Origin: Gordius albopunctatus | Taxonomy: Eukaryota | Direction: 5' to 3' | DNA: 64,000 bases | Assembly (NCBI GenBank): GCA_964276515.1 | Contig: OZ193909.1 | Span: forward strand, 12,524,001 to 12,588,000 | Shown: positions 1 through 64,000 of the stretch, in pieces | How the letters are laid out: every line of letters begins with the position of its first letter | How positions within the stretch are numbered: the stretch's first letter is position 1 | Position numbers and translations under genes: made by a program | Notes under the pieces: generated by a model | The model's input: only the letters and a program-made list of their open reading frames with translations | Database searches by the model: none | What the model was told of the DNA's origin: nothing

Positions 1-272
1 GATTCGGGCGATTCGGGCTCAATTTTGTTTTTAAATAATGTATTATATTGTTTTTGTGTATATTTCGCCACTTTTTAATTGATTTCATAATGATAAAATT
101 TTTAAAAAATATAACGATATTAGTGGCAAAAATTTTGAAACACACCATGTCGGTCCGGGCAGCTCCGATAATTCAGTCATTGCCGGGCGGACAAAGAAGG
201 GTTTGGCCGGGCAGATTAATTATAAAATCGGGCCGGGTTCGGGCAGAAAAATTCTAACAAATCTGACCTCTG
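1..272. mobile_element. Right end of a non-autonomous DNA transposon (MITE) with GGGCCGGG-type subterminal repeats, cut by the window edge
   Basis: Clustered CGGGC/GGCCGGG motifs ending in TCTGACCTCTG, resembling the terminus and subterminal motifs of the element at 25409-25781. Confidence 0.5.
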
Positions 273-1029
273 ATACCTACACGATTTTTCTTTCCACGTT
301 TTGATTATTTCCTCTCTAATTTTCTGAGGTGACGAGTTTTCGTTTTTACAAAGAAACGCTCCTTCTTTCTCCCTACTGTGCATGTAACTTTCTACTTATT
401 ACGTAAGATTAACATTGCAACTCTTGAAGCTTAATTCGTATTTTTCCTATTTAGGTAGTTTTTGTCAAAAGTCTTGATTTTCTGTGGCTTAGGCAGAATT
501 GCCTAGGGGGGGTCAATTTTTTTTTGAGAAATAACTATTTAAGAATAAGTTATGGAGATTATATAAATCAGTTGCGGATTGCCCAAAGGTCGGGGGCACG
601 GTTAATTTTATGTCTCAGAAATTTCTATTATACAAAAATTAATTAAAATCTTATTGCATTCATTGCTATGGGATTTTAATAAAAAATGCATTAATATATT
701 CATTTGGTTGTACTCAGAAAAAGCATTGATAATTAATTTAAATTTTGTGACCCGATTCCTTCTATAGTTTTCTCTCAAGGACGCAATTTGCAAAGTGCTC
801 CTTTCAGTTTCTCTTGAATATTCCAATATGCATAGACTTATTAGGCTTGATTGACTATAATACTAAAATTTAAACCCGCGTCGGTTCCGTGAAGATTAAA
901 TTATAGGTCCAGACCCCACCCGCTAATTTTTTGCAAAGCCCGGGCCCAGCCTGTACCTTTACGAAAAATGTTCTTTGATTTTGCTGCTTTTAAAATGCAT
1001 ATTTTCTTTGTCAATAATTTCTTTATTTA

Positions 1030-2538
1030 TATTCTTCTTTCTATGACTGTTTGTCACCTAAGCTGGTGGTCAGTCCTTTCAGCATTCGTTTCCATTTGTC
1101 TCTATATTTAATACATAGATCTTTCTTTATCTTGTTAACTTTCATATCGTGCCTTATTTTATGGATCCAGGTAAGCTTGGGTCTTCCTCTCCTTCGTTTT
1201 CCTGCGAAATTTATCTTTTAGATTTTATTTCCAACTAGCTATCGTCCCTTCTCTCGACATGGCCATACCATCTTAGTCTGTTTGTTAGGAGCTTTGCCGT
1301 AATTGATGTAATACCCAAAATTCTTATTTCTTCATTTCGTTTATGTTCCTTCTTACTCCTAACACCCATCTTACAATTCTCATCTCCATAGACGCAAGAC
1401 GCTGCTCTTCCCTTTTACGTATATCTCATTATTCCGAGCTATACAGGACTGTTTACTGTATGATGGATTTATACAATTCACCTTTTAGTCTTCTTGGGAT
1501 GTTTTTGTCACACAGAACGCCTGTTAAATCTTTCCATTTGAGCCATCCTGAATTAATCCCTGCTTGGATTTCTTTATCCATCTGACCATCCGATTGAAGT
1601 GTTGATCTTAAATATTTGAAGGAATCCACTCTTGTAAGTTGCCAATCGCCTAAAGTAAGGGATGCACATAGCTGATTTTCATCTAATTTAATCTTTCTCT
1701 GTAATCTGTTTTCTTTCGATTTACCCTGAGACCACTTTCTTCTATAGAATTTACATTTACCCATCTATTTACAGTATTAGCCAACTCTTGTTCACTTTTG
1801 GCACAGAGGATTATATTGTCCTCAAACATCATTGCCCAAGGAGCTTCCTCGCCCAAATCCTTGGTAATAATATCCATTATCATTATGAATAGGAACTAAG
1901 ACCTGAACCTTGATGGACTACAGTGTTAATGGTAAAGCCCTTTGTAGTCCCCTCCGTTGTTCTAACGTAGGTTCTATTTCCCTTGTACATATCTTTTATT
2001 GCTATGACGTATAATTCTGGCACATTGTTTTCTTTCGACATTTCCACACTAAAGTACGAGTAACTTTATCAAACGCTTTTTCTATTAGATCGATGAAACA
2101 CATGTGCAAATCCTTCTCCCTTTCTCTAAATCGTTCCAATAACCTTCTAACACCATTTAGGGCGTCTGCTGTAGACCTCTCCGGCATAAATCCGAATTGG
2201 TTATCTTGAATTTGAACTAAACTCCGAAGCCCTTTTTCGATCACTTTTTCCCACACCTTGAAAGTGTGACCCATATGCTTTATCCCTCTGTAATTGTTAC
2301 AATCCTGAATTTCTCCTTTTATATTATATATATCGGTATCATGTAACTTTCCCTCCACTCGTTACGCATTTTACCCATTTTCAAGATATTGTTGGTGCAC
2401 CAGTATTGTCTAGTCTGGTCCAAGAGCTTTTTCTGCTTTTAGTTTACCCATGGGAACTTTGATCTCCGTTCCCGTGATCCAGTTCCAGTCCGCTGTCTTT
2501 AATTCTCCTATTGTATTTTCCTGATTAATGTCTTCGAC
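1030..2538 (-). pseudogene. Degenerate RTE-clade LINE reverse transcriptase region and 3' end (family B)
   Basis: Broken ORFs with KALGPD, DCNNYRGIK, QFGFMPERST, FIDL(I)EKAFDKV, APWAMMFEDNIILC (decayed YADD), FKYL; GAA-type tail near 1030-1042; several frameshifts. Confidence 0.9.
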
Positions 2539-3824
2539 GTACTCTTGATAATCCTCCGACTTTTTTGATTTATGCCACCGTCTATATAGATTTTTCTTTA
2601 TTTCGATGAAATCTTTAACCGCTTGATCCCACCACCATAGTTCCCTATTCATAGCTTTGCCTCCTTTGGTCTGTCCTAGAACACGAATCGCTGTAATGTC
2701 CTTAGATAGCGTCTCCCAATCTTCGTCTACGTCCCTTTGCAACTTCCTTGCACCCAAGAGTGAGGAGGCTTTTTGATGGTATTCTTCGTTCGTCGACGTA
2801 TTCTTTAGCCTTTCGTATCGAATTCGAGGTTCATATACCTTTCTTCTTTCGGGAAATACTCTTCTGTCAAGATCCATAACAAGGGGACGATGTTGCCTGG
2901 CGATTTCTTTTCCCGGTATTACTTTGCAATCCTTGATACTCCATAAGTCCTTTCGCCGTATAAGCAAATAGTCGATTTGACTAAAATGCTTGCCACTTCT
3001 ATAGGTCACAATATGATCTTCGCGCTTTTGAAAATAGGTGTTAACGATCGCCATGTTATATGCTTAGGATACTTGGAGAAGTTTTTCCCCTTCTTTGTTC
3101 TTCAGACCATGCCCATAGCCTTCATGATTGCGTTCATACCCGAGGCGATCTTTCCCAATGTGAGCGTTGAAATCTGCCCCAATAATTAGCCTTTCTTCCT
3201 GTCCTATTCCTTGTATTTCCTTTTCCAATGAATCGAAGAATATGTCTTTCTCTGATTACAAACATCCAATTTGGGGGGCATACGCGCACATAACGGTTAG
3301 GAGGCCCCCTTGATCTGCAATCTTCACCCACATTAGTCTGTCGGAACAACGCTTTACTTCCACCACCTTGTCCTTGAACGATTCACTTAGAACGATACCG
3401 ACCCCGTTTCTACGATTTGATGACCCACTGTAGAAAAGCTTGTATCCTTCTCCTAATTCCCGAGCTTTCGTTCCGTTCCACCTCGTCTCTTGTGTACCTT
3501 TCTTCTTTTTAGCATCTGTGCGACTTCGATGCTCTTCCCCGTCAACGTTCCCACATTCCAGCACGTAATTCGCATTCTTTCCACAACTAGTTTCCTTAAC
3601 CGCCTTCGTTGTGAGTTGGGTAGTAACCCTAGTGTATTTTTCACATTGCACGGGCGGGGTATGCAGTGCGCGTCGTTTGTGGATGACGCCCTAGTCTTTT
3701 CTTGTAAAATCCTGTTAGAAACTATCATAGTTTTGGAGTTAATTTTTATAGCCGGTTTCCGACCTGAAGCCAACCCTCCACTTTTTGCACATGGACTTGG
3801 GACCGTCGTAGGTAGGGTTTTGCA
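2539..3824 (-). mobile_element. 5' half (UTR + AP endonuclease) of RTE LINE family A, frameshifted
   Basis: WNVGTL, QETRW, GVGIVL, AYAPQ, GADFN, SQIDYLL motifs; near-identical to 12925-14130; homology stops abruptly at 2539. Confidence 0.92.
3769..3824 (-). ncRNA. Degenerate twister ribozyme-like motif in the RTE 5' UTR
   Basis: Minus strand AA-CCCT-ACC-TAC-GACG-GTCCCAAG-TCCATGTGC-AAAA-AGTG-GAGGG-TTGGC aligns with the rice twister as I recall it (UAA-CACU-GCC-AAU-GCCG-GUCCCAAGC-CCGG-AUAAA-AGUG-GAGGG). Confidence 0.7.
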
Positions 3825-4368
3825 TGTACTTATACTTTATAATATATTTTTTTTTTGTTAGTTTTTGACTTCCATATTAATTGTGAGTGACAATTCAAGA
3901 GTAACATATAATTATAAGATATTTTTCAAACCATTTCTATGATTACTCCAAAATTTTATTATTAATATAATGTAAATAAAAACAAACATAGAAAACACAT
4001 CTCTAACCAGGTTTAACATATTTATTTGTAGTCACTGACATGTTAGGCCACCATTTTCTAAATGAGGATACATTTGTCCTTTTCAGATAAATTAATCATT
4101 GTGCAAATAATACCCATATGATTTCCAAGACTTTTCACCTAAGAATCTAAAGGTCCATCATGGTAGGTAAGATCTTTAAACATTTTTTTGTAACAACACA
4201 AAATGTAGATGGAATAAAATGACCTATGTAAAGAATTTAGTGTGATGTTTTAATTTAAAATAAATAAGCTTACTAGATTAAAAAATTTGTAACAACTCAA
4301 AATACAAATGTAGATGGAATAAATTGACCTATGAAAAGAATATAGTAAGATCTTTAATAAAAGAGAAA

Positions 4369-5163
4369 TCTTATATATAAAAATGAAACTATGTATGTAT
4401 GTTTGTATGTGTGCCGCACACAAATTTTGGAGAACTACCAGACCTATTTGGCTCAAAATTTCACAGTTTATTCCTCACACTCCGGAGCATGTTTTAAGAT
4501 ATGTGCGAGCCAAATCGGTCTAGTAGTTTTTGAGGGGTTAGGTTTTTTGGTTTTATACGTTGTTTTATACGTTTTGGCACTTAATAAAGACGTCATATGA
4601 CGTCTTACAGGATACTGTAAAATGCGGCGGAAACTTGTTACCCGCTTTGAAACATTAAATATCAAAGTCATTTCTTTTTGCTTATTTTTCACGTCAATTA
4701 TTATTATTATATGACGGTCGTGTCCCCTCCTGCGTGGCTAAATAAATTAAAAAATCTAATTTTGTCATTTTTTGCGCGTTAAATAAGGAGAAAAATGAAA
4801 ATACTTTTAACAAAGTGCCAATAAATGTTGATATATCTCAGTTCTTCGGACATTATTAAGTTCAGAATTAAAAGTTTTATTCAGAAACAAATAATTATAA
4901 TTATGATATTGTTTCTTAATTACAAAAGAATATAAAAAAAATTGCTGAACGAACAGGGGGCCAAAGAATTTTCCCTTGGGGGGGGGGGCATGGGACCAGG
5001 TTTATGGGCCTGGGCCTTGGACACCCTTTAACTATTTGTTTAAAAATTATCAAACTTTATTTTTACTTCAATAACCACTTTATCATCATATATGCCCTAA
5101 AATTCCATCATAATTTAATACACCCGGGTAAATGGCAAAACAACGTTTGCCGGGTTCATCTAG
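4369..5163 (+). mobile_element. Non-autonomous Helitron (family A)
   Basis: A|TCTTATATATAAAA 5' end, GGCAAA...TTTGCC hairpin and CTAG|T 3' end, no TSD; related copies at 18672-19169, 62575-62892 and a fragment at ~12295-12400. Confidence 0.85.
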
Positions 5164-5289
5164 TAAACTTATAAGAATGAAAAGTAAGGCAAAATGTAGA
5201 TGGAATAAATTCTGTATATATTCTGATATTAATACAAATATTCACCTACATAAAGATTTTAGATAATTTATATATATTACGTATGGAGA

Positions 5290-5424
5290 TTGGAATGTAT
5301 GGAGAATGGAATATCAAAATCCTATGTTGAGATTTATAATGGCCTTAGTGACAACGCAGCGAGCGAAATCGCTGCTGTTGACCTGATGATAAGGTACATT
5401 AAAAATAGAAATAACGAAATATAC
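5290..5424 (+). pseudogene. hAT transposase remnant, left part (interrupted by the LTR element)
   Basis: SDNAAS motif; joins in frame to 12006 when the LTR element and one TSD are removed (...NEIY-HHRCACHIMNLVVK). Confidence 0.75.
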
Positions 5425-6132
5425 TTTTACATCCTTCACCCAAAGGGGAATATGTATTTGTTCTTTGCTGGGAGATTATTTATTTGTACGAGATTATTCA
5501 CCAAATCTATGATACTCTAATGCTAATTTATTCACTCCAAAAATGATAATACAACTCCGGAAACGGGATATAATTGAAGTATTCTGCAATAAGTGTTAAC
5601 ACCACAATAATAGCGCGGGAATATAATTTCTAGCGATTACAGGGGGGGGGGGGGGGAATTGGGTTTACAATGGAGAAATTTTCATTCTACGGGATGAAAT
5701 CCTATTTCTCTGTTTTTCTCTGTACTATCGATTTTGCTGGGACTTATATAGGTTTCTTTTCTTGGCCTGTGCCTTTATCCTTGAAACTTCTTTTCTTTTT
5801 GACCCATTTTACCGCGCCAATTTCGTGATGAATGGCCCTTCACTTCCAAGGCTTTTCCACGTCCTTTGGAATACTCAGCTGACAGTTCTAGGTTTTCCCT
5901 ACCTTTCTTATGCCAATTCAATATTTATTACCAGGTTATGTCGTACCCTTGCTTTTCCTTCTGCTACTTCTTTCAGGCCAAGTCTTAATTTATAGCTGTA
6001 TCCTTGTACTATTTAACTACCAACCCAAATTTCGGTAACCTTCCCTTTCCCTTCGTTTATTTTTCATCTTATCACGTGCTCATGCCTTATAAGGGCTGGT
6101 TCCCTTTTTAATATTTTCTCATGGATATGACA
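5425..6132 (-). repeat. 3' LTR (708 bp)
   Basis: Direct repeat of 11293-12000; starts TGTCA on the minus strand right after the PPT. Confidence 0.97.
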
Positions 6133-6327
6133 CCTCCCTTTTCTTCGGGGATCACGTCTCGGGGGGGGCCTTCTGGTTGAGTGTTCACGGTGGTTGGATA
6201 GGTGGGTGGAACAGGTGGTTGGGTCAAGTGGTTGGGATCTTCCAATTTCGGTCGTTCGTTTTCTGGTCCTTGTTTCAGGTTTCCTGTTGATATTTTGTTC
6301 CTTTCGATGGTCATCGTAGTACGTCAC
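6064..6327 (-). CDS. Putative spliced accessory ORF4 (Arg/Pro-rich, 87 aa) running into the 3' LTR
   Basis: Open frame begins right after the acceptor-like TTTTATAATAG; no in-frame ATG; no recognised homology. Confidence 0.35.
   Translation of the reverse strand: MTYYDDHRKEQNINRKPETRTRKRTTEIGRSQPLDPTTCSTHLSNHREHSTRRPPPRRDPRRKGRCHIHEKILKREPALIRHEHVIR
6133..6146 (-). other. Polypurine tract
   Basis: GAAGAAAAGGGAGG immediately before the 3' LTR. Confidence 0.9.
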
Positions 6328-6575
6328 CTATTATAAAATATAAATGCTGCCCGATCCCTAATACAGGATCAGTAGCCATATTCACCTCTACATCAACACC
6401 CTCCTACGTTATCACAACTTTTATTTCCAATCAACACACCAAATTTTCATATTGATATATGGGGAATAATTCTATAAATGACACAGCACACAGGGGATAA
6501 TTTATATCAATAACAGGTCAATCGGGTACATAAATTATATACATCATAGGGCCATTGTCCCTCAAGAGTGGCTTT

Positions 6576-6923
6576 TCACTCCTTCCCTTCTTCCAGTTTG
6601 AAACTCTTTAACCTTTCTCCAATTTCTTCCCAAACGTTTGTTGGGGGTCTAGCGTTCGTCTGGGTTTCTACATCCGTCTGGGTCCCTACACTTTTAAAGT
6701 TGTCTTTCTTCTTCGCCTTCTCCACCTTTTCCCTCGTCCATTTCTTCTTAATCCCTCTCGTGGTACACTTTCTTCCCCTGCTCCTCCAGGGACACGTCTG
6801 CCAGCGATGAGTTCCTCGTTCATCACATATATAACAAATTATTCCTTCTACCTGCACTTCCGACCCATAGTAACACTGCCACGTTCTATGGCTGTCATAC
6901 TGCCAGCACACCTTACATTGGAG
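6576..6923 (-). CDS. Post-integrase ORF3 with two CX2CX5HX4C zinc knuckles and a basic region; probably a spliced exon
   Basis: CKVCWQYDSHRTWQC and CYICDERGTHRWQTC; preceded by TATTTTATTACAG; no ATG. Confidence 0.7.
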   Translation of the reverse strand, partial: LQCKVCWQYDSHRTWQCYYGSEVQVEGIICYICDERGTHRWQTCPWRSRGRKCTTRGIKKKWTREKVEKAKKKDNFKSVGTQTDVETQTNARPPTNVWEEIGERLKSFKLEEGKE

Positions 6924-6950
6924 CTGTAATAAAATAGATTTCCTTAGTCC

Positions 6951-8177
6951 CTACTGGTCTCGTCGCCGTAACTGGTCAATATGCCTCCAAAATTCCTTAC
7001 CGTCTTCTATCGTCACTCGACACCTTACCCCTCCTTCTACGGCGATCACTAACCCCTTTACCCACTTACTCGGACCTTGATACATTTTAACCCAAATCGT
7101 ATCCCCTAATTTAAAGCGGGCTGCCCTCCCTAAATAACTCCCTCCCTCTACCCTTCTCAACTCGTCTAGCCATACCCTCCCTCGTCGTCCCAAGAATCTC
7201 GATGACGGGGACTGGCCATCTCCTCCCTTCGCGTTATTATACATTAACTTCATCTGCCACTGCTCGGATGTCCCCCTTTTCTCCTTAAGAATCCACCCTT
7301 TAACTACTCCCACCATTCTTTCCACCTGCCCGTTGGAACTGGGATGATAGGGTGGGGTGATAATATGTTCTATCCCTTGACTTCCACAAAATTCTTTAAA
7401 CTTTACGCTACTAAATGCTGGACCTCCGTCGGACACTATCAGTTTTGGTAATCCATATCGCGCCAATAGTCCTTTCAATATCCTTATTACAATCCGGGTC
7501 GAACTTCCATTAACCTTTTCGTACTCTACCCATTTAGTACCGGCGTCCACCGCTATAAAATATACCTGCCCTAGACACTCGAAAAAATCTAGATGCACCC
7601 TATCCCACGGATTTTGTGCCCTGGCCCATTGGCTACCTTTAATTTTGGGTGGCATCGCGGCTATGCTATTGCATGCCTCACATTGCCTGCAGAGATATTC
7701 GCTATCCTTTCTGATACCGGGCCACCAGATATATTCTCGCGCCCATCTCTTCATCTTTACCATACCCTGATGTCCTTTATGTAACTCATTTAACACCTCC
7801 TTCCTTAACACATCGGGGATGATTATCTGTAGACCTTTCATAATACATCCATCCACTATGCTTAATTGCCTTTTGATTTTTTGGTACTTTCTCAGGGCGA
7901 GGGGCCACTCGGCTTCTCCTCGAATACACTGGCCTAATTTCTTTAGTTCGACATCCCTCTCCGTTGCTTCCTTGACATCCATCCAGGAGATTGGTCCTCC
8001 GTCCGATATTCTTAAAATGTATGGTGCATCATTGTTATTATAGTTTTCTTCTATTGCTCCGCTGCTTCCTTCTTTATCGTCTTCCTGTTTTTGAGGGCCC
8101 ATTCGTGATAAAGTATCTGCGATATAATTATCCTGGCCTCTTCTATATTTTATTTCCACTTCAAATGCTCCTACCAT
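6951..8177 (-). CDS. RNase H C-terminal remnant + integrase of the LTR element
   Basis: IKYRRGQDNYIADTLSR; H-H-C-C finger (LHKGHQG...CEAC); DDE core (RVHLDF, VSDGG, GQVERMV). Confidence 0.95.
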   Translation of the reverse strand: MVGAFEVEIKYRRGQDNYIADTLSRMGPQKQEDDKEGSSGAIEENYNNNDAPYILRISDGGPISWMDVKEATERDVELKKLGQCIRGEAEWPLALRKYQKIKRQLSIVDGCIMKGLQIIIPDVLRKEVLNELHKGHQGMVKMKRWAREYIWWPGIRKDSEYLCRQCEACNSIAAMPPKIKGSQWARAQNPWDRVHLDFFECLGQVYFIAVDAGTKWVEYEKVNGSSTRIVIRILKGLLARYGLPKLIVSDGGPAFSSVKFKEFCGSQGIEHIITPPYHPSSNGQVERMVGVVKGWILKEKRGTSEQWQMKLMYNNAKGGDGQSPSSRFLGRRGRVWLDELRRVEGGSYLGRAARFKLGDTIWVKMYQGPSKWVKGLVIAVEGGVRCRVTIEDGKEFWRHIDQLRRRDQ

Positions 8178-8190
8178 TACGAGCCATCTC

Positions 8191-10287
8191 TTAGTAATTT
8201 ATCAATCCCAAAAAGGATTGCAGTTCTTTTTTGGAAGCTGGTGCACGAAGGTTACTTACTGCCGCGATCTTACTCTCTATGGGCCTAATGGTACCATTTT
8301 CGATAATATGCCCCAAATATTCGACTGTATTTACATCAAAAATACACTTTTCTTTGGACACTCTTAATCCATTGTCATCAATAATTTGTAAAACTTGTCG
8401 TAATTTATAATCATGTTCCGCTTGTGTTTTTCCTGCCACTAATAGATCATCTATATAATAGAAGACACCTTCTATTCCTCGAAATAATGAATTCATGGCC
8501 ATCTGAAAGATTGGAGCCGAAATACTTAATCCAAAAGGTAATCTCAAAAACTTAAATAGACCTAAATGTGTGTTTATTGCTAGGGCTTGACTCATCTCTT
8601 TTGATACCTTCAATTGTAGGTAAGCCGTTACAAAATCTAATTTTGAGAAGTGTTTACATCCATTCAACTCCACCAAAATCTCCTCTAAACGCGGCAATGG
8701 AAATTTTAGACTCTCAATACAAGGATTTAGAGTGATACGAAAGTCTGCACACAATCTCAACTTACCATTAGCCTTCCTTACCGGTACTAGGGGCGTTGCC
8801 CAATAACTAAAGGATACCGGTTTGGTTATTCCTTCTTTAACCCACTTGTTTAACTCCTCCTCTATTTCACCGCGCCATTCATAAGGTACTCTTCGAGCTG
8901 AACAAAATTTCGGGGTTACTCCCGGTTTTAATTTCATCGTGGCCTCATAATTTTTCAAACATCCCAACTCTTTATTGAAAATTCTTGAAAACTCTGCACG
9001 AATCTCCTCAAATTTCGCGCCTGTACTCTCTTGCAACCTTAACTCCATGTTTATTAAATCACTACCCGAGGTCGGCTCAGTTCTTATTTTATTCAACCAG
9101 TCCACCTCAAAGTTTTGAATCCAGTCCCATCCTAAAATATTATTAACCCTTAGGTCCGATATATATAATATTAGATTTTTAACAACTCTATTTACGGTTA
9201 TACGCACGTCGCACTGTCCTATTAATTTTATATTGTCATTATTAAATAGCCTAACTTCCAATTTTGACTCTTTAAATAATCCACCGTTACAAATTCTAAA
9301 CCAATCATCTCTATTCACTACAGTTATGGATGAACCGGTGTCAAATATAAAATTAAGTTGAATTTTGTTACAGAATATTTTTACGCGGGGAACTGGGTTA
9401 TTTTTAATTTCCAGCATATTTATGGTAGGAATTTGCATTACTTCCTTTTTTATCGATTTTTGTTTGATAAAATTCCCTACAAGATCATGATTACGCGGCA
9501 ATGTTACGTTAAACACTTCCCAATTTCTTTTAATGGGTATTAAAGTTAATTTACATTGAGGATAGATAACAGGGGTGGTTTTTGTTGTTGTAAACTCGTT
9601 CAATTTTCCATAGTCATACCAATACTCGTAAGTTAAAAATAAAAATCTTCGACACATATACTTGTAAAAATTACTCGTGTTGACCTTATCAATTTGCTCG
9701 CTACCCTTCCAAGGATTTAAATAAAGGTTCATTTTACTTTTGTTATATTTATTTATTTCCGTTATATTATTTCTTCCCTTCCCTATTTTATTTTGATACT
9801 GGGTTTTGCTTTTTGGTACTTTAAAAACGGTAGATTGCATAAATGATTCCAGATTTAAACGGTCGTAAGTATATTCGCCCAAAACACAAAAATTGGTATT
9901 TCCTAACCAATAAAATTTATTCCAGATTTCAAATCGCCAACACGCCCGTGAGTACGATTTAATTATATACGTTGGTGGAGTATTAGGAATTTCGAATGGC
10001 TTAACCACGATTTCTCGGATCTCCTTTCCAATCGACCTATTCCCAAGATTTTTTATCTTTCGACAAACCATCTCTTTATACTCACCCAAAATATATGAAA
10101 AATACCCTTTTTGAGTATCTTTATAAAATATACAATTATTTTGTATATTAGAAGTGTTTTCAGAAGAATAATATTTGTCCCGTTTAAGTGTGTTATGCCT
10201 CCCATGTATTTTCAAAGTACCAAACTGCACTATATTTATCATAATTTTAATAAAAAGTTGCAAACCCCAAAATAATTTGTTCAACAT
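8191..10287 (-). CDS. Unknown N-terminal domain + aspartic protease + reverse transcriptase
   Basis: FIFDTGSS protease motif; WATPLVPV, LRLCADFR, SKLDF, RLPFGLS, YYIDDLLV; ends at SFLGLINY-stop where RNase H should follow. Confidence 0.95.
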   Translation of the reverse strand: MLNKLFWGLQLFIKIMINIVQFGTLKIHGRHNTLKRDKYYSSENTSNIQNNCIFYKDTQKGYFSYILGEYKEMVCRKIKNLGNRSIGKEIREIVVKPFEIPNTPPTYIIKSYSRACWRFEIWNKFYWLGNTNFCVLGEYTYDRLNLESFMQSTVFKVPKSKTQYQNKIGKGRNNITEINKYNKSKMNLYLNPWKGSEQIDKVNTSNFYKYMCRRFLFLTYEYWYDYGKLNEFTTTKTTPVIYPQCKLTLIPIKRNWEVFNVTLPRNHDLVGNFIKQKSIKKEVMQIPTINMLEIKNNPVPRVKIFCNKIQLNFIFDTGSSITVVNRDDWFRICNGGLFKESKLEVRLFNNDNIKLIGQCDVRITVNRVVKNLILYISDLRVNNILGWDWIQNFEVDWLNKIRTEPTSGSDLINMELRLQESTGAKFEEIRAEFSRIFNKELGCLKNYEATMKLKPGVTPKFCSARRVPYEWRGEIEEELNKWVKEGITKPVSFSYWATPLVPVRKANGKLRLCADFRITLNPCIESLKFPLPRLEEILVELNGCKHFSKLDFVTAYLQLKVSKEMSQALAINTHLGLFKFLRLPFGLSISAPIFQMAMNSLFRGIEGVFYYIDDLLVAGKTQAEHDYKLRQVLQIIDDNGLRVSKEKCIFDVNTVEYLGHIIENGTIRPIESKIAAVSNLRAPASKKELQSFLGLINY

Positions 10288-10649
10288 GTTAAAATTTCTA
10301 TTAATCCTTTATTAATTTTTTACTATGACCCTTTTACTTTAAATTCTTCATGCTAATGATACCTTTTATTATTATTTTTTTTTTGATCAAAATCAAAGTT
10401 CAACACTAGTAGTCAAAAAATTTTATTTATACATATCAATATTAATATATTTTATGCAAATTGAACCATAAACATATTATGCACTAAAATCAATAAAATT
10501 TATTATAAAAATTGATATTTTATATTATATAACGAATTCGACATAGCAAGCGCGGGGGGGGGGGGTTACGAACATTATGGGGAAGGTGCTAACATTATTT
10601 TTTATATTATTAGTAATTGCACATTATTATTAAAATAAAATATAAGTTC

Positions 10650-10985
10650 TTAGGGCTTATATTTGGGAAATAACATTTTATTTTTGCAAAATTCAGCATA
10701 ATGCCCAATATCTCCACAATTTACACATCGGGGAGTGACATAATTATTTTTACTTTGGTTTGGGGTATGTAATGATGGATTATTTAATTGCTTATTATTA
10801 AAATAACAATTACGCTGTAAATGATTTGTGTTTCCGCACGTGAAGCACCTCACTCTCTTGGTTAATTTATTAACTAACTGTCCAATTAAAATGCCCAATA
10901 TCAAAATAACAAAGTAATCAATATATTCATATAAATCAGCAAACAAATTTCTTAAATAAAATCGATTATCGTTTTTACCAAACAT
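10650..10985 (-). CDS. ORF1: small protein with a predicted TM helix and two CCHC zinc knuckles (nucleocapsid-like)
   Basis: Hydrophobic YFVILILGILIGQLV; CFTCGNTNHLQRNC and CVNCGDIGHYAEFC (CX2CX4HX4C). Confidence 0.85.
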   Translation of the reverse strand: MFGKNDNRFYLRNLFADLYEYIDYFVILILGILIGQLVNKLTKRVRCFTCGNTNHLQRNCYFNNKQLNNPSLHTPNQSKNNYVTPRCVNCGDIGHYAEFCKNKMLFPKYKP

Positions 10986-11163
10986 GCTAAAATATATTTT
11001 TTAAAATTAATAATTAATGAAATTAATAAAATCACGAAAAATATTATATAATAAATTAACATACCTTTTTATAACGCTGGTTTCCGTGTGTGTCCATTAC
11101 GAATTTCGTCTGTTTTGATCGCGTCTGATTGCGGTTGAGTCTTACGGCTGTGTTTTGTCCTTT

Positions 11164-11284
11164 GGATTGCGGCGGTTTTGATTGTGTTGAATCTTAAGGT
11201 CGACTTTTGTACGAGTATAACCGGGATTGCGGCGGTTTTGCTTGTGTATAATCTTAAGGTCGTCTTTTGTACGAGTATAACCGG
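11164..11284. repeat. Two tandem 60-bp repeats in the LTR element leader
   Basis: GGATTGCGGCGGTTTTG...GTACGAGTATAACCG repeated at a 60-bp period. Confidence 0.95.
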
Positions 11285-11291
11285 GGCACCA
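11282..11291 (-). other. Primer binding site
   Basis: TGGTGCCCCG starting 1 nt after the 5' LTR; complementary to a tRNA ending CGGGGCACCA. Confidence 0.85.
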
Positions 11292-11292
11292 C

Positions 11293-12000
11293 TTTTACAT
11301 CCTTCACCCAAAGGGGAATATGTATTTGTTCTTTGCTGGGAGATTATTTATTTGTACGAGATTATTCACCAAATCTATGATACTCTAATGCTAATTTATT
11401 CACTCCAAAAATGATAATACAACTCCGGAAACGGGATATAATTGAAGTATTCTGCAATAAGTGTTAACACCACAATAATAGCGCGGGAATATAATTTCTA
11501 GCGATTACAGGGGGGGGGGGGGGGAATTGGGTTTACAATGGAGAAATTTTCATTCTACGGGATGAAATCCTATTTCTCTGTTTTTCTCTGTACTATCGAT
11601 TTTGCTGGGACTTATATAGGTTTCTTTTCTTGGCCTGTGCCTTTATCCTTGAAACTTCTTTTCTTTTTGACCCATTTTACCGCGCCAATTTCGTGATGAA
11701 TGGCCCTTCACTTCCAAGGCTTTTCCACGTCCTTTGGAATACTCAGCTGACAGTTCTAGGTTTTCCCTACCTTTCTTATGCCAATTCAATATTTATTACC
11801 AGGTTATGTCGTACCCTTGCTTTTCCTTCTGCTACTTCTTTCAGGCCAAGTCTTAATTTATAGCTGTATCCTTGTACTATTTAACTACCAACCCAAATTT
11901 CGGTAACCTTCCCTTTCCCTTCGTTTATTTTTCATCTTATCACGTGCTCATGCCTTATAAGGGCTGGTTCCCTTTTTAATATTTTCTCATGGATATGACA
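11293..12000 (-). repeat. 5' LTR (708 bp)
   Basis: Direct repeat of 5425-6132, followed by the PBS. Confidence 0.97.
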
Positions 12001-12005
12001 TATAC

Positions 12006-12180
12006 CACCATCGATGTGCGTGCCACATCATGAATCTTGTGGTTAAAGAGGGATTATCAACAATTGAGGGACCACTTGAAAAAATGTACCATGTGGTCCG
12101 GCTAATTCCAAAATGACAAAGTGTCATATGCCCCAACCTAACAATACGCGCTGGAATTCTACCTACATTATGTTAGCTGC
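12006..12180 (+). pseudogene. hAT transposase remnant, right part
   Basis: HHRCACHIMNLVVKEGL (CxxH motif) and TRWNSTYIML, with a stop/frameshift between them. Confidence 0.8.
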
Positions 12181-12414
12181 AGTGCAGCGAATAAATTATA
12201 TTATATATATATATATATAATTTTAATGATTTTTATAGAATATAGTGTGTTTGAATACAATTATCGATAAAAATGTAAATAATAGGGACTTGGTTTTCGA
12301 CCGTCATATAATAATAATAATTGACGTGATAAATAAGCAAAAAAAAATGAATTTGATTTAATGTTTCAAATCGTAAAAAGTTTCAATTTTCCGCAGCACA
12401 TGCCTACATTTTTT

Positions 12415-12840
12415 TAATGTGCGACAAGAAAATGCCAATATGGTTGAAAAGCAAAGCTTACAAATCCATCGTAAGACCGCTGTTACTATATGGAAGTGAA
12501 ACATGGGTATTAAACACGAGGGAAGAAAAGCTAATACAAGCCACAGAGATGAGAATGATACAGTGGAGCTCGGGTATAATAAGCTCGGCCATATGACGAA
12601 TGACTTTGTCATGACAAAAATGGGTATTCAACCTATGGCGGACATGATTAACGAAAATTGGCTAAGGTGGGATGGGCATATACTAAGAACGGACACGCAC
12701 GTGGAAAGGGCAAGTCGATAAAGTTATGGAAACTAAAGAGATTAGTCAAGACATGGCACTCACCCGGTAAAGATGGAAAAAACTTATCGAAACAAACCCC
12801 ACGAATGTGGGACCAAATATCTGATAAAGAAGAAGACGAA
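12415..12840 (+). mobile_element. 5'-truncated RTE family A copy with internal deletions
   Basis: Matches ~15424-15920 and ends in a GAAGAAGACGAA tail. Confidence 0.9.
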
Positions 12841-12925
12841 TTAATTAATTAATTAATTAGATGTTAACATTAACATTTTCTCTTTTTTTAATTAATTATT
12901 TTTAATTTTAATAAGTATTTAATTT

Positions 12926-14071
12926 ATGATAGTTTCAAACGAGATTTTACAAGAAAAGGCTAGGGCGTCCTCCACAAACGACGCGCACTGCATACCCCGC
13001 CCGTGCAATGTGAAAAATACACTAGGGTTACTGCCCAACTCACAACGAAGGCGGTTAAGGAAACTAGTTGTGGAAAGAATGCGAATTACGTGCTGGAATG
13101 TGGGAACGTTGACGGGGAAGAGCATCGAGGTCGCACAGATGTTAAAAAGAAGAAAGGTACACATCGCCTGCCTACAAGAGACGAGGTGGAACAGAACGAA
13201 AGCTCGGGAATTAGGAGAAGGATACAAGCTTTTCTACAGTGGGTCACCAAATCGTAGAAACGGGGTTGGTATCGTTCTAAGTGAATCGTTCAAGGACAAG
13301 GTGGTGGAAGTCAAACGTTGTTCCGACAGGCTAATGTGGGTGAAGATTGCAGATCAAGGGGGCCTCCTAACCGTTATGTGCGCGTATGCTCCCCAAATTG
13401 GGTGTTCGGAATCAGAGAAAGACATATTCTTCGAATCATTGGAAAAGGAAATACAAGGAATCCGACAGGAAGAAAGGCTAATTATTGGGGCCGATTTCAA
13501 CGCTCACGTAGGGAAAGATCGCCTCGGGTATGAACGCAATCATGGAGGCTATGGGCATGGTCTGAAGAACAAAGAAGGGGAAAAACTTCTCCAAGTATCC
13601 CAAGCAGATGACATGGCGATCGTTAACACCTATTTTCAAAAGCGCGAAGATCATATTGTGACCTATAGAAGTGGGAAGCATTTTAGTCAAATCGACTATT
13701 TGCTTATACGGCGAAAGGACTTATGGAGTATCAAAGATTGCAAAGTAATACCGGGAGAAGAAATCGCCAGGCAACATCGTCCCCTTGTTATGGATCTTGA
13801 CAGAAGAGTATTTCCCGAAAGAAGAAAGGTATATGAACCTCGAATTCGATACGAAAGGCTAAAGAATACGTCGACGAACGAAGAATACCATCAAAAAGCC
13901 TCCTCACTCTTGGGTGCAAGGAAGTTGCAAAGGGACGTAGACGAAGATTGGGAAACGCTATCTAAGGACATTAAGGAAACAGCGATTCGTGTTCTAGGAC
14001 AGACCAAAGGAGGCAAAGCTATGAATAGCTATGGTGGTGGGATCAATCGGTTAAAGATTGCATCGAAATAA
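12926..14071 (+). CDS. RTE apurinic-like endonuclease domain (frameshifts near 14028)
   Basis: WNVGTL, CLQETRW, GVGIVL, AYAPQ, GADFNAHVG, QIDYLL, QHRPL. Confidence 0.93.
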   Translation: MIVSNEILQEKARASSTNDAHCIPRPCNVKNTLGLLPNSQRRRLRKLVVERMRITCWNVGTLTGKSIEVAQMLKRRKVHIACLQETRWNRTKARELGEGYKLFYSGSPNRRNGVGIVLSESFKDKVVEVKRCSDRLMWVKIADQGGLLTVMCAYAPQIGCSESEKDIFFESLEKEIQGIRQEERLIIGADFNAHVGKDRLGYERNHGGYGHGLKNKEGEKLLQVSQADDMAIVNTYFQKREDHIVTYRSGKHFSQIDYLLIRRKDLWSIKDCKVIPGEEIARQHRPLVMDLDRRVFPERRKVYEPRIRYERLKNTSTNEEYHQKASSLLGARKLQRDVDEDWETLSKDIKETAIRVLGQTKGGKAMNSYGGGINRLKIASK

Positions 14072-14193
14072 AGAAAAATCTATATAGACGGTGGCATAAA
14101 TCAAAAAAGTCGGAGGATTATCAAGAGTACAGGGACGCAAAGAGGGCCGCAAAAAAGGCCGTTGCAAAAGCGAAGAATGCTGCGTACACCGAG

Positions 14194-15903
14194 ATGGCAA
14201 ACAAACTGGATCATAAAGGGGGCGATAGGCTTATGTACAAATTGGCCAAGATAAGGGAGAAGAAAAGTCGAGATGTCGGGGTTCTTAAAATAGTCAAAAG
14301 CGAGAAGGGTCAAACCTTATTCAAGCCGAAGGAAGTGATGGAAAGGTGGAAAGGATATTTTAAGAAACTTATGAATATTGCAAATGACAAGGATTCCCTT
14401 CCCGAAATTGAGCCAAATATAAGTATGGTCGAACTCTTTCAGAAGGATGAAGTTAGGACACAAATGAACAAGATGCAAAAAGGAAAAGCGAATGGCCCAG
14501 ATGGAATACCTATGGAAGCATTGCTCGGATGTCGTGAAGAAGGAGTCACCACCATGACGAACCTCCTTAACAAGATATTGGTAGAAGAGCGAATCCCTAA
14601 TCAATGGAGAGCAAGCACGATTATACCTTTATTCAAAGGGAAAGGAGACCCTCAGGACTGCGGCAATTACAGAGGTATCAAGCTAACTTGCCACTCCTTG
14701 AAGCTTTTGGAAAGGATCTTAGTAACAAGGCTGAAAAACGAGGTGGAAATATCGGCTAATCAATTCGGATTCGTGGCCGGCAAATCCACAATCGACCCAA
14801 TCTTTGCCCTAAGACAAATGATGGATAAGTATGGTGAAAAGAGGAAAGACCTACATATGGTTTTTATCGACTTGGAGAAAGCTTATGACACGGTCCCCCG
14901 CGATTTAATTTGGTGGTGCCTGAGGAAACAAAATATCCCTGACGCATATATACGGCTTATGAAAAATATCTATGAAGCCTCAAACTCTTGCGTTAGGACG
15001 ACAGTTGGAGACTCTAAACTTTTTCGGGTTAATATTGGATTACATCAAGGCTCTGCTTTAAGTCCCTTTTTATTTAATATAATTATAGACACGATAACGA
15101 GGGACTTTCTAAAGCCATCGCCATGGTGTATGCTATATGCCGATGATATAGTACTATGCGAGGAAACAAGGGAGAAGGTATTCGAAAAAGCAGAAAAGTG
15201 GTCAAAGCGCTTAGCTGGATATGGTTTAAAGGTCAACGATCGAAAAACGGTATACATGGAAATGAACGGTACAAGCACCCCATCGCTGGATGACCACCTA
15301 AAGTACCCAAAAGTAGACAGGTTTAATTACCTCGGCTCTATGCTACATCAAGAGGGAGGTTGCGCAACTGAAATCAATGCCCGGATTCAAAAAGGATGGC
15401 TTAAATGGCGAAGTATATCCGGTGTAATGTGCGACAAGAAAATGCCAATATGGTTAAAGAGCAAAGCTTACAAATCCATCGTAAGACCGGTGTTACTCTA
15501 TGGAAGTGAAACATGGGCATTAAACACCACGGAAGGAAAGCTATTACAAGCCACGGAGATGAGAATGATACGGTGGAGCTTGGGGTATACTAAGCTCGAC
15601 CATATGACGAATGACTTTCTCATGACAAAAATGGGTATTCAACCTATGGCGGACATGATTAACGAAAATCGGCTAAGGTGGTATGGGCATATACTAAGAA
15701 GGGACCCGGATGACGTAAATCGAAAAGTGCTAGACATGAAAATACCGGGGAAGAGAGGAAGAGGACGACCCCGTGTCACGTGGAAAAGGCAAGTCGATAA
15801 AGTTATGGAAACTAAAGAGATTCGTCAAGACATGGCACTAACCCGGTCAAGATGGAAGAGACTCATCAAAACAAACCCCACCAATGTGGGACCAAATAAC
15901 TGA
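14194..15903 (+). CDS. RTE reverse transcriptase domain
   Basis: GKANGPD, NYRGIKL, QFGF, FIDLEKAYD, GLHQGSALSP, LYADD, FNYLGS, RLRWYGHILRR, RGRGRP. Confidence 0.96.
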   Translation: MANKLDHKGGDRLMYKLAKIREKKSRDVGVLKIVKSEKGQTLFKPKEVMERWKGYFKKLMNIANDKDSLPEIEPNISMVELFQKDEVRTQMNKMQKGKANGPDGIPMEALLGCREEGVTTMTNLLNKILVEERIPNQWRASTIIPLFKGKGDPQDCGNYRGIKLTCHSLKLLERILVTRLKNEVEISANQFGFVAGKSTIDPIFALRQMMDKYGEKRKDLHMVFIDLEKAYDTVPRDLIWWCLRKQNIPDAYIRLMKNIYEASNSCVRTTVGDSKLFRVNIGLHQGSALSPFLFNIIIDTITRDFLKPSPWCMLYADDIVLCEETREKVFEKAEKWSKRLAGYGLKVNDRKTVYMEMNGTSTPSLDDHLKYPKVDRFNYLGSMLHQEGGCATEINARIQKGWLKWRSISGVMCDKKMPIWLKSKAYKSIVRPVLLYGSETWALNTTEGKLLQATEMRMIRWSLGYTKLDHMTNDFLMTKMGIQPMADMINENRLRWYGHILRRDPDDVNRKVLDMKIPGKRGRGRPRVTWKRQVDKVMETKEIRQDMALTRSRWKRLIKTNPTNVGPNN

Positions 15904-16001
15904 TAAAGAAGAAAGAAGAAGAAGTATTTATAATTAGATTCAGAATCAATATAAAATCAATATTAGGTTTAATTTAGTTGTGTAAATCATACGTAGCGTA
16001 G

Positions 16002-17168
16002 CAGGCGCGTAGCCATGATTTTCTCAAGGGGGAAGAAAAATTCAAAAAAAAATTTCGACACTTTTATTTATAATGTAACAAAAATAAACTTCGTGTACAA
16101 TATATGCGAAACTTCAAGGCGCTATATAACCAGCTTTGGAAAAATCTCTTATCTTTATTAATCAGACCATTTACTATCGCTTTCATACCTTGAAAAAGGA
16201 CATTGACCTTATGTAAGTTATTCAACTAGCAGAAAATATTATCCTTTAAATAAAATTAAATAATGGCGGAAATCAAAGCAAAATTATATGCGTTTGGTCT
16301 GAAAAAATTCTGAAGTTGCTAATATGCAAAATTATACAGTCACTCAATTTGTTTACTTCACATTTTTTAGTACAGCTAAATGAACGCTGTTTAGATAAAA
16401 AACAAGTTTTAGCTAATTTACAAATACTCTTTACACAAAATTCAATTTTACCTAATTTCAGTCACGAGGAAAATAATAGAAGTGGTGGTTGATAAATTTT
16501 ATAAAATTCTGCCAACTTATCTTTATAATGTTTTATGGTGTTAACATACAAAGATATGTCATGCGGCTGCTGGTTTGATGATGATCTAAGTCTAACATTA
16601 AATCATTTCAATTAACATTTTACAAATTCCAATTAACTCTTAGTAAACTAAAAAAGACAAAATTTGACATATACCATTTGATTTTAGAATAGGTGAGACA
16701 TGGGCGTAGCCAGGTTTTGGATTAGGGGGGGCAACGTTTACGACTTCAATCAGGGGGGGGGGGCAAAAGCTAAAAAAATTTAATTATTAAGGGTTTTTGC
16801 ATTGAAAAAACAATTACTATAACTATACTATATAAACATAAATAAAAGCCTAACCCACTTACTAGCAATACCAGGGTCCAGGGTCTGGTATTTATAGTGA
16901 GAAAAATATTGTATACAAACTCTTTTCATAATTTACAATCAATTGTGGAAAATTATAATAGTGGGGTGCAAGCTTTTAGTCAAAAATTAAATTCTAAAAA
17001 TTAAATGTACATATTATGTTTCCAGCTTTTTATAAGTGTCTCAAAATCTTCTATGCAACTAAGCTATAATATTTTAACCCTTTTAATCTAATAATTAATC
17101 AAAAAAATTTCAAATTTTGGTCAAGGGGTTAGAAATTTTTGCTTTCTGCCCCCTTGGCTACGCGCCTA
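16002..17168. mobile_element. Non-autonomous hAT-type element just upstream of MON2
   Basis: TIR CAGGCGCGTAGCC / GGCTACGCGCCTA; flanks TAGCGTAG and TAGGGTAG (7/8 match); a related CATGGGCGTAGCC end sits inside at ~16699. Confidence 0.7.
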
Positions 17169-17286
17169 TAGGGTAGACATATAGTCTATGAGCGTAGATA
17201 AAAAATTTTCGAGTGTGCATGTTAATGTACCAGGTTGGGGACATGTTAGCCCAAATCATATGCTCTCTTAAAACGTAAAATATAGC

Positions 17287-20129
17287 ATGAATAAGAAGCA
17301 AAACGATTCTTTGCAAGCTGAGTATAGAAATTTGTCGAATGATGCTAAAAAAAAGTATTCCCAAATTAAAGAAGTAAATTGACTACTTGATTTTATCAGC
17401 TATATCTAGGCAGCTGAGATCAGCATAGTTAAATTAAGAGAATGTCAGAATTTAGAATCAAGTAATGAGCATATATACCTAGATCTGCTACAGCCATTTG
17501 TTTTGGCTTGCGAAACGAAACAAACTAACTTGATTTTGTCATCATTATTAGGAATGCAGAAGTTACTTAACTATAATTTAGTCAACAAAGTAATGTTTAA
17601 ATAATTTGTGTTTATATGTTTCTAGGAAACTTCTACAATGATGGTTAAAATTATGATGAATTTGGTAAAAAATGGTACTGAGGAAATTAGGATCCTACAA
17701 ACAACAATTTTACTTTTGACCTCTAATACATTGGTTCAAAATAATATATTGGCTAATTCTTTAGTCAGTTGCTTTTTGATTTATTCCCAAAAAATGCCAC
17801 AGGATGCTCATGCTAAGGAAAAAGACAATGCAACAATTGTTAGCACTGCAGCTGCAACCATAAGACAATTAGTGTCAGTTGTACTTGAAAGGGTTACTTT
17901 AAAGAATATGGAATCTACCTTAAGTATTTATAATTTCTTCTTGCTCTTATACATATATATGGAATTGCTTGTACTCTACTCATCCTATTTTGAAAGTTAT
18001 TAACATAATAATTTGAGTTACATTTTATATGTAGCTATTATTATAACTGATTTTCAGAATATTCTGATCAAGCTTATTATTTTAAGCCTTCACTAAATTA
18101 TTTGCCTATTCCATATTCCTTAGACCAATGCATACTTGATAATTTAAAAAGAATAGACTAGTCAGGCTCTCTTGAAAATAGAAAATTGCAACTTTGCAAT
18201 TTTTATTGAAATTACCGTTCTAATTTAAATTAAAAAAATATTACATTTATACTTTTCCCAATGTAAAGTTAAATCTAAAATGCATATAACTTAGGAGTAA
18301 ACCTTGTTAAAGAACTTTAGGTAAAACATTATCAATCACAAAAAAAGCCTCAAGGTGTATTGTATTTATTAACCTTACATTCACCATGTTTCTCCAAAGT
18401 TTAAATTGTGAAATAATTACTGGTATAATCAATATTAAAATTACATCAAAATAAAATTTTTATGGACATGTAGGTTTATTTTTGGGATAATTTAGCATAC
18501 ATTTGGTATGAAGTACCCTTAGTAACTCCATGGATTGATAGTTCATATTATGTAAAAGTATATTTTTTTAGGTATTAAAATAAGAAAAAAGTCAAAATTA
18601 AGACGCTCTACTAATATTTATGAAATGAAGTAGGAAGTTTAATAAATATTACCTTAACATTCTATTAATCACTAGATGAACCCGGCAAACGTTGTTTTGC
18701 CATTTACCCGGTTGTATTAAATTATGTTGGAATTTTAGGGCATACATGATGATAAAGCATATTGAAGTAAAAATAAAGTTTGATAATTTTCAAACAAATA
18801 GTTAAAGAGGGTCCAAGGCCCAGGCCCACCCAAGAGAGAAAACCTGGTCCCATGCCCCCCCCCCCCCAAAGGAAAAATCTTTGGCCCCTGGCCCTTCAAG
18901 CAATTTTTTTTTGTGATTAAGAACCAATATCATAATTATTTGTTTCTGAATAAAACTTTTAATTCTGAACTTAATAATGTCCGAAGAACTGAGATATATC
19001 AACATTTATTGGCACTTTGTTAATTGTATTTTCATTTTTCTCCTTATTTAACGCGCAAAAAATGACAAAATTAGATTTTTAATTTATTCAGCCACGCAGG
19101 AGGGGACACGACCACCCTATAATAATAATAATAAATGACGTGAAAAATAAGCAAAAAAATGACTTTGATTCATGAGCGTACCCCTCCCCCCCCTAATTTA
19201 AAAAAAATAATTTTTCAATACAAAAACCCTTAAAAATTATGTTTTGCCCCCCCCCCCCCCTAATTAGCCAGGGAAGGGCAGAAAGGGCGGCTAACCCCTG
19301 CGAGTCTCAGGAAAAATTTAGGAATTTAGTAGTCGAAGACCTTTTTTGCTCTCATGAAAATTTTTGGATAGTCGAGAAAATTTTTTTTTGAAATCTGCCC
19401 CCCCCCCCCAATTCAAAACCTGTTTATTATACAATAATACCATTATTTTATTTTTCTAGTTAGCTGATTTATTTGAAATACAATTTTCTTTAATATAATA
19501 AAAAAATAATTGAAGGATGGATAATTATTGAAAATATGCTTCCATGATCGACCACGTGATAATAATTTAAATATTATTTATTTAATTTAAATAGTTTGTT
19601 AAACCCCAATAATTTTGACCGTATACTGTAACATTTTTATTATACTTTTAAATATCTAATGCGAGAAAACTTTAGCCTTGTATATATGACGTCATTATTG
19701 TATATGATGCTATAAATGAAACTGGCCGGGAAACGTCCGATATTTTTAAAACGAAAAGGTATTTTAGGAATCTGAAAAAGCTATTTTACCCCTGGCCGCC
19801 TTGGGCATCTACGGCTAAACTTTCGCGCGAATCGGGCCGGTAGTTTTAGAATTAAGCTATTTTTTAAAACTAAAAGGCCCATATTTTTAAAACTAAAAGG
19901 AATTTTAGGATTCTGAAAAAGCTTTTTTACCCCTGCTAGCCCTAGGCATATACGGTTAAATTTTCGCGCGAATCGGGCCGGTAGTTTCAGAATTTAGCCC
20001 TTACATACACATATACATGCATACATACATACATACATACATACATACATACATACATACATACATACATACATACATACATACATACATACATACATAC
20101 ATACATACATACATACATACATACATACA

Positions 20130-20161
<32 letters not shown>

Positions 20162-23100
20162 CTTTAGTTTATATATATAGATGTGTAAAACGGTGACATA
20201 ATGGCAAAGGGGGGGGGCCCTGAGGATTCCAAATTTTTATCTTTACCCGATATGGTCACTTTATCAAAATGACTCTTATTACTCTATTTCTATGAACTCT
20301 ATATTGTAATAGTAAATAATTGGCCGTGCTTTACAATCTATGGCAATAATTCAATGGCGAATAACTTGCGAAAAATAGTCAAAAGTAATAAAAATTTTAT
20401 TTAAAAATAGAATAATAATATTATTTATGGATGTTATGTACATGTAGCATGCAAAAATCAGTCAAAATCAAACAAAAATTTAACTATCGGTTGCTCCATC
20501 GTATTTTCCAACATGGTTAATTTCGGGTCAATATGACCCAGAGGTTTAAATTGCTGTAATTTACACTTATATTATTTGAACTCTTGCGCCCAATTTGACA
20601 CCATAAAGTCGATATTTTGACGACAGGTTAACGTTCTATGGATAAACAGATAAATATAAAGTTTTATTTCATTCTATAATTTATTTTCGTACTAAACTAT
20701 TATTCAATAAAATCTATATAAATAAGTTTTTATGTTAATATAAGGTTTAAAAGTGCCTAAAACGTAAGTGATGAGAGAAAATAGGCTAATTTTAATTTAC
20801 TCTTTTGAGCTATATTTACTAATTCTTCCTCAATTGAGATAACGGCTTTGGCTGGTTTTATTGACAAATCGATCCTAAAAATGACTTTTTCGGCCAACCC
20901 CTCAGGTTGCATAAAATTTGATGAGAATGTATAAAGTCTTTATATTCTTAATTTCCGAAAGTTTTAGCTCTTTTGGACCACTAAGTATCGAGTTGAGTTG
21001 TGGGCGTTCCAAGGGCAAAAATCAGTCTTTTAAGACATTTTCATAACGCTAAATTTGATCCCTACATAAAATCTTGTAATGACTGTGCGCATAAAATGGA
21101 TTTTGACAGTGGGAATTTTAAAAAAAATTACTTAACCGAAGAGACGGCCCGATTTACCACGGGTGGTGACTGCGAATCAAAAATAAGTGTTAACTCTAAT
21201 TTATATTTGCCTAAATTTTCCCATCTGTTTTAGCATGTGACTCCAAAATAATTAAACGCTTTTCGCTCTTATTAATTTTCTAGTGACCCTCTCTTCATAA
21301 TGCCCAACCCGGAATCGTTTTAAAATATTACATTAAAATAATAATTTGGTACTATTTTGAATATAATTGTACCATAAAATATTGTTTCTTGTATACTTAA
21401 CTTGTCGCCTTTCAAAAAACTGGAACGAATAAGTTAAAACCGATATATCTATTTTTCTCGAGTATTCGATCAAATTTTTTCTTTAGATGGCCATGAAGAT
21501 CAGACGAACCAATTTGAAAATGACTCCGCTATACAGATGGGGCCTGCCTTGTCGGACGCTTATCGCTTGTTTCAGGTGAGATTTTAAATTACATCAATTT
21601 CTATATATATACAAGCACGCGTGTAAATTGGGGCTATTTACTACTATATTGATAAAATAAATTTTGGATCAAAATTTCTTTAACATTAATTTAAAATGGA
21701 GGAATTTACAGACAATTATTGCTTAAAAAGATGAAGGCAATAATTTTACAAATTAAAAATAACTAATTCGACTAAAAATTGTGGTTATTTTAAAATACAC
21801 TTTCAAAGCAGTCGCGCAATTACTATGTTCATGTTGTATGCACCCACCTATAATTAAATTCAGGGATTCGAGTCGGACTTTTGAAAACAGCATTCATAAG
21901 TACACAGCAACCATATTGTAAAAAACCTCAATTATAACATAACATAATAGGTTACGAATAGATTCACATAGCAAAGTTTATAATTATAATCAGCAAGCTA
22001 ATCTATGAATGAAAAGTTAAATTGCCTGGGCTACATTCAACGCTGACATTTTCTTGGTCGAGCTGTTTTTCCAATTAATTGTAAGTGTAATTTTATGTAC
22101 AGGACTTGTGCCTATTAGCTCACGGGGACAAAACCGAATGGCTCAAAGAAATGCCCGTCGTGCCACGCACTTTCGCTTTAGAACTCGTGGAAACTATTCT
22201 CGACAAATTTAACCACACTTTTACATCTGTAAAATATTTTATTTTACATTATTCTACTACGTATTACTCAAAACATATTAATTCAGTTTTAGTTGTTAGG
22301 GAGTTAGCTTGTCTAACTGCATTAAAAATCCATAATTTCCTATTTTCCTATGCCTTCTACACAATACTTAATATATAGGTTTCGCTAACATAGTCTGTTC
22401 TTTTTTATGAAATTGTACGGAAAAAATTGTCCCATCCATTGAATAGTCATTTTTATTTTTACCCAAGCAAAGTTCAGAGAAACTGTTTAAAAAAGCAAGG
22501 CCAACAGGATTATTTTCCCAAATTAGAAAAGAAAAATTTGAATACATCATTTTTCGAACGTGTTTTTAAAGGAGCCGCAATTTTTCAAGCTGGTCAAAGA
22601 TAAGGTGTGCCCGTTGGTGATCAAACTATTTTCACCTAACGTGAAGTACGACCAAAACGAATCCACTCTAATGGCCACTGCGGGTGTAGCTGGGCACGGG
22701 GCCCCCTCTGTTTCTGGACAATCCAATGCCCCCTCGGATCGTACCTTGTTTCCCATTAATTTAAGATTGTTGCGCTTAGTGGGCACGCTAGTGAAACATT
22801 TTTACCAGCACTTGGTAAATACTTTTGAATTATTATCATTAGCACCTATGTATGATATATTGTAATTCTGTCAATATCATACATGTGAAGTATTGATTGA
22901 TCCTTTATTCGTGTATACGAGGATGCAAGGTTTACGTAGACGCAATGAGCCACGCGTATTTCAAACGAATAGATACTACAAAATAGTAGTGTTGGCGAAA
23001 GGGGTGCGGGTTTTGGTTGATTGACGGTTTGACCTTTAGTCTGTGTATGTTTAATGGGCTAAAACCAGAGGTCGAAAAACAAAACCCCCCCCCCCGGCCC

Positions 23101-26100
23101 TTTTACCAACACCGCTACAAGACGACTATGTTACGTATATACATTTGCTAATTTATAAGATATTTAGCCAAACCCTAATCCCGGGAATGCCTTTTTCACT
23201 CTGCCCCTTTATTTTAGGATCCCTTGATTACGAGACTACTTTATGCCCTTATCGTTGCGCCAAGATTTCATGCTTATTGCCTAATCATCTGCCCACTGTG
23301 TTTAATTAATTCATGCTGTTCCCTGGTTAAAACAATTAATCTTAAACTTACCCTTTCTTAAATTAGGCAACTGATTAAATGGTTTCGCATCATCTAAGGA
23401 GACTTAACATATAGATATTTTCCCGGCTTTTCGTTTAAATCATTTAATATTGACTTTCGAATACGTAATTTTTACCCAAATTTTTAATGTATGAAATATC
23501 ACCTTTTATGCCATTAAGATGGTTCATTTATTATATTAATAACAATCATAAATTTTGCACTTTATTGTCCGCTATTATGTAACAATTTAATTTCAGGTGA
23601 TGGAATGCGAAATTTTTTTGTCGATGCTGATTAAATTTATCGACCCCGAAAAGCCTGATTGGTTACGCGTTTTAACGCTCGAAACCTTGAACAAAATTGT
23701 CGTGCACCCTGCTATTCTTGGGTGATTTGCAACATTAATTTTTTGATTTGAAAGAAATCTCCTTGAGTTTTTGCCAATTAAATTTGTTTATTTATCAATG
23801 TTACTCTGTAGCGCCGTTTGCAAGAACTACGACATGAATCCTAACTCTTCCAAAATATTTTCTATGCTCGTAGAAGCTTTAGACAATGGCATACAATCCA
23901 AATTTTCTTCTAACAACAAGGGTCAGGAGACATCGCGTTCCAAACTCACCAATAATTCACAAGGTCAAAGCCATAGTTTAATTAATTTTTATTTTTAAAT
24001 AAATTTACATGCTAACTTACTAAGATTATTTGAATTGATTTTAATGCATTTTGGGAAAGTTTTAAGTTAAATAATCATTTTATCCTTTACAACATTACAC
24101 TTTGCCTTTCCCGGCTACACCCATGTGTTCATTTCGTGGGCGCTTTTGCAGTTGTTTACTTAAACATAATAAGCCATATCATGAAAAGATGTTTTTATTA
24201 TTAAAGATATTTTTTTATTAATTGTTTTTTAACCAAACTCCAACTAAATTTACTCAATTCAAATGCTTAAGCTATTTTCGCGAATCAAGTGCCATTGTAA
24301 AAATTATTTTAAGGGCAGATTTTTCATAAATAAAATTCAAAGGCCGATTGGGGTCTTAGCTTTAGCCATTTATGACTATACAGAAGACTTTGCCGCTCAT
24401 AGACAAATTTTTTGGTTAATTTATCGATATGTTTTATATATTATCATCACATTTCAGCCCCTGCCTCTAACCATCAAAATAACACGGGTTCAGCAACGAT
24501 GCAGCAAAGTCAAACCTCAAACCTGTCTTCTACCCCTTCTATCAGCTTTCAAGGAACTACAATGTCCTTGGCGTTTGCCATACACCCTCGCCACTGCAAG
24601 ATCGTCTAGTAAGAGCTACGAAGCCTTTATTTATTGTCCCACCCAACCAATCACGTTTAAAACTAATGACAAATAAAGGCGACCCAACTTTATTTAGTTC
24701 TAGACATTCCCTTTTATATTGCGATCCTTTACAATTATCATTTATTTGTGTTGGTCCTTTTATTTAAAACACTGAACACAAATGTAATAGAATCAACTTG
24801 AATTTTATCATTTAAATTAGCTAAAAAAATTAGCCACTTCAATAGAATAATTATGGAAACGGAAATAAAAATTTGATATCTTTAAAAAAACGATGCAAAA
24901 TATTATAAATGCATCTAGATTGAGAAGCCAGCAGGGGGATTAGGGGGGGGGGGCAATAATGATTCAGGGAAGGGCAACATAATCATTTTTTGAAATTATA
25001 GCCATAATTTTAATAAAATTTAACATATTTTTGGATTTAGAGGGGGGGCAGCTGCCCCTCCCTACCCCCCTTCTTGGCTATGCCCATGTATTATGTTCTT
25101 TAAAATTATTGTAGCTTGGAACTTTTGGATAAGATGGAAGCCCCGAACATTCCAGAAAGTTCTTCCTTTACCCTGCTCCTAGCCGATCTGGTAGACCTTA
25201 TCATTACCCTAGGTCAAATCATTAATCCATCAGAGAGTAATTTGGATCCATCCGATATAACAGCGACTTTGCAAACTGACCCTAAATCGAGTCAACTTTA
25301 CGGTGAGTTCTAAATTTATTGGCTTCTAGGAGCATGCCAAGGCGAAGACTTTTGGCTACAGTTTTAGTTAGGAAATAATTCTTTCTACCTATCATAAGAT
25401 AGAGGTATCAGAGCCCAGAAAAGGCCGGTGGGCTGGGCCCGGCAACAGTCATAAATTTTGAGTTTCGGGCAGGCCCGGGCACAATGACAAGATTAGGGCT
25501 TAGATTTTTCCATAGTGTATTAATTTGTTTTCCTGTTTATTGTCACCTTTTTATTTTATTGTATAATAATATAATTATTAATCTTAGTTCTCATCCAAAA
25601 AATCGAGAATCCTATTCGAAATTTTTTGAAATTTAACGAAATTACCACAATTTTAATAAAATCATCATTTAGGGCCAAGCAGTTTGGGCAGCTCTAAATG
25701 TTTTGGGCACTGCCAAACGGACCCTTTAAAGGGTCGGGTGGGTAATTTAGTATAAAATCGATTAAACAAGTCTGGCCTTTGATCGGTATTATCCAATTTA
25801 GGCAATTTTTCACCCATAATAAGCTATTCTTAGGAGCACTCCCTTCTCAACCACTTATATTAAAAAGTACGCAAAAAGTTACATGCTTTCTCTGATTTCG
25901 GAGGAGACTTATATGGAGTGAAATCATTTAACGTCTATATACCATTTATCGAATGATTACATTTATGTCCTTAGATATCGATTTGTGGGAAACTTTGATC
26001 GAATTATCTTGGTGCAACGTGTTATCCTCTCTCAACACCATTCTCGTCATGAGGTTTGACCCTTTATACTATTGCCCATTATTTGAAAGAACGAACGTTT

Positions 26101-29100
26101 TTGCATCAGCATTAACTCTTACATTTACATCTAAAATGTAAAAGGTCTTAGTCTTGAATCATATCTTTATTATCAATAGGTAGATATATATTTTTTATTT
26201 TACTTGGTGAGTCATATAAGTTGTTCAAACTATTTATGAATAAACTTAAGATTTGCGCTATAAAAAACTTGGGCGGGGGGGGGGAGTATTACCAAAATCG
26301 ATATGGGTAGAGGCTTGCCGGGGTTTCCCGAACTAAGTTTTGAAATGTGTCCAGGTTGGGTCGGGTTCGGGTTAAAACTAATATTTGAGTCGGTCGGGGG
26401 TTACAAAATATTTTTATTCTACTAGTTTGCTTATCTTATATAAATAGTGTATAAAGTTTGGAGTTGTTATAGTTCGTGCTTGACTCAAAATTTTAAGATT
26501 TATATATTTTAGAAGGGTGGAGAATCTATTCTTAAAAATATCCCAATTCTATTACCTTGTAAATTTCTGGTCATCTCTGCTTCTTCTTCTAGTAGCAAGA
26601 GGTCGTTTTCGACTGCTTGGCGAATTTTAGAAAAGAGAAGGGCTAATTTGGGACCGGAATTGTGGATGCAACAATATTTTACATAATTATCATTATAATC
26701 TTTTAAATAAATTTAAATCTGTGGCATCAATTTGTTCTTAAGCTGGCACTTCAATTTGTTAAATAACGTCCACACCACACTGCATTTTTTTGGTGGAAAA
26801 TCGAAACCGCTTTCGGGTCGGGTTTGGGTTATAAAAAGTTGAACGTTTTTAGGTCGGATTTGGTTCGGGTCGTAAAAAGTGATTTTGTAGGCTCCTAACG
26901 TGAATCAAAGACGATTAAATAAGTTCTACACCTTCTAATGATTTGTTTAAAAGAAAGTTTTATTTGAAAGGTACAAATTTTGAACCTTAAATACATCTGT
27001 TTAAAATTTAACTATATAATTAAAATCGAAGATTTTGTCGTTTAATTTTTTGCCCGCAACCTCCGTGGATCCCTTAATATTTTCGATTGAATTGCAGTGG
27101 GCACAATTATTCAAATAGCCCTTTCATTAGATATATGTTCCTTGGAAATATCTAGTGCCGGAAAACGATGTAAATTTGTTTAAAATCAACAAATAACTTT
27201 AAGTATAAAATTGGATAAAAGCCTATCTTATTAACTGCTTTATTCAATGTAACAACGCTTGCCATATCTGTAGTATTTCAGTTGTAAATTAATTATACGT
27301 TAAAATATATAGTGAGAGCGAGATTTTGAACGAAACGGTCACGAAAAATATGCAATATTACGCTTATTTGTGCGGTTTGCTCCGTTTGAAAGCGCAAAGA
27401 AATGCCTTTGTCACTTCACTGTGCAAAGAATCATTACCTGCTCAATACCCTCACGCTCAATCTTTATTGTGTCCATCTCCGAATGGTAATGTCATTTTAT
27501 CATTCTAATATACAATACATATGATGTCATGTTAAAAAAGAGATGGTGTTATAATATAACTCTCAACTTCAATAAATGTGTATTAAATTAAGGCATTTGA
27601 CTAAATTCATTTACTTAGTTTCTTTATAATTAAGCCAAAAATTGTGTTTTGATTTGACTAAAAGACTAATAAGCCTTCCTGGTATAACTAAATATTTATG
27701 ACTATCACTTTTTGGCTTAGTTTGTTGTTTTCAGAAGTGATTCCCATGATAAAAAGTAAAAATTTATCAGAGTCAGAAAACTATTACTTTAAAATCATGA
27801 TCGCATAGAGCAGTTTTCAAAAATTAAGCACTCACGATATACAACAAACTAATCTCAACATAAAACGTTGTCTTTTGTCAAAATGATAGTTCTCGCAGCT
27901 TAAAACTTCTTTTCGGGAGTCAATCAAGGATAATAGGATTCTCAAATTGGCTTACTTTAATATATTTTTTCAAGGTCTTTCACATAAAATAATTAAAAAA
28001 ATATTTTTTGAGGAAATTTTCACATTTTTTTCTTTCAATCGTATTCTGTAGATGAAAATTTAGATAACAACTAAATCATTAGCGCAACCTTTCAATTAAA
28101 CCAAAAATTTTTCCAGAACCCTGTGAATTGTATAAAATATCAAAGACCTTAATAAAACCAAATATGATTGTTTAGGCCTTTGTAAGGATTAGTTATATAA
28201 CAATTATAATTTCTAATATAAAAAATGGTTTATTATGTTTAACGCCACTTTCCTGCTCACTTCCATGCATTATAAAATTATATTTATAATGTTTTAACAT
28301 TTCTTAGATAAGATTGATGAGTTATCTTCTGCCAGTATTCAGGCCCAAAATTTGCCGTCTGGCGAAAACGTCCCTGCACCTAATCCAACATCGGTAAAAA
28401 AGCTCTAGCCTATATTACCGAGTTATATCCCAAAAATTTTGTTATTAGTTATTATAAATTCAATAAGGCATTTATTAAAATAATAAATAACCTTTATCTC
28501 ATATGCATTATAATCATAACATTGAAACGAGAATTAAAATCGATTGCGGTATGTTAAATAAATTGTGAAGCTATCTCGCTCGATTAGTATTTATGTGGCC
28601 ATAAAATTTTAAAAGAGCGAAAACCTTAAATGTCTTATATTCCTAGACTAAACTTATATTACTTTCAGGCCACATGCTAATAAATGTTATTTGTATATTT
28701 AGGCAAATTATTCTTAATTTGAAACTGCACTTAGATGGCACATTACCTAGAGTTAACAATTATTTTTGATTGGCGGTTTCACTCGTAATTATAGGATATT
28801 TTCACAATTTCCATTATTATGCTTTATTAAAACCGGGGATCGGGACTGAACTTTTAAATAGATATACTTTTGTTAGTTTTCTATAGATATATATATGATA
28901 AATATATAGCTCACCCCCAAGAATATCCATTGTATGCGAGCCTTGCTAAACCTGATTCACTGCTACGGTACCGTTTTGGAAGGTGTGTGGGACACCATAT
29001 TACCCACCCTACTAGTAAGTCATGGTATCTCATTGCAACCACTTTTTCCCGTTGAAACAATTATTTTGTTACTCCAAAAATTAACCCAAAAAATGTTGTT

Positions 29101-32100
29101 CCTTATAAGATTTGCTAAGAAATTTTAGTTTTTTCTCGGCGATTTTTGTGTTAAATACGATAATTTGCAAGCTTGGAAAGTTTGAGAGCAATGAAATGTT
29201 TTTAAATCCTTAATATAGTTTTTTATGTTCAAAGAAAGGATTTTATTTACACATACTATATGTTGCCCTAGTGAATTTTCGAATTTTATAGTGTTTCAAT
29301 ATTGTTTTTTCCATTTTTAAATCAAGGTTTAAACACTTTCTTTCCAAAAATTTAATCTATTTTTGGAAAAATGTAATTTTATACATAAGGACAAACAAAT
29401 GATGTATCTTTACTCATAGCATTTGGTGTGGCTGTTGGGACTTAAACCTGCGTCGTATCATGGTAGCAATTACAAGGTTATAGGAAACGACCATCCAAAT
29501 GAAAAGGCTCAACAAAATGCTGACCGAGTAAACCCGGGTATTAAAGTAGTATTAATACCCAATCAAGAAATCGAATCGTCTCCCGCTAATCAAAGTGGCA
29601 GAAATAACGATATTACCGTTATCCAAAATATGCTACTACGTCTGTTTGAAACGACAAAGTATTTTCTTCTGCCTTCATAATAGCGCGATGCGATGCGGAA
29701 AATGGGGGCATTAACTAGAAATGTTTCGTGTTGATAATAGGGAATTTTATATCACGTTAAATTTGTCCCATTGAGTCTATTATAGAAAAAGTTACACCAC
29801 CTTTAATTCATGTCCAACATTTTCGCATTGCGCTTATTAATGCCCCGCAGAGCCAATAAAAGCGAAGTGAATTTTTGGGCTAATTTATCAAACTCTTCAT
29901 TCTTTTCCTTAATATCTTTATATTCATCGTAAAATTTATCATATATCACGAAAATAAAAATTGTAACGCAGACGATTATTTTCGCCCTCGGCAAAAAGCG
30001 AACGAAAATAATATACGTAAATCATTTTGTACTTTTTGCGCGATGGTTAAAAAATTGAATTTGGTATGTATGTATTTTTATATAATCTTATATGTTTATA
30101 GAATAATCACGATCTTATCAATGATATCCGTGCAATACCATTGATATATGATAAATTTCACGATGTATATAAAGATATATTAATAAAAAGGATGAAGAGT
30201 TTGATAAACTAGCCCGAATATTCACTTCGCTTTTTTTCGATTCGCGCGTCATCACGAAGGCCGCCCCGTCAGTCGGGCATGCGTGCATAAATTAGGGGTT
30301 AACCTATTTCTTTATTTACAATCTATTATATGGCTAAATTTAAAATATGCCATATTATTATTAGGATTTTACTTTCTTTTACCTCCTATTTCCGTATGTT
30401 TGAGTTAGTCCTTTAGGCTTTCGCAAGGGTTTACACCCTTTAAGCTAGTTTCATTATTGTAGCTTTAATATATTTAGCATATGAGCTAAAACTTTCAAAA
30501 TTTAATAAAATATGCCAGCCCTATAAGCATCAAATAGCTTAAATTCCTTTGGTCTTAAATAGCGAATTAATATCATAAATAGATAATTAGGCCTATGTCA
30601 GTTTTTTAACTAATTTATTTCTGACTAAATTGATTATAAAATAATGACGCTTTCCTTTAGTCTACATTTTATGATGGTTTGAAATTTTTATATCACAGCA
30701 CATTCACAGACATTCAATTGCTGGATCTCCTACATTCATTGGTCAAACTCTCAACTCAGATGCTTCAATTTAAAGCCAATACCCCCGTATGCTCTACTCA
30801 AAACTATAATTATACTTTTATGTCAATTAATATTTAGTGTAAACCAGTCCCGTAACGCAAAGTTTTGCTATGCGACTCCAAACTAAAATTTTTATTTGCA
30901 ACAATAAATTTAGGTTTAATTGATTTAACTCACAAAACCCTTTCCTGTCTAACTACTAGTGTGTTATAACTTTATATGTTTTTATTGTAATGCTTAGATT
31001 TGCTAAAATTTATTTTTATTGATGTTTTTGCTTATGTAGGGGTATTGTAAAAGTGATATTGCCATACGTTTCTAAGTTATTATAATTAATAGGCTTGTTA
31101 GGTTGCAAAATTAGGGGTTAAAACTTCGTTTAATGACTAATTAAATCACCGTTCTTTTATTCGGTTTGATAGTTTAGGCGATAATTTATCCAAGTACAAT
31201 TAAGATCAAATTGGCCCAAATTAAATAAACGACTCTCACGTTACAAAAATTATCTGAAGAGAGTTAAAATTATAAGTTAAACTTTTGACTTTATTAAAAA
31301 TTAATAATAAAATTAGATATGGGCTTAAATTATAAAACTTTCTCACCGAATTTATAGTGGGATGCGAACCAATTTTTAAGCCAAAAACCTTGATCGTGGG
31401 CAAAGTTTTTAATACTAATAATTAATTAGTGCTTTCTCAATTGTAATATTTACCCAAGTGGTTAGTCGTTTTGCCATCTCAGCGCAAAATCTTAACTATA
31501 GCACTTTCAATGACCCATAAATAAATATTTAAAACTGTTTTGGGGGTACAATTATATATTAGGATTCGGGGCTGGCTCTCCTATTCCCTCTAGCCAAAAT
31601 ATCCGAAATTTGTCACGTCAATTTAGCCAGGCTAGGTGTATACTGGGACGCGATCGTGCATCAGCATTTGGGCCGTACCTTGGTATTGGAAGAACGGCAG
31701 ACCAATAATGTGATTCGCGAATTTGCCGGCACTATTATCTGCTCCTTGGTCAAGCACGGAGTGGAAAATTTTGTATTTTTTCACGACGTTAGCCCCGCGG
31801 AAAGAGAGCCTGGATTAGTGGTAATTTATTAATAGCTATAAATTGTTCGGAATTTTTTTTAAAATTATGTGTTTATGTTTAGAGAAAATAATTTGATGGA
31901 AAGCTTATATAAGCGTTTTTTGCTGAATTTGATGGTGAGTGCATAACTGTTGATCAGTAGCAAATGTTATTTGTTCGAGACCCCTGATATTTGAATTTAA
32001 GGCCCCTTTGCCGTTGTTAACTTGATTTTTAAATTACACTTGCAGGTATCTAAGGCATGTAGTTTTTTGTTACACGAAGATTTGTTGCTTTACCAATCGT

Positions 32101-35100
32101 TTAAACATTTTAGTTAATAAAGATAGTCAATATTTTTTAAACGATCAGCATAAACTATTATACTTCGTTTTCCAGTTTCTGTCAAATTATATAAAAAGTG
32201 ATTTATTTTTTATTTTTATATTTACAGAAACTTTACCCGTCGGCCGTATTGGCTCCCATGTTGGAAATAATATCGAAGGGCTCAAAGTACCCCGAAGCAC
32301 GTTTGGCGCAACTCAATACTTTGCACGGCCTTTTGAGGGATCGTAGTAGGTCCATCATTTTCACTAATACTCCGAATGAGCAAGAAAATGATGAGAATAT
32401 TTGCCTGTCACAACTCATTCAAACGTTAGGCTGTGTGCCGTCTTTGTCCGAAACTGGGGGTAACATAAAATTAAACTACTGTGTAACTATGCGAATGATT
32501 GCAAATATATATTTGATTTCAATTTTTATACATTTTTATTTAATCAAATACATATTTATAATTATGATGAATATCTATGTTTTTTTATAATTTAAGGTCA
32601 ATCCTTGAATTCTCTGTATTTTTCGATAATAATCTAAATTTTCCCGGAATGACTTGCAAGTGTATCTTTAACAATTCTAGTTGTCTCATAAATCAATCTT
32701 TCATAAATTTGGAAAAGACTTAGACTTTAACAAATACAGGTTAGGTTCTTTGCGGGGGGGCCTTTATAATTGATTAAAAATGGCATTTTTTGATTTTTTC
32801 TTGGAAATATTATCAATTTGTGAAGGAAATTTTTGATATAAATACATGTCATACCTAAATACAAAATTGATTCAATGACTTTTAACACACTTATGAATAG
32901 AGAATAGTTGGCTGGTGAAGGGCGATGATAAATCAGATATATCTACGAGCGCCAACAATAGCTTAGCCGTGGCCTTCCAATGCCTTCAACTCCTGATCAA
33001 CGATTTCCTACTCTACTTTTCCCCCTCCAACATCGAGCAATGTATCGGGGTCGTTCACAAATTTGCCGCACAAAATGATCACCTGAACATCAGTCTCACT
33101 TCCATAGGGCTCCTGGTAAATTTGTTTAGCAGCTAATAAAGATAGCCCACACAATGGACTGCTGAACGTAGGCGAATGAGATTATATAGCAAACAGCTGG
33201 ATTGCATAGATTTTAAGTCTGAAGCTACGTTGATTTAATTACTAAAAGTTCTTTTGAATACTATTGATATTGTAAAAATTTATAGTATTTTTAAAAACTA
33301 GTTAATTTATGCCATTAGATAAGCTTAGTTATCTAGAATAATTTCTATAGGCTCCCAAGCCTAAAAATAGGGACTGATAACCCCAAATCATTTTTATGAG
33401 ATAGTAAATGGGTATCATTATTTGTAAATACAATTCACTTGCAATATCTAAATGTTTTCCAAATATTTATAACACTTAACTTTTTTTATTTCGTTCATTT
33501 TCGCATAATATGTGTTTTTTGGCGAATAATAAACTTATTTATATAATAAATTCGGTGATTTCCTAGTGGAACATATCTGATTTCCTACACCAAAACAAGC
33601 CTAAAGCGATGATAACCCCAGAAAATAAGGAGACCGGCGAGGAGACATCAGCTGGAAATTTTCCCGACGTTATTTGGATGTGCTTGTACACTAAGATGGC
33701 TGCCCTGTGCTTGGATAGCCGATCTCCCGTTCGAAAAAGTGCTTGTCAAACTCTTTTTTCTACGGTAGACGCTCATGGTACCCTCATGAATGCCCACTCT
33801 TGGCAAACCTTTATTTGGGAAGTGAGTTAAATCTATTATTATTTGGAGCTCTTTGTTAAGAATATAAATTTTATGTGTTTGAAGGATAGGACTTATACCT
33901 TTTATTATTGAATAATAATCAAGTATTTTGTATATTTGCTATGATCAAATACTAGATAGAACCCTAGCACGGCAGCATCAACATTTATGCCTATGCCCTT
34001 TTCAATTTTATAAATCCGTGTAAATCCTATAAAAACTTACTAATTTTAAAAAATTTCGATACCTAATAGGAGTTTTATATTAATTCCTTAACGTAAGCCA
34101 TTATTCTCAATATAACAGTGTGGTAAGTAAAGGGTTATAAAAAGACCCTCTAATAAAATATGAAAAATATTACAATTCTCCTTTATGTTTGGCTAGGCCT
34201 TGTTTCCCCTGCTGAATCAAATCAGGATGAACACCATAATAGCTCCCAAAAATAAGGAATCATCGGGTGGGGATAAACAAGATATACTAATACATCATTC
34301 TCGCGATACTCAAGCCAAGCAATGGGCGGAAACGCAGGTGTTAGCGTTCGAAGGCATCGCCCGCATATTTTGCAATCAAACCACTTATCCCCTCCAACAA
34401 ATGGGTACACATTTTAAGGCAAAATTAATCGGCTAGCATGTGTGTTAGGGGTACAAAAATTGAGCCAATAAGATCGGATTAAATTAAATCTGTATTTATG
34501 TAAATGCATTCTATCAATGGCTAATGTCCGAAATAAATATATTTAAGAAAGGAATTCTTTGTCCAGCGGAGCATTGTTTGGGAACTATTTCAAACCCGAA
34601 CTCCACTCGATGTAAATATAACGTTAAATATGTTATACGAAATCGACTTCTAGTTTGGGTAGGGTTTTGTGTTTGCCAGATTTTTTGTCACTTTTTATAC
34701 TATAAGTAGAGTGCTTTTATTTTTCAACTCTAAATTATTAAAACTATGGTAAAACATTAATTATATGTGGAAAACAATTTATATAGCAAACATTAAAAAC
34801 ACCCGTGATTTCGGTTTAAATTGACAAATTCATAATTGCACCTAAAGATGCGGTGGGGGGATGTTCGCATATTTGTATGACGTTGCATACTTTATTTAGA
34901 CGATTTCGTCAACATGTGGACTTGGCTCCTGCAATACATACAAAAATGCGCCTTGAGCCCCTCTGGCGAAATATGCACGGCAGCTCTCAAATGCCTCCGC
35001 GAGTTTATAGACGTTAATCTTTCCCAAACTGCTCGCTCTCAATTGGAATGGTAATAAAGCATTTTTTCATAGTTATAATTATTCTTTGTACCATATTTTG

Positions 35101-38100
35101 GAACAATCTTATGTCTTCCACCAGCCTACCAGGGAGCAAGGAGTTTGATAATCTATATATATAAAGTAAAGTTTATGTATGTGTGTATGTATGAAAGTAT
35201 GTAAGGAATAAATTCTGAAACTACCGGCCCAATTCGCTCGAAACTTTACCCGTAGGTTCCCAGGGCGGCCAGAGGCAAAATAGCTTTTTCAGAATCCTAA
35301 AATTCCTTTTAGTTTTAAAAATATCAGACATTTCCCGGCCAGTTTAATTTATAGCAGCATATACAATAATGACGTCATATATACGAGGCTGAAGTTTTCC
35401 GAATTAGATATTTAAAACTATAATAAAAATGTTACAGTATATGGTCAAAATTATTGGTGTTTAACAAACTATTTAATTTAAATAAATAATATTTAAATTA
35501 ATAGCTTTTGCAGAATCCTAAAATTCCTTTTAGTTTTAAAAAAGGGATAAATTCTGAAACTATCGGCCCAATTCGCTCGAAACTTTACCCGTAGGTTCCC
35601 AGGGCGGCCAGGGGTAAAATAGCTTTTTCAGATTCCTAAAATACCTTTTCGTTTTAAAAATATCGGACATTGTCCGGCCAGTTTCATTTATAGCAGCATA
35701 TACAATAATGACGTCATATATACGAGGTTGAAGTTTTCTCGAATTAGATATTTAAAAGTATAATAAAAATGTTACAGTATACGGTCAAAAATATTGGGGT
35801 TTAACAAACTATTTAAATTAAATAAATAATATTTCGATTATTATCACGTGGTCGATCATGGGAGCATATTTTTAATAATAATTATCCATCCTTCAATTAA
35901 TTATTTTATTATATTAAAGAAAATTGTATTTCAAATAAATCAGCTAACTAGAAAAATAAAATAATGGTATTATTGTATAATAAGTAACAGCATTGATCAG
36001 CAATTTTTTCAAAAACATTTAATTTTAGTCGGATTTGATGACTAAAACAGAATTCGCATTTGGTTTGTCTTATTATATATATACTAGTAATAGTGGGTTC
36101 ATAAAATGCATGACGTGATAAAATTCGTGCTCTAAATAAATATTATGGATATTTTATTTATTTGAATTATTATTTCATATATGACCCCATTTTAGATAAG
36201 TCTTATTAATAGATTATACTTATTTAACCACTTAAGGACTGAGCCAAAGCAACGCTTGGCCGGGCACAGATAGTGCTTTATAAAGGACAAAATAATTATT
36301 TTTTCGTTAAATATATGAGAATTTTTGAATTTCTGGAGACACTATTCCTTTATGCCTTTTTCAGGGTATGTCTTGAGTTTCCCCATATCCTTTTTAGTAT
36401 GTCTGTTCTTTTAATTTTTTTCTTGGTTTGCATTTAGCTTAGCTCGTTCACATTTATTATTACGATTTTTAATCATCCTCGCCCATTCAAATATTTTTTG
36501 ATGTACGTGGGGTAAGTTTTCCTTACTTTACCAGCGTCCAAAGTCTATGGCTGACATTGTTGGACATATGCGCTACTCTCAGTGAACGGGCTCAGGTACG
36601 ACTCGCGACGAGGAAAGAAAAGGAGGATTCGCCCGAGGAGATTCAAATGGATGGCAGTATCATAAGTGGTAGTCAGAAGTACAGCGCCCTGGCTACTTGT
36701 ATCCAGCTCGTACCACTAGCCCTCAACCGAATTTCGCTTTATTGCCTCGACCCTTACAATCAAAACATAGCACAAGCGATGCTAAAACTTATTTTCCGAT
36801 TTCATGACGAGGAAGGGGAAGGTCTCCTACCCCCGTTTGCCTCTTCATTCGATCGTATCGTTCAAACGCCCGTTCCCAAGGAAGTTATCGTGCCCTACGC
36901 TAGTTCGCACAACACTTGGAAAAACAACAACAAAAGCACGGTGCCCTGCAAAGATGCCCATAGTTACAACCCTCAAGAAACGTCCATAACACTCAACAGT
37001 TGTTTTCCCGCGCTAGAATTGACACCGGTTCAAGACGGCGTTTTTATGTCTTGCTTCGAAATTTGTCGAGTGAGCAGCCCCTTTAATTTAACATTTATTT
37101 TTATAGGGCCATAATTCTACTTTATACATCCTTTTGGGTTTGGATTAAAACATTCTTAATTGGTTTATAACATATTCTTCTATGTAAAATAATTTGTTGA
37201 ATACTAATATATAAGTTAAAAGCGTATCGTCGAGATTCGTAAAAACCGGATTTAATAACGCTGCCACATGTGATTTTTAGCAAGTAAGTGGCCATCTTTT
37301 AAGTTTTTGGTGAGGCTTCGAATGAAAGGAGATATAAGCTCCATTAAATATCGCGAAACTTTTGAATTCAATCCAAGCTTACTTTCTTTTTTGATAATGA
37401 TTTGGAAATAATTTTGAAGGTTTATTGTCAAGTTTCCTTATTTTAAATATTTGCTAGAAGCCTTGTTGTTTGTGAAGTTTTATATTAATGGAATTCTTAT
37501 TTTATTCAAATCGTTACCAATTGCTGTAAAATAATTTTGGGTATATAATTTTGAATATAAATTTTTGAATAAATTTCTTGAAAAATTATAAAGCACTAAT
37601 TAATGATTAAAGTTGTTTATTTCCCATCTTTTATATATGCGTACCTATATTTAATAACTTTTTTAGTTGGTTGAAAGCCTGGCAACAGCCAAAGATCGCG
37701 ATATGGAAGTTAGTTTTGTGGTGGGCCGTGCACAGGCGAGTCTGATAAAAACAATGCTCCGTTTTGCGGGGTTTATGTGGCGTAATCCTGAATCCATTAA
37801 AAACCTTTCAAAAAGAAGTGAATCGGGGATACTTTACTTCGATTACACCTCAACCTTAATTCAGTCCCCTAACTCGCTTAACGTGAGTCATTCTTCACCT
37901 TTCCTTAATCATTTTTAAAAAATTGAAATGGATTCTTATTTTAGTGTCGATGGGTTTTGCCGGTTTTGGAAAATTTTGGTTCGAAATGTGCCCGTTTATT
38001 GGGCGCCACCTACGTATCCTGTAACGAAAAAGCCAAACTCGATCTATGCATGCCTATTATTAAAGTATCACGCGCTTTAACACTGGGCAATTACTAAACA

Positions 38101-41100
38101 AATAACATTGGTCTCAACAGATAATGAACTTATAAATTAATAGGCAAACTGTTGGCAGATTCTGGTAGAGTTTTTTACGGTGAAACATATATTTTAGTTT
38201 TTTGCCTATGCGTCAAGCTTTTGAAATATTTGCTGTCAAATGGATTCCTCTCTCCTTTATTTATAAATATTATTTATTAAATTAAAATTTTACCGATTAA
38301 TTTGCACGTTATTGACGTTTGAAAAATGCCAAAATCGCTGTTTTCAACAACTTTGACAGCAAATATTTAAAAAATTTGGCGTATAAGGGAAAAAGCTAAA
38401 AATATATTTGTGTTTTTCATAGATACATTTTCGGGAATTGTCGAGGGTGTTAAAAAATTATTGTAGTTAATATAATATTTCGTCCTCATAGAGGACATCG
38501 TCAGATAAGTTAAATAGATTGAAATAACTAAATAGAATGTTCTTTTGGTAGTGATAAATGAGTGTGTTGCAAACAGCTTGCCGGTCGATTTTTCTTGTTG
38601 AATAGTGTATTTATTGATCTATAATGTGCTGTAAAGTATGATTATGCATTAAACTGGGAATCCACTTGGTTATTTGCTTTAAGATTGACTCTATAATTTA
38701 TTATATCTAACCAATCTGTTGTTGACTTTTTTACAGTTTGTGGAGGAGGGTATCGAGTACAAACAAAGCTTGGGCAAACATTATTGTAACTTGTTGTGGG
38801 AAACGATGCATTTAATTTTCCTTAGCTGTTTACCCTTGCTCAAAACGATTGGTAAGAAAAACTTATACTCGATTCATCCCTGACAATAGTGATCGTTAAA
38901 AATTGATTTTTGATCTTAAGGTGGCGATAAAATTAGAGAAAGCAATATTTACGAAGCCTTACTCTCTCTCCTCCAAAAGTATTTGTTCAGTCAACAAACT
39001 CTAGTTACTACACCACCTCCCTGTCAGGGTCTGCCTTTGGTTAAAAGCACCAAAGCTGTTGACATGTACGGAGAGCTCGAAGTTAAAACTATAACGCACA
39101 TCATTTGCCGCCACGTATTGGAGCTAGATTTGAGTGGTGGTGGTGGTGCTGGTGGTAGCAGCTTTAAAAGTGACGATGGGGATATCAGTAAACTGCCGCA
39201 CCCTTTCCTGACGGGTATCATGAACATACTGGCTAAAGGCTCAACTTACACCCAACTACCCTCCACCAACAACTCTGCCTCCTATTTTAAACCTGATAGT
39301 AAGATTGTGTTCGTACCTACCGAACGCTGGTCTCTCTTTACCTTAAGTTAATTCTGAAACTGGCTTATGGCAACAAGATATGGTATATACCTTAGCTTTT
39401 GGTCAAAGCTTATTTGTTACAAATGCGACATAAAACTTGCAAAATTAACTATTCTATTATAAAATCACTGAGAAGAGGATCTTCCAAAAATGACAACAAT
39501 CCGCGAACCATTTAAAAGTGTATGTGGCTATAAGAATACCACGTCGTCTTTGTCTTAGTAAAAAGGGTACGGAATGTTTAGACGGCGGAGGAGAACCTCT
39601 TCCTAACTCATATTTGTGCGTGGGCGTAGCCAGGATTTTAAATACTGAGTGGCCGGTTGATGTTTTCTTAATTTTATTAATAAATTAGTTAAATATGAGA
39701 ATTTATGAGTTATAAGCCCGTGTACTTTTATGAACTAAGTTTCTTGTAATTTTGTCATGTTGATGTAGGTCGTTTTGCAAATTGTTTTTGCCGTGCGAAA
39801 TTTGGGACCACCTTTAATTCTGTTTTACTTGATAAAACAAATTTTTTTATGCTCGAACCCTATTTTTGTTTAAATTTAACCAGCCTTGGGTAACAGATCG
39901 CATATACCTAAAAATGTCGCACCACCGTTTAGGTTCAGTTCCCCTGGTGAAAGATAGATTTATGGCTGTTTGTTTCGATACCATATGCCGACTAGCCCTG
40001 TCCTCATCGAATAACAAAGTAGTCACATCAATGAAGGGTGGTAGTAGTTGTGGTGGCGTAGTACCGTCGGAATGCATTGCCCTAGCCATATCGTTGCTCC
40101 TCACACGATGCCAGTGCGTTCTTAAGGATTACCTGAAAGACGAAGATGTGTGGGGAAAATGTCCTCTGCCCAGGTTACTTTGTTATTTATATGCTTTTAT
40201 TAGCTAAACAGGAAACATAAGCAATTAAAACGGGTATAAAATTATGTAAAAAAATGGTCTTCAAGTCAAGGGCCATGTGTCAAATAACCATTTTCATTTG
40301 TTAAATTTTTAGTATGAAAACGTCATTGTATCGGCATAAATCTTCCCGAAATTTAAGAATTTATTATTACAGTATGTCTTTTTATGTATTACGCTTATAT
40401 ATGCAACTTTGTTTTCGTGGGGATAAACTTTTTAATCATTAAAAAAATTAAATCAATTTTTTTTCTTGTTAAATTTTTGCAAATTTGTCTCCGCGAGCGA
40501 TCATTTACCCTAAGCAGCTAATGCTCATTTTCCCCCGGCTTTATTTCTATTTTCTACCCAATTATTTTAAAATTTATCCCCTAAATTTCAAGACATTCCA
40601 AGATTATCAATTTAGTGTTAAGTCCTGTTAGAAGATTTGCTAAAAACTCGTGATTGATGAAAGGATATTTATATAAACACTTTTTGGACAGCAGTAAATA
40701 GGGAAATAGGTATTTTTTGATATCTTGTGTTTTTAAAAAACGACAGAGAACATCTGATCAGAACACGAAGTTTGTCAAATTAAATATTGCGAAGTGATCA
40801 AGACTATACAATCTCGATAATTGTAAAAAATAAGTATATAGAAATTGGGAATAAATACCATAAGACCCCCTAGAACGCGCATTAATAAAGGATTAAATTC
40901 AATCATAGTGTTTGATGATTTATGGTGAAGATATTAGTTTTCATTTAAGTTGCCATTTCGCCACATATGGTATGAAGGTGAAATGTCGATATGTTTAACA
41001 AATATTGGGAGAACTATATAACCACCAGAGCTATGACTAATGGGAGTTCATTCCGCCGACTATATCTATCAATATTGACTCAATTCTATTGTAATTTATT

Positions 41101-41774
41101 ATGCCTTAAGGGCTAGTTGGAAAAGTGGGCCTTATAAATTTTTACTCCGCAAGTATAAAATCTATCTTTATGGTGGATTGAAATGTACGAATGGCAGACG
41201 CATTTAGGGGGTAAATTTTTTATTATAGCATTTTCTAAGGTTTTATTGATATGATTTATTATTGTCCCTAAAAGACATCGGTTAAAATATTAAAGTTGCC
41301 AAAATGATGTGAGAAAGAATATTAAGGACTTAAATTTACTATGAAAAACTTGTATCTTATGATCTTATAAATTAAATATTTACAGAATGCGACTCTTAGA
41401 AATCACGTCAAGTTTAACGGCCTTGACCAAGCTCCTGGCATTTATCAAACAAAATGACTTGCCAGGCGATTGCGGTAATGATTCCGACACCTAAAACCTT
41501 TTTACTAATAACATCAGACTTAATAGTTATTTTCTAAAACATAAGTTATGTTAATGTGCATTATTTTGATGTAGTTAACGAAAATATCTGGCAACAAATC
41601 ACGGACTTGTATACGGTATTGGTCGATTGCATGCTCTCAAATTCGAGACAAATCTGTTCTTACCTACAGACCGCACTACGACAATACTCCGGTTTCATGT
41701 TGGCGCCCGCAGCATTTAAAACTTCTACCAGCAAGAAAAAATCAATCATTCCAAACTCTTCTCCTATTTTATAA
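17287..41774 (+). CDS. MON2: Protein MON2 homolog (Sec7/ARF-GEF-like endosome-Golgi trafficking scaffold), 29 coding exons
   Basis: GT-AG exons that join in frame: 17287-17373, 17410-17589, 17626-17923, 21487-21575, 22103-22228, 22572-22814, 23597-23721, 23812-23963, 24458-24608, 25115-25302, 25975-26053, 27313-27485, 28308-28393, 28910-29014, 29420-29658, 30699-30786, 31563-31820, 32228-32459, 32901-33115, 33567-33821, 34197-34404, 34900-35050, 36535-37069, 37667-37882, 38737-38851, 38921-39298, 39897-40173, 41386-41474, 41575-41774. MON2 signature peptides: [101 protein letters not shown] near 42004. Confidence 0.95.
18672..20181 (-). mobile_element. Composite non-autonomous Helitron in MON2 intron 3
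   Basis: 5' TC end and body of family B (19424-20181), a G/C-run MITE fragment (19170-19421), and the 3' hairpin-CTAG end of family A (18672-19169). Confidence 0.75.
20003..20158. repeat. (TACA)n microsatellite
   Basis: About 150 bp of mostly perfect TACA repeats near the Helitron 5' end. Confidence 0.98.
24920..25088. mobile_element. Degenerate ~160-bp CATGGGCGTAGCC-family MITE
   Basis: Ends GGCTATGCCCATG; body similar to 49931-50085, 58547-58707 and 63697-63860. Confidence 0.7.
25409..25781. mobile_element. Old MITE with GGGCCCGG subterminal repeats
   Basis: CAGAGCCCAGA...TCTGGCCTTTG ends; flanks AGAGGTAT/ATCGGTAT (6/8 match); similar to 1-272. Confidence 0.5.
26308..26897. mobile_element. 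Probable degenerate MITE with GGTTCGGGT subterminal repeats
   Basis: TAGAGGCTTGC...GTAGGCTCCTA ends; (T)CGGGT clusters at both ends; no clear TSD. Confidence 0.4.
29857..30234. repeat. Imperfect inverted repeat (~90-bp arms), MITE-like, intronic
   Basis: AAAAGCGAAGTGAAT...CATATATCA at 29857-29949 is inverted at 30142-30234. Confidence 0.8.
35152..36273 (+). mobile_element. Non-autonomous Helitron (family B) with an internal ~330-bp duplication
   Basis: A|TCTATATATATAAAG 5' end; GCCAAAGCAACGCTTGGC hairpin then ATAG|T (variant of CTAG); homologous to 19424-20181. Confidence 0.8.
38185..38405. repeat. Imperfect inverted repeat, intronic
   Basis: AAATATTTGCTGTCAAA versus TTTGACAGCAAATATTT, with extended flanking complementarity. 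Confidence 0.55.
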
Positions 41775-42127
41775 AAGTTCAATGGAGGGGGGGGGAGTTT
41801 TTTAAATTAACCTAAACGAAACCAACCACTCTGCGCTAACTATTTTTAACTGTTTTCCTCGACGGTGTATTTATTACGGACTTGTTTACGCTGAAATTTT
41901 AATATTTATCACACCACACCTATACATATTTCTGAATTTGTTAAGGGTATCGCCGGTACATTCTTTGTAAAACAATGCAGCACACGTTTAAAGCACTCAC
42001 ACAAATAAAATTAAATTCCATTTTTAGATTGTGCACAACAAGAAACTTTTAGTACTTTGGAAATTTTCATTACCTTTTATTTTTTGAGTTGAAAAGTTTA
42101 AAGAAAAAATGGACCTATGGAAGGAAC

Positions 42128-43903
42128 TAGGGATGGCACAATGGGAATTTTCGCGGGGAAAATTCCCCTGAAAAATATATTTTTTTAATTAAATATGTAT
42201 GATATAATTTAAGTTATATATTATTTTAATTTACTTTAATCTCAAATTTACCTCGTGGGAACCAATATTTTAAATATTTCCTAATTTATAATTTGTGAAA
42301 ATTTTCTTAAATACTATTAACATCTAGTTGTTAACTTAAAAGATTTTGCAATCTACACTAAATTTAATTATCTCAATAATCAGGTAAAACAATATACCCT
42401 TATAGTTACATTAACAATTAGTTCTCTAGTGTAAAATTCTTTCCATATAAGGTAAATTTACACATGCTTGTAAATTTAATTCAATGTTTAGCAAAATCAT
42501 TTAAATTTTATATTGCCATTTTACTCTAAATCTTAAAATATTATATACCAACTTAATAGTAAGTATAAGTAATATTTAAAAAATATATCAACTTGTTATT
42601 TAACATTAGAGAATTTGGAATCTACACTGAAATTAATTATTACAATAATCCTAGATAAGCTTTTAAGTTATATTAACAGGTAAATTTACATATGTTTGAA
42701 TATTTAAAATATTTAGCAAAATCTATTATATTTTTATTGCCATTAACTGTTAAAATATTTTTACCAACTTCAAATCAAGTAATCTTAAATAGATATTTAT
42801 TTTATGCTAGTATTTAATTTTTTGATATAGAAGTATTTGTTATATCTAACTAAATTAAGATTTCTACATTTTATTTAAACTGAATTTACACACAATTCTA
42901 GTAAAAATAACCTGTAATCCTTTGAAAACAATAAATGTAAAAATTTAATATTATTAAACTTATTTTTTTGACTAATAGTTAGTTTTTTTTACTAATAGAT
43001 GCCAAGAAAAACATCTGACATTTGGAAACATTTATCTTCAAATAAGAAAGGTTGTATTGCTGTTTGCAATTATTGCAATTTAAAATATACATTTCCAAAC
43101 TCAACCAAAATGACAAATCATATAGCTAAGTGCCCAGATTTTATAAAGGAAAAGAATTGTTAAGAAGTTTTCTTAATGCCCCCCTCTCCCCAATCATCAA
43201 TTTGTGAGGTAATGCTTGAAAAATGCCCTATACAACAAACATCTGCTTCATGTGACCCAAAACCATCAACATCCAATATTATTAGTTACTTTGATAGCAT
43301 GACCCAAACTCAGCAAGAGAAATTAGATGAAAAATTAGCATTGGCTATTTACATGTCTAACTGTCCCTTCAATATTATCGAGAATCCATTTTGGAAGGAA
43401 TTTTTCAAACTTATAAAACCTTCATACAAACCCCCTTCCAGAAAGGCCATAGGTGGTCCATTGCTAGATAAACAATTTGACAAGATAACGATGATTATAA
43501 ATGAAAAAATTAACTCTGCCTCAAATTTTACATTAGTCAGTGATGGGTGGACGAACATAAGAGGAGAATCAATCATTAACTTCAATTTTTTTAAGTCTAT
43601 TGATACAGGATCAAATGCTCACACTGGAGAATACATATCTGAGGAATTTCTAAAAGTGACGCAAGAAATTGGATCACAAAAGTTTATAGCAATTGTGACT
43701 GACAATGCAAAAAATATGATTTATGATTTTCTTGTATTTGCTTCTTTATATTGTCTGACTAATAAATTTTATTAATCTTAATCATACTCATGAACATTTT
43801 TTTATATTAATTTACCTGTCTTGCTCGTTATTTCCCCTTAATTTCTTGTTTTTTCCCGTCAATTTTCCCTTAATCGAATTTCCCGGGAAAATATCCATCC
43901 CTA
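42128..43903 (+). mobile_element. Internally deleted hAT transposon
   Basis: TIR TAGGGATGG/CCATCCCTA; perfect 8-bp TSD GAAGGAAC; GGGAAAA subterminal repeats. Confidence 0.95.
42999..43775 (+). pseudogene. Truncated hAT transposase (BED zinc finger + start of catalytic core)
   Basis: IWKH...CNYC...NHIAKC; YKPPSRK; LVSDGWTN; IVTDNAKNM; disrupted near 43160; C-terminal half absent. Confidence 0.9.
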
Positions 43904-44574
43904 GAAGGAACCTTAATCTTTTCCAATATAAATAAAAAATGCCGTGGGAATATAATCTCAAAAAGGTTAAAATCGCCAGTTTTGCACCTTCAACGTCGTT
44001 GATTTAAAAAACTCAAAATTTTGGGAAAAAAACTAAACATATTGTTCAGCGTAAAGTTTTCTCAGTATTATAGGTCCGATTGCGGGATGGTTTTTTGCAG
44101 ACCTATGTAATTAGCACTTAACAATCCAGGATTAAACAACCATTTGCCATGGCAATTTCGATTTATTTTCTCTATAAAAATTCTATGCTACAGAAAATCA
44201 TGCATGTAATTTGTGTGGGTTTTATGTACACATAATAAGGGGAGTTAATTGTGTATAAAAGTTGTTGTTTTTACATATTTAAGTATAATATAAAAAAAGT
44301 TTGGCGCATATTGTGTGTAGTAAGTAGATGGCTACGTGTAATTTTTTAGGTTGCAATATGGAGGGATGAGTAGTACATACATTGAAATGTTTCAAAATCA
44401 GTAAGGACAATAGATTAAAATTGCAAATATTGTAAAATTTTATAAATGGTGACTGAGCAGTTCCCTCATTGTGTAATATAAGTTTAGTAAGGAGAGGACG
44501 TGTTACAAAATTGTAACGGGTATAATATGATTATATATAAGGATATTTTTATTTTTTTGAGGGCTATAATATTT

Positions 44575-44779
44575 GAGTGTTGTAAAAACGGCTCGGTTTC
44601 GTTTGGTTGACCTTTGATTTTAGTCGACTAAACAGCAACAAACCAAAAAATTTTTAGTCTGTTTTTCTTAATCGCATAAATGGACCAAAGATTTGAGCAA
44701 AAAACCTTTGGTCCATTTATGTTTAGTCGACTAAGACCAAAGGTTGGCCAAACAAAACCCATCCGTTTTTACAACACTG
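44575..44779. mobile_element. ~205-bp MITE
   Basis: TIR AGTGTTGTAAAAACGG / CCGTTTTTACAACACT; partial copy at ~48880-48958. Confidence 0.8.
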
Positions 44780-45422
44780 TATTTGATGATAAAAAATGTA
44801 TGCTCGTATGTATGTGTGGAGATGTAGGTAGTAGTGATAATATTCATAACTTATCGAGAAAGAATATTTTTGATATTTAAAAGATTTAACGTTTTGCCCT
44901 ATAATATATATGGATGGTAGTAAGATTGGGTATATATGTGTATATATTTATTACAGGATATGGCGCTAATCACATTTGTAAATGATGACGAAGAAAAAAA
45001 GTCTAGCACCATGTAATATGGGGCGGGCCGGATTTGCTATTGTGTTGTATAACATGGCATCACAATCATACGCGTAATAATAATAAATATAATGACATCG
45101 CCCCTCACCCCCCCCCCCCCCAAAGAATGACGCAGTAAAAATAAATGAAGATCAAAAGGCTAAAGAAAGATTTGGACATGCTGCTGCTATAGTAATATAA
45201 ATAGGTGTATAAGATGTTTCATTTTAATAACACACACGCACGATTCGATTTATGGAGCCGGAGAAGGAGGGGTATAGGTTAACTAAGTTCGTTTGGTTAA
45301 ATATAACTATTCAAATTAAATAGTAGTAAAGGGCCAGGGTATTTTTACATCATATCTCTACCATTTAGATTTGGGTCTATGATGATGAGATAATTTAGGG
45401 GAGGGGAGAGGGGCCAACACGA

Positions 45423-47303
45423 TTAAGAACAGCATTGCGTACAGGGGCAAGAGTGCGGCGATTTGGCGTTGGTGGCTGGGGGAGGAGGAGGAGGGGGCGA
45501 TGTGTAAACGGGCACGTATACATATTGAAGGTAATGATGCGGCGGCGAAGAGAGCAAATGGTGTTGTTGGTATGAGCAATAAATGGGCTGGTGGGCAAAT
45601 GGATGAGGTGGGTGGTGATAACGCGGGCCAGAGCTTAGGTAGAGGGGACACGGCGAGGGACAAGCAACTATCTGGTTGAGCGAGGTGGTGTTTGGACTAG
45701 GGAGGTCGGTAGTGGTGGTAGTGGTAATGGTTTTGCTGGCTTCTTGTTCGATAGATTTAGCCGAGGAGGAAGAACAGCAGGGAGTTTGATGGTAGTGGTT
45801 GATAGTTGATGAAATGATATTTACGAAAGTGGTAAGGAGCGGATGAAATTTTGGGTAAGCAGAGGTGGCGGTGGTCGATGGGGGGAAGGGATAATGGTAA
45901 CGCACGTTGAAAAACATATTTTCGATGAGCCTCAAAATTTCCCTGCGTTCGTGGCCCATGAGGCAAACTGTACTACTATCCACCACGCGATAAAGCGTGA
46001 CGAGATAGCTGTACAGGGTGCGATGATCTTGGGTGAAATGGTTACGGAGGTAGGAATCCAATTTATTTTCCTGCTTCCTCAAGTCCCCAAAATCGATGAA
46101 AAAACGGGAACACATATACTTTTCCAACGACTTTACGTCCGTGCTCGGGGCCGGAGTGTAGCCTTGCACCAGAAGATTACAGTACTTAAGCAGGCCGCCA
46201 CCCCGAATTTCTTCGGGACGGACCGTGGCGATAAGCTTATTTTTCAAATGTTCCAAGGCTTCCCAAAAATTACCGTAAACGCTCTCGCACACGATTTCGA
46301 TAGGTTGGGTGGTGGGACTACTTCTAAATATGTCATCTTCACATTCGTCCGTATACTGTTGGTCGTCGTCGTCGAAAAAGTTATTTTGTAAGGCATCCAA
46401 CAATGGATCGAGAATGATTTGAAAAGAATCCACGCTAAATTCGAATTGCCTCTTCATGCTAGCCACGAATTTGAGTTCCAAATTACGGCCCCGATCGTTG
46501 TTCAGCGCGAGTAGGCTCCACAAATCGCCGCCCGCGCACACCTTGACCATCTTGTGGATGTAGGCTTCGCGCAAGAATTCTTGATTAACTTGTTCGGCCT
46601 GGTGGTGGTACCCCAAACCCGATGCCAAATCTAAGCTGCTACCCTTCCCGCTACTCGAACTACTCCTATGGCCATTACTACTAGAATTGCAATTACTAGA
46701 GCTAGAAGTGGTACTGCTATCGCTGATAACGCTTTCGGTATCGAGTTCTTTAGTGGTAGGCTCGGTCGTCCCAGCGCCACGAGTATTAGAAGAAGCGTTA
46801 AAACGCTTGAGAAATATGAGTAAGATCGTCTCCATCACTATGTGCTTGATGCGTTCCATATCCTTGCTCGAACCCAGTTTCACGAAGTAAATCAAGTCGA
46901 GATCGTTATAATCGGCCCGGTGCAGTAGGACGTGGTTAGCGGCGCCCCCATTGATCCTCACATCCCGGACCACTATGTTGTGATTGATCAATTCGTCCCG
47001 TATCCGACTCACTACATCCTTTAGCCTCACGTTCAGGGTAGGCAACGTATGCGCCAAGGTCGGGTGCGGGTTGACGTAGACGTTAGAATGTAGAAGGTGG
47101 TGGAGTCGTTTGAATTGAGGCTCGTCCAATTTAGTGGCCTGAATTGTATTGCTACTGCTTTTGAGGAGTCCTACAAGCGGTTCCGATGCTGGATAGTAGG
47201 TAGGCGAAGGTGGGGTAGTCCCTTTAATGTCACCAGGGCTAGGGCAAAGCGCAGCTACGGGGCTGGGGGGACGAGGAGTCATTAGGAGCGTATCGTTTGC
47301 CAT
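45423..47303 (-). CDS. TENT5: Terminal nucleotidyltransferase 5 (FAM46 family non-canonical poly(A) polymerase), single coding exon, 626 aa
   Basis: VRINGGAANHVL, YNDLDLIYF, EAYIHKMVKV, WSLLAL, GRNLELKFV, RQFEFSVDSFQI, PEEIRGGGLLKYC, YMCSRFFIDF, STVCLMGHERR; first ATG at 47303; splice acceptor TTTAG at 47359. Confidence 0.96.
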   Translation of the reverse strand: MANDTLLMTPRPPSPVAALCPSPGDIKGTTPPSPTYYPASEPLVGLLKSSSNTIQATKLDEPQFKRLHHLLHSNVYVNPHPTLAHTLPTLNVRLKDVVSRIRDELINHNIVVRDVRINGGAANHVLLHRADYNDLDLIYFVKLGSSKDMERIKHIVMETILLIFLKRFNASSNTRGAGTTEPTTKELDTESVISDSSTTSSSSNCNSSSNGHRSSSSSGKGSSLDLASGLGYHHQAEQVNQEFLREAYIHKMVKVCAGGDLWSLLALNNDRGRNLELKFVASMKRQFEFSVDSFQIILDPLLDALQNNFFDDDDQQYTDECEDDIFRSSPTTQPIEIVCESVYGNFWEALEHLKNKLIATVRPEEIRGGGLLKYCNLLVQGYTPAPSTDVKSLEKYMCSRFFIDFGDLRKQENKLDSYLRNHFTQDHRTLYSYLVTLYRVVDSSTVCLMGHERREILRLIENMFFNVRYHYPFPPSTTATSAYPKFHPLLTTFVNIISSTINHYHQTPCCSSSSAKSIEQEASKTITTTTTTDLPSPNTTSLNQIVACPSPCPLYLSSGPRYHHPPHPFAHQPIYCSYQQHHLLSSPPHHYLQYVYVPVYTSPPPPPPPATNAKSPHSCPCTQCCS

Positions 47304-47532
47304 GATGTTGAATCGATTTAGAAGAAGACACGCAATTCGATATGATGGGGGATGCAAGCTAAATATACGACATAAATATAAATCATAGAGATCATCTTTT
47401 TTCCCAAAATTTTATAATACAAGATGTATTTAAGAAAGTTCCAACAATAGGGCTAATTTTCCTTCGAATTACGATTCTTTTTTACGGCGTTAAAAGCAAA
47501 TCCCAAATCAAATCTGCACTTTCTATCATAAT

Positions 47533-48864
47533 TAGAGACCTGCACGGGCGGCCCGAGGCCGGCTCGGGCCTCAAATTTTGAGGATCTAAAATTCCGGGCC
47601 GGGCCTAATTCATAAATAGGCCCGGCCCGGAATAATTTAGAAGTAAATAATTTATAAGTAGTAGTCTAAGTAGTCTTTTGTTCTGTTTAAAACAACAATT
47701 ACAAAAAATTAATTAATTACAAGTTATTGATTCATTCATTTTACGCCTTTTCTAATATACAAACGATTGAGTATGGAACAAAAAAAATATACTCCTAATA
47801 GCTGAAAATATTCGGAAACAATTTTATAAAGTAAAGGAAATCCACACCTACATAAAGTTAAGGATCAACGAGAAAAATAGAAATATTGGAATGGTGGAAA
47901 GTACACCTTTGGGAGATATTCGATTCGAATCCGAATTCCTAGGTCTGAATTTCGACTCGAATATTTTTACCTGGTGAGATTCGAAAATCGAATCGAATTT
48001 TTAAAAAGGGATTTGAAAAATTATTTATACTTGATAGTTATTTTAAATATACAAGACGAAAATAATTAAGCTGTTTTCATCTTTCCGCAAATTAGTTATT
48101 TTCCTCGATCACTAAATTTAAATTTTATAAGCATACATAAAATATAAAAATAGCACTTTACATAGAATATGGGGTTCAACTTCAAAAAAAAATCCAATAT
48201 TTTTGCTAACATTTTAGGTCAACTATTATTTAATGTTTATATTATTTTTGTACTTATGCATTAAACTTTAACATAAATCATTAAACTATGAATAATATAT
48301 TTTTATATGCATTGACCTTATGCGCCAAGATTTTATTTATATATATAAACATTCTAGATTTATAATAAAACAAGATAATAACGAGTTGTACGGATACCGA
48401 AACTAAATAATAGATAAACTCTAATTAATGCCATCTAGGCGAAATTTTTAATAAGAGACTATATTAATTTAAATAATTTTGATACTGAAGAATAAAAATA
48501 AGTTAATGGTTAGGGAGCATACAAAATCGCTTCATTTGCCTCGAGTGAGAGGTGTTTTTCGTTAGCGGGCCGGATTTATTAAGACCGAAGAACAAATTTA
48601 AACACGGAAATTTTTAATGCCTGTGTTTTTTGCATCCAAAATAGTTCCATTATCGATTTATATTTATATTACCTGCGTTTTATTTTTTAATTAAAAATTT
48701 TATAAAAATTGAGTTTGATTAAATTCCTGCAATTCTAAAAATTCCGGGCCCGGGCCGGGTCTTGTTTTTAAATATGCTAAAATTCGCCCCCGGGCCGGGC
48801 CTTTTCCCCATTTTTAATTCCGGGCCCGGACCGGGCCTTAAAAAATTGATTTTGCAGGTCTCTA
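47533..48864. mobile_element. Non-autonomous hAT element
   Basis: 12-bp TIR TAGAGACCTGCA; perfect 8-bp TSD ATCATAAT; CCGGGCC subterminal repeats. Confidence 0.93.
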
Positions 48865-49930
48865 ATCATAATGTAATGGCCTTTGTTGGTCTATTTATGT
48901 TTTTTTCGACTAAAACCAAAGGTCAACCAAACAAAACCCCCCAGCCGTTTTACAACACAAAACCGACCTCTCATAATCAAACAACTTTTCAATAAACGAT
49001 TCACATAAATAAATTACAAAGAGCGCTCATGAAAGCTTTAAAGAGAGAAAGAGATTACAAATATTATAAAATCATTGTACATTTTTCTGGATTATCATGC
49101 GAGAGCAAAAAAATTATTTTACCGTTTGAATTAAATAACCCTACTACGACCCCTAGCGAGGAAAATGAAAAGCCTTGGTAAGCGGTCGGTCGCAGTGGCG
49201 AAAAAATGAAGTTTAGTAACGAAGATTCGTTGCTAAGAAACGGTTTTACAACGCCATCGACAGCTGTTTACCGTTTAGTTAGCGTCGAGCTATTTCTAGC
49301 ACCACACCCCTCCCCTCCCTCCACCCCCACACCCTGTGCTATTAAAAATGTTGACAAAAAAGTTTGTATAAAAGAGAGGGGAAAAAGAAGTTTGTAAAAA
49401 TGCATCTCGCTTGCTTGTGTATGTGCTCGCTAAACACCAATAGCCTAAAAGGACTCTCAAATTTTATTTTTCATTTCAAGTTATTTAGATTAAATTCGAA
49501 ATACCTTATGAAAGATCTCATCGTGCGGAGTTTAAAAGCACAAAATGGCCGAGGGAGTTAATATTTAAAAATGGATTTGGGTCAGGGTTTCATTTTCATA
49601 TATGCTAATTTTGAGTTTATATAATGCAAAAACGGACCACACCAAAAATTTGATCCTAGCGATAAAGACGCGTTATGCATACTAATTCTCAAAATTAGCG
49701 TCCATCTTTAATTTGAGCTAGGTGGGCTTGGGCGTATGGATATGGTCAAAAGAAATCACCTCTCAATTTCCAAAATATTTGTATATATAGGAGTCACTTG
49801 TCCTGCTTTAGCTAGGAAATGGGATAAAACAGATGATATAATTAAGTCACAAATCTAGTGTGGCAAATTTACAGATTTAAATCATACATTTTTGAAAGCT
49901 AAAAGTGAATGTAAATCTAAAGCTGTATCA

Positions 49931-50085
49931 ATAGGCGAAGCCTGCATTGGAATTAGAGGGGGGCAAAAAGTCATTTAGGGAAGGGCGAAATGATCATTTT
50001 TGAAATTTTAGCCATCGTTTTTAAAAAAAAATTGGATTTAGAGGGGGGCAATCGCCCCTCCTTGCCCCCCCCCCCGACTACGCTA
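49931..50085. mobile_element. Degenerate ~160-bp MITE (CATGGGCGTAGCC family)
   Basis: Body matches 63697-63860 and the reverse complement of 58547-58707. Confidence 0.75.
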
Positions 50086-52239
50086 GTTGATGTATATTTA
50101 AAGTTTAAATTTGTCGGCATGGATGAGCTATGCCTTGCCTTCACACGCTTTCGAAAATAAACTTGGAATATAGTACTTTATGCAGTCCTGGTATTTAAGT
50201 ACATTTTATATAAATAAAATGCTCACAAAAAATATAAATTACCCTCAGTATACGATAAAATTACAAAAATCTTGGATGTGGCATAGCGTTTAATTAAATT
50301 TTCATCGTGAAATATATAGTGCTCTTCGATAAACGATATTTTGAATTAAAAATTTGACTAATTTCTGATCAATCAACCTAAATATATTACGATTTCTCTT
50401 TCTACGAGGAGTCAATCAATACCATGAGAAGCATTTTACTAACCTTGGTAATGTCAAAAATGCAAGACTTTAAAAAGGGGGTCGAACAGTGCATTAATAA
50501 TCTATGAATGTAACAAGCGGGGGTGAAGGACATATGTTAGAGCTCAATAACTTTTTGTAATCTGCCGTTATAAAATTCGTTTAACAGTGAAGCAGATATT
50601 TATCCAAAAATGTGCGAAACATAGTAAAATAAAGCCTTGCTCCAACTTTAATTTTCATTTTTTCTAGATTGAAATGTATCTGTAAATGAGTTATTGCTTA
50701 ACTTATGTATGGCTTCGGCTTGTAACAAGAGAAAATTACAAATATACCTTGAATTTGAGGGAATTTGAGTTGAAAGGTAAAAATGACGTAGGATCAGTTT
50801 GTAAATAGATGAGATGGGGCGGAGTGGCAACGTGGCAAACTTCAGAAGTGACTTCACATATGGTCAAAGTTGCCCCTCCCCCATCCAAACCTCAAAGCGC
50901 CCCTTCCTTGCCCTTGACCGCAGCAGCTCTTAGTTGGTTTTAGATGTTTATCGATTGGCTCCAACTTAAAAAAATTACTTCATTTCTTCATCATTGATGT
51001 TTGGTTATTAAAAATGCATAAAGTAGAGTGAAGTTTGAAGCGTAGCCAGAGAGTTATAATAACTACCAATCATAGATAAAAAGTCCTCCATTTCACAAAA
51101 ATAGGGTTAAAATCTAAGATAACAATCATTTTGGCCTCACCAAATCATTACCAACTGATATTAATCCCCTCAATCCCAAACTTATGCTATGAATGACATA
51201 TTCGCCAACCTAAACACAGAGGCACACATCATGGTAAAAAAACCAGATCCTATTAAAAATCAACAATTGTCTTATAACCTCATCTCGAATACACCCACCC
51301 TTGACTTTCAATATCAGTTTTTGGGCTATTTGCCCACCCATATGACCATTACCCCTAAAATATAAAATTTTGGCAACTATCCCATAATATTTTTAAGCAT
51401 TGGCCATTTTATGAGTATAAGAACACTCATAAAGGGTAACATTAAGAAAAAAACGCGTTTAATTTGTCTCGTGTTTACATAAACTTTGTTTTAAAAATTG
51501 ATTTCAACAATACTCGGAATTGAAAGTTAATAAAAGTACAAAAAAACAACTAACATTAAAGTCCACAAATTTTGGCATATCAATAGTATCATACCCAAAA
51601 AAAATTGTCGTTGCTGTTCAAAAATAAAGCTCTTCAAAAAAAAGCTGATCGGAAAAAAGCTAATAAAAATCTAGACCATAAAATGTACTTGATGTTATGA
51701 GGAGTATGTCGCATAGAAAATTTCAAAATAAAATTTAAATATTGAAAATATAAAAATGGGTTTGATATTCAAAAATAGGATTTTTAAAAATAAGATCTAA
51801 TAATTAGATTTATTAATGAGATATCTAAAAATAGTATAAAAAATGGGATATTTAAAAATGGTGGGAAAACTTCCGTTAGAAGGTTAAATCTAAATTGCGA
51901 AAAAATTTTAAATCCATGGATTAATCTAAATTGCGGGAGAATACGTTTAAATCTCAATTAGATATTCTGCACTATACGCAGAAATTGCCAAATATTCCTA
52001 AATTTACATTAGATTGTATGCCATTATACATCGAAATTGCCAAATGTTCCTATTTTGTTTGCGGTCCTCCGCCAAAAGGGAGGACTAATCTTTTCTTCTT
52101 CCTTTAATGCCCCGCATATATATTAATTGCTATGCAATTTATGGGCTTGTTTTTGGTTGTCCGTCGTCCGTCCGTCGTCCATCCACCAAGTTATTGGTGC
52201 CAGCTTTTTTTAAATTAAATTAATATATTGTTTTAACAC

Positions 52240-53200
52240 CATTGATAATATGACTTTTTGACCGTCCGCAGGCTACTGACCATTGAAAAAAAATTACCAT
52301 TGGCCAAATAAATCGAAATTTTTTGTTCGTTTTTGAATAGGTTAACATTGATAATTACCCTATATTTTTTAATAATTGCTATGCAATTTATCTAGTTTTT
52401 GGGTTAGAATCCCGGAGTTTTTTTTGACTCTAATGATTGTTCTTGTTACTATCATTGATAATAAGACTTTTTGGCCGTCCGCTGGCTGCTGACCAATGAA
52501 AAAAATGACCATTGGCCAAGATGTGTATCCGAGTTTATTTTTTCGTTTTTTTGACTATTATGATTGTTGCTGTTCCTACCATTGCTATTATGACTTTTTG
52601 GCCGTCCGCTGGCTCCTGACCGATGGAAAAAATGACCATTGGCCAAAATGTGAATCGAAAATTTTTTTTTCGTTTTTTTTGACTTTTATGAATTTATATC
52701 CACTTTTACCGTGTCCTGGCTGCTGACCAATGGAAAAAAATGACCATTGGCCAAAATGTGAATCGAAATTATTTTTTCCGTTTTTTTTGACTATTATGAT
52801 TGTTCCTGTTCCTACCATTGCTATTATGACTTTTTGGCCGTCCGCTGGCTGCTGACCAATGGAATAAAATAACCATTGGCCAAAATGTGATTCGAAAACT
52901 TTTTTTCGTTTTTTTTGACTATTATGAATTTATATCCACTTTTACCGTGTCCTGGCTGCTGACCAATGGAAAAAAAATGACCTTTGGCCAAAATGTGATT
53001 CGAAAATTTTTTTTTCGTTTTTTTTTACTCTTATGAATTTATATCCACTTTTACCGTGTGCTGGCTGCTGACCAATGGGAAAAAATGACCATTGGCCAAA
53101 GTGAGCATCAAAATATTTTTTCCGTTTTTTTGGCTATCATTGACTTATAGAGTATCTGTTGGTACTGACCAATGCAGAAGAAATGACCATTGGCCAAATT
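52240..53200. repeat. Tandem array of about 8 units of ~107/~128 bp
   Basis: Recurrent CTGACCAATGG-A(n)-TGACCATTGGCCAA core. Confidence 0.92.
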
Positions 53201-54216
53201 TATGATATATTTAATTAAAAATTGTTCAAATTCAACAAAAAATTTCTCCCAACAATTCTGCAAATTCTTAACATTGTGGTGTTTTATAATATAATGTTTG
53301 TTAGACCCATAATCACTAGAGGCCATAAAAACTAATGTAATATTTTTATTTATTCTCAAATGTGATATTTTGTTCATGATTGTTTTTTGCATGTGCTAGT
53401 GTTTAGGTTTTCAACATTAATATTCTTTCATATACATTTTTACACATTGAATTATTTATTTTAAAGATTACTATATTTTGTTTTTTTGTGTTCTGGCATA
53501 AAATTAGGTTTTGTCTTTCATTTATCTACATTATTAATTGTTTATTAAAATAGGGGTCGGGGCTAGTCGGAGAGGGGCTATTGCTAGCCATTTTTCATTG
53601 TGTTTTACAAATGGCATGATAAAAAGAAAAAATAATCATATTACATTTGCATTTTCTACATTTTTTATAAAGAAACAATCTTTTTATTGATATGAGTTAG
53701 CCTACACTAAAAAAAGTGAAAACGTCAGAGTTAATTTATGGGCTATGACTAACCCCGGGCACTTTTAAAAAATTTAGGATTTCCATTTTTTTTGAATTTA
53801 TTTTGTGAAAAAATTATTGCTTATTTCCCTCCAAATTTTCTTCCTATATTAAAAATAGTCTTTAAAAATAGACAAGTAAAAATTTGTCTACCTAAATATA
53901 AATTAATACAACTGTTTCCCGTAGAATTTAACTAACCATAAAGCTTCCCCTTCGCTCCCTCTCTCCCCCTTTATGATATTTGGCATATACACTTATTTAG
54001 TGCTTCCAACCTTCGTTTTGCAATATTCACGTAAGTATTTAAAATAGAGAAGGCAATTTTAATTGTTTTTTAATTAAATCGAAAATTTATATTAATAATT
54101 AACTAATTATTTTACATTTAATACCCCCCCCCCGCCTATAGGCATTCTCACCCCTTCCCACCTTTCTCGCCCATAAATTGCATAGCAAATATGATACATT
54201 TATACGGAGTGTAGAT

Positions 54217-55077
54217 TAGTGATGATCAAAACCTAGGTTTTGATCAGGCAACCTGAGGGTTCAGGTTCGGGTGTTCAAAAACCTTTTACCAGGTTTTTGA
54301 ACACCTGAACCTTAACCTGAGGTTGATCCCGAAAATCAACCTGAAAAACCTTCAGGTCAATTTTATCCCCAACCTGAAACCCAGGTTGACCTCAGGTTAA
54401 CCTGATAAAAATCACTTGTTTTATGCGATAAATTTAAGAATAAATTTATATTTTACTTTAACTATTTTCCTTTTTCAAGATGCGTCAAACTTTTTAAATA
54501 TTTACAATTTTAAATGAAGAAAAAATAGTTTTTGGTTATTATTATAAAAAAAAATAAGATTTTTTTATATAAAAATTTAATTAATTGTTAAACATGTATA
54601 TTACTCGATAACGCCATCTATATGTTTATAAATTTTGATAAACATATCCCCACACTTTATTTATCAAAATTTATAAACATATAGATGGCGTTATCGAGTA
54701 ATATACATGTTTAACAATTAATTAAATTTTTATATAAAAAAATCTTATTTTTTTTTATAATAATAACCAAAAACTATTTTTTCTTCATTTAAAATTGTAA
54801 ATATTTAAAAAGTTTGACGCATCTTGAAAAAGGAAAATAGTTAAAGTAAAATATAAATTTATTCTTAAATTTATCGCATAAAACAAGAGATTTTCATCAG
54901 GTTAACCTGAGGTCAACCTGGGTTTCAGGTTGGGGATAAAATTGACCTGAAGGTTTTTCAGGTTGATTTTCTGGATCAACCTCAGGTTAAGGTTCAGGTG
55001 TTCATCGAACACCCGAACCTAAAACCGACCTGAGGTTGGACCTCGGGAAAACCTGACCTAGGTTTTGATCATCACTA
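54217..55077. mobile_element. Foldback hAT-type MITE (near-perfect palindrome)
   Basis: TIR TAGTGATGATCAAAACCTAGG; perfect 8-bp TSD GTGTAGAT; ~345-bp inner arms around a 17-nt loop (54643-54659). Confidence 0.95.
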
Positions 55078-55239
55078 GTGTAGATGAGTTCCCCCTCCCC
55101 TCCTCCCCTCCCCACGAGGGCAGAAGGCCCGAGTATATTATTAATTATCGCTCATTCACGGTGATGCCCCGTAATAGCTCTAAACGTGATGATATAACAA
55201 TAATAAATAGTGCAGGGTAATCATAATCATATCTATGGC

Positions 55240-55442
55240 TAGAGTTGTTAAATTGCTAACTTTCTTCAAACTCCAGACGCGAGCACGCACACTGAGTTGC
55301 TTAATATAGGCATTAGCATAATATGGGCTCGCTGTTCGGTGCACTAGGTAGAGCAGTAGCATATAAAAATGCTCGAGGGCCGAGCAGAAACTCGAGCAGA
55401 TGGTAGCTGGAGTTGAAGAAAGTTAGCAATTTAACAACTCTA
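55240..55442. mobile_element. 203-bp hAT-type MITE
   Basis: ~37-bp TIR TAGAGTTGTTAAATTGCTAACTTTCTTCAA...; perfect 8-bp TSD TCTATGGC. Confidence 0.95.
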
Positions 55443-57656
55443 TCTATGGCGATACTAAAAAATTAAAAATGGATCATCATAAATGGAACGCGTACAAGAA
55501 GTGTGAGAGGGGGCGGGGGGGGGGGCGGGATAAAAATACTTTAAGTACCCCCCACAAACACCACAGTTCCTATTGGTTTATTAGCTTTTTTCTGATCAGC
55601 TTTATTTTGAAGAGCTTTTTTAATTGTTTTGAATAAGAATCAAAATTGTTAATGATAGTTTTAATACGGGCTAGAAACGGTTAGGTTAAACTTTAAAGTA
55701 GTAGGAAAGTTTAAACAAGATTTCACTCAATTTTAAAATTGCCACATTTATGTATAATATGGCACTATTTAATATTTTTCAAGTGAAAAATAAATTATAT
55801 TGTACGTCTTAAGATTAATTATGAATTTTTAATGGAACATTAAATGGGGGGGGGGGGGGGGGGGGTATTATAATTTCCTTAATTTTGAATATGGTCGAGT
55901 GCCCTGCAAATAGCTGATGATTCCAGGGCAAATGTTTGGCATGGTGTTAACACAATTACGCCTCCATCGCGTGTGGTGGCAATAAATTAAAAGCTTAAAA
56001 TTTATACAATACCACATATAAAAAAGTCCATTTTAACGGAGAGGCGTTTAATTCATACGCTTCGTGGAGCGATTAAAAATTAGCATTTTTGGCATCACAA
56101 AAATTAAAGTTACGCTATTAAATATATTGATTGGAAGGGATGAGGAGTTTTAAAAAAACTTAACAATGTTGGTTTAGGAGGAAGATCAAATTAAAATATG
56201 GTTCTACTAGATAATGGCTGCCAAATAACAAATATTAAGTCCCAAAATATTCTTATTTTGAAAGATAAATATCTTTAAACCAGACAAAACAATGAATTTA
56301 CCGACTAGGGCTGTAAAAAGGACCGTTTTTACAGTACCGACTGATATTTTGTTTGAGCCTCAAAACTGCTATAACCACAAAACTATTTACATATTTATGC
56401 TTCGCTATAAATATAAAATATGAGACACCGATAGACGTGGCGCTTTGAAATTGTGATATTATGGGGTGGTAAATTATAAAACAAGTTCATTCTTAATTGG
56501 TTTTACAAACGAGACATTTAACTCGCCTTAATGTTAAAATCATAAGGAATTAAATTAAAATACTTTTAAAAATATGGGGCAAATCATAAATTGTAAAACT
56601 ATCACAATATATGAGGCCGCCAAAGTTACCAATTAACCCGAGGTGGAAAAATAGTTGTTAAAATTTTGATGATCCCTTATGAAAATCAATATAACTATAA
56701 CAAAATTTATAAAATTTGTTTGAGTCAAATCATTCATTATTATCATAGACAAACAATGAATATACTTTAGAAACATGTATCCATGTTTTTCCCCAAATTA
56801 TAAAAGCCATCTTTATCATTATACTAAATGCAAATAGATTACACGACTGATTTCACTGGGCAATATTTGTGGGCCGAAAAACCTTGCAATGAGTCGAAAT
56901 TGCAGTATATTTTATACAGATGTTCAATGGTGCGCTTTGTATAAAACCATTAAAAATTCCATATCTCTAAAACAAGCAAAAAGTTATACTTTTAGAGCTT
57001 TATTTTTAATGGCTCTTATCACTACTGCCAGTGTTCATCGCTATTTGAACGAGGTGCTTTCCAATGGGAAGGCCAAGCGAGGACAATAATCAGGTCGGTA
57101 AATTATTATGTAGATATCAAAATATGTTAGTAATCGCTATTGCGACGCAAATATAAAAATAATCTTTTTGGGGTCAAAATGGCCCCACATAAATCTATGT
57201 GACTTCTTCGTATTATTACAAACAAATAAGCCATTTAGTTAGGGAGTAAACCAAGTAGGCGTCGCTAAAATTAGGTTTACAGGGGGTATATAATAATTAT
57301 GTGAAGGATGGTCTAATAATTTATAAGAGGGAGATGATAGGGTGTTTATTACATATCAGCAACCCCCCCCCTCCATTGTTCATCAAAATTTCCTTATTAA
57401 AAAAATTTGAGGCTGAGCGATGAGCGTATAATATATGTAGGATAGGACGATAAAATGGGGCATCACTTTGTGCAAACAATAAATAACGGGGCCGGCTGAA
57501 CGATAATAAATCTCATCATCGTGATAAATTTTACCCATAACAACAATAAAAATTAAAAACCAACAATATTAGTAATAAATGCCTTCAAAAATTCAATGCC
57601 ATGTCCAAGTGTTAATTAATGAATTGAAGGAGTTGGGGGATAATGGGGGCAGAGGC

Positions 57657-57797
57657 ATGGGCGTAGTCAGGTTTTGGATTAGGGGGGGGGGCGAAACGTT
57701 TAAAAGTTCAATCGGGGGGGGGGGTGGCAAAACCTAATTTTTTTAATTTTTAAGGGTTTTTGCATTGGGAAAAATTTTTTTCGTCAACGCCCTTGGG
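57657..57797. mobile_element. CATGGGCGTAG-family MITE fragment
   Basis: Similar to 16699-16810. Confidence 0.65.
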
Positions 57798-58546
57798 CAG
57801 AGGGTAGTAACTAGTGGCGTCACAACAAGGACAACAGTAATTAGAACAACACTAGTCGGTTATATTTTAATATTGATATTTATGGAAATGGGACATTAAA
57901 ATTAAAACAGCAAAGTATATATAATCCGTGTCGAATCGTAAAAAAAACACGTTTCTACCGGGCCATATGATTTCGATAATTTTTGGCGAGGGTGCAGGTA
58001 TCATATATTTTTAGTAATTTGTGAAAATTTGAACCACTTTGGGTCAATACTTCTCTGGTTATGAACGTTCAAAGGGCAAATCGGAACTCGGCTTTTTATT
58101 GATTTTACTATTTATGAAAGTATTGTGAATTTTGTTGTATTTTTTTCCCTAATAAAAGATTACGATCAAAATAGTTTAACAAAATGTAGCAAAAGGAGCA
58201 TTAAAACTTTTAAATGCGTCAAAAAATGCAGGTCTTGCCTATAATGAATTCAAAACCGACGTTTCAATCTGCCTTCAAGTGGAGTACTAATTAAATGCGA
58301 GGAATAAACAAGTGGGAAGAAGGAAGGGCGGGCCACATACGTCATACATTTTATTTACTAGCAAACTCTATCAATCAATAAATTATGATGCGAGCGATAA
58401 AAATCCTCCGAAACTTAGCTGTGTGTGTAATAATGTATGAGTATGACGCATTGTGGAGGAGGCACTTTTATAGATAAAAAATAGATAGAACGAATGACGT
58501 CATGAATTCTTTGCACATACAATTTTTTATTTATACAGGGCTTTTC

Positions 58547-58707
58547 CATGGGCGTAGCTAGAGGGGGGGGCAAGGAGGGGCGGCTGCCCAATCCAAAAAT
58601 TTGTTGCATTTTATTAAAATTAAGGCTAAAATTTCAAAAAAAGATCATTTTGCCCTTCCCTAAATCATTATTGCCCCCTTCTAATTCCAATGCTGGCTAA
58701 GCCCATG
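58547..58707. mobile_element. ~160-bp MITE
   Basis: TIR CATGGGCGTAGC / GCTAAGCCCATG. Confidence 0.85.
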
Positions 58708-61700
58708 CGTTTTCCTGTTAATTTTTCTGAGAGGGCAAATAGGAAAATTTAATTAATTCAACCAACTTGAATGTGTATTTTATGTGATTCCGTCCGTTAA
58801 CATGAAATCCTTATATTATGATTACACAGAAGGGGGGTGGGGGTGTTAGGGTCCGGCAGCGGAGAGCTATAGTTTTATATGGACTAGAGGAAATGTGAAT
58901 TGAAAAATTCGGGTCGATATTAAAATAATTTGTAATTAAATGCAAAATAAAAGAAATATTCACGTTGTGTTAAATAATAATTAACTTTTAGTCTATAACT
59001 ATTGTTAATGTGAGAATAGGTACATTATAAGGTAAAATGTAAAAAAATCATACTAGAATATTTATTTGCAAAAAACGAATGTAAATACTGATTTTAAAAA
59101 TTAAAGGTTTTAATTGATTAAAGATTCAACTCTTATTAAATCATACTTATATTCGAACTGACCTCCTGCCTGATTCGATGCTCGTTGTGTAACTAACATG
59201 CTTTATATTAGCATAATTGTCATATTGTTTGTTAATCATTTTGTGTATTCAACCTAATTTAAAAAATGTACAAATGGCATCCTAAAATGTTAAATCTTTT
59301 GATAAAATGGATAAGCTATTTTATACATTTTAAAAGTTTAATTATTAAGATTGTTTAATACGTTCATAAAAATAAATTTATATACTAACATATTTTATCA
59401 CAGTAATTAATACAATAACACATTTACTACAGTTTTTAAAGTTTTAATATTATATAAATTTGGCTTCTAAGCCTCTCCGTTATTAATCTAACGCGGGATG
59501 AGTTGTCAAAAAAACTCATTAGCTGTAGCTAGAGTTGCCTAATAAAGTCAAATAATGACATTTCAAATGATGAACGAAATTTAGAGCCTATTTGTACACC
59601 ATATAAAAACTGAGCAAAAGGAAAAATATTTTTCTTACGAAACTTGTGAATTTCTCTTCGGGATGATAAAAAGTACAATGATAAGAAAATTAATTTAGCT
59701 GATTTCCAACAAAAAAATTAGTTTGGCATATTGAGTGGGATAAATTAAATATAGCCCAGACAAATTGCAAAAGGTATGTTAAAATTTAATTATAAATTAA
59801 AATTGGAAAAAACATTGATTAGACGAAAAATATAATTTAAGCTCGTTTTATTAAACAGAATTAAAAATTATAGTTTAAGCTAGGGCATATTGATAAAGGG
59901 AAAGGTAAATTGAACGGCTACTAATACCACGCCAGCTAGCTTTTCAATTAAACCATTAAGGCATTAACGCCACGGGCTCCCTCCCTTTCACCTTTGCCAA
60001 ACCGGAAGAGTCGATTTAAAAAAGACAAAGTATTAAATTATGTCTTTTGACTATAAAGTTTTACGTTATTTTATCGACAAATTTTGGTATAAAGATGTTA
60101 AAATAGATTACTAAATAGTTTACAAAATCGAGACGGGAGTTTGCTTGAGAAGAGATAACACTTTTGTTGAAGAGTTAAATTTAGAAATAGTCTGTTCTCT
60201 ACTCTCCTACCTAAATTTTGATGAAGCGAAAGAAGCATATTATAGTGATAATTAAGCTTTTGTTAGGGGAGCAAATTTCACAAAGTTATTTAATTAAAAT
60301 CGCAAAAAATATGAAGAATTAAAAGCCATACACCTAGAAAAGAAGCAATGTACTCATTTTATCAGCAAGTTCAAATATTATAATAATTAAAAAAAAATTT
60401 AAATAGATAATATAGACCAGTTTGAGATGAAAATTGTTTTTTTAATTATCTATAAAATGAAATTTCTTTATGTTAAGATAAATATTACTTTTAGACAAAA
60501 GGTAACTTTAATTTAGATTCTAATTATTTGTTTATATAACAATCGAAATTAAAAATATTTAGCCTGAAAGATTTAAAACTGGATAACAATGATCCAATCG
60601 GTATAATTTAAATTCTAACTATATTTAAAATGTCCCATTTGATTAAAGCAAAAATTATAAAATGATTATTTTAAAGACATCTATGCAAATTTATACATTT
60701 CCATCAGCTTAATGCAAATATAAGTTGCAAAAATGACCACATAAAATGCAATTGTGGCTTCGGCCATCCCAAAGTTTTAAAAAGTTGGCAAAATATAATT
60801 AAGTTATTAAAAGTGGGAAAACATAAGGTTCTTTAAATTTATAATTCAGCAAGCGTAGGTAGACGCATTTACACAACCCGGATGTACTAAGCCATATATA
60901 TTCAAACATGGATATCACAATGAAATTTTGTACTTACGCGTAATGTAATGGTCTCCCGGATATTTATTTAACAGTAGGGATATTATATGTAATAATACAA
61001 AGTAATTTCTAGAATATTCCAACTTCCTAGCTAGGCTGATTGAGAAGGTGTAGAGTATTTATATAGAGGGGAAACAGGTTTTTATTCCTAATTTTTCAAA
61101 CTAGATATTATAATAAATCGTTTAAATAGGTAGGTAGGGGATGATTTGTTTGTATTGTAACTAGAAGACTATGGGGTCGTTAATTAGGTTATAAAAATTG
61201 GAAGGGTAAGCTTCGATAAATGGGGATGATAGTTTAACAAACAGAGTAAAGGAGCAAGCAATGTCTCTCGCTAACGCTATCTCAATTTTGACGAACAAAA
61301 ATGTGTGGTGGTAGGGGGTGGGGTGGGCTATTGCTAAGCGCTGGCAAGCTAAAACTGCGTATCTCTTGTTTGCCGTTGAAAGATTGAGAAAAGCAAGGAA
61401 CAAGCAACAAGGTATTATTTTCTTTTTTACAAGTATATATAATACATCATATGCTTTGTTTTGTTTTGTAGTAGTTGAATAGGATGGGTTTATTTATAGG
61501 AGTAAAGAGGGAAATTTAGCTAAATGGATTTTTATGTAGATAGATATGAGGCGAGGGAAGGGAGTGGGCGGGGACCACCTCCGCCTAGCCTCCCCCTCCC
61601 TCCAGTCTTGCTTGCTTGTGCTCATTTATTTTTGTTGCTTTTAAATTGTAGCTTAGCCACACCGCTCACCTAATTGGTTGTTGTGCGCGCACAAGGAACT

Positions 61701-62574
61701 CGGGATCTATTTCCCTCACATTTAAAACCTAAAAAATTATGAAAAATAGAATGTATTAAATGCTACAACATTTGTCTGAATCATAATAAATAAACTGTTT
61801 GACATCATAAAATTGTAGAAATTTGCTTTCGCATTATTGGTTAGGGATCGAAATAGCTCTAAATGTATCTAAAGGCGAAAACAACGCTTACCATACTTTT
61901 TGTATACGTCATCCTCTTTAATCCAGCAGTTATAGAAATTATCGGCATTTTCAGTTAACGCAAAAACAAAGTATAACAATAATTATAGCAGCAAACCGTA
62001 AAACGAAGCACATATAGATTAGAAATAAACATGGAAATAAAATTTAAGCATGTATCTAAAATTAACAAAGGCATAATCAACATCAATTTATAACGAACAA
62101 ATACTTATTTATTTAAATGGTATAAAAAAATTACATACACGACTAAAAAATATTAAAAACGCGCTAAAACTAGGGATGGCATACTATTCATAATATTTGT
62201 AAACAACTAGAAAGACGTGCTTTTACTATTTCGCACCTAACAAAATGTCTCAAAACGGAGGGGTGAGGAGCATGGTATTATTTAACAATGCGATTATGTG
62301 AAGAAATTCCGCCTACCCCTTTATGTCCACCAACATTTTTTGGATTGATGCGCCTACCTACGCAGAGCAGGCCAAGCAGCAAGCAAACGCGCGGGAGCTG
62401 GGAGGCATATATTAGTGTTATTTAATTTACATTACATCAACCTCCCCCCACCCCTCTTCTAAATTTAAAATTTATTTTTAGAAGCAGATTGGCATTGAAA
62501 ATTTTTAATCAGATGTTGGTCCAAATAGCAGGGAAACGAATTTTTTTATTTTTATCGTTCATTTTATACAAGTA

Positions 62575-62892
62575 CTAGATGAACCCGGCAAACGTTGATT
62601 TGCCATTTACCCGGGTGTATTAAATTATGTTTGAATTTTAGGGCATATATGATAAAGCGGTTATTAAAGTAAAAATAAAGTTTGATGTCTACTATATGTT
62701 CTAGTTCCGTATACAGTGCAACGCGTACGAATACTCGAAAACTACTTGACCGATTTGGCTCAAACAAATCTTAAAACATGCTCCGGAGTGTCAGGAATAA
62801 ACTGTGAAATTTTAAGCCAAATCGGTCTGGTAGTTTTCCAAAATTGGTGGCGGCATACACACACATACACAGTTTAATTTTTAAATATAAGA
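62575..62892 (-). mobile_element. Short, internally deleted Helitron family A copy
   Basis: Both termini (TCTTATAT... and hairpin-CTAG) match 4369-5163. Confidence 0.85.
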
Positions 62893-63696
62893 TTGCTTTA
62901 GTATATAAATATAGTTTAACAAAATTGTGTAGAAACCCCTGGTAAAATGATCCAAAAACATTTTATTAACCGTCAATTAAACTCTCCCCTTTATAATATA
63001 GGCGCGGTAGAGTAAACCCTAAAATTAATCGATACTGCATATACCGAGGGTATCGCTCATTATTTCGGGCAACAAATTGCCGATTCATGGCAATCCTAAA
63101 CTCCACCACTACCCCACGACTATAATAAAATTAAAATATATGGTAAGCAAGGGTTGGCATCAGTTCTCTTAATCGCTATCCCGCATTTATTCTTTGCCGA
63201 ATCATTAAAACCAACCTAATATACTCACAACAATAGATCTACACATTAGGTTATCATATGTTTTAAGGGTGTAAGTTTAATTTTATTTTAATTGTATAAT
63301 AAATTTTTTAATTATTTTACGGTATTAAAAGGTATATGTGAATATGGTATATCTGTTTAAGTAAAGAAATTCCGTGTATGATTGGGATAACCGATAGTCC
63401 CTTATGCTGCAGGTTTCGACACGCTCCCCTTATTTTGCATCTGGGTAAAATAAATGAGTTTATTAAAATATTTTTTTTTATGTCTAAATCAATTTTTTTT
63501 ACAAAATTTAGAGATAAGTATGGCAGACTTATGCTATGGCATACATATCTTGGGAGTTCCTCACAAAATTGCATAAATCCTAATCGCCCTGACCACCTTT
63601 GCCGATTAAGAATTAGAACGTTGGTTCCAGATACTAACAAAATTGATTCTTCATTAATTAACACTTTTAAACGTTAAGCATGGATATAGGTATATT

Positions 63697-63860
63697 TATG
63701 GGCCTAGCCAGCATTGGCATTAGAGGGGGGAAATGTGATTTAGGGAGGGGTAAAGTGATTATTTTTTAAAATTTTAGCCATAATCTTAATAAATTTGTAT
63801 ATTTATAAGGGGCAGCCGCTCCTCCATGCCGCCCACTCCCCCCCCCTGGCTAGGCCAATG
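63697..63860. mobile_element. 164-bp hAT-type MITE
   Basis: TIR ATGGGCCTAGCCAG / CTGGCTAGGCCAATG; perfect 8-bp TSD GGTATATT. Confidence 0.9.
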
Positions 63861-64000
63861 GGTATATTTTATGTTATTTTGTGATAAGGGTCAGGTATTG
63901 GCCTACCGCCTACCCTCAATCACGGCTTGAAAATTAGATTTCAAGTGATAAATTTAATTCGAGTCACGAGTTCGTGTTAAAATACAAAAATGATTGGTTG

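Follow-up and report, generated by a model that had tools for sequence, protein, structure and literature searches.

A horsehair-worm Ty3/gypsy family without a detectable capsid gene

A capsid is regarded as essential for LTR retrotransposons. The closest described departures are plant Copia elements: Tos17 of rice is described as active, gag-less and pol-keeping, with an inferred Gag donor (PMC3977881), and BARE2 of barley as keeping pol and making no Gag, its RNA being packaged in BARE1 particles (PMC3735527). For the gypsy element Cer1 of Caenorhabditis elegans, a capsid that is invisible by sequence has been described, together with CERV, a known case of spliced accessory proteins in such an element (PMC10309623). 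Small accessory ORFs occur in the MDG1 group (sORF2; bioRxiv 10.1101/2025.03.14.642691) and, as described, in rotifer gypsy elements (ORF3 types; PMC5408684), a transmembrane (TM) helix being present in some.

Here we describe a Ty3/gypsy element of a horsehair worm, occupying positions 5425–12000 on the minus strand of a 64-kb window (the whole stretch of DNA analysed), that represents a family with no capsid gene detectable by sequence. Like Tos17 and BARE2, it is mobile, pol-keeping and gag-less. Tos17 differs, as described, in having lost its nucleocapsid (NC) as well and BARE2 in that the loss is limited to the gag start codon; both are plant Copia elements, and the descriptions in those two sources include neither an orphan domain on the protease (PR) nor extra zinc-knuckle ORFs. 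Cer1 differs in its long gag with the capsid fold in the normal position, and CERV is described as large and shown to export RNA. The MDG1-group and rotifer elements keep gag; the apparent TM stretch of the present element, linked to knuckles, probably belongs to an intron. A search of the open-access literature gave no match to this combination of features.

The explanation we favour, on a balance close to even, is a gag-less, pol-keeping Mag-type gypsy family that uses the capsid of another gypsy element and makes predicted spliced RNAs for Pol and NC-like proteins. An animal gypsy family mobile without a capsid in cis, with subfamilies up to about 20% apart, would provide a test of the entry of Pol and RNA into a borrowed particle without Gag fusion; if no helper were needed, it would test whether an LTR element can be reverse-transcribed in the absence of a capsid. 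The leader-exon design, as predicted, would join Cer1 as a case of retrovirus-like complex splicing.

A young insertion with Mag-type relatives

The insertion is very young. Its 5′ LTR (11293–12000) and 3′ LTR (5425–6132), each 708 bp, match at 708 of 708 positions, copies of the target-site duplication (TSD) TATAC lie at 5420–5424 and 12001–12005, and the empty-site joint is present in two public runs, X1 and X2, with 6581 bases skipped (6576 + 5); a third run, X3 (share 0.07), yielded short pieces alone and carries no weight as to the host. The 5′ LTR has a TATA-like box at 11618 and AATAAA at 11400 and 11352; its ends read TG...AA, or TG...AG if the TSD is 4 bp, and not TG...CA. A polypurine tract (PPT; 6133–6145) abuts the 3′ LTR, and a primer-binding site (PBS; 11282–11291) of the tRNA-Met type, with a 10-nt match, agrees with the published tRNA-Met PBS over the first 10 nt as tabulated in PMC1084362. 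The structural features of Ty3/gypsy elements (Metaviridae)—LTRs, TSD, PBS and PPT—are thus all present, as the initial annotation had it, including the LTRs that it called identical-looking. Because the LTRs are identical, the empty site exists and no capsid is detected, we infer recent mobility without a capsid of the element's own.

Pfam places PR and reverse transcriptase (RT) in a 705-aa frame and integrase (IN) in a 415-aa frame. PR (DTG) and RT (YIDD; 8192–9390) have intact catalytic motifs, and the last RNase H residues and integrase (6951–8191) follow with HHCC and D-D-E intact and no chromodomain match, so that PR, RT and IN stand in the order of a Ty3/gypsy pol (PR-RT-RNaseH-IN), with RNase H deleted here. 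Judged by comparison with relatives, about 150 aa comprising the end of the RT thumb and RNase H are missing at a frameshifting deletion junction (8191/8192), which accounts for the split between the PR-RT and integrase frames in the analysed copy. Three X2 contigs depart from the window exactly at this junction, and other copies continue past it. The separate integrase ORF of the initial annotation is a product of this deletion, and the analysed copy is a dead end unless helped, because neither RNase H nor a fused integrase is possible.

In a quick tree, the RT groups with a K02A2.6-like set (SH-aLRT 98), the polyproteins of which we take to be of the Mag type. This placement is qualified by a long branch and by a tree that includes no named Mag element as a reference. 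The nearest relative, P0001, an unnamed protein of the horsehair worm Gordionus sp., is 54% identical in RT over 263 aa and 42% in IN, and is the sister of the element in that tree (support 100; RT branch length 0.67). It differs in keeping RNase H, and its gene model opens with 140 unrelated residues, without PR and with no capsid match. Most full-length matches are 29–36% identical over the integrase. With the Mag-type, K02A2.6-like elements the locus shares the PR-RT-RNaseH-IN order and two CCHC knuckles. These relatives have a single gag-pol frame of 1300–1400 aa that starts with the capsid and in which about 64 aa separate the NC from PR; the element, in contrast, has no capsid, an NC isolated by a stop and a spacer, an orphan domain before PR, extra ORFs after IN and LTR ends other than TG...CA. 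Thus, one trait described for the Mag clade, two CCHC arrays in the NC (PMC2577118), is present and another, a single unbroken gag-pol frame (PMC5408684), is absent.

The capsid search and other copies of the family

A capsid profile built from 43 full-length relatives scored most other fetched polyproteins far above threshold. Eight metagenome loci are distant (31–52%), and the two examined, L001 and L002, which lie outside the profile, have ordinary capsids that it recognized at 4e-64 and 1e-35. In the six frames of the element and across the whole window, the same profile found no capsid (best E about 0.5–1); this six-frame search led us to reject a remnant of a capsid in another frame or within the LTR. 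There is also no room for a capsid ahead of the knuckles, because only 445 nt separate the LTR from the first knuckle, compared with a median gag of 223 aa in relatives (minimum 136, n=57), whereas the NC and the protease Asp are 1343 nt apart, a distance that has a median of 64 aa in relatives (n=48). An autonomous Ty3/gypsy element would have a capsid-bearing gag before the NC; none is detectable here.

The missing capsid, which the initial annotation had already remarked on, is not unique to the analysed copy. Against a normal gag deleted here alone, an X1 contig of 290 bases, its depth several times that of the unique joints, runs across the capsid-less stretch and the two knuckles, and the orphan domain is common to copies 80–88% alike in the X1 and X2 contigs. 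Together, these contigs, the depths of which are rough hints and not copy numbers, cover 30 of 30 bins of 9380–11300, and among the 12 contig loose ends listed out of 73, none lies in 10600–11300.

The same data bear on an explanation that we consider unlikely, although it carries some weight: a subfamily that arose by deletion from an ordinary Mag-type family with capsid-bearing masters, its small ORFs being functionless leftovers (an NC remnant, an integrase tail and a duplicated knuckle). One large deletion is already present here, and several further joints bypass portions of the element. Over the NC exon there is one X1 contig, at depth 676, and over the orphan domain contigs reach 1132–1286, and therefore some copies may have a different 5′ end, perhaps with a capsid; the loose ends listed cluster at 10413–10594, in the spacer. 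Such a history would nevertheless fail to account for the 1.3 kb of novel sequence that separates NC from PR, or for its open frame.

If, as we prefer, a capsid is borrowed, the RNA of the element would be packed into the particle of another gypsy element, the knuckle proteins would bind that RNA and the non-CA LTR end would require the integrase encoded by the element itself. Borrowing in trans would be a plainer alternative, and one with precedent, to the initial suggestion that the lineage packages its RNA differently. Against this reading, no helper element was found within the window, which has no detectable capsid.

The orphan domain ahead of the protease

Fused in frame to PR is an orphan domain of about 290 aa (9391–10287), with a candidate in-frame acceptor at 10225. 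Its frame is open for 299 codons, as was none of 5000 shuffles (expected about 1e-12). The 29 substitutions listed include no stops, and 8 are silent and 21 replacing, as without selection (p 0.17–0.47); GC at the three codon positions (0.31/0.29/0.31) has no pattern. The frame is thus kept open, with no evident amino-acid constraint in the substitutions listed. Low-depth diverged contigs have frameshifting indels inside it. A 299-codon frame ahead of PR exceeds what a simple parasite would need, which counts against a borrowed capsid.

No homologue was found among 691 candidates of 383–1222 aa or in viral or metagenome contigs, and searches gave no match in Pfam and best E values of 0.064 in PHROGs and 0.12 among PDB sequences. 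A search of 1.84 billion representatives gave one match, P0121 (E 9e-9), which was rejected because its score was summed over a 65-aa tandem repeat.

A size of 250–290 aa would fit an extremely diverged capsid moved behind the knuckles, for which Cer1, as described, offers a precedent (PMC10309623), and a single-sequence AlphaFold model (pLDDT 33) is uninformative and too poor for a fold search, which leaves room for a capsid fold. We consider this reading very unlikely. The order is wrong, the domain lying behind the NC; A, E, L and Q make up 17% of it compared with 32% in capsids, with Ala tenfold below expectation and helix formers half as frequent as in capsids. When the domain was aligned with the capsid alignment in hhalign, the probability (0.15) was in the range of five shuffles (0.10–0.76), whereas five distant gags gave 79–96 and even a Ty3-G-type gag was recognized, which speaks against the possibility, raised at the outset, that the domain ahead of PR folds as a capsid.

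Alternatively, a gypsy lineage, probably of horsehair worms, might have dropped the capsid altogether and replicate alone, the protease-fused domain and free, spliced knuckle proteins replacing it with a new shell or with a capsid-free RNA–protein granule for reverse transcription. The long-open, stop-free frame shared by diverged copies stands where a structural protein would be, and the long RT branch has P0001 as its sole close relative, the model of which also lacks a capsid match. We nonetheless hold this to be improbable: the silent and replacing counts, the flat codon-position GC and the frameshifted copies argue against a constrained protein, P0001 is weak evidence because its gene model is without PR too, and the open-access literature yielded no capsid-replacing element of this kind. 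With a borrowed capsid, our preferred reading, the domain may be a rapidly evolving tag by which Pol enters the particle, or simply an open leader.

Predicted splicing, knuckle ORFs and a probable second tRNA contact

All of the ORFs initially listed are present in the sequence, and the predicted splice sites suggest leader-exon splicing. A predicted 11-codon leader exon (11065–11097) ends in a strong phase-0 donor at 11065 (AAG/GTATGT), near a T-content change point at 11063, and four acceptors in frame and in the same phase follow at 10878, 10225, 6924 and 6328. Base composition switches at three of these five predicted sites: the donor and two acceptors have change points at distances of 2, 5 and 11 nt, respectively, for which the statistics are 60, 19 and 38 compared with 2.7–8.5 in pol; in this T-content scan, the acceptors at 10225 and 6924 had no switch. 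GT–AG sites can arise by chance, the background inside the element being 11 donor-like sites and 14 T-rich acceptors. The early idea of alternative splicing thus gains sequence support, with the sites themselves being predictions; phase-matched acceptors with composition switches would be unexpected in the leftovers of a deletion. With splicing as we propose, the leader exon would be joined to the NC exon, to the 3′ knuckle ORF and to orphan-PR-RT-RNaseH-IN, which would form a single frame in copies that are complete.

Between donor and first acceptor lies a U-rich, intron-like block (10878–11064; the first 165 nt are 52% T) in the place of the relatives' capsid. The TM segment initially assigned to the 5′ small ORF (hydropathy 1.84 over 19 aa) is doubtful because its codons fall in this block, which runs up to the in-frame acceptor; it is probably the U-rich tail of the predicted intron. 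The three substitutions listed in it all change the amino acid, and a 1-nt gap occurs there in one X2 contig.

The free-standing NC-like exon (10650–10877; genomic ORF from an ATG at 10985) encodes two CX2CX4HX4C knuckles, an initial call that Pfam confirms (zf-CCHC, 1.2e-6) and the relatives' NC profile matches (2e-10). It ends in a stop 360 nt ahead of the pol frame and is thus cut off from pol by an AT-rich, non-coding spacer (10288–10649) that tolerates indels, holding 6 of the 12 listed within 362 of 1921 bases (p=0.015). The 3′ knuckle ORF (6576–6923), in the integrase frame behind one TAG, encodes two knuckle-like motifs (CX2CX5HX4C) and has a Lys-rich tail; it matches the NC profile weakly (E 0.0016), and its single-sequence AlphaFold model (pLDDT 42) is too poor for a fold search. 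We set aside, without rejecting it, read-through of the integrase stop into this ORF (same frame, UAG-G), there being no hairpin close 3′ of the stop. Four of five substitutions listed in the 5′ small ORF replace residues, as leftovers of a deletion would allow, but both knuckle ORFs keep all eight Cys/His ligands, contrary to that reading.

The Arg-rich ORF (6064–6327) exists as initially listed and is weak: its 87 codons have an open-frame chance of about 0.03, a Pro-rich frame overlaps it (6108–6323) and a one-base insertion at 6160 shifts its frame in some copies. Neither it nor the 3′ knuckle ORF has a Pfam match. A profile of integrase C-termini has its best, non-significant match within this ORF, in line with a deletion-derived subfamily, and the ORF is possibly a vestigial integrase tail.

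Ahead of the leader exon, two 60-nt repeats (11164–11283) each contain a segment that could pair with tRNA-Met by complementarity to its anticodon arm and variable loop. A two-part tRNA pattern search and an Rfam search gave no match. A 16-mer from the PBS-proximal repeat has five exact matches, one of them at the anticodon of a tRNA-Met gene, and the repeats are likely to be a second primer contact for this tRNA.

Boundaries, insertion and pol

The element, a young Ty3/gypsy LTR retrotransposon, occupies 12000 to 5425 of the minus strand, and its annotated ends held up: the LTRs (11293–12000 and 5425–6132) do not differ at any of their 708 positions and TATAC is present on either side as a target-site duplication (TSD). 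One contig each in X1 and X2, two public sequencing runs from one study that is possibly also the source of the window and hence not independent, joins the flanks and skips 6,581 bases (the element plus one TSD copy), indicating an empty insertion site. LTR termini read TG...AA with a 5-bp TSD or TG...AG with a 4-bp TSD at the same skip length, the former being the better fit to the terminal inverted repeat (7/10 by eye); the 3′ end is AA (or AG), not the usual CA, in both LTRs (5425–5428 and 11293–11296). The element splits a transposase-like remnant (5263–5424 and 12006–12110) that continues in one frame on both sides and that we take, from a motif, to be of hAT type; its left piece (5263–5424) has no Pfam match.

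A 705-aa frame carries protease (PR; DTG) and reverse transcriptase (RT; YIDD), and a 415-aa frame carries integrase with HHCC and D-D-E. P0001, an unnamed protein of the horsehair worm Gordionus sp., leads the 155 integrase hits (42% identity in integrase, 54% in RT), the remainder, where named, being mostly K02A2.6-like (Mag-type) gag-pol polyproteins. In a quick RT phylogeny with 85 rows, the element and P0001 form a pair (support 100; branch 0.67) next to the K02A2.6-like set, which makes a horsehair worm the likely host. The P0001 gene model lacks capsid and protease, and its first 140 residues are unrelated. Comparative work on nematomorph genomes notes, in its accessible part, just the dominance of Gypsy among their retroelements (bioRxiv 2024.06.11.598342).

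RT and integrase had been described as separate ORFs of the element. Relatives extend a median of 152 aa past the RT break to the RNase H end (21 of 128 proteins, those matching both motifs), and three X2 contigs diverge from the window at 8191 and 8192 with loose letters encoding the RT continuation and RNase H end. These comparisons identify the split as a frameshifting deletion in this copy rather than a family design.

Capsid, nucleocapsid and orphan domain

That no capsid gag is recognizable was confirmed by profile. Gag regions were obtained from 48 full-length members of a set of 128 fetched proteins, and a capsid-only profile from 43; the latter found no match in the six frames of the element or in the entire window, with stops read as X; a full gag profile matched, weakly, the two zinc-knuckle ORFs only. 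The LTR lies 445 nt from the first knuckle, where the gag of 57 relatives occupies at least 136 aa, leaving no space for a capsid. Similarity to the relatives' nucleocapsid (NC) profile (2e-10) marks the 5′ small ORF as the ancestral nucleocapsid, now detached from the protease Asp by 1,343 nt versus about 190 in relatives. The element has Ty3/gypsy identity but neither the capsid nor the single frame of a standard Mag member.

A displaced, unrecognizable capsid, as in the Caenorhabditis elegans element Cer1 (PMC10309623, accessible part), seems improbable: against the capsids, hhalign gave the orphan domain (9391–10287; about 290 aa, fused in frame to the protease) a probability of 0.15, in the range of shuffled sequence, versus 79–96 for five distant gags. 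Somewhat better, though still unlikely, is an autonomous element with this domain as a new packaging module. The 299 codons ahead of PR are open within an AT-rich stretch, as in 0 of 5,000 shuffles, so the frame has been kept, and contigs 80–88% alike cover the domain (eight records: 1–3, 8–10, 12 and 13), so it predates this subfamily. The case for a firm protein function is weakened by neutral-like substitutions and, in low-depth diverged contigs, frameshifting indels. Among 29 listed substitutions (26 among the rows shown of one contig listing, which has 116 further rows for the whole stretch, and 3 from another), 8 are silent, 21 replacing and none a stop, a ratio that does not depart from neutral (p 0.17–0.47); the silent share does not differ from that of PR, RT and integrase (5/11; p 0.45). 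The domain has few helix formers, structure prediction gave no usable fold, and no homologue appeared among candidate proteins, viral or metagenome contigs, Pfam, PHROGs or PDB sequences; one large-set hit was rejected as a tandem repeat.

There is perhaps one chance in four that the family is an ordinary Mag-type one and that what is visible here is a deleted subfamily. The layout elsewhere is only partly visible. X1 and X2 contigs cover 30 of 30 bins of 9380–11300, and one 290-base X1 contig of depth 676 (unique joints, about 135–220; depths are rough hints) reaches across the region lacking a capsid and the two knuckles, with no loose end in 10600–11300 among the 12 listed of 73. However, orphan-domain contigs are deeper (1,132–1,286) and most of those 12 ends fall in the spacer 10413–10594, which leaves part of the family without a visible 5′ end. 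The layout thus withstands only partly the refuting condition set at the outset, that other copies keep a capsid-containing gag. We consider it the likeliest reading, at about even odds, that the family would make its own pol and free NC-like proteins and borrow a capsid. This resembles two gag-less plant Copia elements: BARE2, which has pol and borrows its capsid (PMC3735527), and Tos17, in which borrowing was inferred (PMC3977881), each according to the accessible text.

Leader, predicted splicing and accessory frames

The annotated primer-binding site is of tRNA-Met type, matching over 10 nt the one printed in the part of PMC1084362 available. Two 60-nt leader repeats follow (site and repeats, 11164–11291); one of five exact matches of a 16-mer from the first repeat in viral contigs lies at the anticodon of a tRNA-Met gene. 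This complementarity to the anticodon arm suggests a possible second, or multi-part, primer contact.

Alternative splicing, proposed initially, gains partial support. A predicted donor (AAG|GTATGT, 11065) closes the 11-codon leader frame in phase 0, and predicted acceptors at 10878, 10225, 6924 and 6328 open the NC exon, pol frame, 3′ knuckle ORF and Arg-rich ORF in the same phase. The top-scoring T-content change points, at 11063, 10883 and 6317, lie 2, 5 and 11 nt from three predicted sites, with statistics of 60, 19 and 38 versus 2.7–8.5 in pol windows (reached by 0, 1 and 0 of 300 shuffles), windows and thresholds having been picked after the sites were seen; the T-content scan found no switch at 10225 or 6924. 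The likeliest mode of the element, at about even odds, is that of a gag-less parasitic retrotransposon with such predicted complex splicing.

The transmembrane (TM) helix annotated in the 5′ knuckle ORF is doubtful. Its codons sit within the U-rich block 5′ of acceptor 10878, and acceptor 10987, ahead of the ORF's own ATG, would run into a stop after three codons in the leader frame; the helix is probably an intron tail translated in silico. With this and the RNase H deletion as its two corrections, the initial annotation is largely right. The least secure component of the layout is the Arg-rich ORF: a Pro-rich frame with a composition like that of relatives' integrase tails overlaps it, and some copies have one extra base at 6160. 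The 3′ knuckle ORF lies in the integrase frame, beyond a single TAG (6951–6953; next base G), a candidate read-through site. Gypsy accessory ORFs are already known, in the accessible parts of the sources, from CERV of Cer1 (PMC10309623), rotifer ORF3s (PMC5408684) and sORF2 (bioRxiv 2025.03.14.642691).

Other features of the window

In a plus-strand non-LTR element (12923–15903), presumably of RTE type, a Pfam search found two overlapping frames with endonuclease and RT; a repeat search found an inverted partial copy of this element, 97% alike, on the opposite side of the gypsy element (2410–3730, minus strand). Pfam further identified a plus-strand DUF659 transposase fragment (43164–43775) and, in a single long minus-strand host ORF (45423–47411), NTP_transf_7 (E = 2e-112), the product being, we assume, a TENT5/FAM46-like nucleotidyltransferase. 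A plus-strand 213-codon open frame (36473–37114) has no Pfam match. The repeat search also returned a near-perfect palindrome (54298–55004; 345-nt arms, 99% complementary, 17-nt loop), either a genuine foldback or an assembly artefact.

Follow-up and report, generated by a model that had tools for sequence, protein, structure and literature searches.

A predicted leader-to-ORF3 splice and a candidate Rev/CERV-like adaptor in a young, probably Mag-type Ty3/gypsy element

Described systems and the element in the window

HIV-1 Rev is a small two-exon protein that combines a basic RNA-binding/NLS stretch, oligomerisation and a Leu-rich NES, and to our knowledge it carries no zinc knuckles. The export of intron-containing genomic RNA by simple LTR elements is little known, and the sole worked example that we found in the open-access literature is CERV of the C. 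elegans Gypsy/Ty3 element Cer1, whose Cys loop is described as required for genomic-RNA export (PMC10309623). CERV is a 517-aa product of five exons partly common with gag, and has a C4-type loop with ring-forming and G-like domains (PMC10309623). The errantiviruses ZAM and Beagle produce env by a splice, the product being an F-type envelope with a signal peptide and a membrane anchor (PMC12992720). Canonical Mag elements are described with CA, NC, PR, RT, RH and IN in a single frame (PMC5408684, PMC3601003). In bdelloid LTR elements the env slot holds other cargo, typically from spliced messages, and the ORF3s described for Juno, Vesta and TelKA are of DEDDy, GDSL, TM or coiled-coil type, with no knuckle ORF3 among them (PMC5408684).

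The locus analyzed here, in a 64-kb window (the whole stretch of DNA presented), forms the internal part of a Ty3/gypsy element on the minus strand, which is very young and probably Mag-type (K02A2.6-like). The 5' LTR (11293..12000, with a TATA-like box near 11618 and AATAAA at 11400 and 11352) and the 3' LTR (5425..6132) are identical at 708 nt each, and they are flanked by a 5-bp target-site duplication (12001..12005 and 5420-5424). In two DNA runs, X1 and X2, the empty-site joint skips 6581 nt, that is 6576 + 5, which matches a 5-bp duplication; a 4-bp TATA duplication was dropped in its favour on these data. A primer-binding-site-like stretch beginning TGG lies one base past the LTR (11282..11291), which we take to resemble elongator tRNA-Met, and the 64-kb window holds no tRNA gene for comparison. 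Two 60-nt tandem leader repeats, 93% alike, occupy 11164..11283, and a polypurine tract occupies 6133..6146, so that LTRs, TSD, PBS and PPT are all present as in a Ty3/gypsy LTR retrotransposon. The order PR-RT-RH-IN is also found, with RNase H mostly deleted: protease and reverse transcriptase (8191..9384) are followed by the RNase H end and a K02A2.6/Mag-type integrase (6951..8198, stop TAG at 6953-6951), and at 8191-8198 the frame is broken and RNase H lacks about 150 codons. Run X2 has loose ends at 8191/8192, and the window copy is non-autonomous. The best named database matches of pol are K02A2.6-like, and by these pol is probably of Mag type. The quick tree contained no reference elements labelled as Mag, and its deepest splits are tentative.

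The closest database matches, Mag-clade elements L001 and L002, share the PR-RT-RH-IN order, adjacent paired gag knuckles and an LTR start of TGT (PMC5408684, PMC3601003). Unlike Mag, the window element has LTRs that end in AA and no recognisable capsid, and in place of a single gag-pol frame with capsid followed by two knuckles it has its gag-like knuckles in an ORF of their own, together with a hydrophobic helix. This ORF A (10650..10985, minus strand, 111 aa) contains the helix (KD 1.84), a basic stretch and two canonical CX2CX4HX4C knuckles, and no capsid domain was found in it. A likeness of ORF A to sORF2/FAST was ruled out, as ORF A lacks an N-terminal Gly and has knuckles, and the 412 sORFs are unspliced. 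No part of the element matched a capsid profile of eight Mag-type loci, for which the controls L014 and L020 scored 1e-19 to 1e-24. Between ORF A and protease, the pol frame runs through an orphan extension of about 300 codons (9385..10308, minus strand, first ATG 10287) that stayed open in 0 of 20,000 shuffles; it had no Pfam or Atlas match, and its single-sequence fold was of low confidence (pLDDT 33.8). Because the folds of this extension and of ORF3 are too poor for a search, the element may still encode a diverged capsid fold, and Cer1 Gag is described as having a CA fold with no sequence likeness to CA. That a family which moved so recently should seem to lack a capsid raises a further question of its own.

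Proposed leader exon, acceptor and the ORF3 frame

The first-pass annotation had proposed that a leader mini-exon is spliced in frame onto an ATG-less frame behind integrase, and both ends were recovered when the minus strand was re-read. The proposed leader coding exon (11065..11097) begins with the ATG at 11097 and runs for 11 codons to a phase-0 GTATGT. Its ATG is the third after the TATA box, the earlier two opening 6 and 1 codons, and has G at both -3 and +4; left unspliced, the exon would be a 13-codon uORF. Across the donor, GC drops from 42% to 10%. ORF3 (6576..6923, minus strand, 348 nt, 115 codons and a stop) begins 27 nt past the integrase stop, also in phase 0, and there is no ATG in its frame between that stop and its own end. 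Joining would give 11 + 115 = 126 aa, as had been stated. The spacer (6924..6950) contains a T-rich tract, the CAG acceptor at 6924 and CTAA at 6947-6944, which we presume to be branch-point-like. On a heuristic splice score built from general splice-site frequencies and not trained on the host, the acceptor ranks first of 348 AGs in the internal region of the element, and the donor ranks first of 28 GTs in the leader and fourth of 332 in the element. Equally high AG scores occur 4 times in 170 on the antisense strand of the element and 21 times in 6,022 in the 64-kb window. With the observed score as threshold, shuffling of the local pieces produced an equally good phase-0 acceptor once in 10,000 trials, and shuffling of the spacer itself did so in 3 of 10,000. 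These features predict that the leader exon is probably joined at 11065 to ORF3 at 6923 by one long splice, and the GT-AG intron (6924..11064, 4,141 nt) would remove ORF A and pol. Two acceptors picked by eye, a proximal one at 10986 and a phase-0 one in pol at 10224, were dropped with splice scores of -4.3 and -6.3.

The frame itself does not look accidental: when the bases of the ORF3 exon were shuffled 20,000 times, it remained open 10 times. It carries two CX2CX5HX4C knuckles, as first described, at 6917-6873 and 6836-6792 (6792..6917). Knuckle-like motifs number four in all six frames of the 64 kb, every one in this element, and two or more knuckles arose in 0 of 100,000 residue shuffles of ORF3. 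The first-pass annotation had also invoked the leader-to-3' spliced env of gypsy. The splice pattern does have its precedent in ZAM and Beagle, but the pol here looks Mag-type and not errantiviral, ORF3 lacks any hydrophobic segment (highest KD over 19 residues, 0.47) and any Pfam match to an env-F or gB-like envelope, and CERV is the better analogue (PMC12992720, PMC10309623). That annotation had overlooked two things: ORF3 shares the integrase frame with one TAG between, and another phase-0 donor stands 105 nt before ORF3.

Motifs of ORF3 and a possible role in RNA export

Following the knuckles, ORF3 has a basic patch (6696..6785, 14 K+R versus 3 D+E in 30 residues) with a bipartite-NLS-like match from 6749, two TQT motifs of LC8-anchor type (6657..6683), and a hydrophobic NES-like pattern of W98, I101, L105, F108 and L110 in a C-terminal helix (6594..6632). 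The TQT motifs are spaced by six residues and resemble an 18-nt duplication. As in described LC8 clients, TQT comes late in an 8-residue motif within a disordered part of the protein, and LC8 binding is predicted from this; many TQT peptides are described as failing to bind LC8, and no LC8 gene was found in five contaminated genomes. The NES-like segment is the sole part of the single-sequence fold with pLDDT above 50 (overall 41.9). In residue shuffles of ORF3, a class-1a NES arose in 3.1%, the five-anchor pattern in 0.7%, a bipartite NLS in 6.3% and two TQT in 0.1%, for motifs that had been picked post hoc. NES patterns are not confined to ORF3, since pol has seven and ORF A two, and only about half of consensus-matching NESs are described as binding CRM1. 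Thus the RNA-binding-type knuckles come together with NLS-like and NES-like patterns, and the patterns alone predict weakly. The order of motifs suggests a Rev-like layout, the likeness to HIV-1 Rev being one of layout only. Against CERV, set side by side by description only, the predicted product is far shorter, with two exons instead of five, and has two CCHC knuckles and TQT motifs in place of the C4-type loop and the ring-forming and G-like domains (PMC10309623).

A strong leader donor together with a strong 3' acceptor means that the element would need an export route for its intron-retaining RNA, and the spliced message would supply one. In the mechanism that we tentatively favour, though at somewhat less than an even chance, the 126-aa protein made from the spliced leader-ORF3 message would be a Rev/CERV-like adaptor that exports the unspliced RNA of the element. 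The knuckles and basic patch would bind this RNA, the basic patch would also bring the protein into the nucleus, the TQT motifs would recruit LC8 and so dimerise it, and the C-terminal helix would bind CRM1, leading to nuclear export of the intron-retaining genomic RNA. Given the splice, we infer from the motifs, with a slight lean in favour, that RNA binding, import, LC8 dimerisation and CRM1 binding would occur together. The phase-0 top-ranked sites, the GC step, the ATG-less frame and the non-chance frame with its knuckles count for the export adaptor, while the lack of an ORF3 homologue, the non-significant synonymous excess, the broken or deleted copies and the origin of both TQTs in a single duplication count against it.

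Family copies, relatives and competing explanations

Copies were compared through contig tables from the two DNA runs, among the 40 of 415 variants and 15 of 32 joints listed. In both runs, main-family contigs cross the integrase stop and the acceptor with 0 differences, and the stop is therefore not private to the window copy. Conservation of the acceptor in diverged copies, proposed as a check in the first-pass annotation, held in part: one diverged contig, with integrase differing at 28 sites in 261 nt, retains YAG at equal distance where, read by eye, one third of the 30 surrounding letters are altered, but deletion copies lose the acceptor or the whole ORF3 exon among the joints listed. 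Three knuckle-region variants are common to both runs, all synonymous. Across ORF3, 11 of 31 variants are synonymous versus 7.5 expected (P = 0.11; 31 of 32 variant rows, the ORF3 stop-codon row excluded). Three variants alter knuckle cysteines, and one contig has a 1-nt deletion.

The same splice could serve another job, its product being a cytoplasmic RNA adaptor or one like a second nucleocapsid, which would link element RNA to LC8/dynein or help in its packaging and so offset the missing capsid Gag. Such an adaptor shares all the splice evidence and agrees with the two NC-like knuckles, the two TQT motifs, the unmatched Mag capsid and the reported binding of LC8-family proteins by Sirevirus Gag (PMC2829016). 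We consider it rather unlikely, since ORF A has two canonical knuckles of its own, the pair of NLS-like and NES-like patterns better suits shuttling, and LC8 mostly dimerises its partners without implying transport. It is improbable that ORF3 has fallen silent, as a knuckle-coding piece that was captured or is now a vestige. The non-significant synonymous excess, the broken or deleted exons and the non-autonomy of the window copy speak for this, but the open frame, the intact knuckles, the best acceptor of the element directly ahead and the identity of main-family contigs across the ORF3 exon start do not.

Two further explanations are live because ORF3 lies in the integrase frame and a phase-0 donor stands at 7028. 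Occasional readthrough of the single TAG, across a spacer that is open in the window copy, would give a Pol-ORF3 fusion with the knuckles as a C-terminal addition to integrase, in the way described for the SIRE1 env-like protein and as in the Gordionus gene model P0008 (XP_065315252.1), which has integrase and a knuckle in a single predicted chain. We judge this quite improbable: the RNA structure 3' of the stop is unremarkable (z 0.64), the position of the element's best acceptor would be fortuitous, and readthrough would not reach the exon in the diverged contig, where the acceptor triplet reads TAG and falls on a codon boundary of ORF3, with another stop triplet ahead of it (one contig, by eye, possibly decayed). 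A short intron of 105 nt from 7028 to the ORF3 acceptor would likewise make a Pol-ORF3 fusion, and a membrane-anchored form would result from 10853, a weaker donor that is also phase 0. The donor at 7028 scores 4.9 versus 5.2 for the leader donor, such introns splice easily, and the acceptor is accounted for equally well. However, the last 25 integrase residues with their conserved RHIDQL end would be cut, three of four nearby donors are out of phase as expected by chance, and the short intron does not account for the ATG and donor of the leader or for the GC step, which leaves it only a slim chance.

Returning to the export adaptor, protein searches for an ORF3 homologue (candidate lengths scanned, 63-202) found none, and the two matches that came up, one an NHL-repeat protein and the other a repeat protein, were spurious. 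Atlas matches were all under 0.9, PDB and Pfam gave no match, scans of viral contigs found nothing, and those of metagenomes and genomes found distant elements only. The main text of the open-access literature yielded no case of a spliced knuckle ORF3 in a Mag element. If the export role is true, a 126-aa modular candidate in another lineage would be a convergent invention of Rev-like control. The fuller version, in which a long-branch Mag-related lineage with no canonical capsid Gag, and with a membrane-anchored knuckle protein and an orphan domain of about 300 residues, independently invented a minimal two-exon Rev in the env slot, is unlikely. The nearest integrase found is that of P0008, sister to the window integrase (SH-aLRT 99) in a quick tree of 34 of the 76 integrase matches with the window and an outgroup. 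Of these 76 matches, 41 reach the integrase C-terminus and P0008 alone has a post-integrase knuckle, which has canonical spacing in a tail that could not be aligned to ORF3 (E 0.81). The P0008 gene model may fuse unrelated pieces. A post-integrase knuckle frame is absent from 17 of 18 Mag-type loci, and that of the lone match, L016, also recurs upstream.

A zinc-knuckle frame downstream of integrase and its predicted splice sites

The ATG-less zinc-knuckle frame that follows the integrase (ORF3; 115 codons, 6923-6576 on the minus strand) is real coding sequence, because at least two knuckles arose in 0 of 100,000 residue shuffles and the frame remained open in only 10 of 20,000 base shuffles. 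These tests bear out the frame described in the first-pass annotation, whose coordinates were all correct when rechecked against the sequence. Since no ATG was found in the ORF3 frame, a splice, readthrough or an unusual start is required.

By a rough, frequency-based score, the acceptor AG at 6924 is the best of the internal region's 348, and the donor GT at 11064, which directly follows the proposed leader exon (11097-11065, minus strand), ranks first of 28 in the leader and fourth of 332 overall. A phase-0 acceptor of that score appears in 1 to 3 per 10,000 shuffles; across the whole window 21 of 6,022 AGs reach it too, as do 4 of 170 on the antisense strand of the element, which is rich in pyrimidines. 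The GC content drops from 42% to 10% across the donor, and the 18 bases 5' of the acceptor are 17% GC with flanks of 48-50%. The leader ATG, with G at -3 and +4, is the third downstream of a TATA-like box and is preceded by uORFs of 6 and 1 codons. Based on the sequence, we consider the leader-to-ORF3 splice probable. A second phase-0 acceptor, ranked fifth of 348, opens an 87-codon Arg/Pro-rich frame (6064-6327, minus strand) into the 3' LTR; this frame may be either a further exon served by the leader donor or a product of chance.

The surrounding LTR element and its gag side

ORF3 and the proposed splice sites lie within an LTR retrotransposon (12000-5425, minus strand) flanked by a 5-bp duplication. 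As both 708-nt LTRs are mutually identical and an empty site (window 5421/12003) is present in two public DNA runs, X1 and X2, where the joint skips 6,581 bases, exactly the element plus its duplication, the insertion is recent and polymorphic. The LTRs end in AA (5425-5426 and 11293-11294, minus strand), whereas CA is listed for Mag LTRs (PMC3601003). Protease, reverse transcriptase and integrase were recognised with Pfam, and the best named matches of the integrase are K02A2.6-like. Compared with L001, a Mag-type locus, RNase H lacks about 150 codons at 8191-8198, and other contigs from the runs carry on differently at this break; the copy in the window is therefore non-autonomous. The identical LTRs despite this loss point either to a defective copy mobilised in trans or to a piece lost very recently.

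No part of the element matched a profile built from the capsid regions of eight Mag-type loci, to which two control loci gave matches at 1e-19 to 1e-24. The place of the capsid is held by ORF A (10650-10985, minus strand), consisting of a hydrophobic helix and two canonical knuckles, and by a 300-codon orphan pol extension (9385-10308, minus strand) fused to the protease; the gag region also includes an AT-rich gap with several AATAAA. The extension was open in 0 of 20,000 shuffles, gave no family or Atlas match, and its predicted fold was not usable. All bins of the gag region were covered in both runs, which gives no obvious sign that this layout is confined to the window copy. The region may hold a hidden capsid fold.

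Other copies and relatives

Main-family contigs showed no differences across the integrase stop and acceptor in either run. The alignment of a diverged contig, 89% alike in integrase, ends at 6949; read by eye, about one third of its next 30 positions differ, yet the TAA core, the T-rich tract and a YAG are all retained, the YAG at an unchanged distance. In deletion copies the acceptor is lost with 6902-7171, or the exon with 6571-8534. Another contig aligns over 6769-6803 alone, which covers the end of the second knuckle. Among 31 exon variants, 11 are synonymous (7.5 expected, P = 0.11) and 15 fall at third codon positions; the three knuckle-region changes common to both runs are all synonymous. 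Low-depth variant rows change Cys17 and Cys44, and the sole 'stop' row is accompanied, at equal depth, by a change next to it; read together, the two give no stop. Selection on the exon is suggested.

The nearest integrase (44%) belongs to P0008, a gene model of the horsehair worm Gordionus (XP_065315252.1), which a quick-method tree of 36 rows placed, with a long branch, as the sister of the window's integrase (SH-aLRT 99). P0008 alone among 76 integrase matches carries a knuckle after the integrase; because that knuckle is canonically spaced, the tail of P0008 does not align with ORF3 and P0008 is a gene model, we take this as a lead. Sequence, Atlas and PDB searches found no ORF3 homologue. 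A downstream knuckle was absent from 17 of 18 distant loci, two of these with fewer than 200 bases available, and the match in the remaining locus recurs upstream. Animal-type Mag retrotransposon contigs in bacterial genome bins of the GTDB collection (L009-L024) are host contamination.

Predicted product, its role and the alternatives

Motif searches of the ORF3 exon gave two CX2CX5HX4C knuckles, a basic patch where 14 of 30 residues are K or R and which includes a match resembling a bipartite NLS, a pair of TQT motifs and, together with a predicted model, a helix at the C-terminus that bears five anchors in an NES-like arrangement. The NLS-, TQT- and NES-like motifs were sought after the fact, and shuffles produced them at 6.3% for the NLS, 0.1% for two TQTs, 5.7% for one, and 0.7-3.1% for the NES patterns; the TQTs look duplicated and 5.7% is the fairer rate. 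NES patterns are also common in the element's other ORFs, and many false positives are described for NES and TQT motifs (PMC5358978, PMC6607443). The predicted product lacks a membrane segment and is therefore no envelope protein.

Most likely, full-length RNA would either be left unspliced, serving as genome and for ORF A and pol, or be spliced from 11065 to 6923 to give a 126-aa protein, a leader-to-3' pattern matching that of ZAM/Beagle env (PMC12992720). The order of RNA-binding, NLS, dimeriser and NES segments suggests, by analogy, a Rev-like export adaptor, the role demonstrated for Cer1 CERV (PMC10309623). Splice and export adaptor together form our tentative account. It is rather unlikely that the same splice yields a product with a packaging or LC8-transport job, as might recall Sirevirus Gag, which binds LC8-family proteins (PMC2829016), and improbable that ORF3 is silent cargo. 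Readthrough of the single TAG between integrase and ORF3 seems less probable still: no special structure lies 3' of this TAG, and the YAG of the diverged contig has the TAG form, a stop in the ORF3 frame, which favours an intron, although this is one contig that may be decayed. Least probable is a 105-nt intron from a phase-0 donor at 7028 to the ORF3 acceptor. The first-pass annotation, which placed a leader-spliced nucleic-acid-binding protein in the env position, is confirmed in its phase-0 donor and acceptor and its knuckle frame and borne out in part in its interpretation, to which readthrough and the 105-nt intron are rivals. Spliced and non-env third ORFs are already known (PMC5408684, PMC7264820), and PMC13524379 treats env-carrying elements; in open-access literature text, no Mag-type element was found that makes a knuckle protein by splicing from the leader.

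In the window, the LTR element is flanked by an endonuclease-RT non-LTR element (12923-15900, plus strand) and its 97% alike inverted copy (2413-3729, minus strand). Farther away are a long ORF with NTP_transf_7 (45426-47411, minus strand; E 2e-112), which we take to be TENT5/FAM46-type, a DUF659 fragment (43164-43772, plus strand) that is probably a DNA transposase remnant, and a long TACA microsatellite (19990-20170).

What the first reader, a model, noticed from the sequence alone, without database searches (positions are those of the whole stretch)
10650..10985. Stand-alone 111-aa nucleocapsid-like protein with a predicted membrane anchor in the gag position
Seen: a hydrophobic helix (YFVILILGILIGQLV) followed by basic residues and two canonical CCHC knuckles; it has its own ATG and stop and lies ~360 bp from pol. 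An acceptor-like TTTTAG|C sits just before the ATG, giving a 78-nt intron from the 11064 donor. Inference: it could tether element RNA to membranes or vesicles instead of forming a capsid.
Basis: partly seen in the sequence, partly recalled or inferred. Interest (0 to 1): 0.72.

Follow-up and report, generated by a model that had tools for sequence, protein, structure and literature searches.

The report
Membrane-anchored nucleocapsid in capsid-lacking retrotransposon
A recently inserted jumping gene carries a small stand-alone protein with two zinc knuckles of the RNA-binding type behind a predicted membrane-spanning helix and has no recognisable capsid gene, so it likely holds its RNA at a membrane, but this is untested and the element may instead borrow a capsid from a relative.

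Summary
A minus-strand 111-aa ORF (10985-10650) has its own ATG and stop, a 15-residue uncharged helix with a GxxxG motif, a basic patch and two canonical CCHC knuckles. It lies in a young Ty3/gypsy element (5424-12000; identical 709-bp LTRs, TATA target duplication, empty site seen) whose RT groups with a horsehair-worm RT among K02A2.6-like elements. Other copies keep the ORF in the same form, so it is not the tail of a longer gag in the main form. No capsid domain is detectable anywhere, and no protein with helix plus knuckles turned up among 81 hits. Caveats: pol has a gag-sized, unrecognisable 300-aa N-terminus that could be a diverged capsid. A sister sequence shares the first nine codons and then diverges, and could be a full gag. 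This copy lacks RNase H. The helix is short, AT-rich DNA yields such runs fairly often, and the variants show no purifying signal (n=5). The 11064 donor fits better with an ATG-less zinc-finger ORF after integrase. Best reading: a split-off, likely membrane-anchored nucleocapsid protein. 'Instead of a capsid' is unproven.

The parts
11292..12000 (-). 5' LTR, 709 bp, TG...AG, TATA box at about 11618
   Evidence: 100% identical to the 3' LTR
11282..11291 (-). Primer binding site directly after the LTR (TGG-start; match to elongator tRNA-Met is recalled, not tested)
11164..11283 (-). Two 60-bp tandem repeats in the leader
   Evidence: 93% identical
11065..11097 (-). 11-codon leader exon with ATG, ending on the strongest donor of the element
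10987..11064 (-). Predicted 78-nt intron, about 10% GC; also conserved in a sister sequence
   Evidence: loose-end pattern (inference)
10650..10985 (-). 111-aa ORF: amphipathic acidic N-part (10-23), predicted membrane helix (24-38, GxxxG), basic patch (40-46), CCHC knuckles (47-60, 87-100)
10288..10649 (-). 362-nt AT-rich non-coding spacer
8191..10287 (-). 698-aa ORF: about 300-aa N-terminal region without any match, then protease and RT; breaks off in the RT thumb
8190..8191 (-). Break in this copy: RNase H absent; other copies continue with different sequence on both sides
   Evidence: (loose ends in X2)
6951..8177 (-). Integrase ORF (end of RNase H, zinc-binding domain, core)
6576..6923 (-). 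ATG-less 115-codon ORF behind a good acceptor, in frame with the leader exon: two CX2CX5HX4C motifs, basic run, two TQT motifs
   Evidence: no family match
6133..6146 (-). Polypurine tract
5424..6132 (-). 3' LTR; TATA target-site duplication at 5420-5423 and 12001-12004
   Evidence: empty-site joint skipping 6581 nt in X1 and X2

Best explanation
The 111-aa ORF is a stand-alone gene of a young gypsy-type retrotransposon that encodes two CCHC knuckles behind a predicted single membrane helix, and it likely supplies the element's nucleocapsid function from a membrane, binding element RNA on the cytosolic side. Steps: (shown) separate ORF, canonical knuckles, no other CCHC in pol's N-terminus, no detectable capsid domain, same form in other copies. 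(Predicted) a short N-out, C-in anchor that self-associates through GxxxG. (Inferred) the knuckles capture genomic RNA and primer tRNA and gather them at a membrane, as matrix plus nucleocapsid do in retroviral Gag. The shell, if there is one, would come from the unrecognisable 300-aa N-terminus of pol or from a sister family. Alternative splicing from the 11064 donor would give a message for this ORF and one for the zinc-finger ORF after integrase.
For: It holds the only canonical CCHC pair of the element; none lies in pol residues 1-300, whereas 11 of 11 related proteins examined carry knuckles in their gag part. A profile of 12 related gags hits only the knuckles in all six frames, while leave-one-out controls find the capsid part in 12 of 12 (E 9e-5 to 5e-65). 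The helix is the most hydrophobic among 122 comparable frames in the window; 5 related gags reach only KD17 0.37-0.92. Charges are -3 before and +4 after the helix. The single-sequence model gives a confident helix over residues 11-40 (pLDDT 86-96). In X1 an ungapped contig spans 10712-11001 at depth 676, similar to RT contigs (684-889), with no joint between donor and ATG. The one variant in the helix is F to L. No good donor lies behind the knuckles that could fuse the ORF to pol (best 4.5 versus 8.0).
Against: The uncharged core is only 15 residues and includes a Gln. 739 of 5000 AT-rich random peptides match its hydrophobicity, and an intron-encoded 36-aa frame exceeds it. The five listed variants are 4 replacement and 1 silent, as expected under neutrality (62 of 311 sites silent), and one X2 contig has a 1-nt deletion at 10901 (depth 493 of 5475). 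No homologue with helix plus knuckles was found, so there is no conservation argument. Several ATGs lie upstream, so how the ORF is translated is unclear. X1 and X2 are one study and may be the source of the window.
Confidence: 0.45

Rival explanations
1. Remnant of a gag in a dependent family: a deletion joined the gag start to the knuckle region, the hydrophobic run is a by-product of AT-rich DNA or a soluble assembly helix, and the element is packaged by a complete sister family's capsid.
For: In both X1 and X2 a contig (X1 depth about 204, close to the 197 of the empty site) shares the ORF through codon 9 and then runs on unlike for 255 nt or more. A second family, 85-90% alike in pol, is present. 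This copy lacks RNase H yet has identical LTRs. Variants look neutral. The best PDB hit aligns the helix end weakly with the stretch before the knuckles of a Gag protein (8c9m, E 0.004).
Against: No reciprocal loose end at about 10958 is listed (20 rows not shown). Residues 10-46 have no similarity to related gags, and the knuckles are 40 residues apart versus 19-20 in 9 of 9 two-knuckle relatives. The 290 codons at the start of pol stay open (0 of 2000 shuffles), which a decaying family would not be expected to keep.
Confidence: 0.33
2. An sORF2/FAST-like accessory protein: pol's 300-aa N-terminus is a diverged capsid, and the 111-aa ORF is an upstream small membrane protein that helps the element pass between cells, with knuckles gripping the RNA or particle.
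For: It has the same position and orientation as MDG1 sORF2, a similar size (111 versus 63-107 aa), an amphipathic N-part, a helix and a basic patch. Pol's extension is gag-sized.
Against: There is no MGxxxS/T myristoylation motif and no Tyr after the helix, and the N-part is 23 residues against about 30. Knuckles were not mentioned for sORF2 in the sections read. The RT groups with K02A2.6-like proteins. The extension has 1 Ala in 300 residues and no capsid signal.
Confidence: 0.14
3. First exon of a spliced gag-pol, as in plant Ogre elements, with the 362-nt spacer removed as an intron.
For: The spacer is AT-rich, and Ogre is a precedent for a spliced spacer between ORFs (PMC6317226, passage).
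Against: The only GT behind the second knuckle is weak (4.0 of 8.5), and acceptors near the pol start are poor.
Confidence: 0.06

Closest known systems
K02A2.6-like (Mag-type) Ty3/gypsy elements; nearest RT from Gordionus sp. (P0003)
   Same: Domain order PR-RT-(RH)-IN; RT 56-57% identical to the Gordionus protein, grouped with it at SH-aLRT 99 inside the K02A2.6-like set; tandem repeats in the leader as in three Culex Mag elements.
   Different: Relatives have capsid and closely spaced knuckles fused in front of the protease; here the knuckles sit in a separate helix-bearing ORF and no capsid is detected. LTR 709 bp and TSD 4 bp, versus 119-304 bp and 5 bp in 20 of 21 Culex Mag rows.
[quoted passage not shown]
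   Same: Small single-pass ORF upstream of the polyprotein, amphipathic N-part, polybasic patch after the helix.
   Different: No myristoylation motif, no post-helix Tyr, carries two CCHC knuckles, different clade; MDG1 elements keep a normal gag.
Retroviral Gag (matrix plus nucleocapsid; recalled, weak PDB hits)
   Same: One polypeptide links a membrane-binding part with CCHC knuckles.
   Different: An integral helix is predicted instead of a peripheral matrix domain, and there is no capsid between the two.
Spliced env-position ORFs of gypsy-like elements (Tor3a, PMC4402516)
   Same: A 5' donor serves an ORF after integrase.
   Different: The 3' ORF here is a zinc-finger/TQT protein with no hydrophobic anchor evident, not an envelope.

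Membership tests
Ty3/gypsy LTR retrotransposon | LTRs, PBS, PPT, TSD | tested here: met
Ty3/gypsy LTR retrotransposon | PR-RT-RH-IN order | tested here: met
   RNase H is missing in this copy, other copies run on at the break
Ty3/gypsy LTR retrotransposon | Gag with capsid domain | tested here: not met
   a capsid diverged beyond detection is not excluded
Mag-type (K02A2.6-like) clade | RT phylogeny | tested here: inconclusive
   quick tree of 66 of 70 hits plus the window; group support 90; no named Mag reference in the tree, and equating K02A2.6-like with Mag is recalled
Mag-type (K02A2.6-like) clade | Knuckles 19-20 aa apart in gag next to the protease | tested here: not met
   40 aa apart, in a separate ORF
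Mag-type (K02A2.6-like) clade | Short LTRs, 5-bp TSD, Leu/Ser/Arg PBS (Culex set) | tested here: not met
   the PBS tRNA was not identified by a tool
Retroviral-type nucleocapsid protein | Two CX2CX4HX4C motifs with basic flanks | tested here: met
Retroviral-type nucleocapsid protein | Binds and chaperones element RNA | not testable with these tools
   needs experiment
sORF2/FAST-like | Single membrane helix followed by a polybasic patch | tested here: met
   by hydropathy only
sORF2/FAST-like | N-myristoylation motif MGxxxS/T (present in 4 of 6 MDG1 proteins) | tested here: not met
sORF2/FAST-like | Ectodomain about 30 aa, Tyr after the helix | tested here: not met
   23 aa, Asn after the helix
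sORF2/FAST-like | Cell-cell fusion or transfer activity | not testable with these tools
   needs experiment

The most novel reading that the evidence does not exclude
A lineage of gypsy-type retrotransposons that has given up the Gag capsid altogether and packages its RNA and reverse-transcription machinery on or in membranes through a single-pass, self-associating nucleocapsid protein, with a spliced zinc-finger/TQT accessory protein in the env position.
Probability: 0.12. Interest if true: 0.88.

Novelty: new variant of a known kind. Interest (0 to 1): 0.52.

Why it matters
LTR retrotransposons are held to need a Gag capsid for reverse transcription (established knowledge). An actively inserting family with no detectable capsid and its knuckles moved onto a predicted membrane anchor would show either a capsid-free route or a capsid diverged beyond recognition plus a new accessory protein. 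A 111-aa protein makes the membrane and RNA questions easy to test. If it is only a remnant, it is an ordinary dependent element.

Tried and rejected
No whole genome is held. The homologue search at near length found nothing for the ORF, and nothing longer was found for pol residues 1-400 (weak). The Atlas gave only knuckle look-alikes, best 0.80; it could not be queried for pol's N-terminus. Viral contigs: none. Metagenome scan: 2 weak loci at E 2e-4, not used. No RNA holder was listed, which is no evidence on expression. The fold of pol residues 1-396 was unusable (pLDDT 33), so no fold search was run; the model of the ORF is one helix plus low-confidence knuckles, also not searched. Pfam, PHROGs and PDB gave nothing significant for pol's N-terminus or the 3' ORF; Rfam gave none. 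Exact look-up: 0 of 5 window proteins. Earlier findings: none. An N-terminal extension of the ORF by the 78-nt splice was rejected: that frame has a stop and no ATG upstream. Fusion to pol by splicing is unlikely. Paper searches listed no report of a helix-plus-CCHC stand-alone ORF in an LTR element, judged from listings of an open-access library only.

Full report
Observation. The ORF is real and lies on the minus strand, 10985-10650, 111 aa with its own ATG and TAA. Residues 24-38 form an uncharged hydrophobic run (KD15 2.59, KD17 2.34) with GxxxG, followed by four basic residues and two CX2CX4HX4C knuckles at 47 and 87 (Pfam zf-CCHC E 1e-6). An ORF this long arose in 0 of 2000 shuffles of the leader.

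The element. The ORF sits in an LTR retrotransposon at 5424-12000 with identical 709-bp LTRs, a TATA target duplication, a PBS and a PPT. Runs X1 and X2 hold the empty site, a joint that skips 6581 nt, so the insertion is young. Downstream come a 698-aa ORF (about 300 unmatched residues, protease, RT) and an integrase ORF. This copy breaks off in the RT thumb and resumes at the end of RNase H, a stretch of about 150 residues in two relatives. X2 contigs continue with other sequence on both sides of the break, so other copies probably keep it. The best RT hit is a Gordionus (horsehair worm) protein at 56%. In a quick tree of 66 of 70 hits plus the window (4 short matches dropped) the two group at SH-aLRT 99 among K02A2.6-like proteins (group support 90). 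That these are the Mag clade is recalled, and the host group is an inference from this one hit.

Is it the tail of a longer gag? Not in the main form. An X1 contig spans 10712-11001 without gaps at depth 676, similar to RT-covering contigs (684-889) and over three times the empty-site contig (197); overlapping contigs cover 10565-11114, and no joint is listed. Depth is no copy number, and X1 and X2 are one study that may be the window's source; X3, from another study, has one low-depth contig over 10784-10912 with one difference. Five variants are listed in the ORF: four replacements and one silent, no stop, and the one in the helix is F to L. That ratio equals the neutral expectation of 0.20. 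One X2 contig has a 1-nt deletion (depth 493 of 5475). A contig in each of X1 and X2 shares the ORF only through codon 9 and then runs on unlike for at least 255 nt (X1 depth about 204). Only 30 of those letters were shown and both calls were used, so whether this is a full gag or a diverged small ORF is open. It is the main gap in this report.

Is there a capsid? A profile from 12 related gags hits only the two knuckles in six frames of the internal region, while leave-one-out controls detect the capsid part in 12 of 12. Pfam, PDB and PHROGs give nothing significant for pol residues 1-296. Yet that region is open over 290 codons (0 of 2000 shuffles) and is gag-sized: the protease aspartate is at 316 versus 240-434 in 9 relatives. 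It has no knuckle, 1 Ala in 300 residues, and 7 of 9 listed variants are replacements, against 3 of 7 in PR-RT (from the truncated table). Its model was unusable. A capsid diverged beyond detection cannot be excluded; Gag is known to diverge fast (PMC2582038, passages). If so, the 111-aa ORF is an upstream small ORF and not in the gag position.

Is the helix a membrane anchor? For: it is the only one of 122 ATG-started frames of 45 aa or more in the window to reach KD17 2.34; 10 of 5000 residue shuffles reach it; charges are -3 before and +4 after; an amphipathic stretch precedes it; the model is confidently helical there; five related gags reach at most 0.92. Against: the core is 15 residues with a Gln; 739 of 5000 random peptides of the same base composition reach it; a second frame over it scores 2.2 and a 36-aa frame from an ATG inside the intron 3.12. 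I put a true anchor at about 60-65%. Among 81 phmmer hits in 1.84 billion representatives, 80 match only from residue 35 on and the one from residue 25 is not hydrophobic; 1 of 81 has a hydrophobic run before a knuckle, in a nine-knuckle protein. No homologue of the whole design was found.

Splicing. The 11064 donor ends an 11-codon leader exon. Joined to the acceptor at 10986 it runs out of frame and stops after three codons, so the 78-nt intron adds nothing to the protein; it could still make a message in which the ORF's ATG is favoured (inference). The same donor is in frame with an acceptor at 6923 that opens 115 codons with no ATG of their own, two CX2CX5HX4C motifs and two TQT motifs (TQT as a dynein light-chain motif is recalled). 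This env-position ORF needs the donor and is likely its main partner. No good donor exists to fuse the 111-aa ORF to pol. No RNA was available to test any of this.

Mechanism. Most likely (0.45) the family has split its nucleocapsid function into a small N-out, C-in membrane protein whose cytosolic knuckles gather element RNA at a membrane, with any shell coming from pol's N-terminus or a sister family. Rivals are a gag remnant in a dependent family (0.33), an sORF2/FAST-like transfer protein (0.14) and a spliced first exon (0.06). The sequence anatomy is shown; topology, RNA binding and assembly are inferred.

Literature seen. bioRxiv 10.1101/2025.03.14.642691: abstract and sections 7, 8, 10. 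PMC3286476, PMC4402516, PMC7264820, PMC2582038, PMC6317226: passages. Others: search listings only. Searches listed no description of this design; the library lacks most subscription papers, and the bioRxiv supplements listing sORF2-like proteins were not seen.

Verdict. A real, unusual ORF in an unusual young element: a new variant of a known kind, interest 0.52. The capsid-free reading is not excluded (0.12).

Noticed in passing
window 6576-6923 (-): ATG-less ORF in the env position with two CX2CX5HX4C motifs, a basic run and two TQT motifs, in frame with the leader exon; no family match.
   Followed up: partly
window 9388-10287 (-): About 300 open codons in front of the protease with no match in any library tried; possibly a diverged capsid or a new domain.
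   Followed up: partly
window 10959 and 11080 (loose ends): A sister sequence appears to keep donor, intron, acceptor and the first nine codons while diverging on both sides.
   Followed up: partly
window 10952-11062 (-): An ATG inside the donor opens a very hydrophobic 36-aa frame (KD17 3.12), probably a by-product of T-rich intron sequence.
   Followed up: partly
window 6064-6327 and 6108-6323 (-): Two open frames (87 and 71 aa) running into the 3' LTR, no Pfam match.
   Followed up: partly
window 6949-7808, 8455-9703: Contigs 85-90% alike show a second, related family in the same runs.
   Followed up: no
window 12926-15903 (+) and 2410-3729 (-): LINE-type endonuclease and RT ORFs, with a 97% inverted copy on the other side of the LTR element.
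   Followed up: no
window 45423-47303 (-): Single-frame 626-aa host gene with NTP_transf_7 (TENT5/FAM46-type, label recalled), E 2e-112.
   Followed up: no
window 54298-55004: Near-perfect hairpin: 345-nt arms, 99% complementary, 17-nt loop.
   Followed up: no
window 43176-43775 (+); 52419-53132: DUF659 ORF (transposase-like fragment, recalled) and an array of about 110-130-nt repeats.
   Followed up: no
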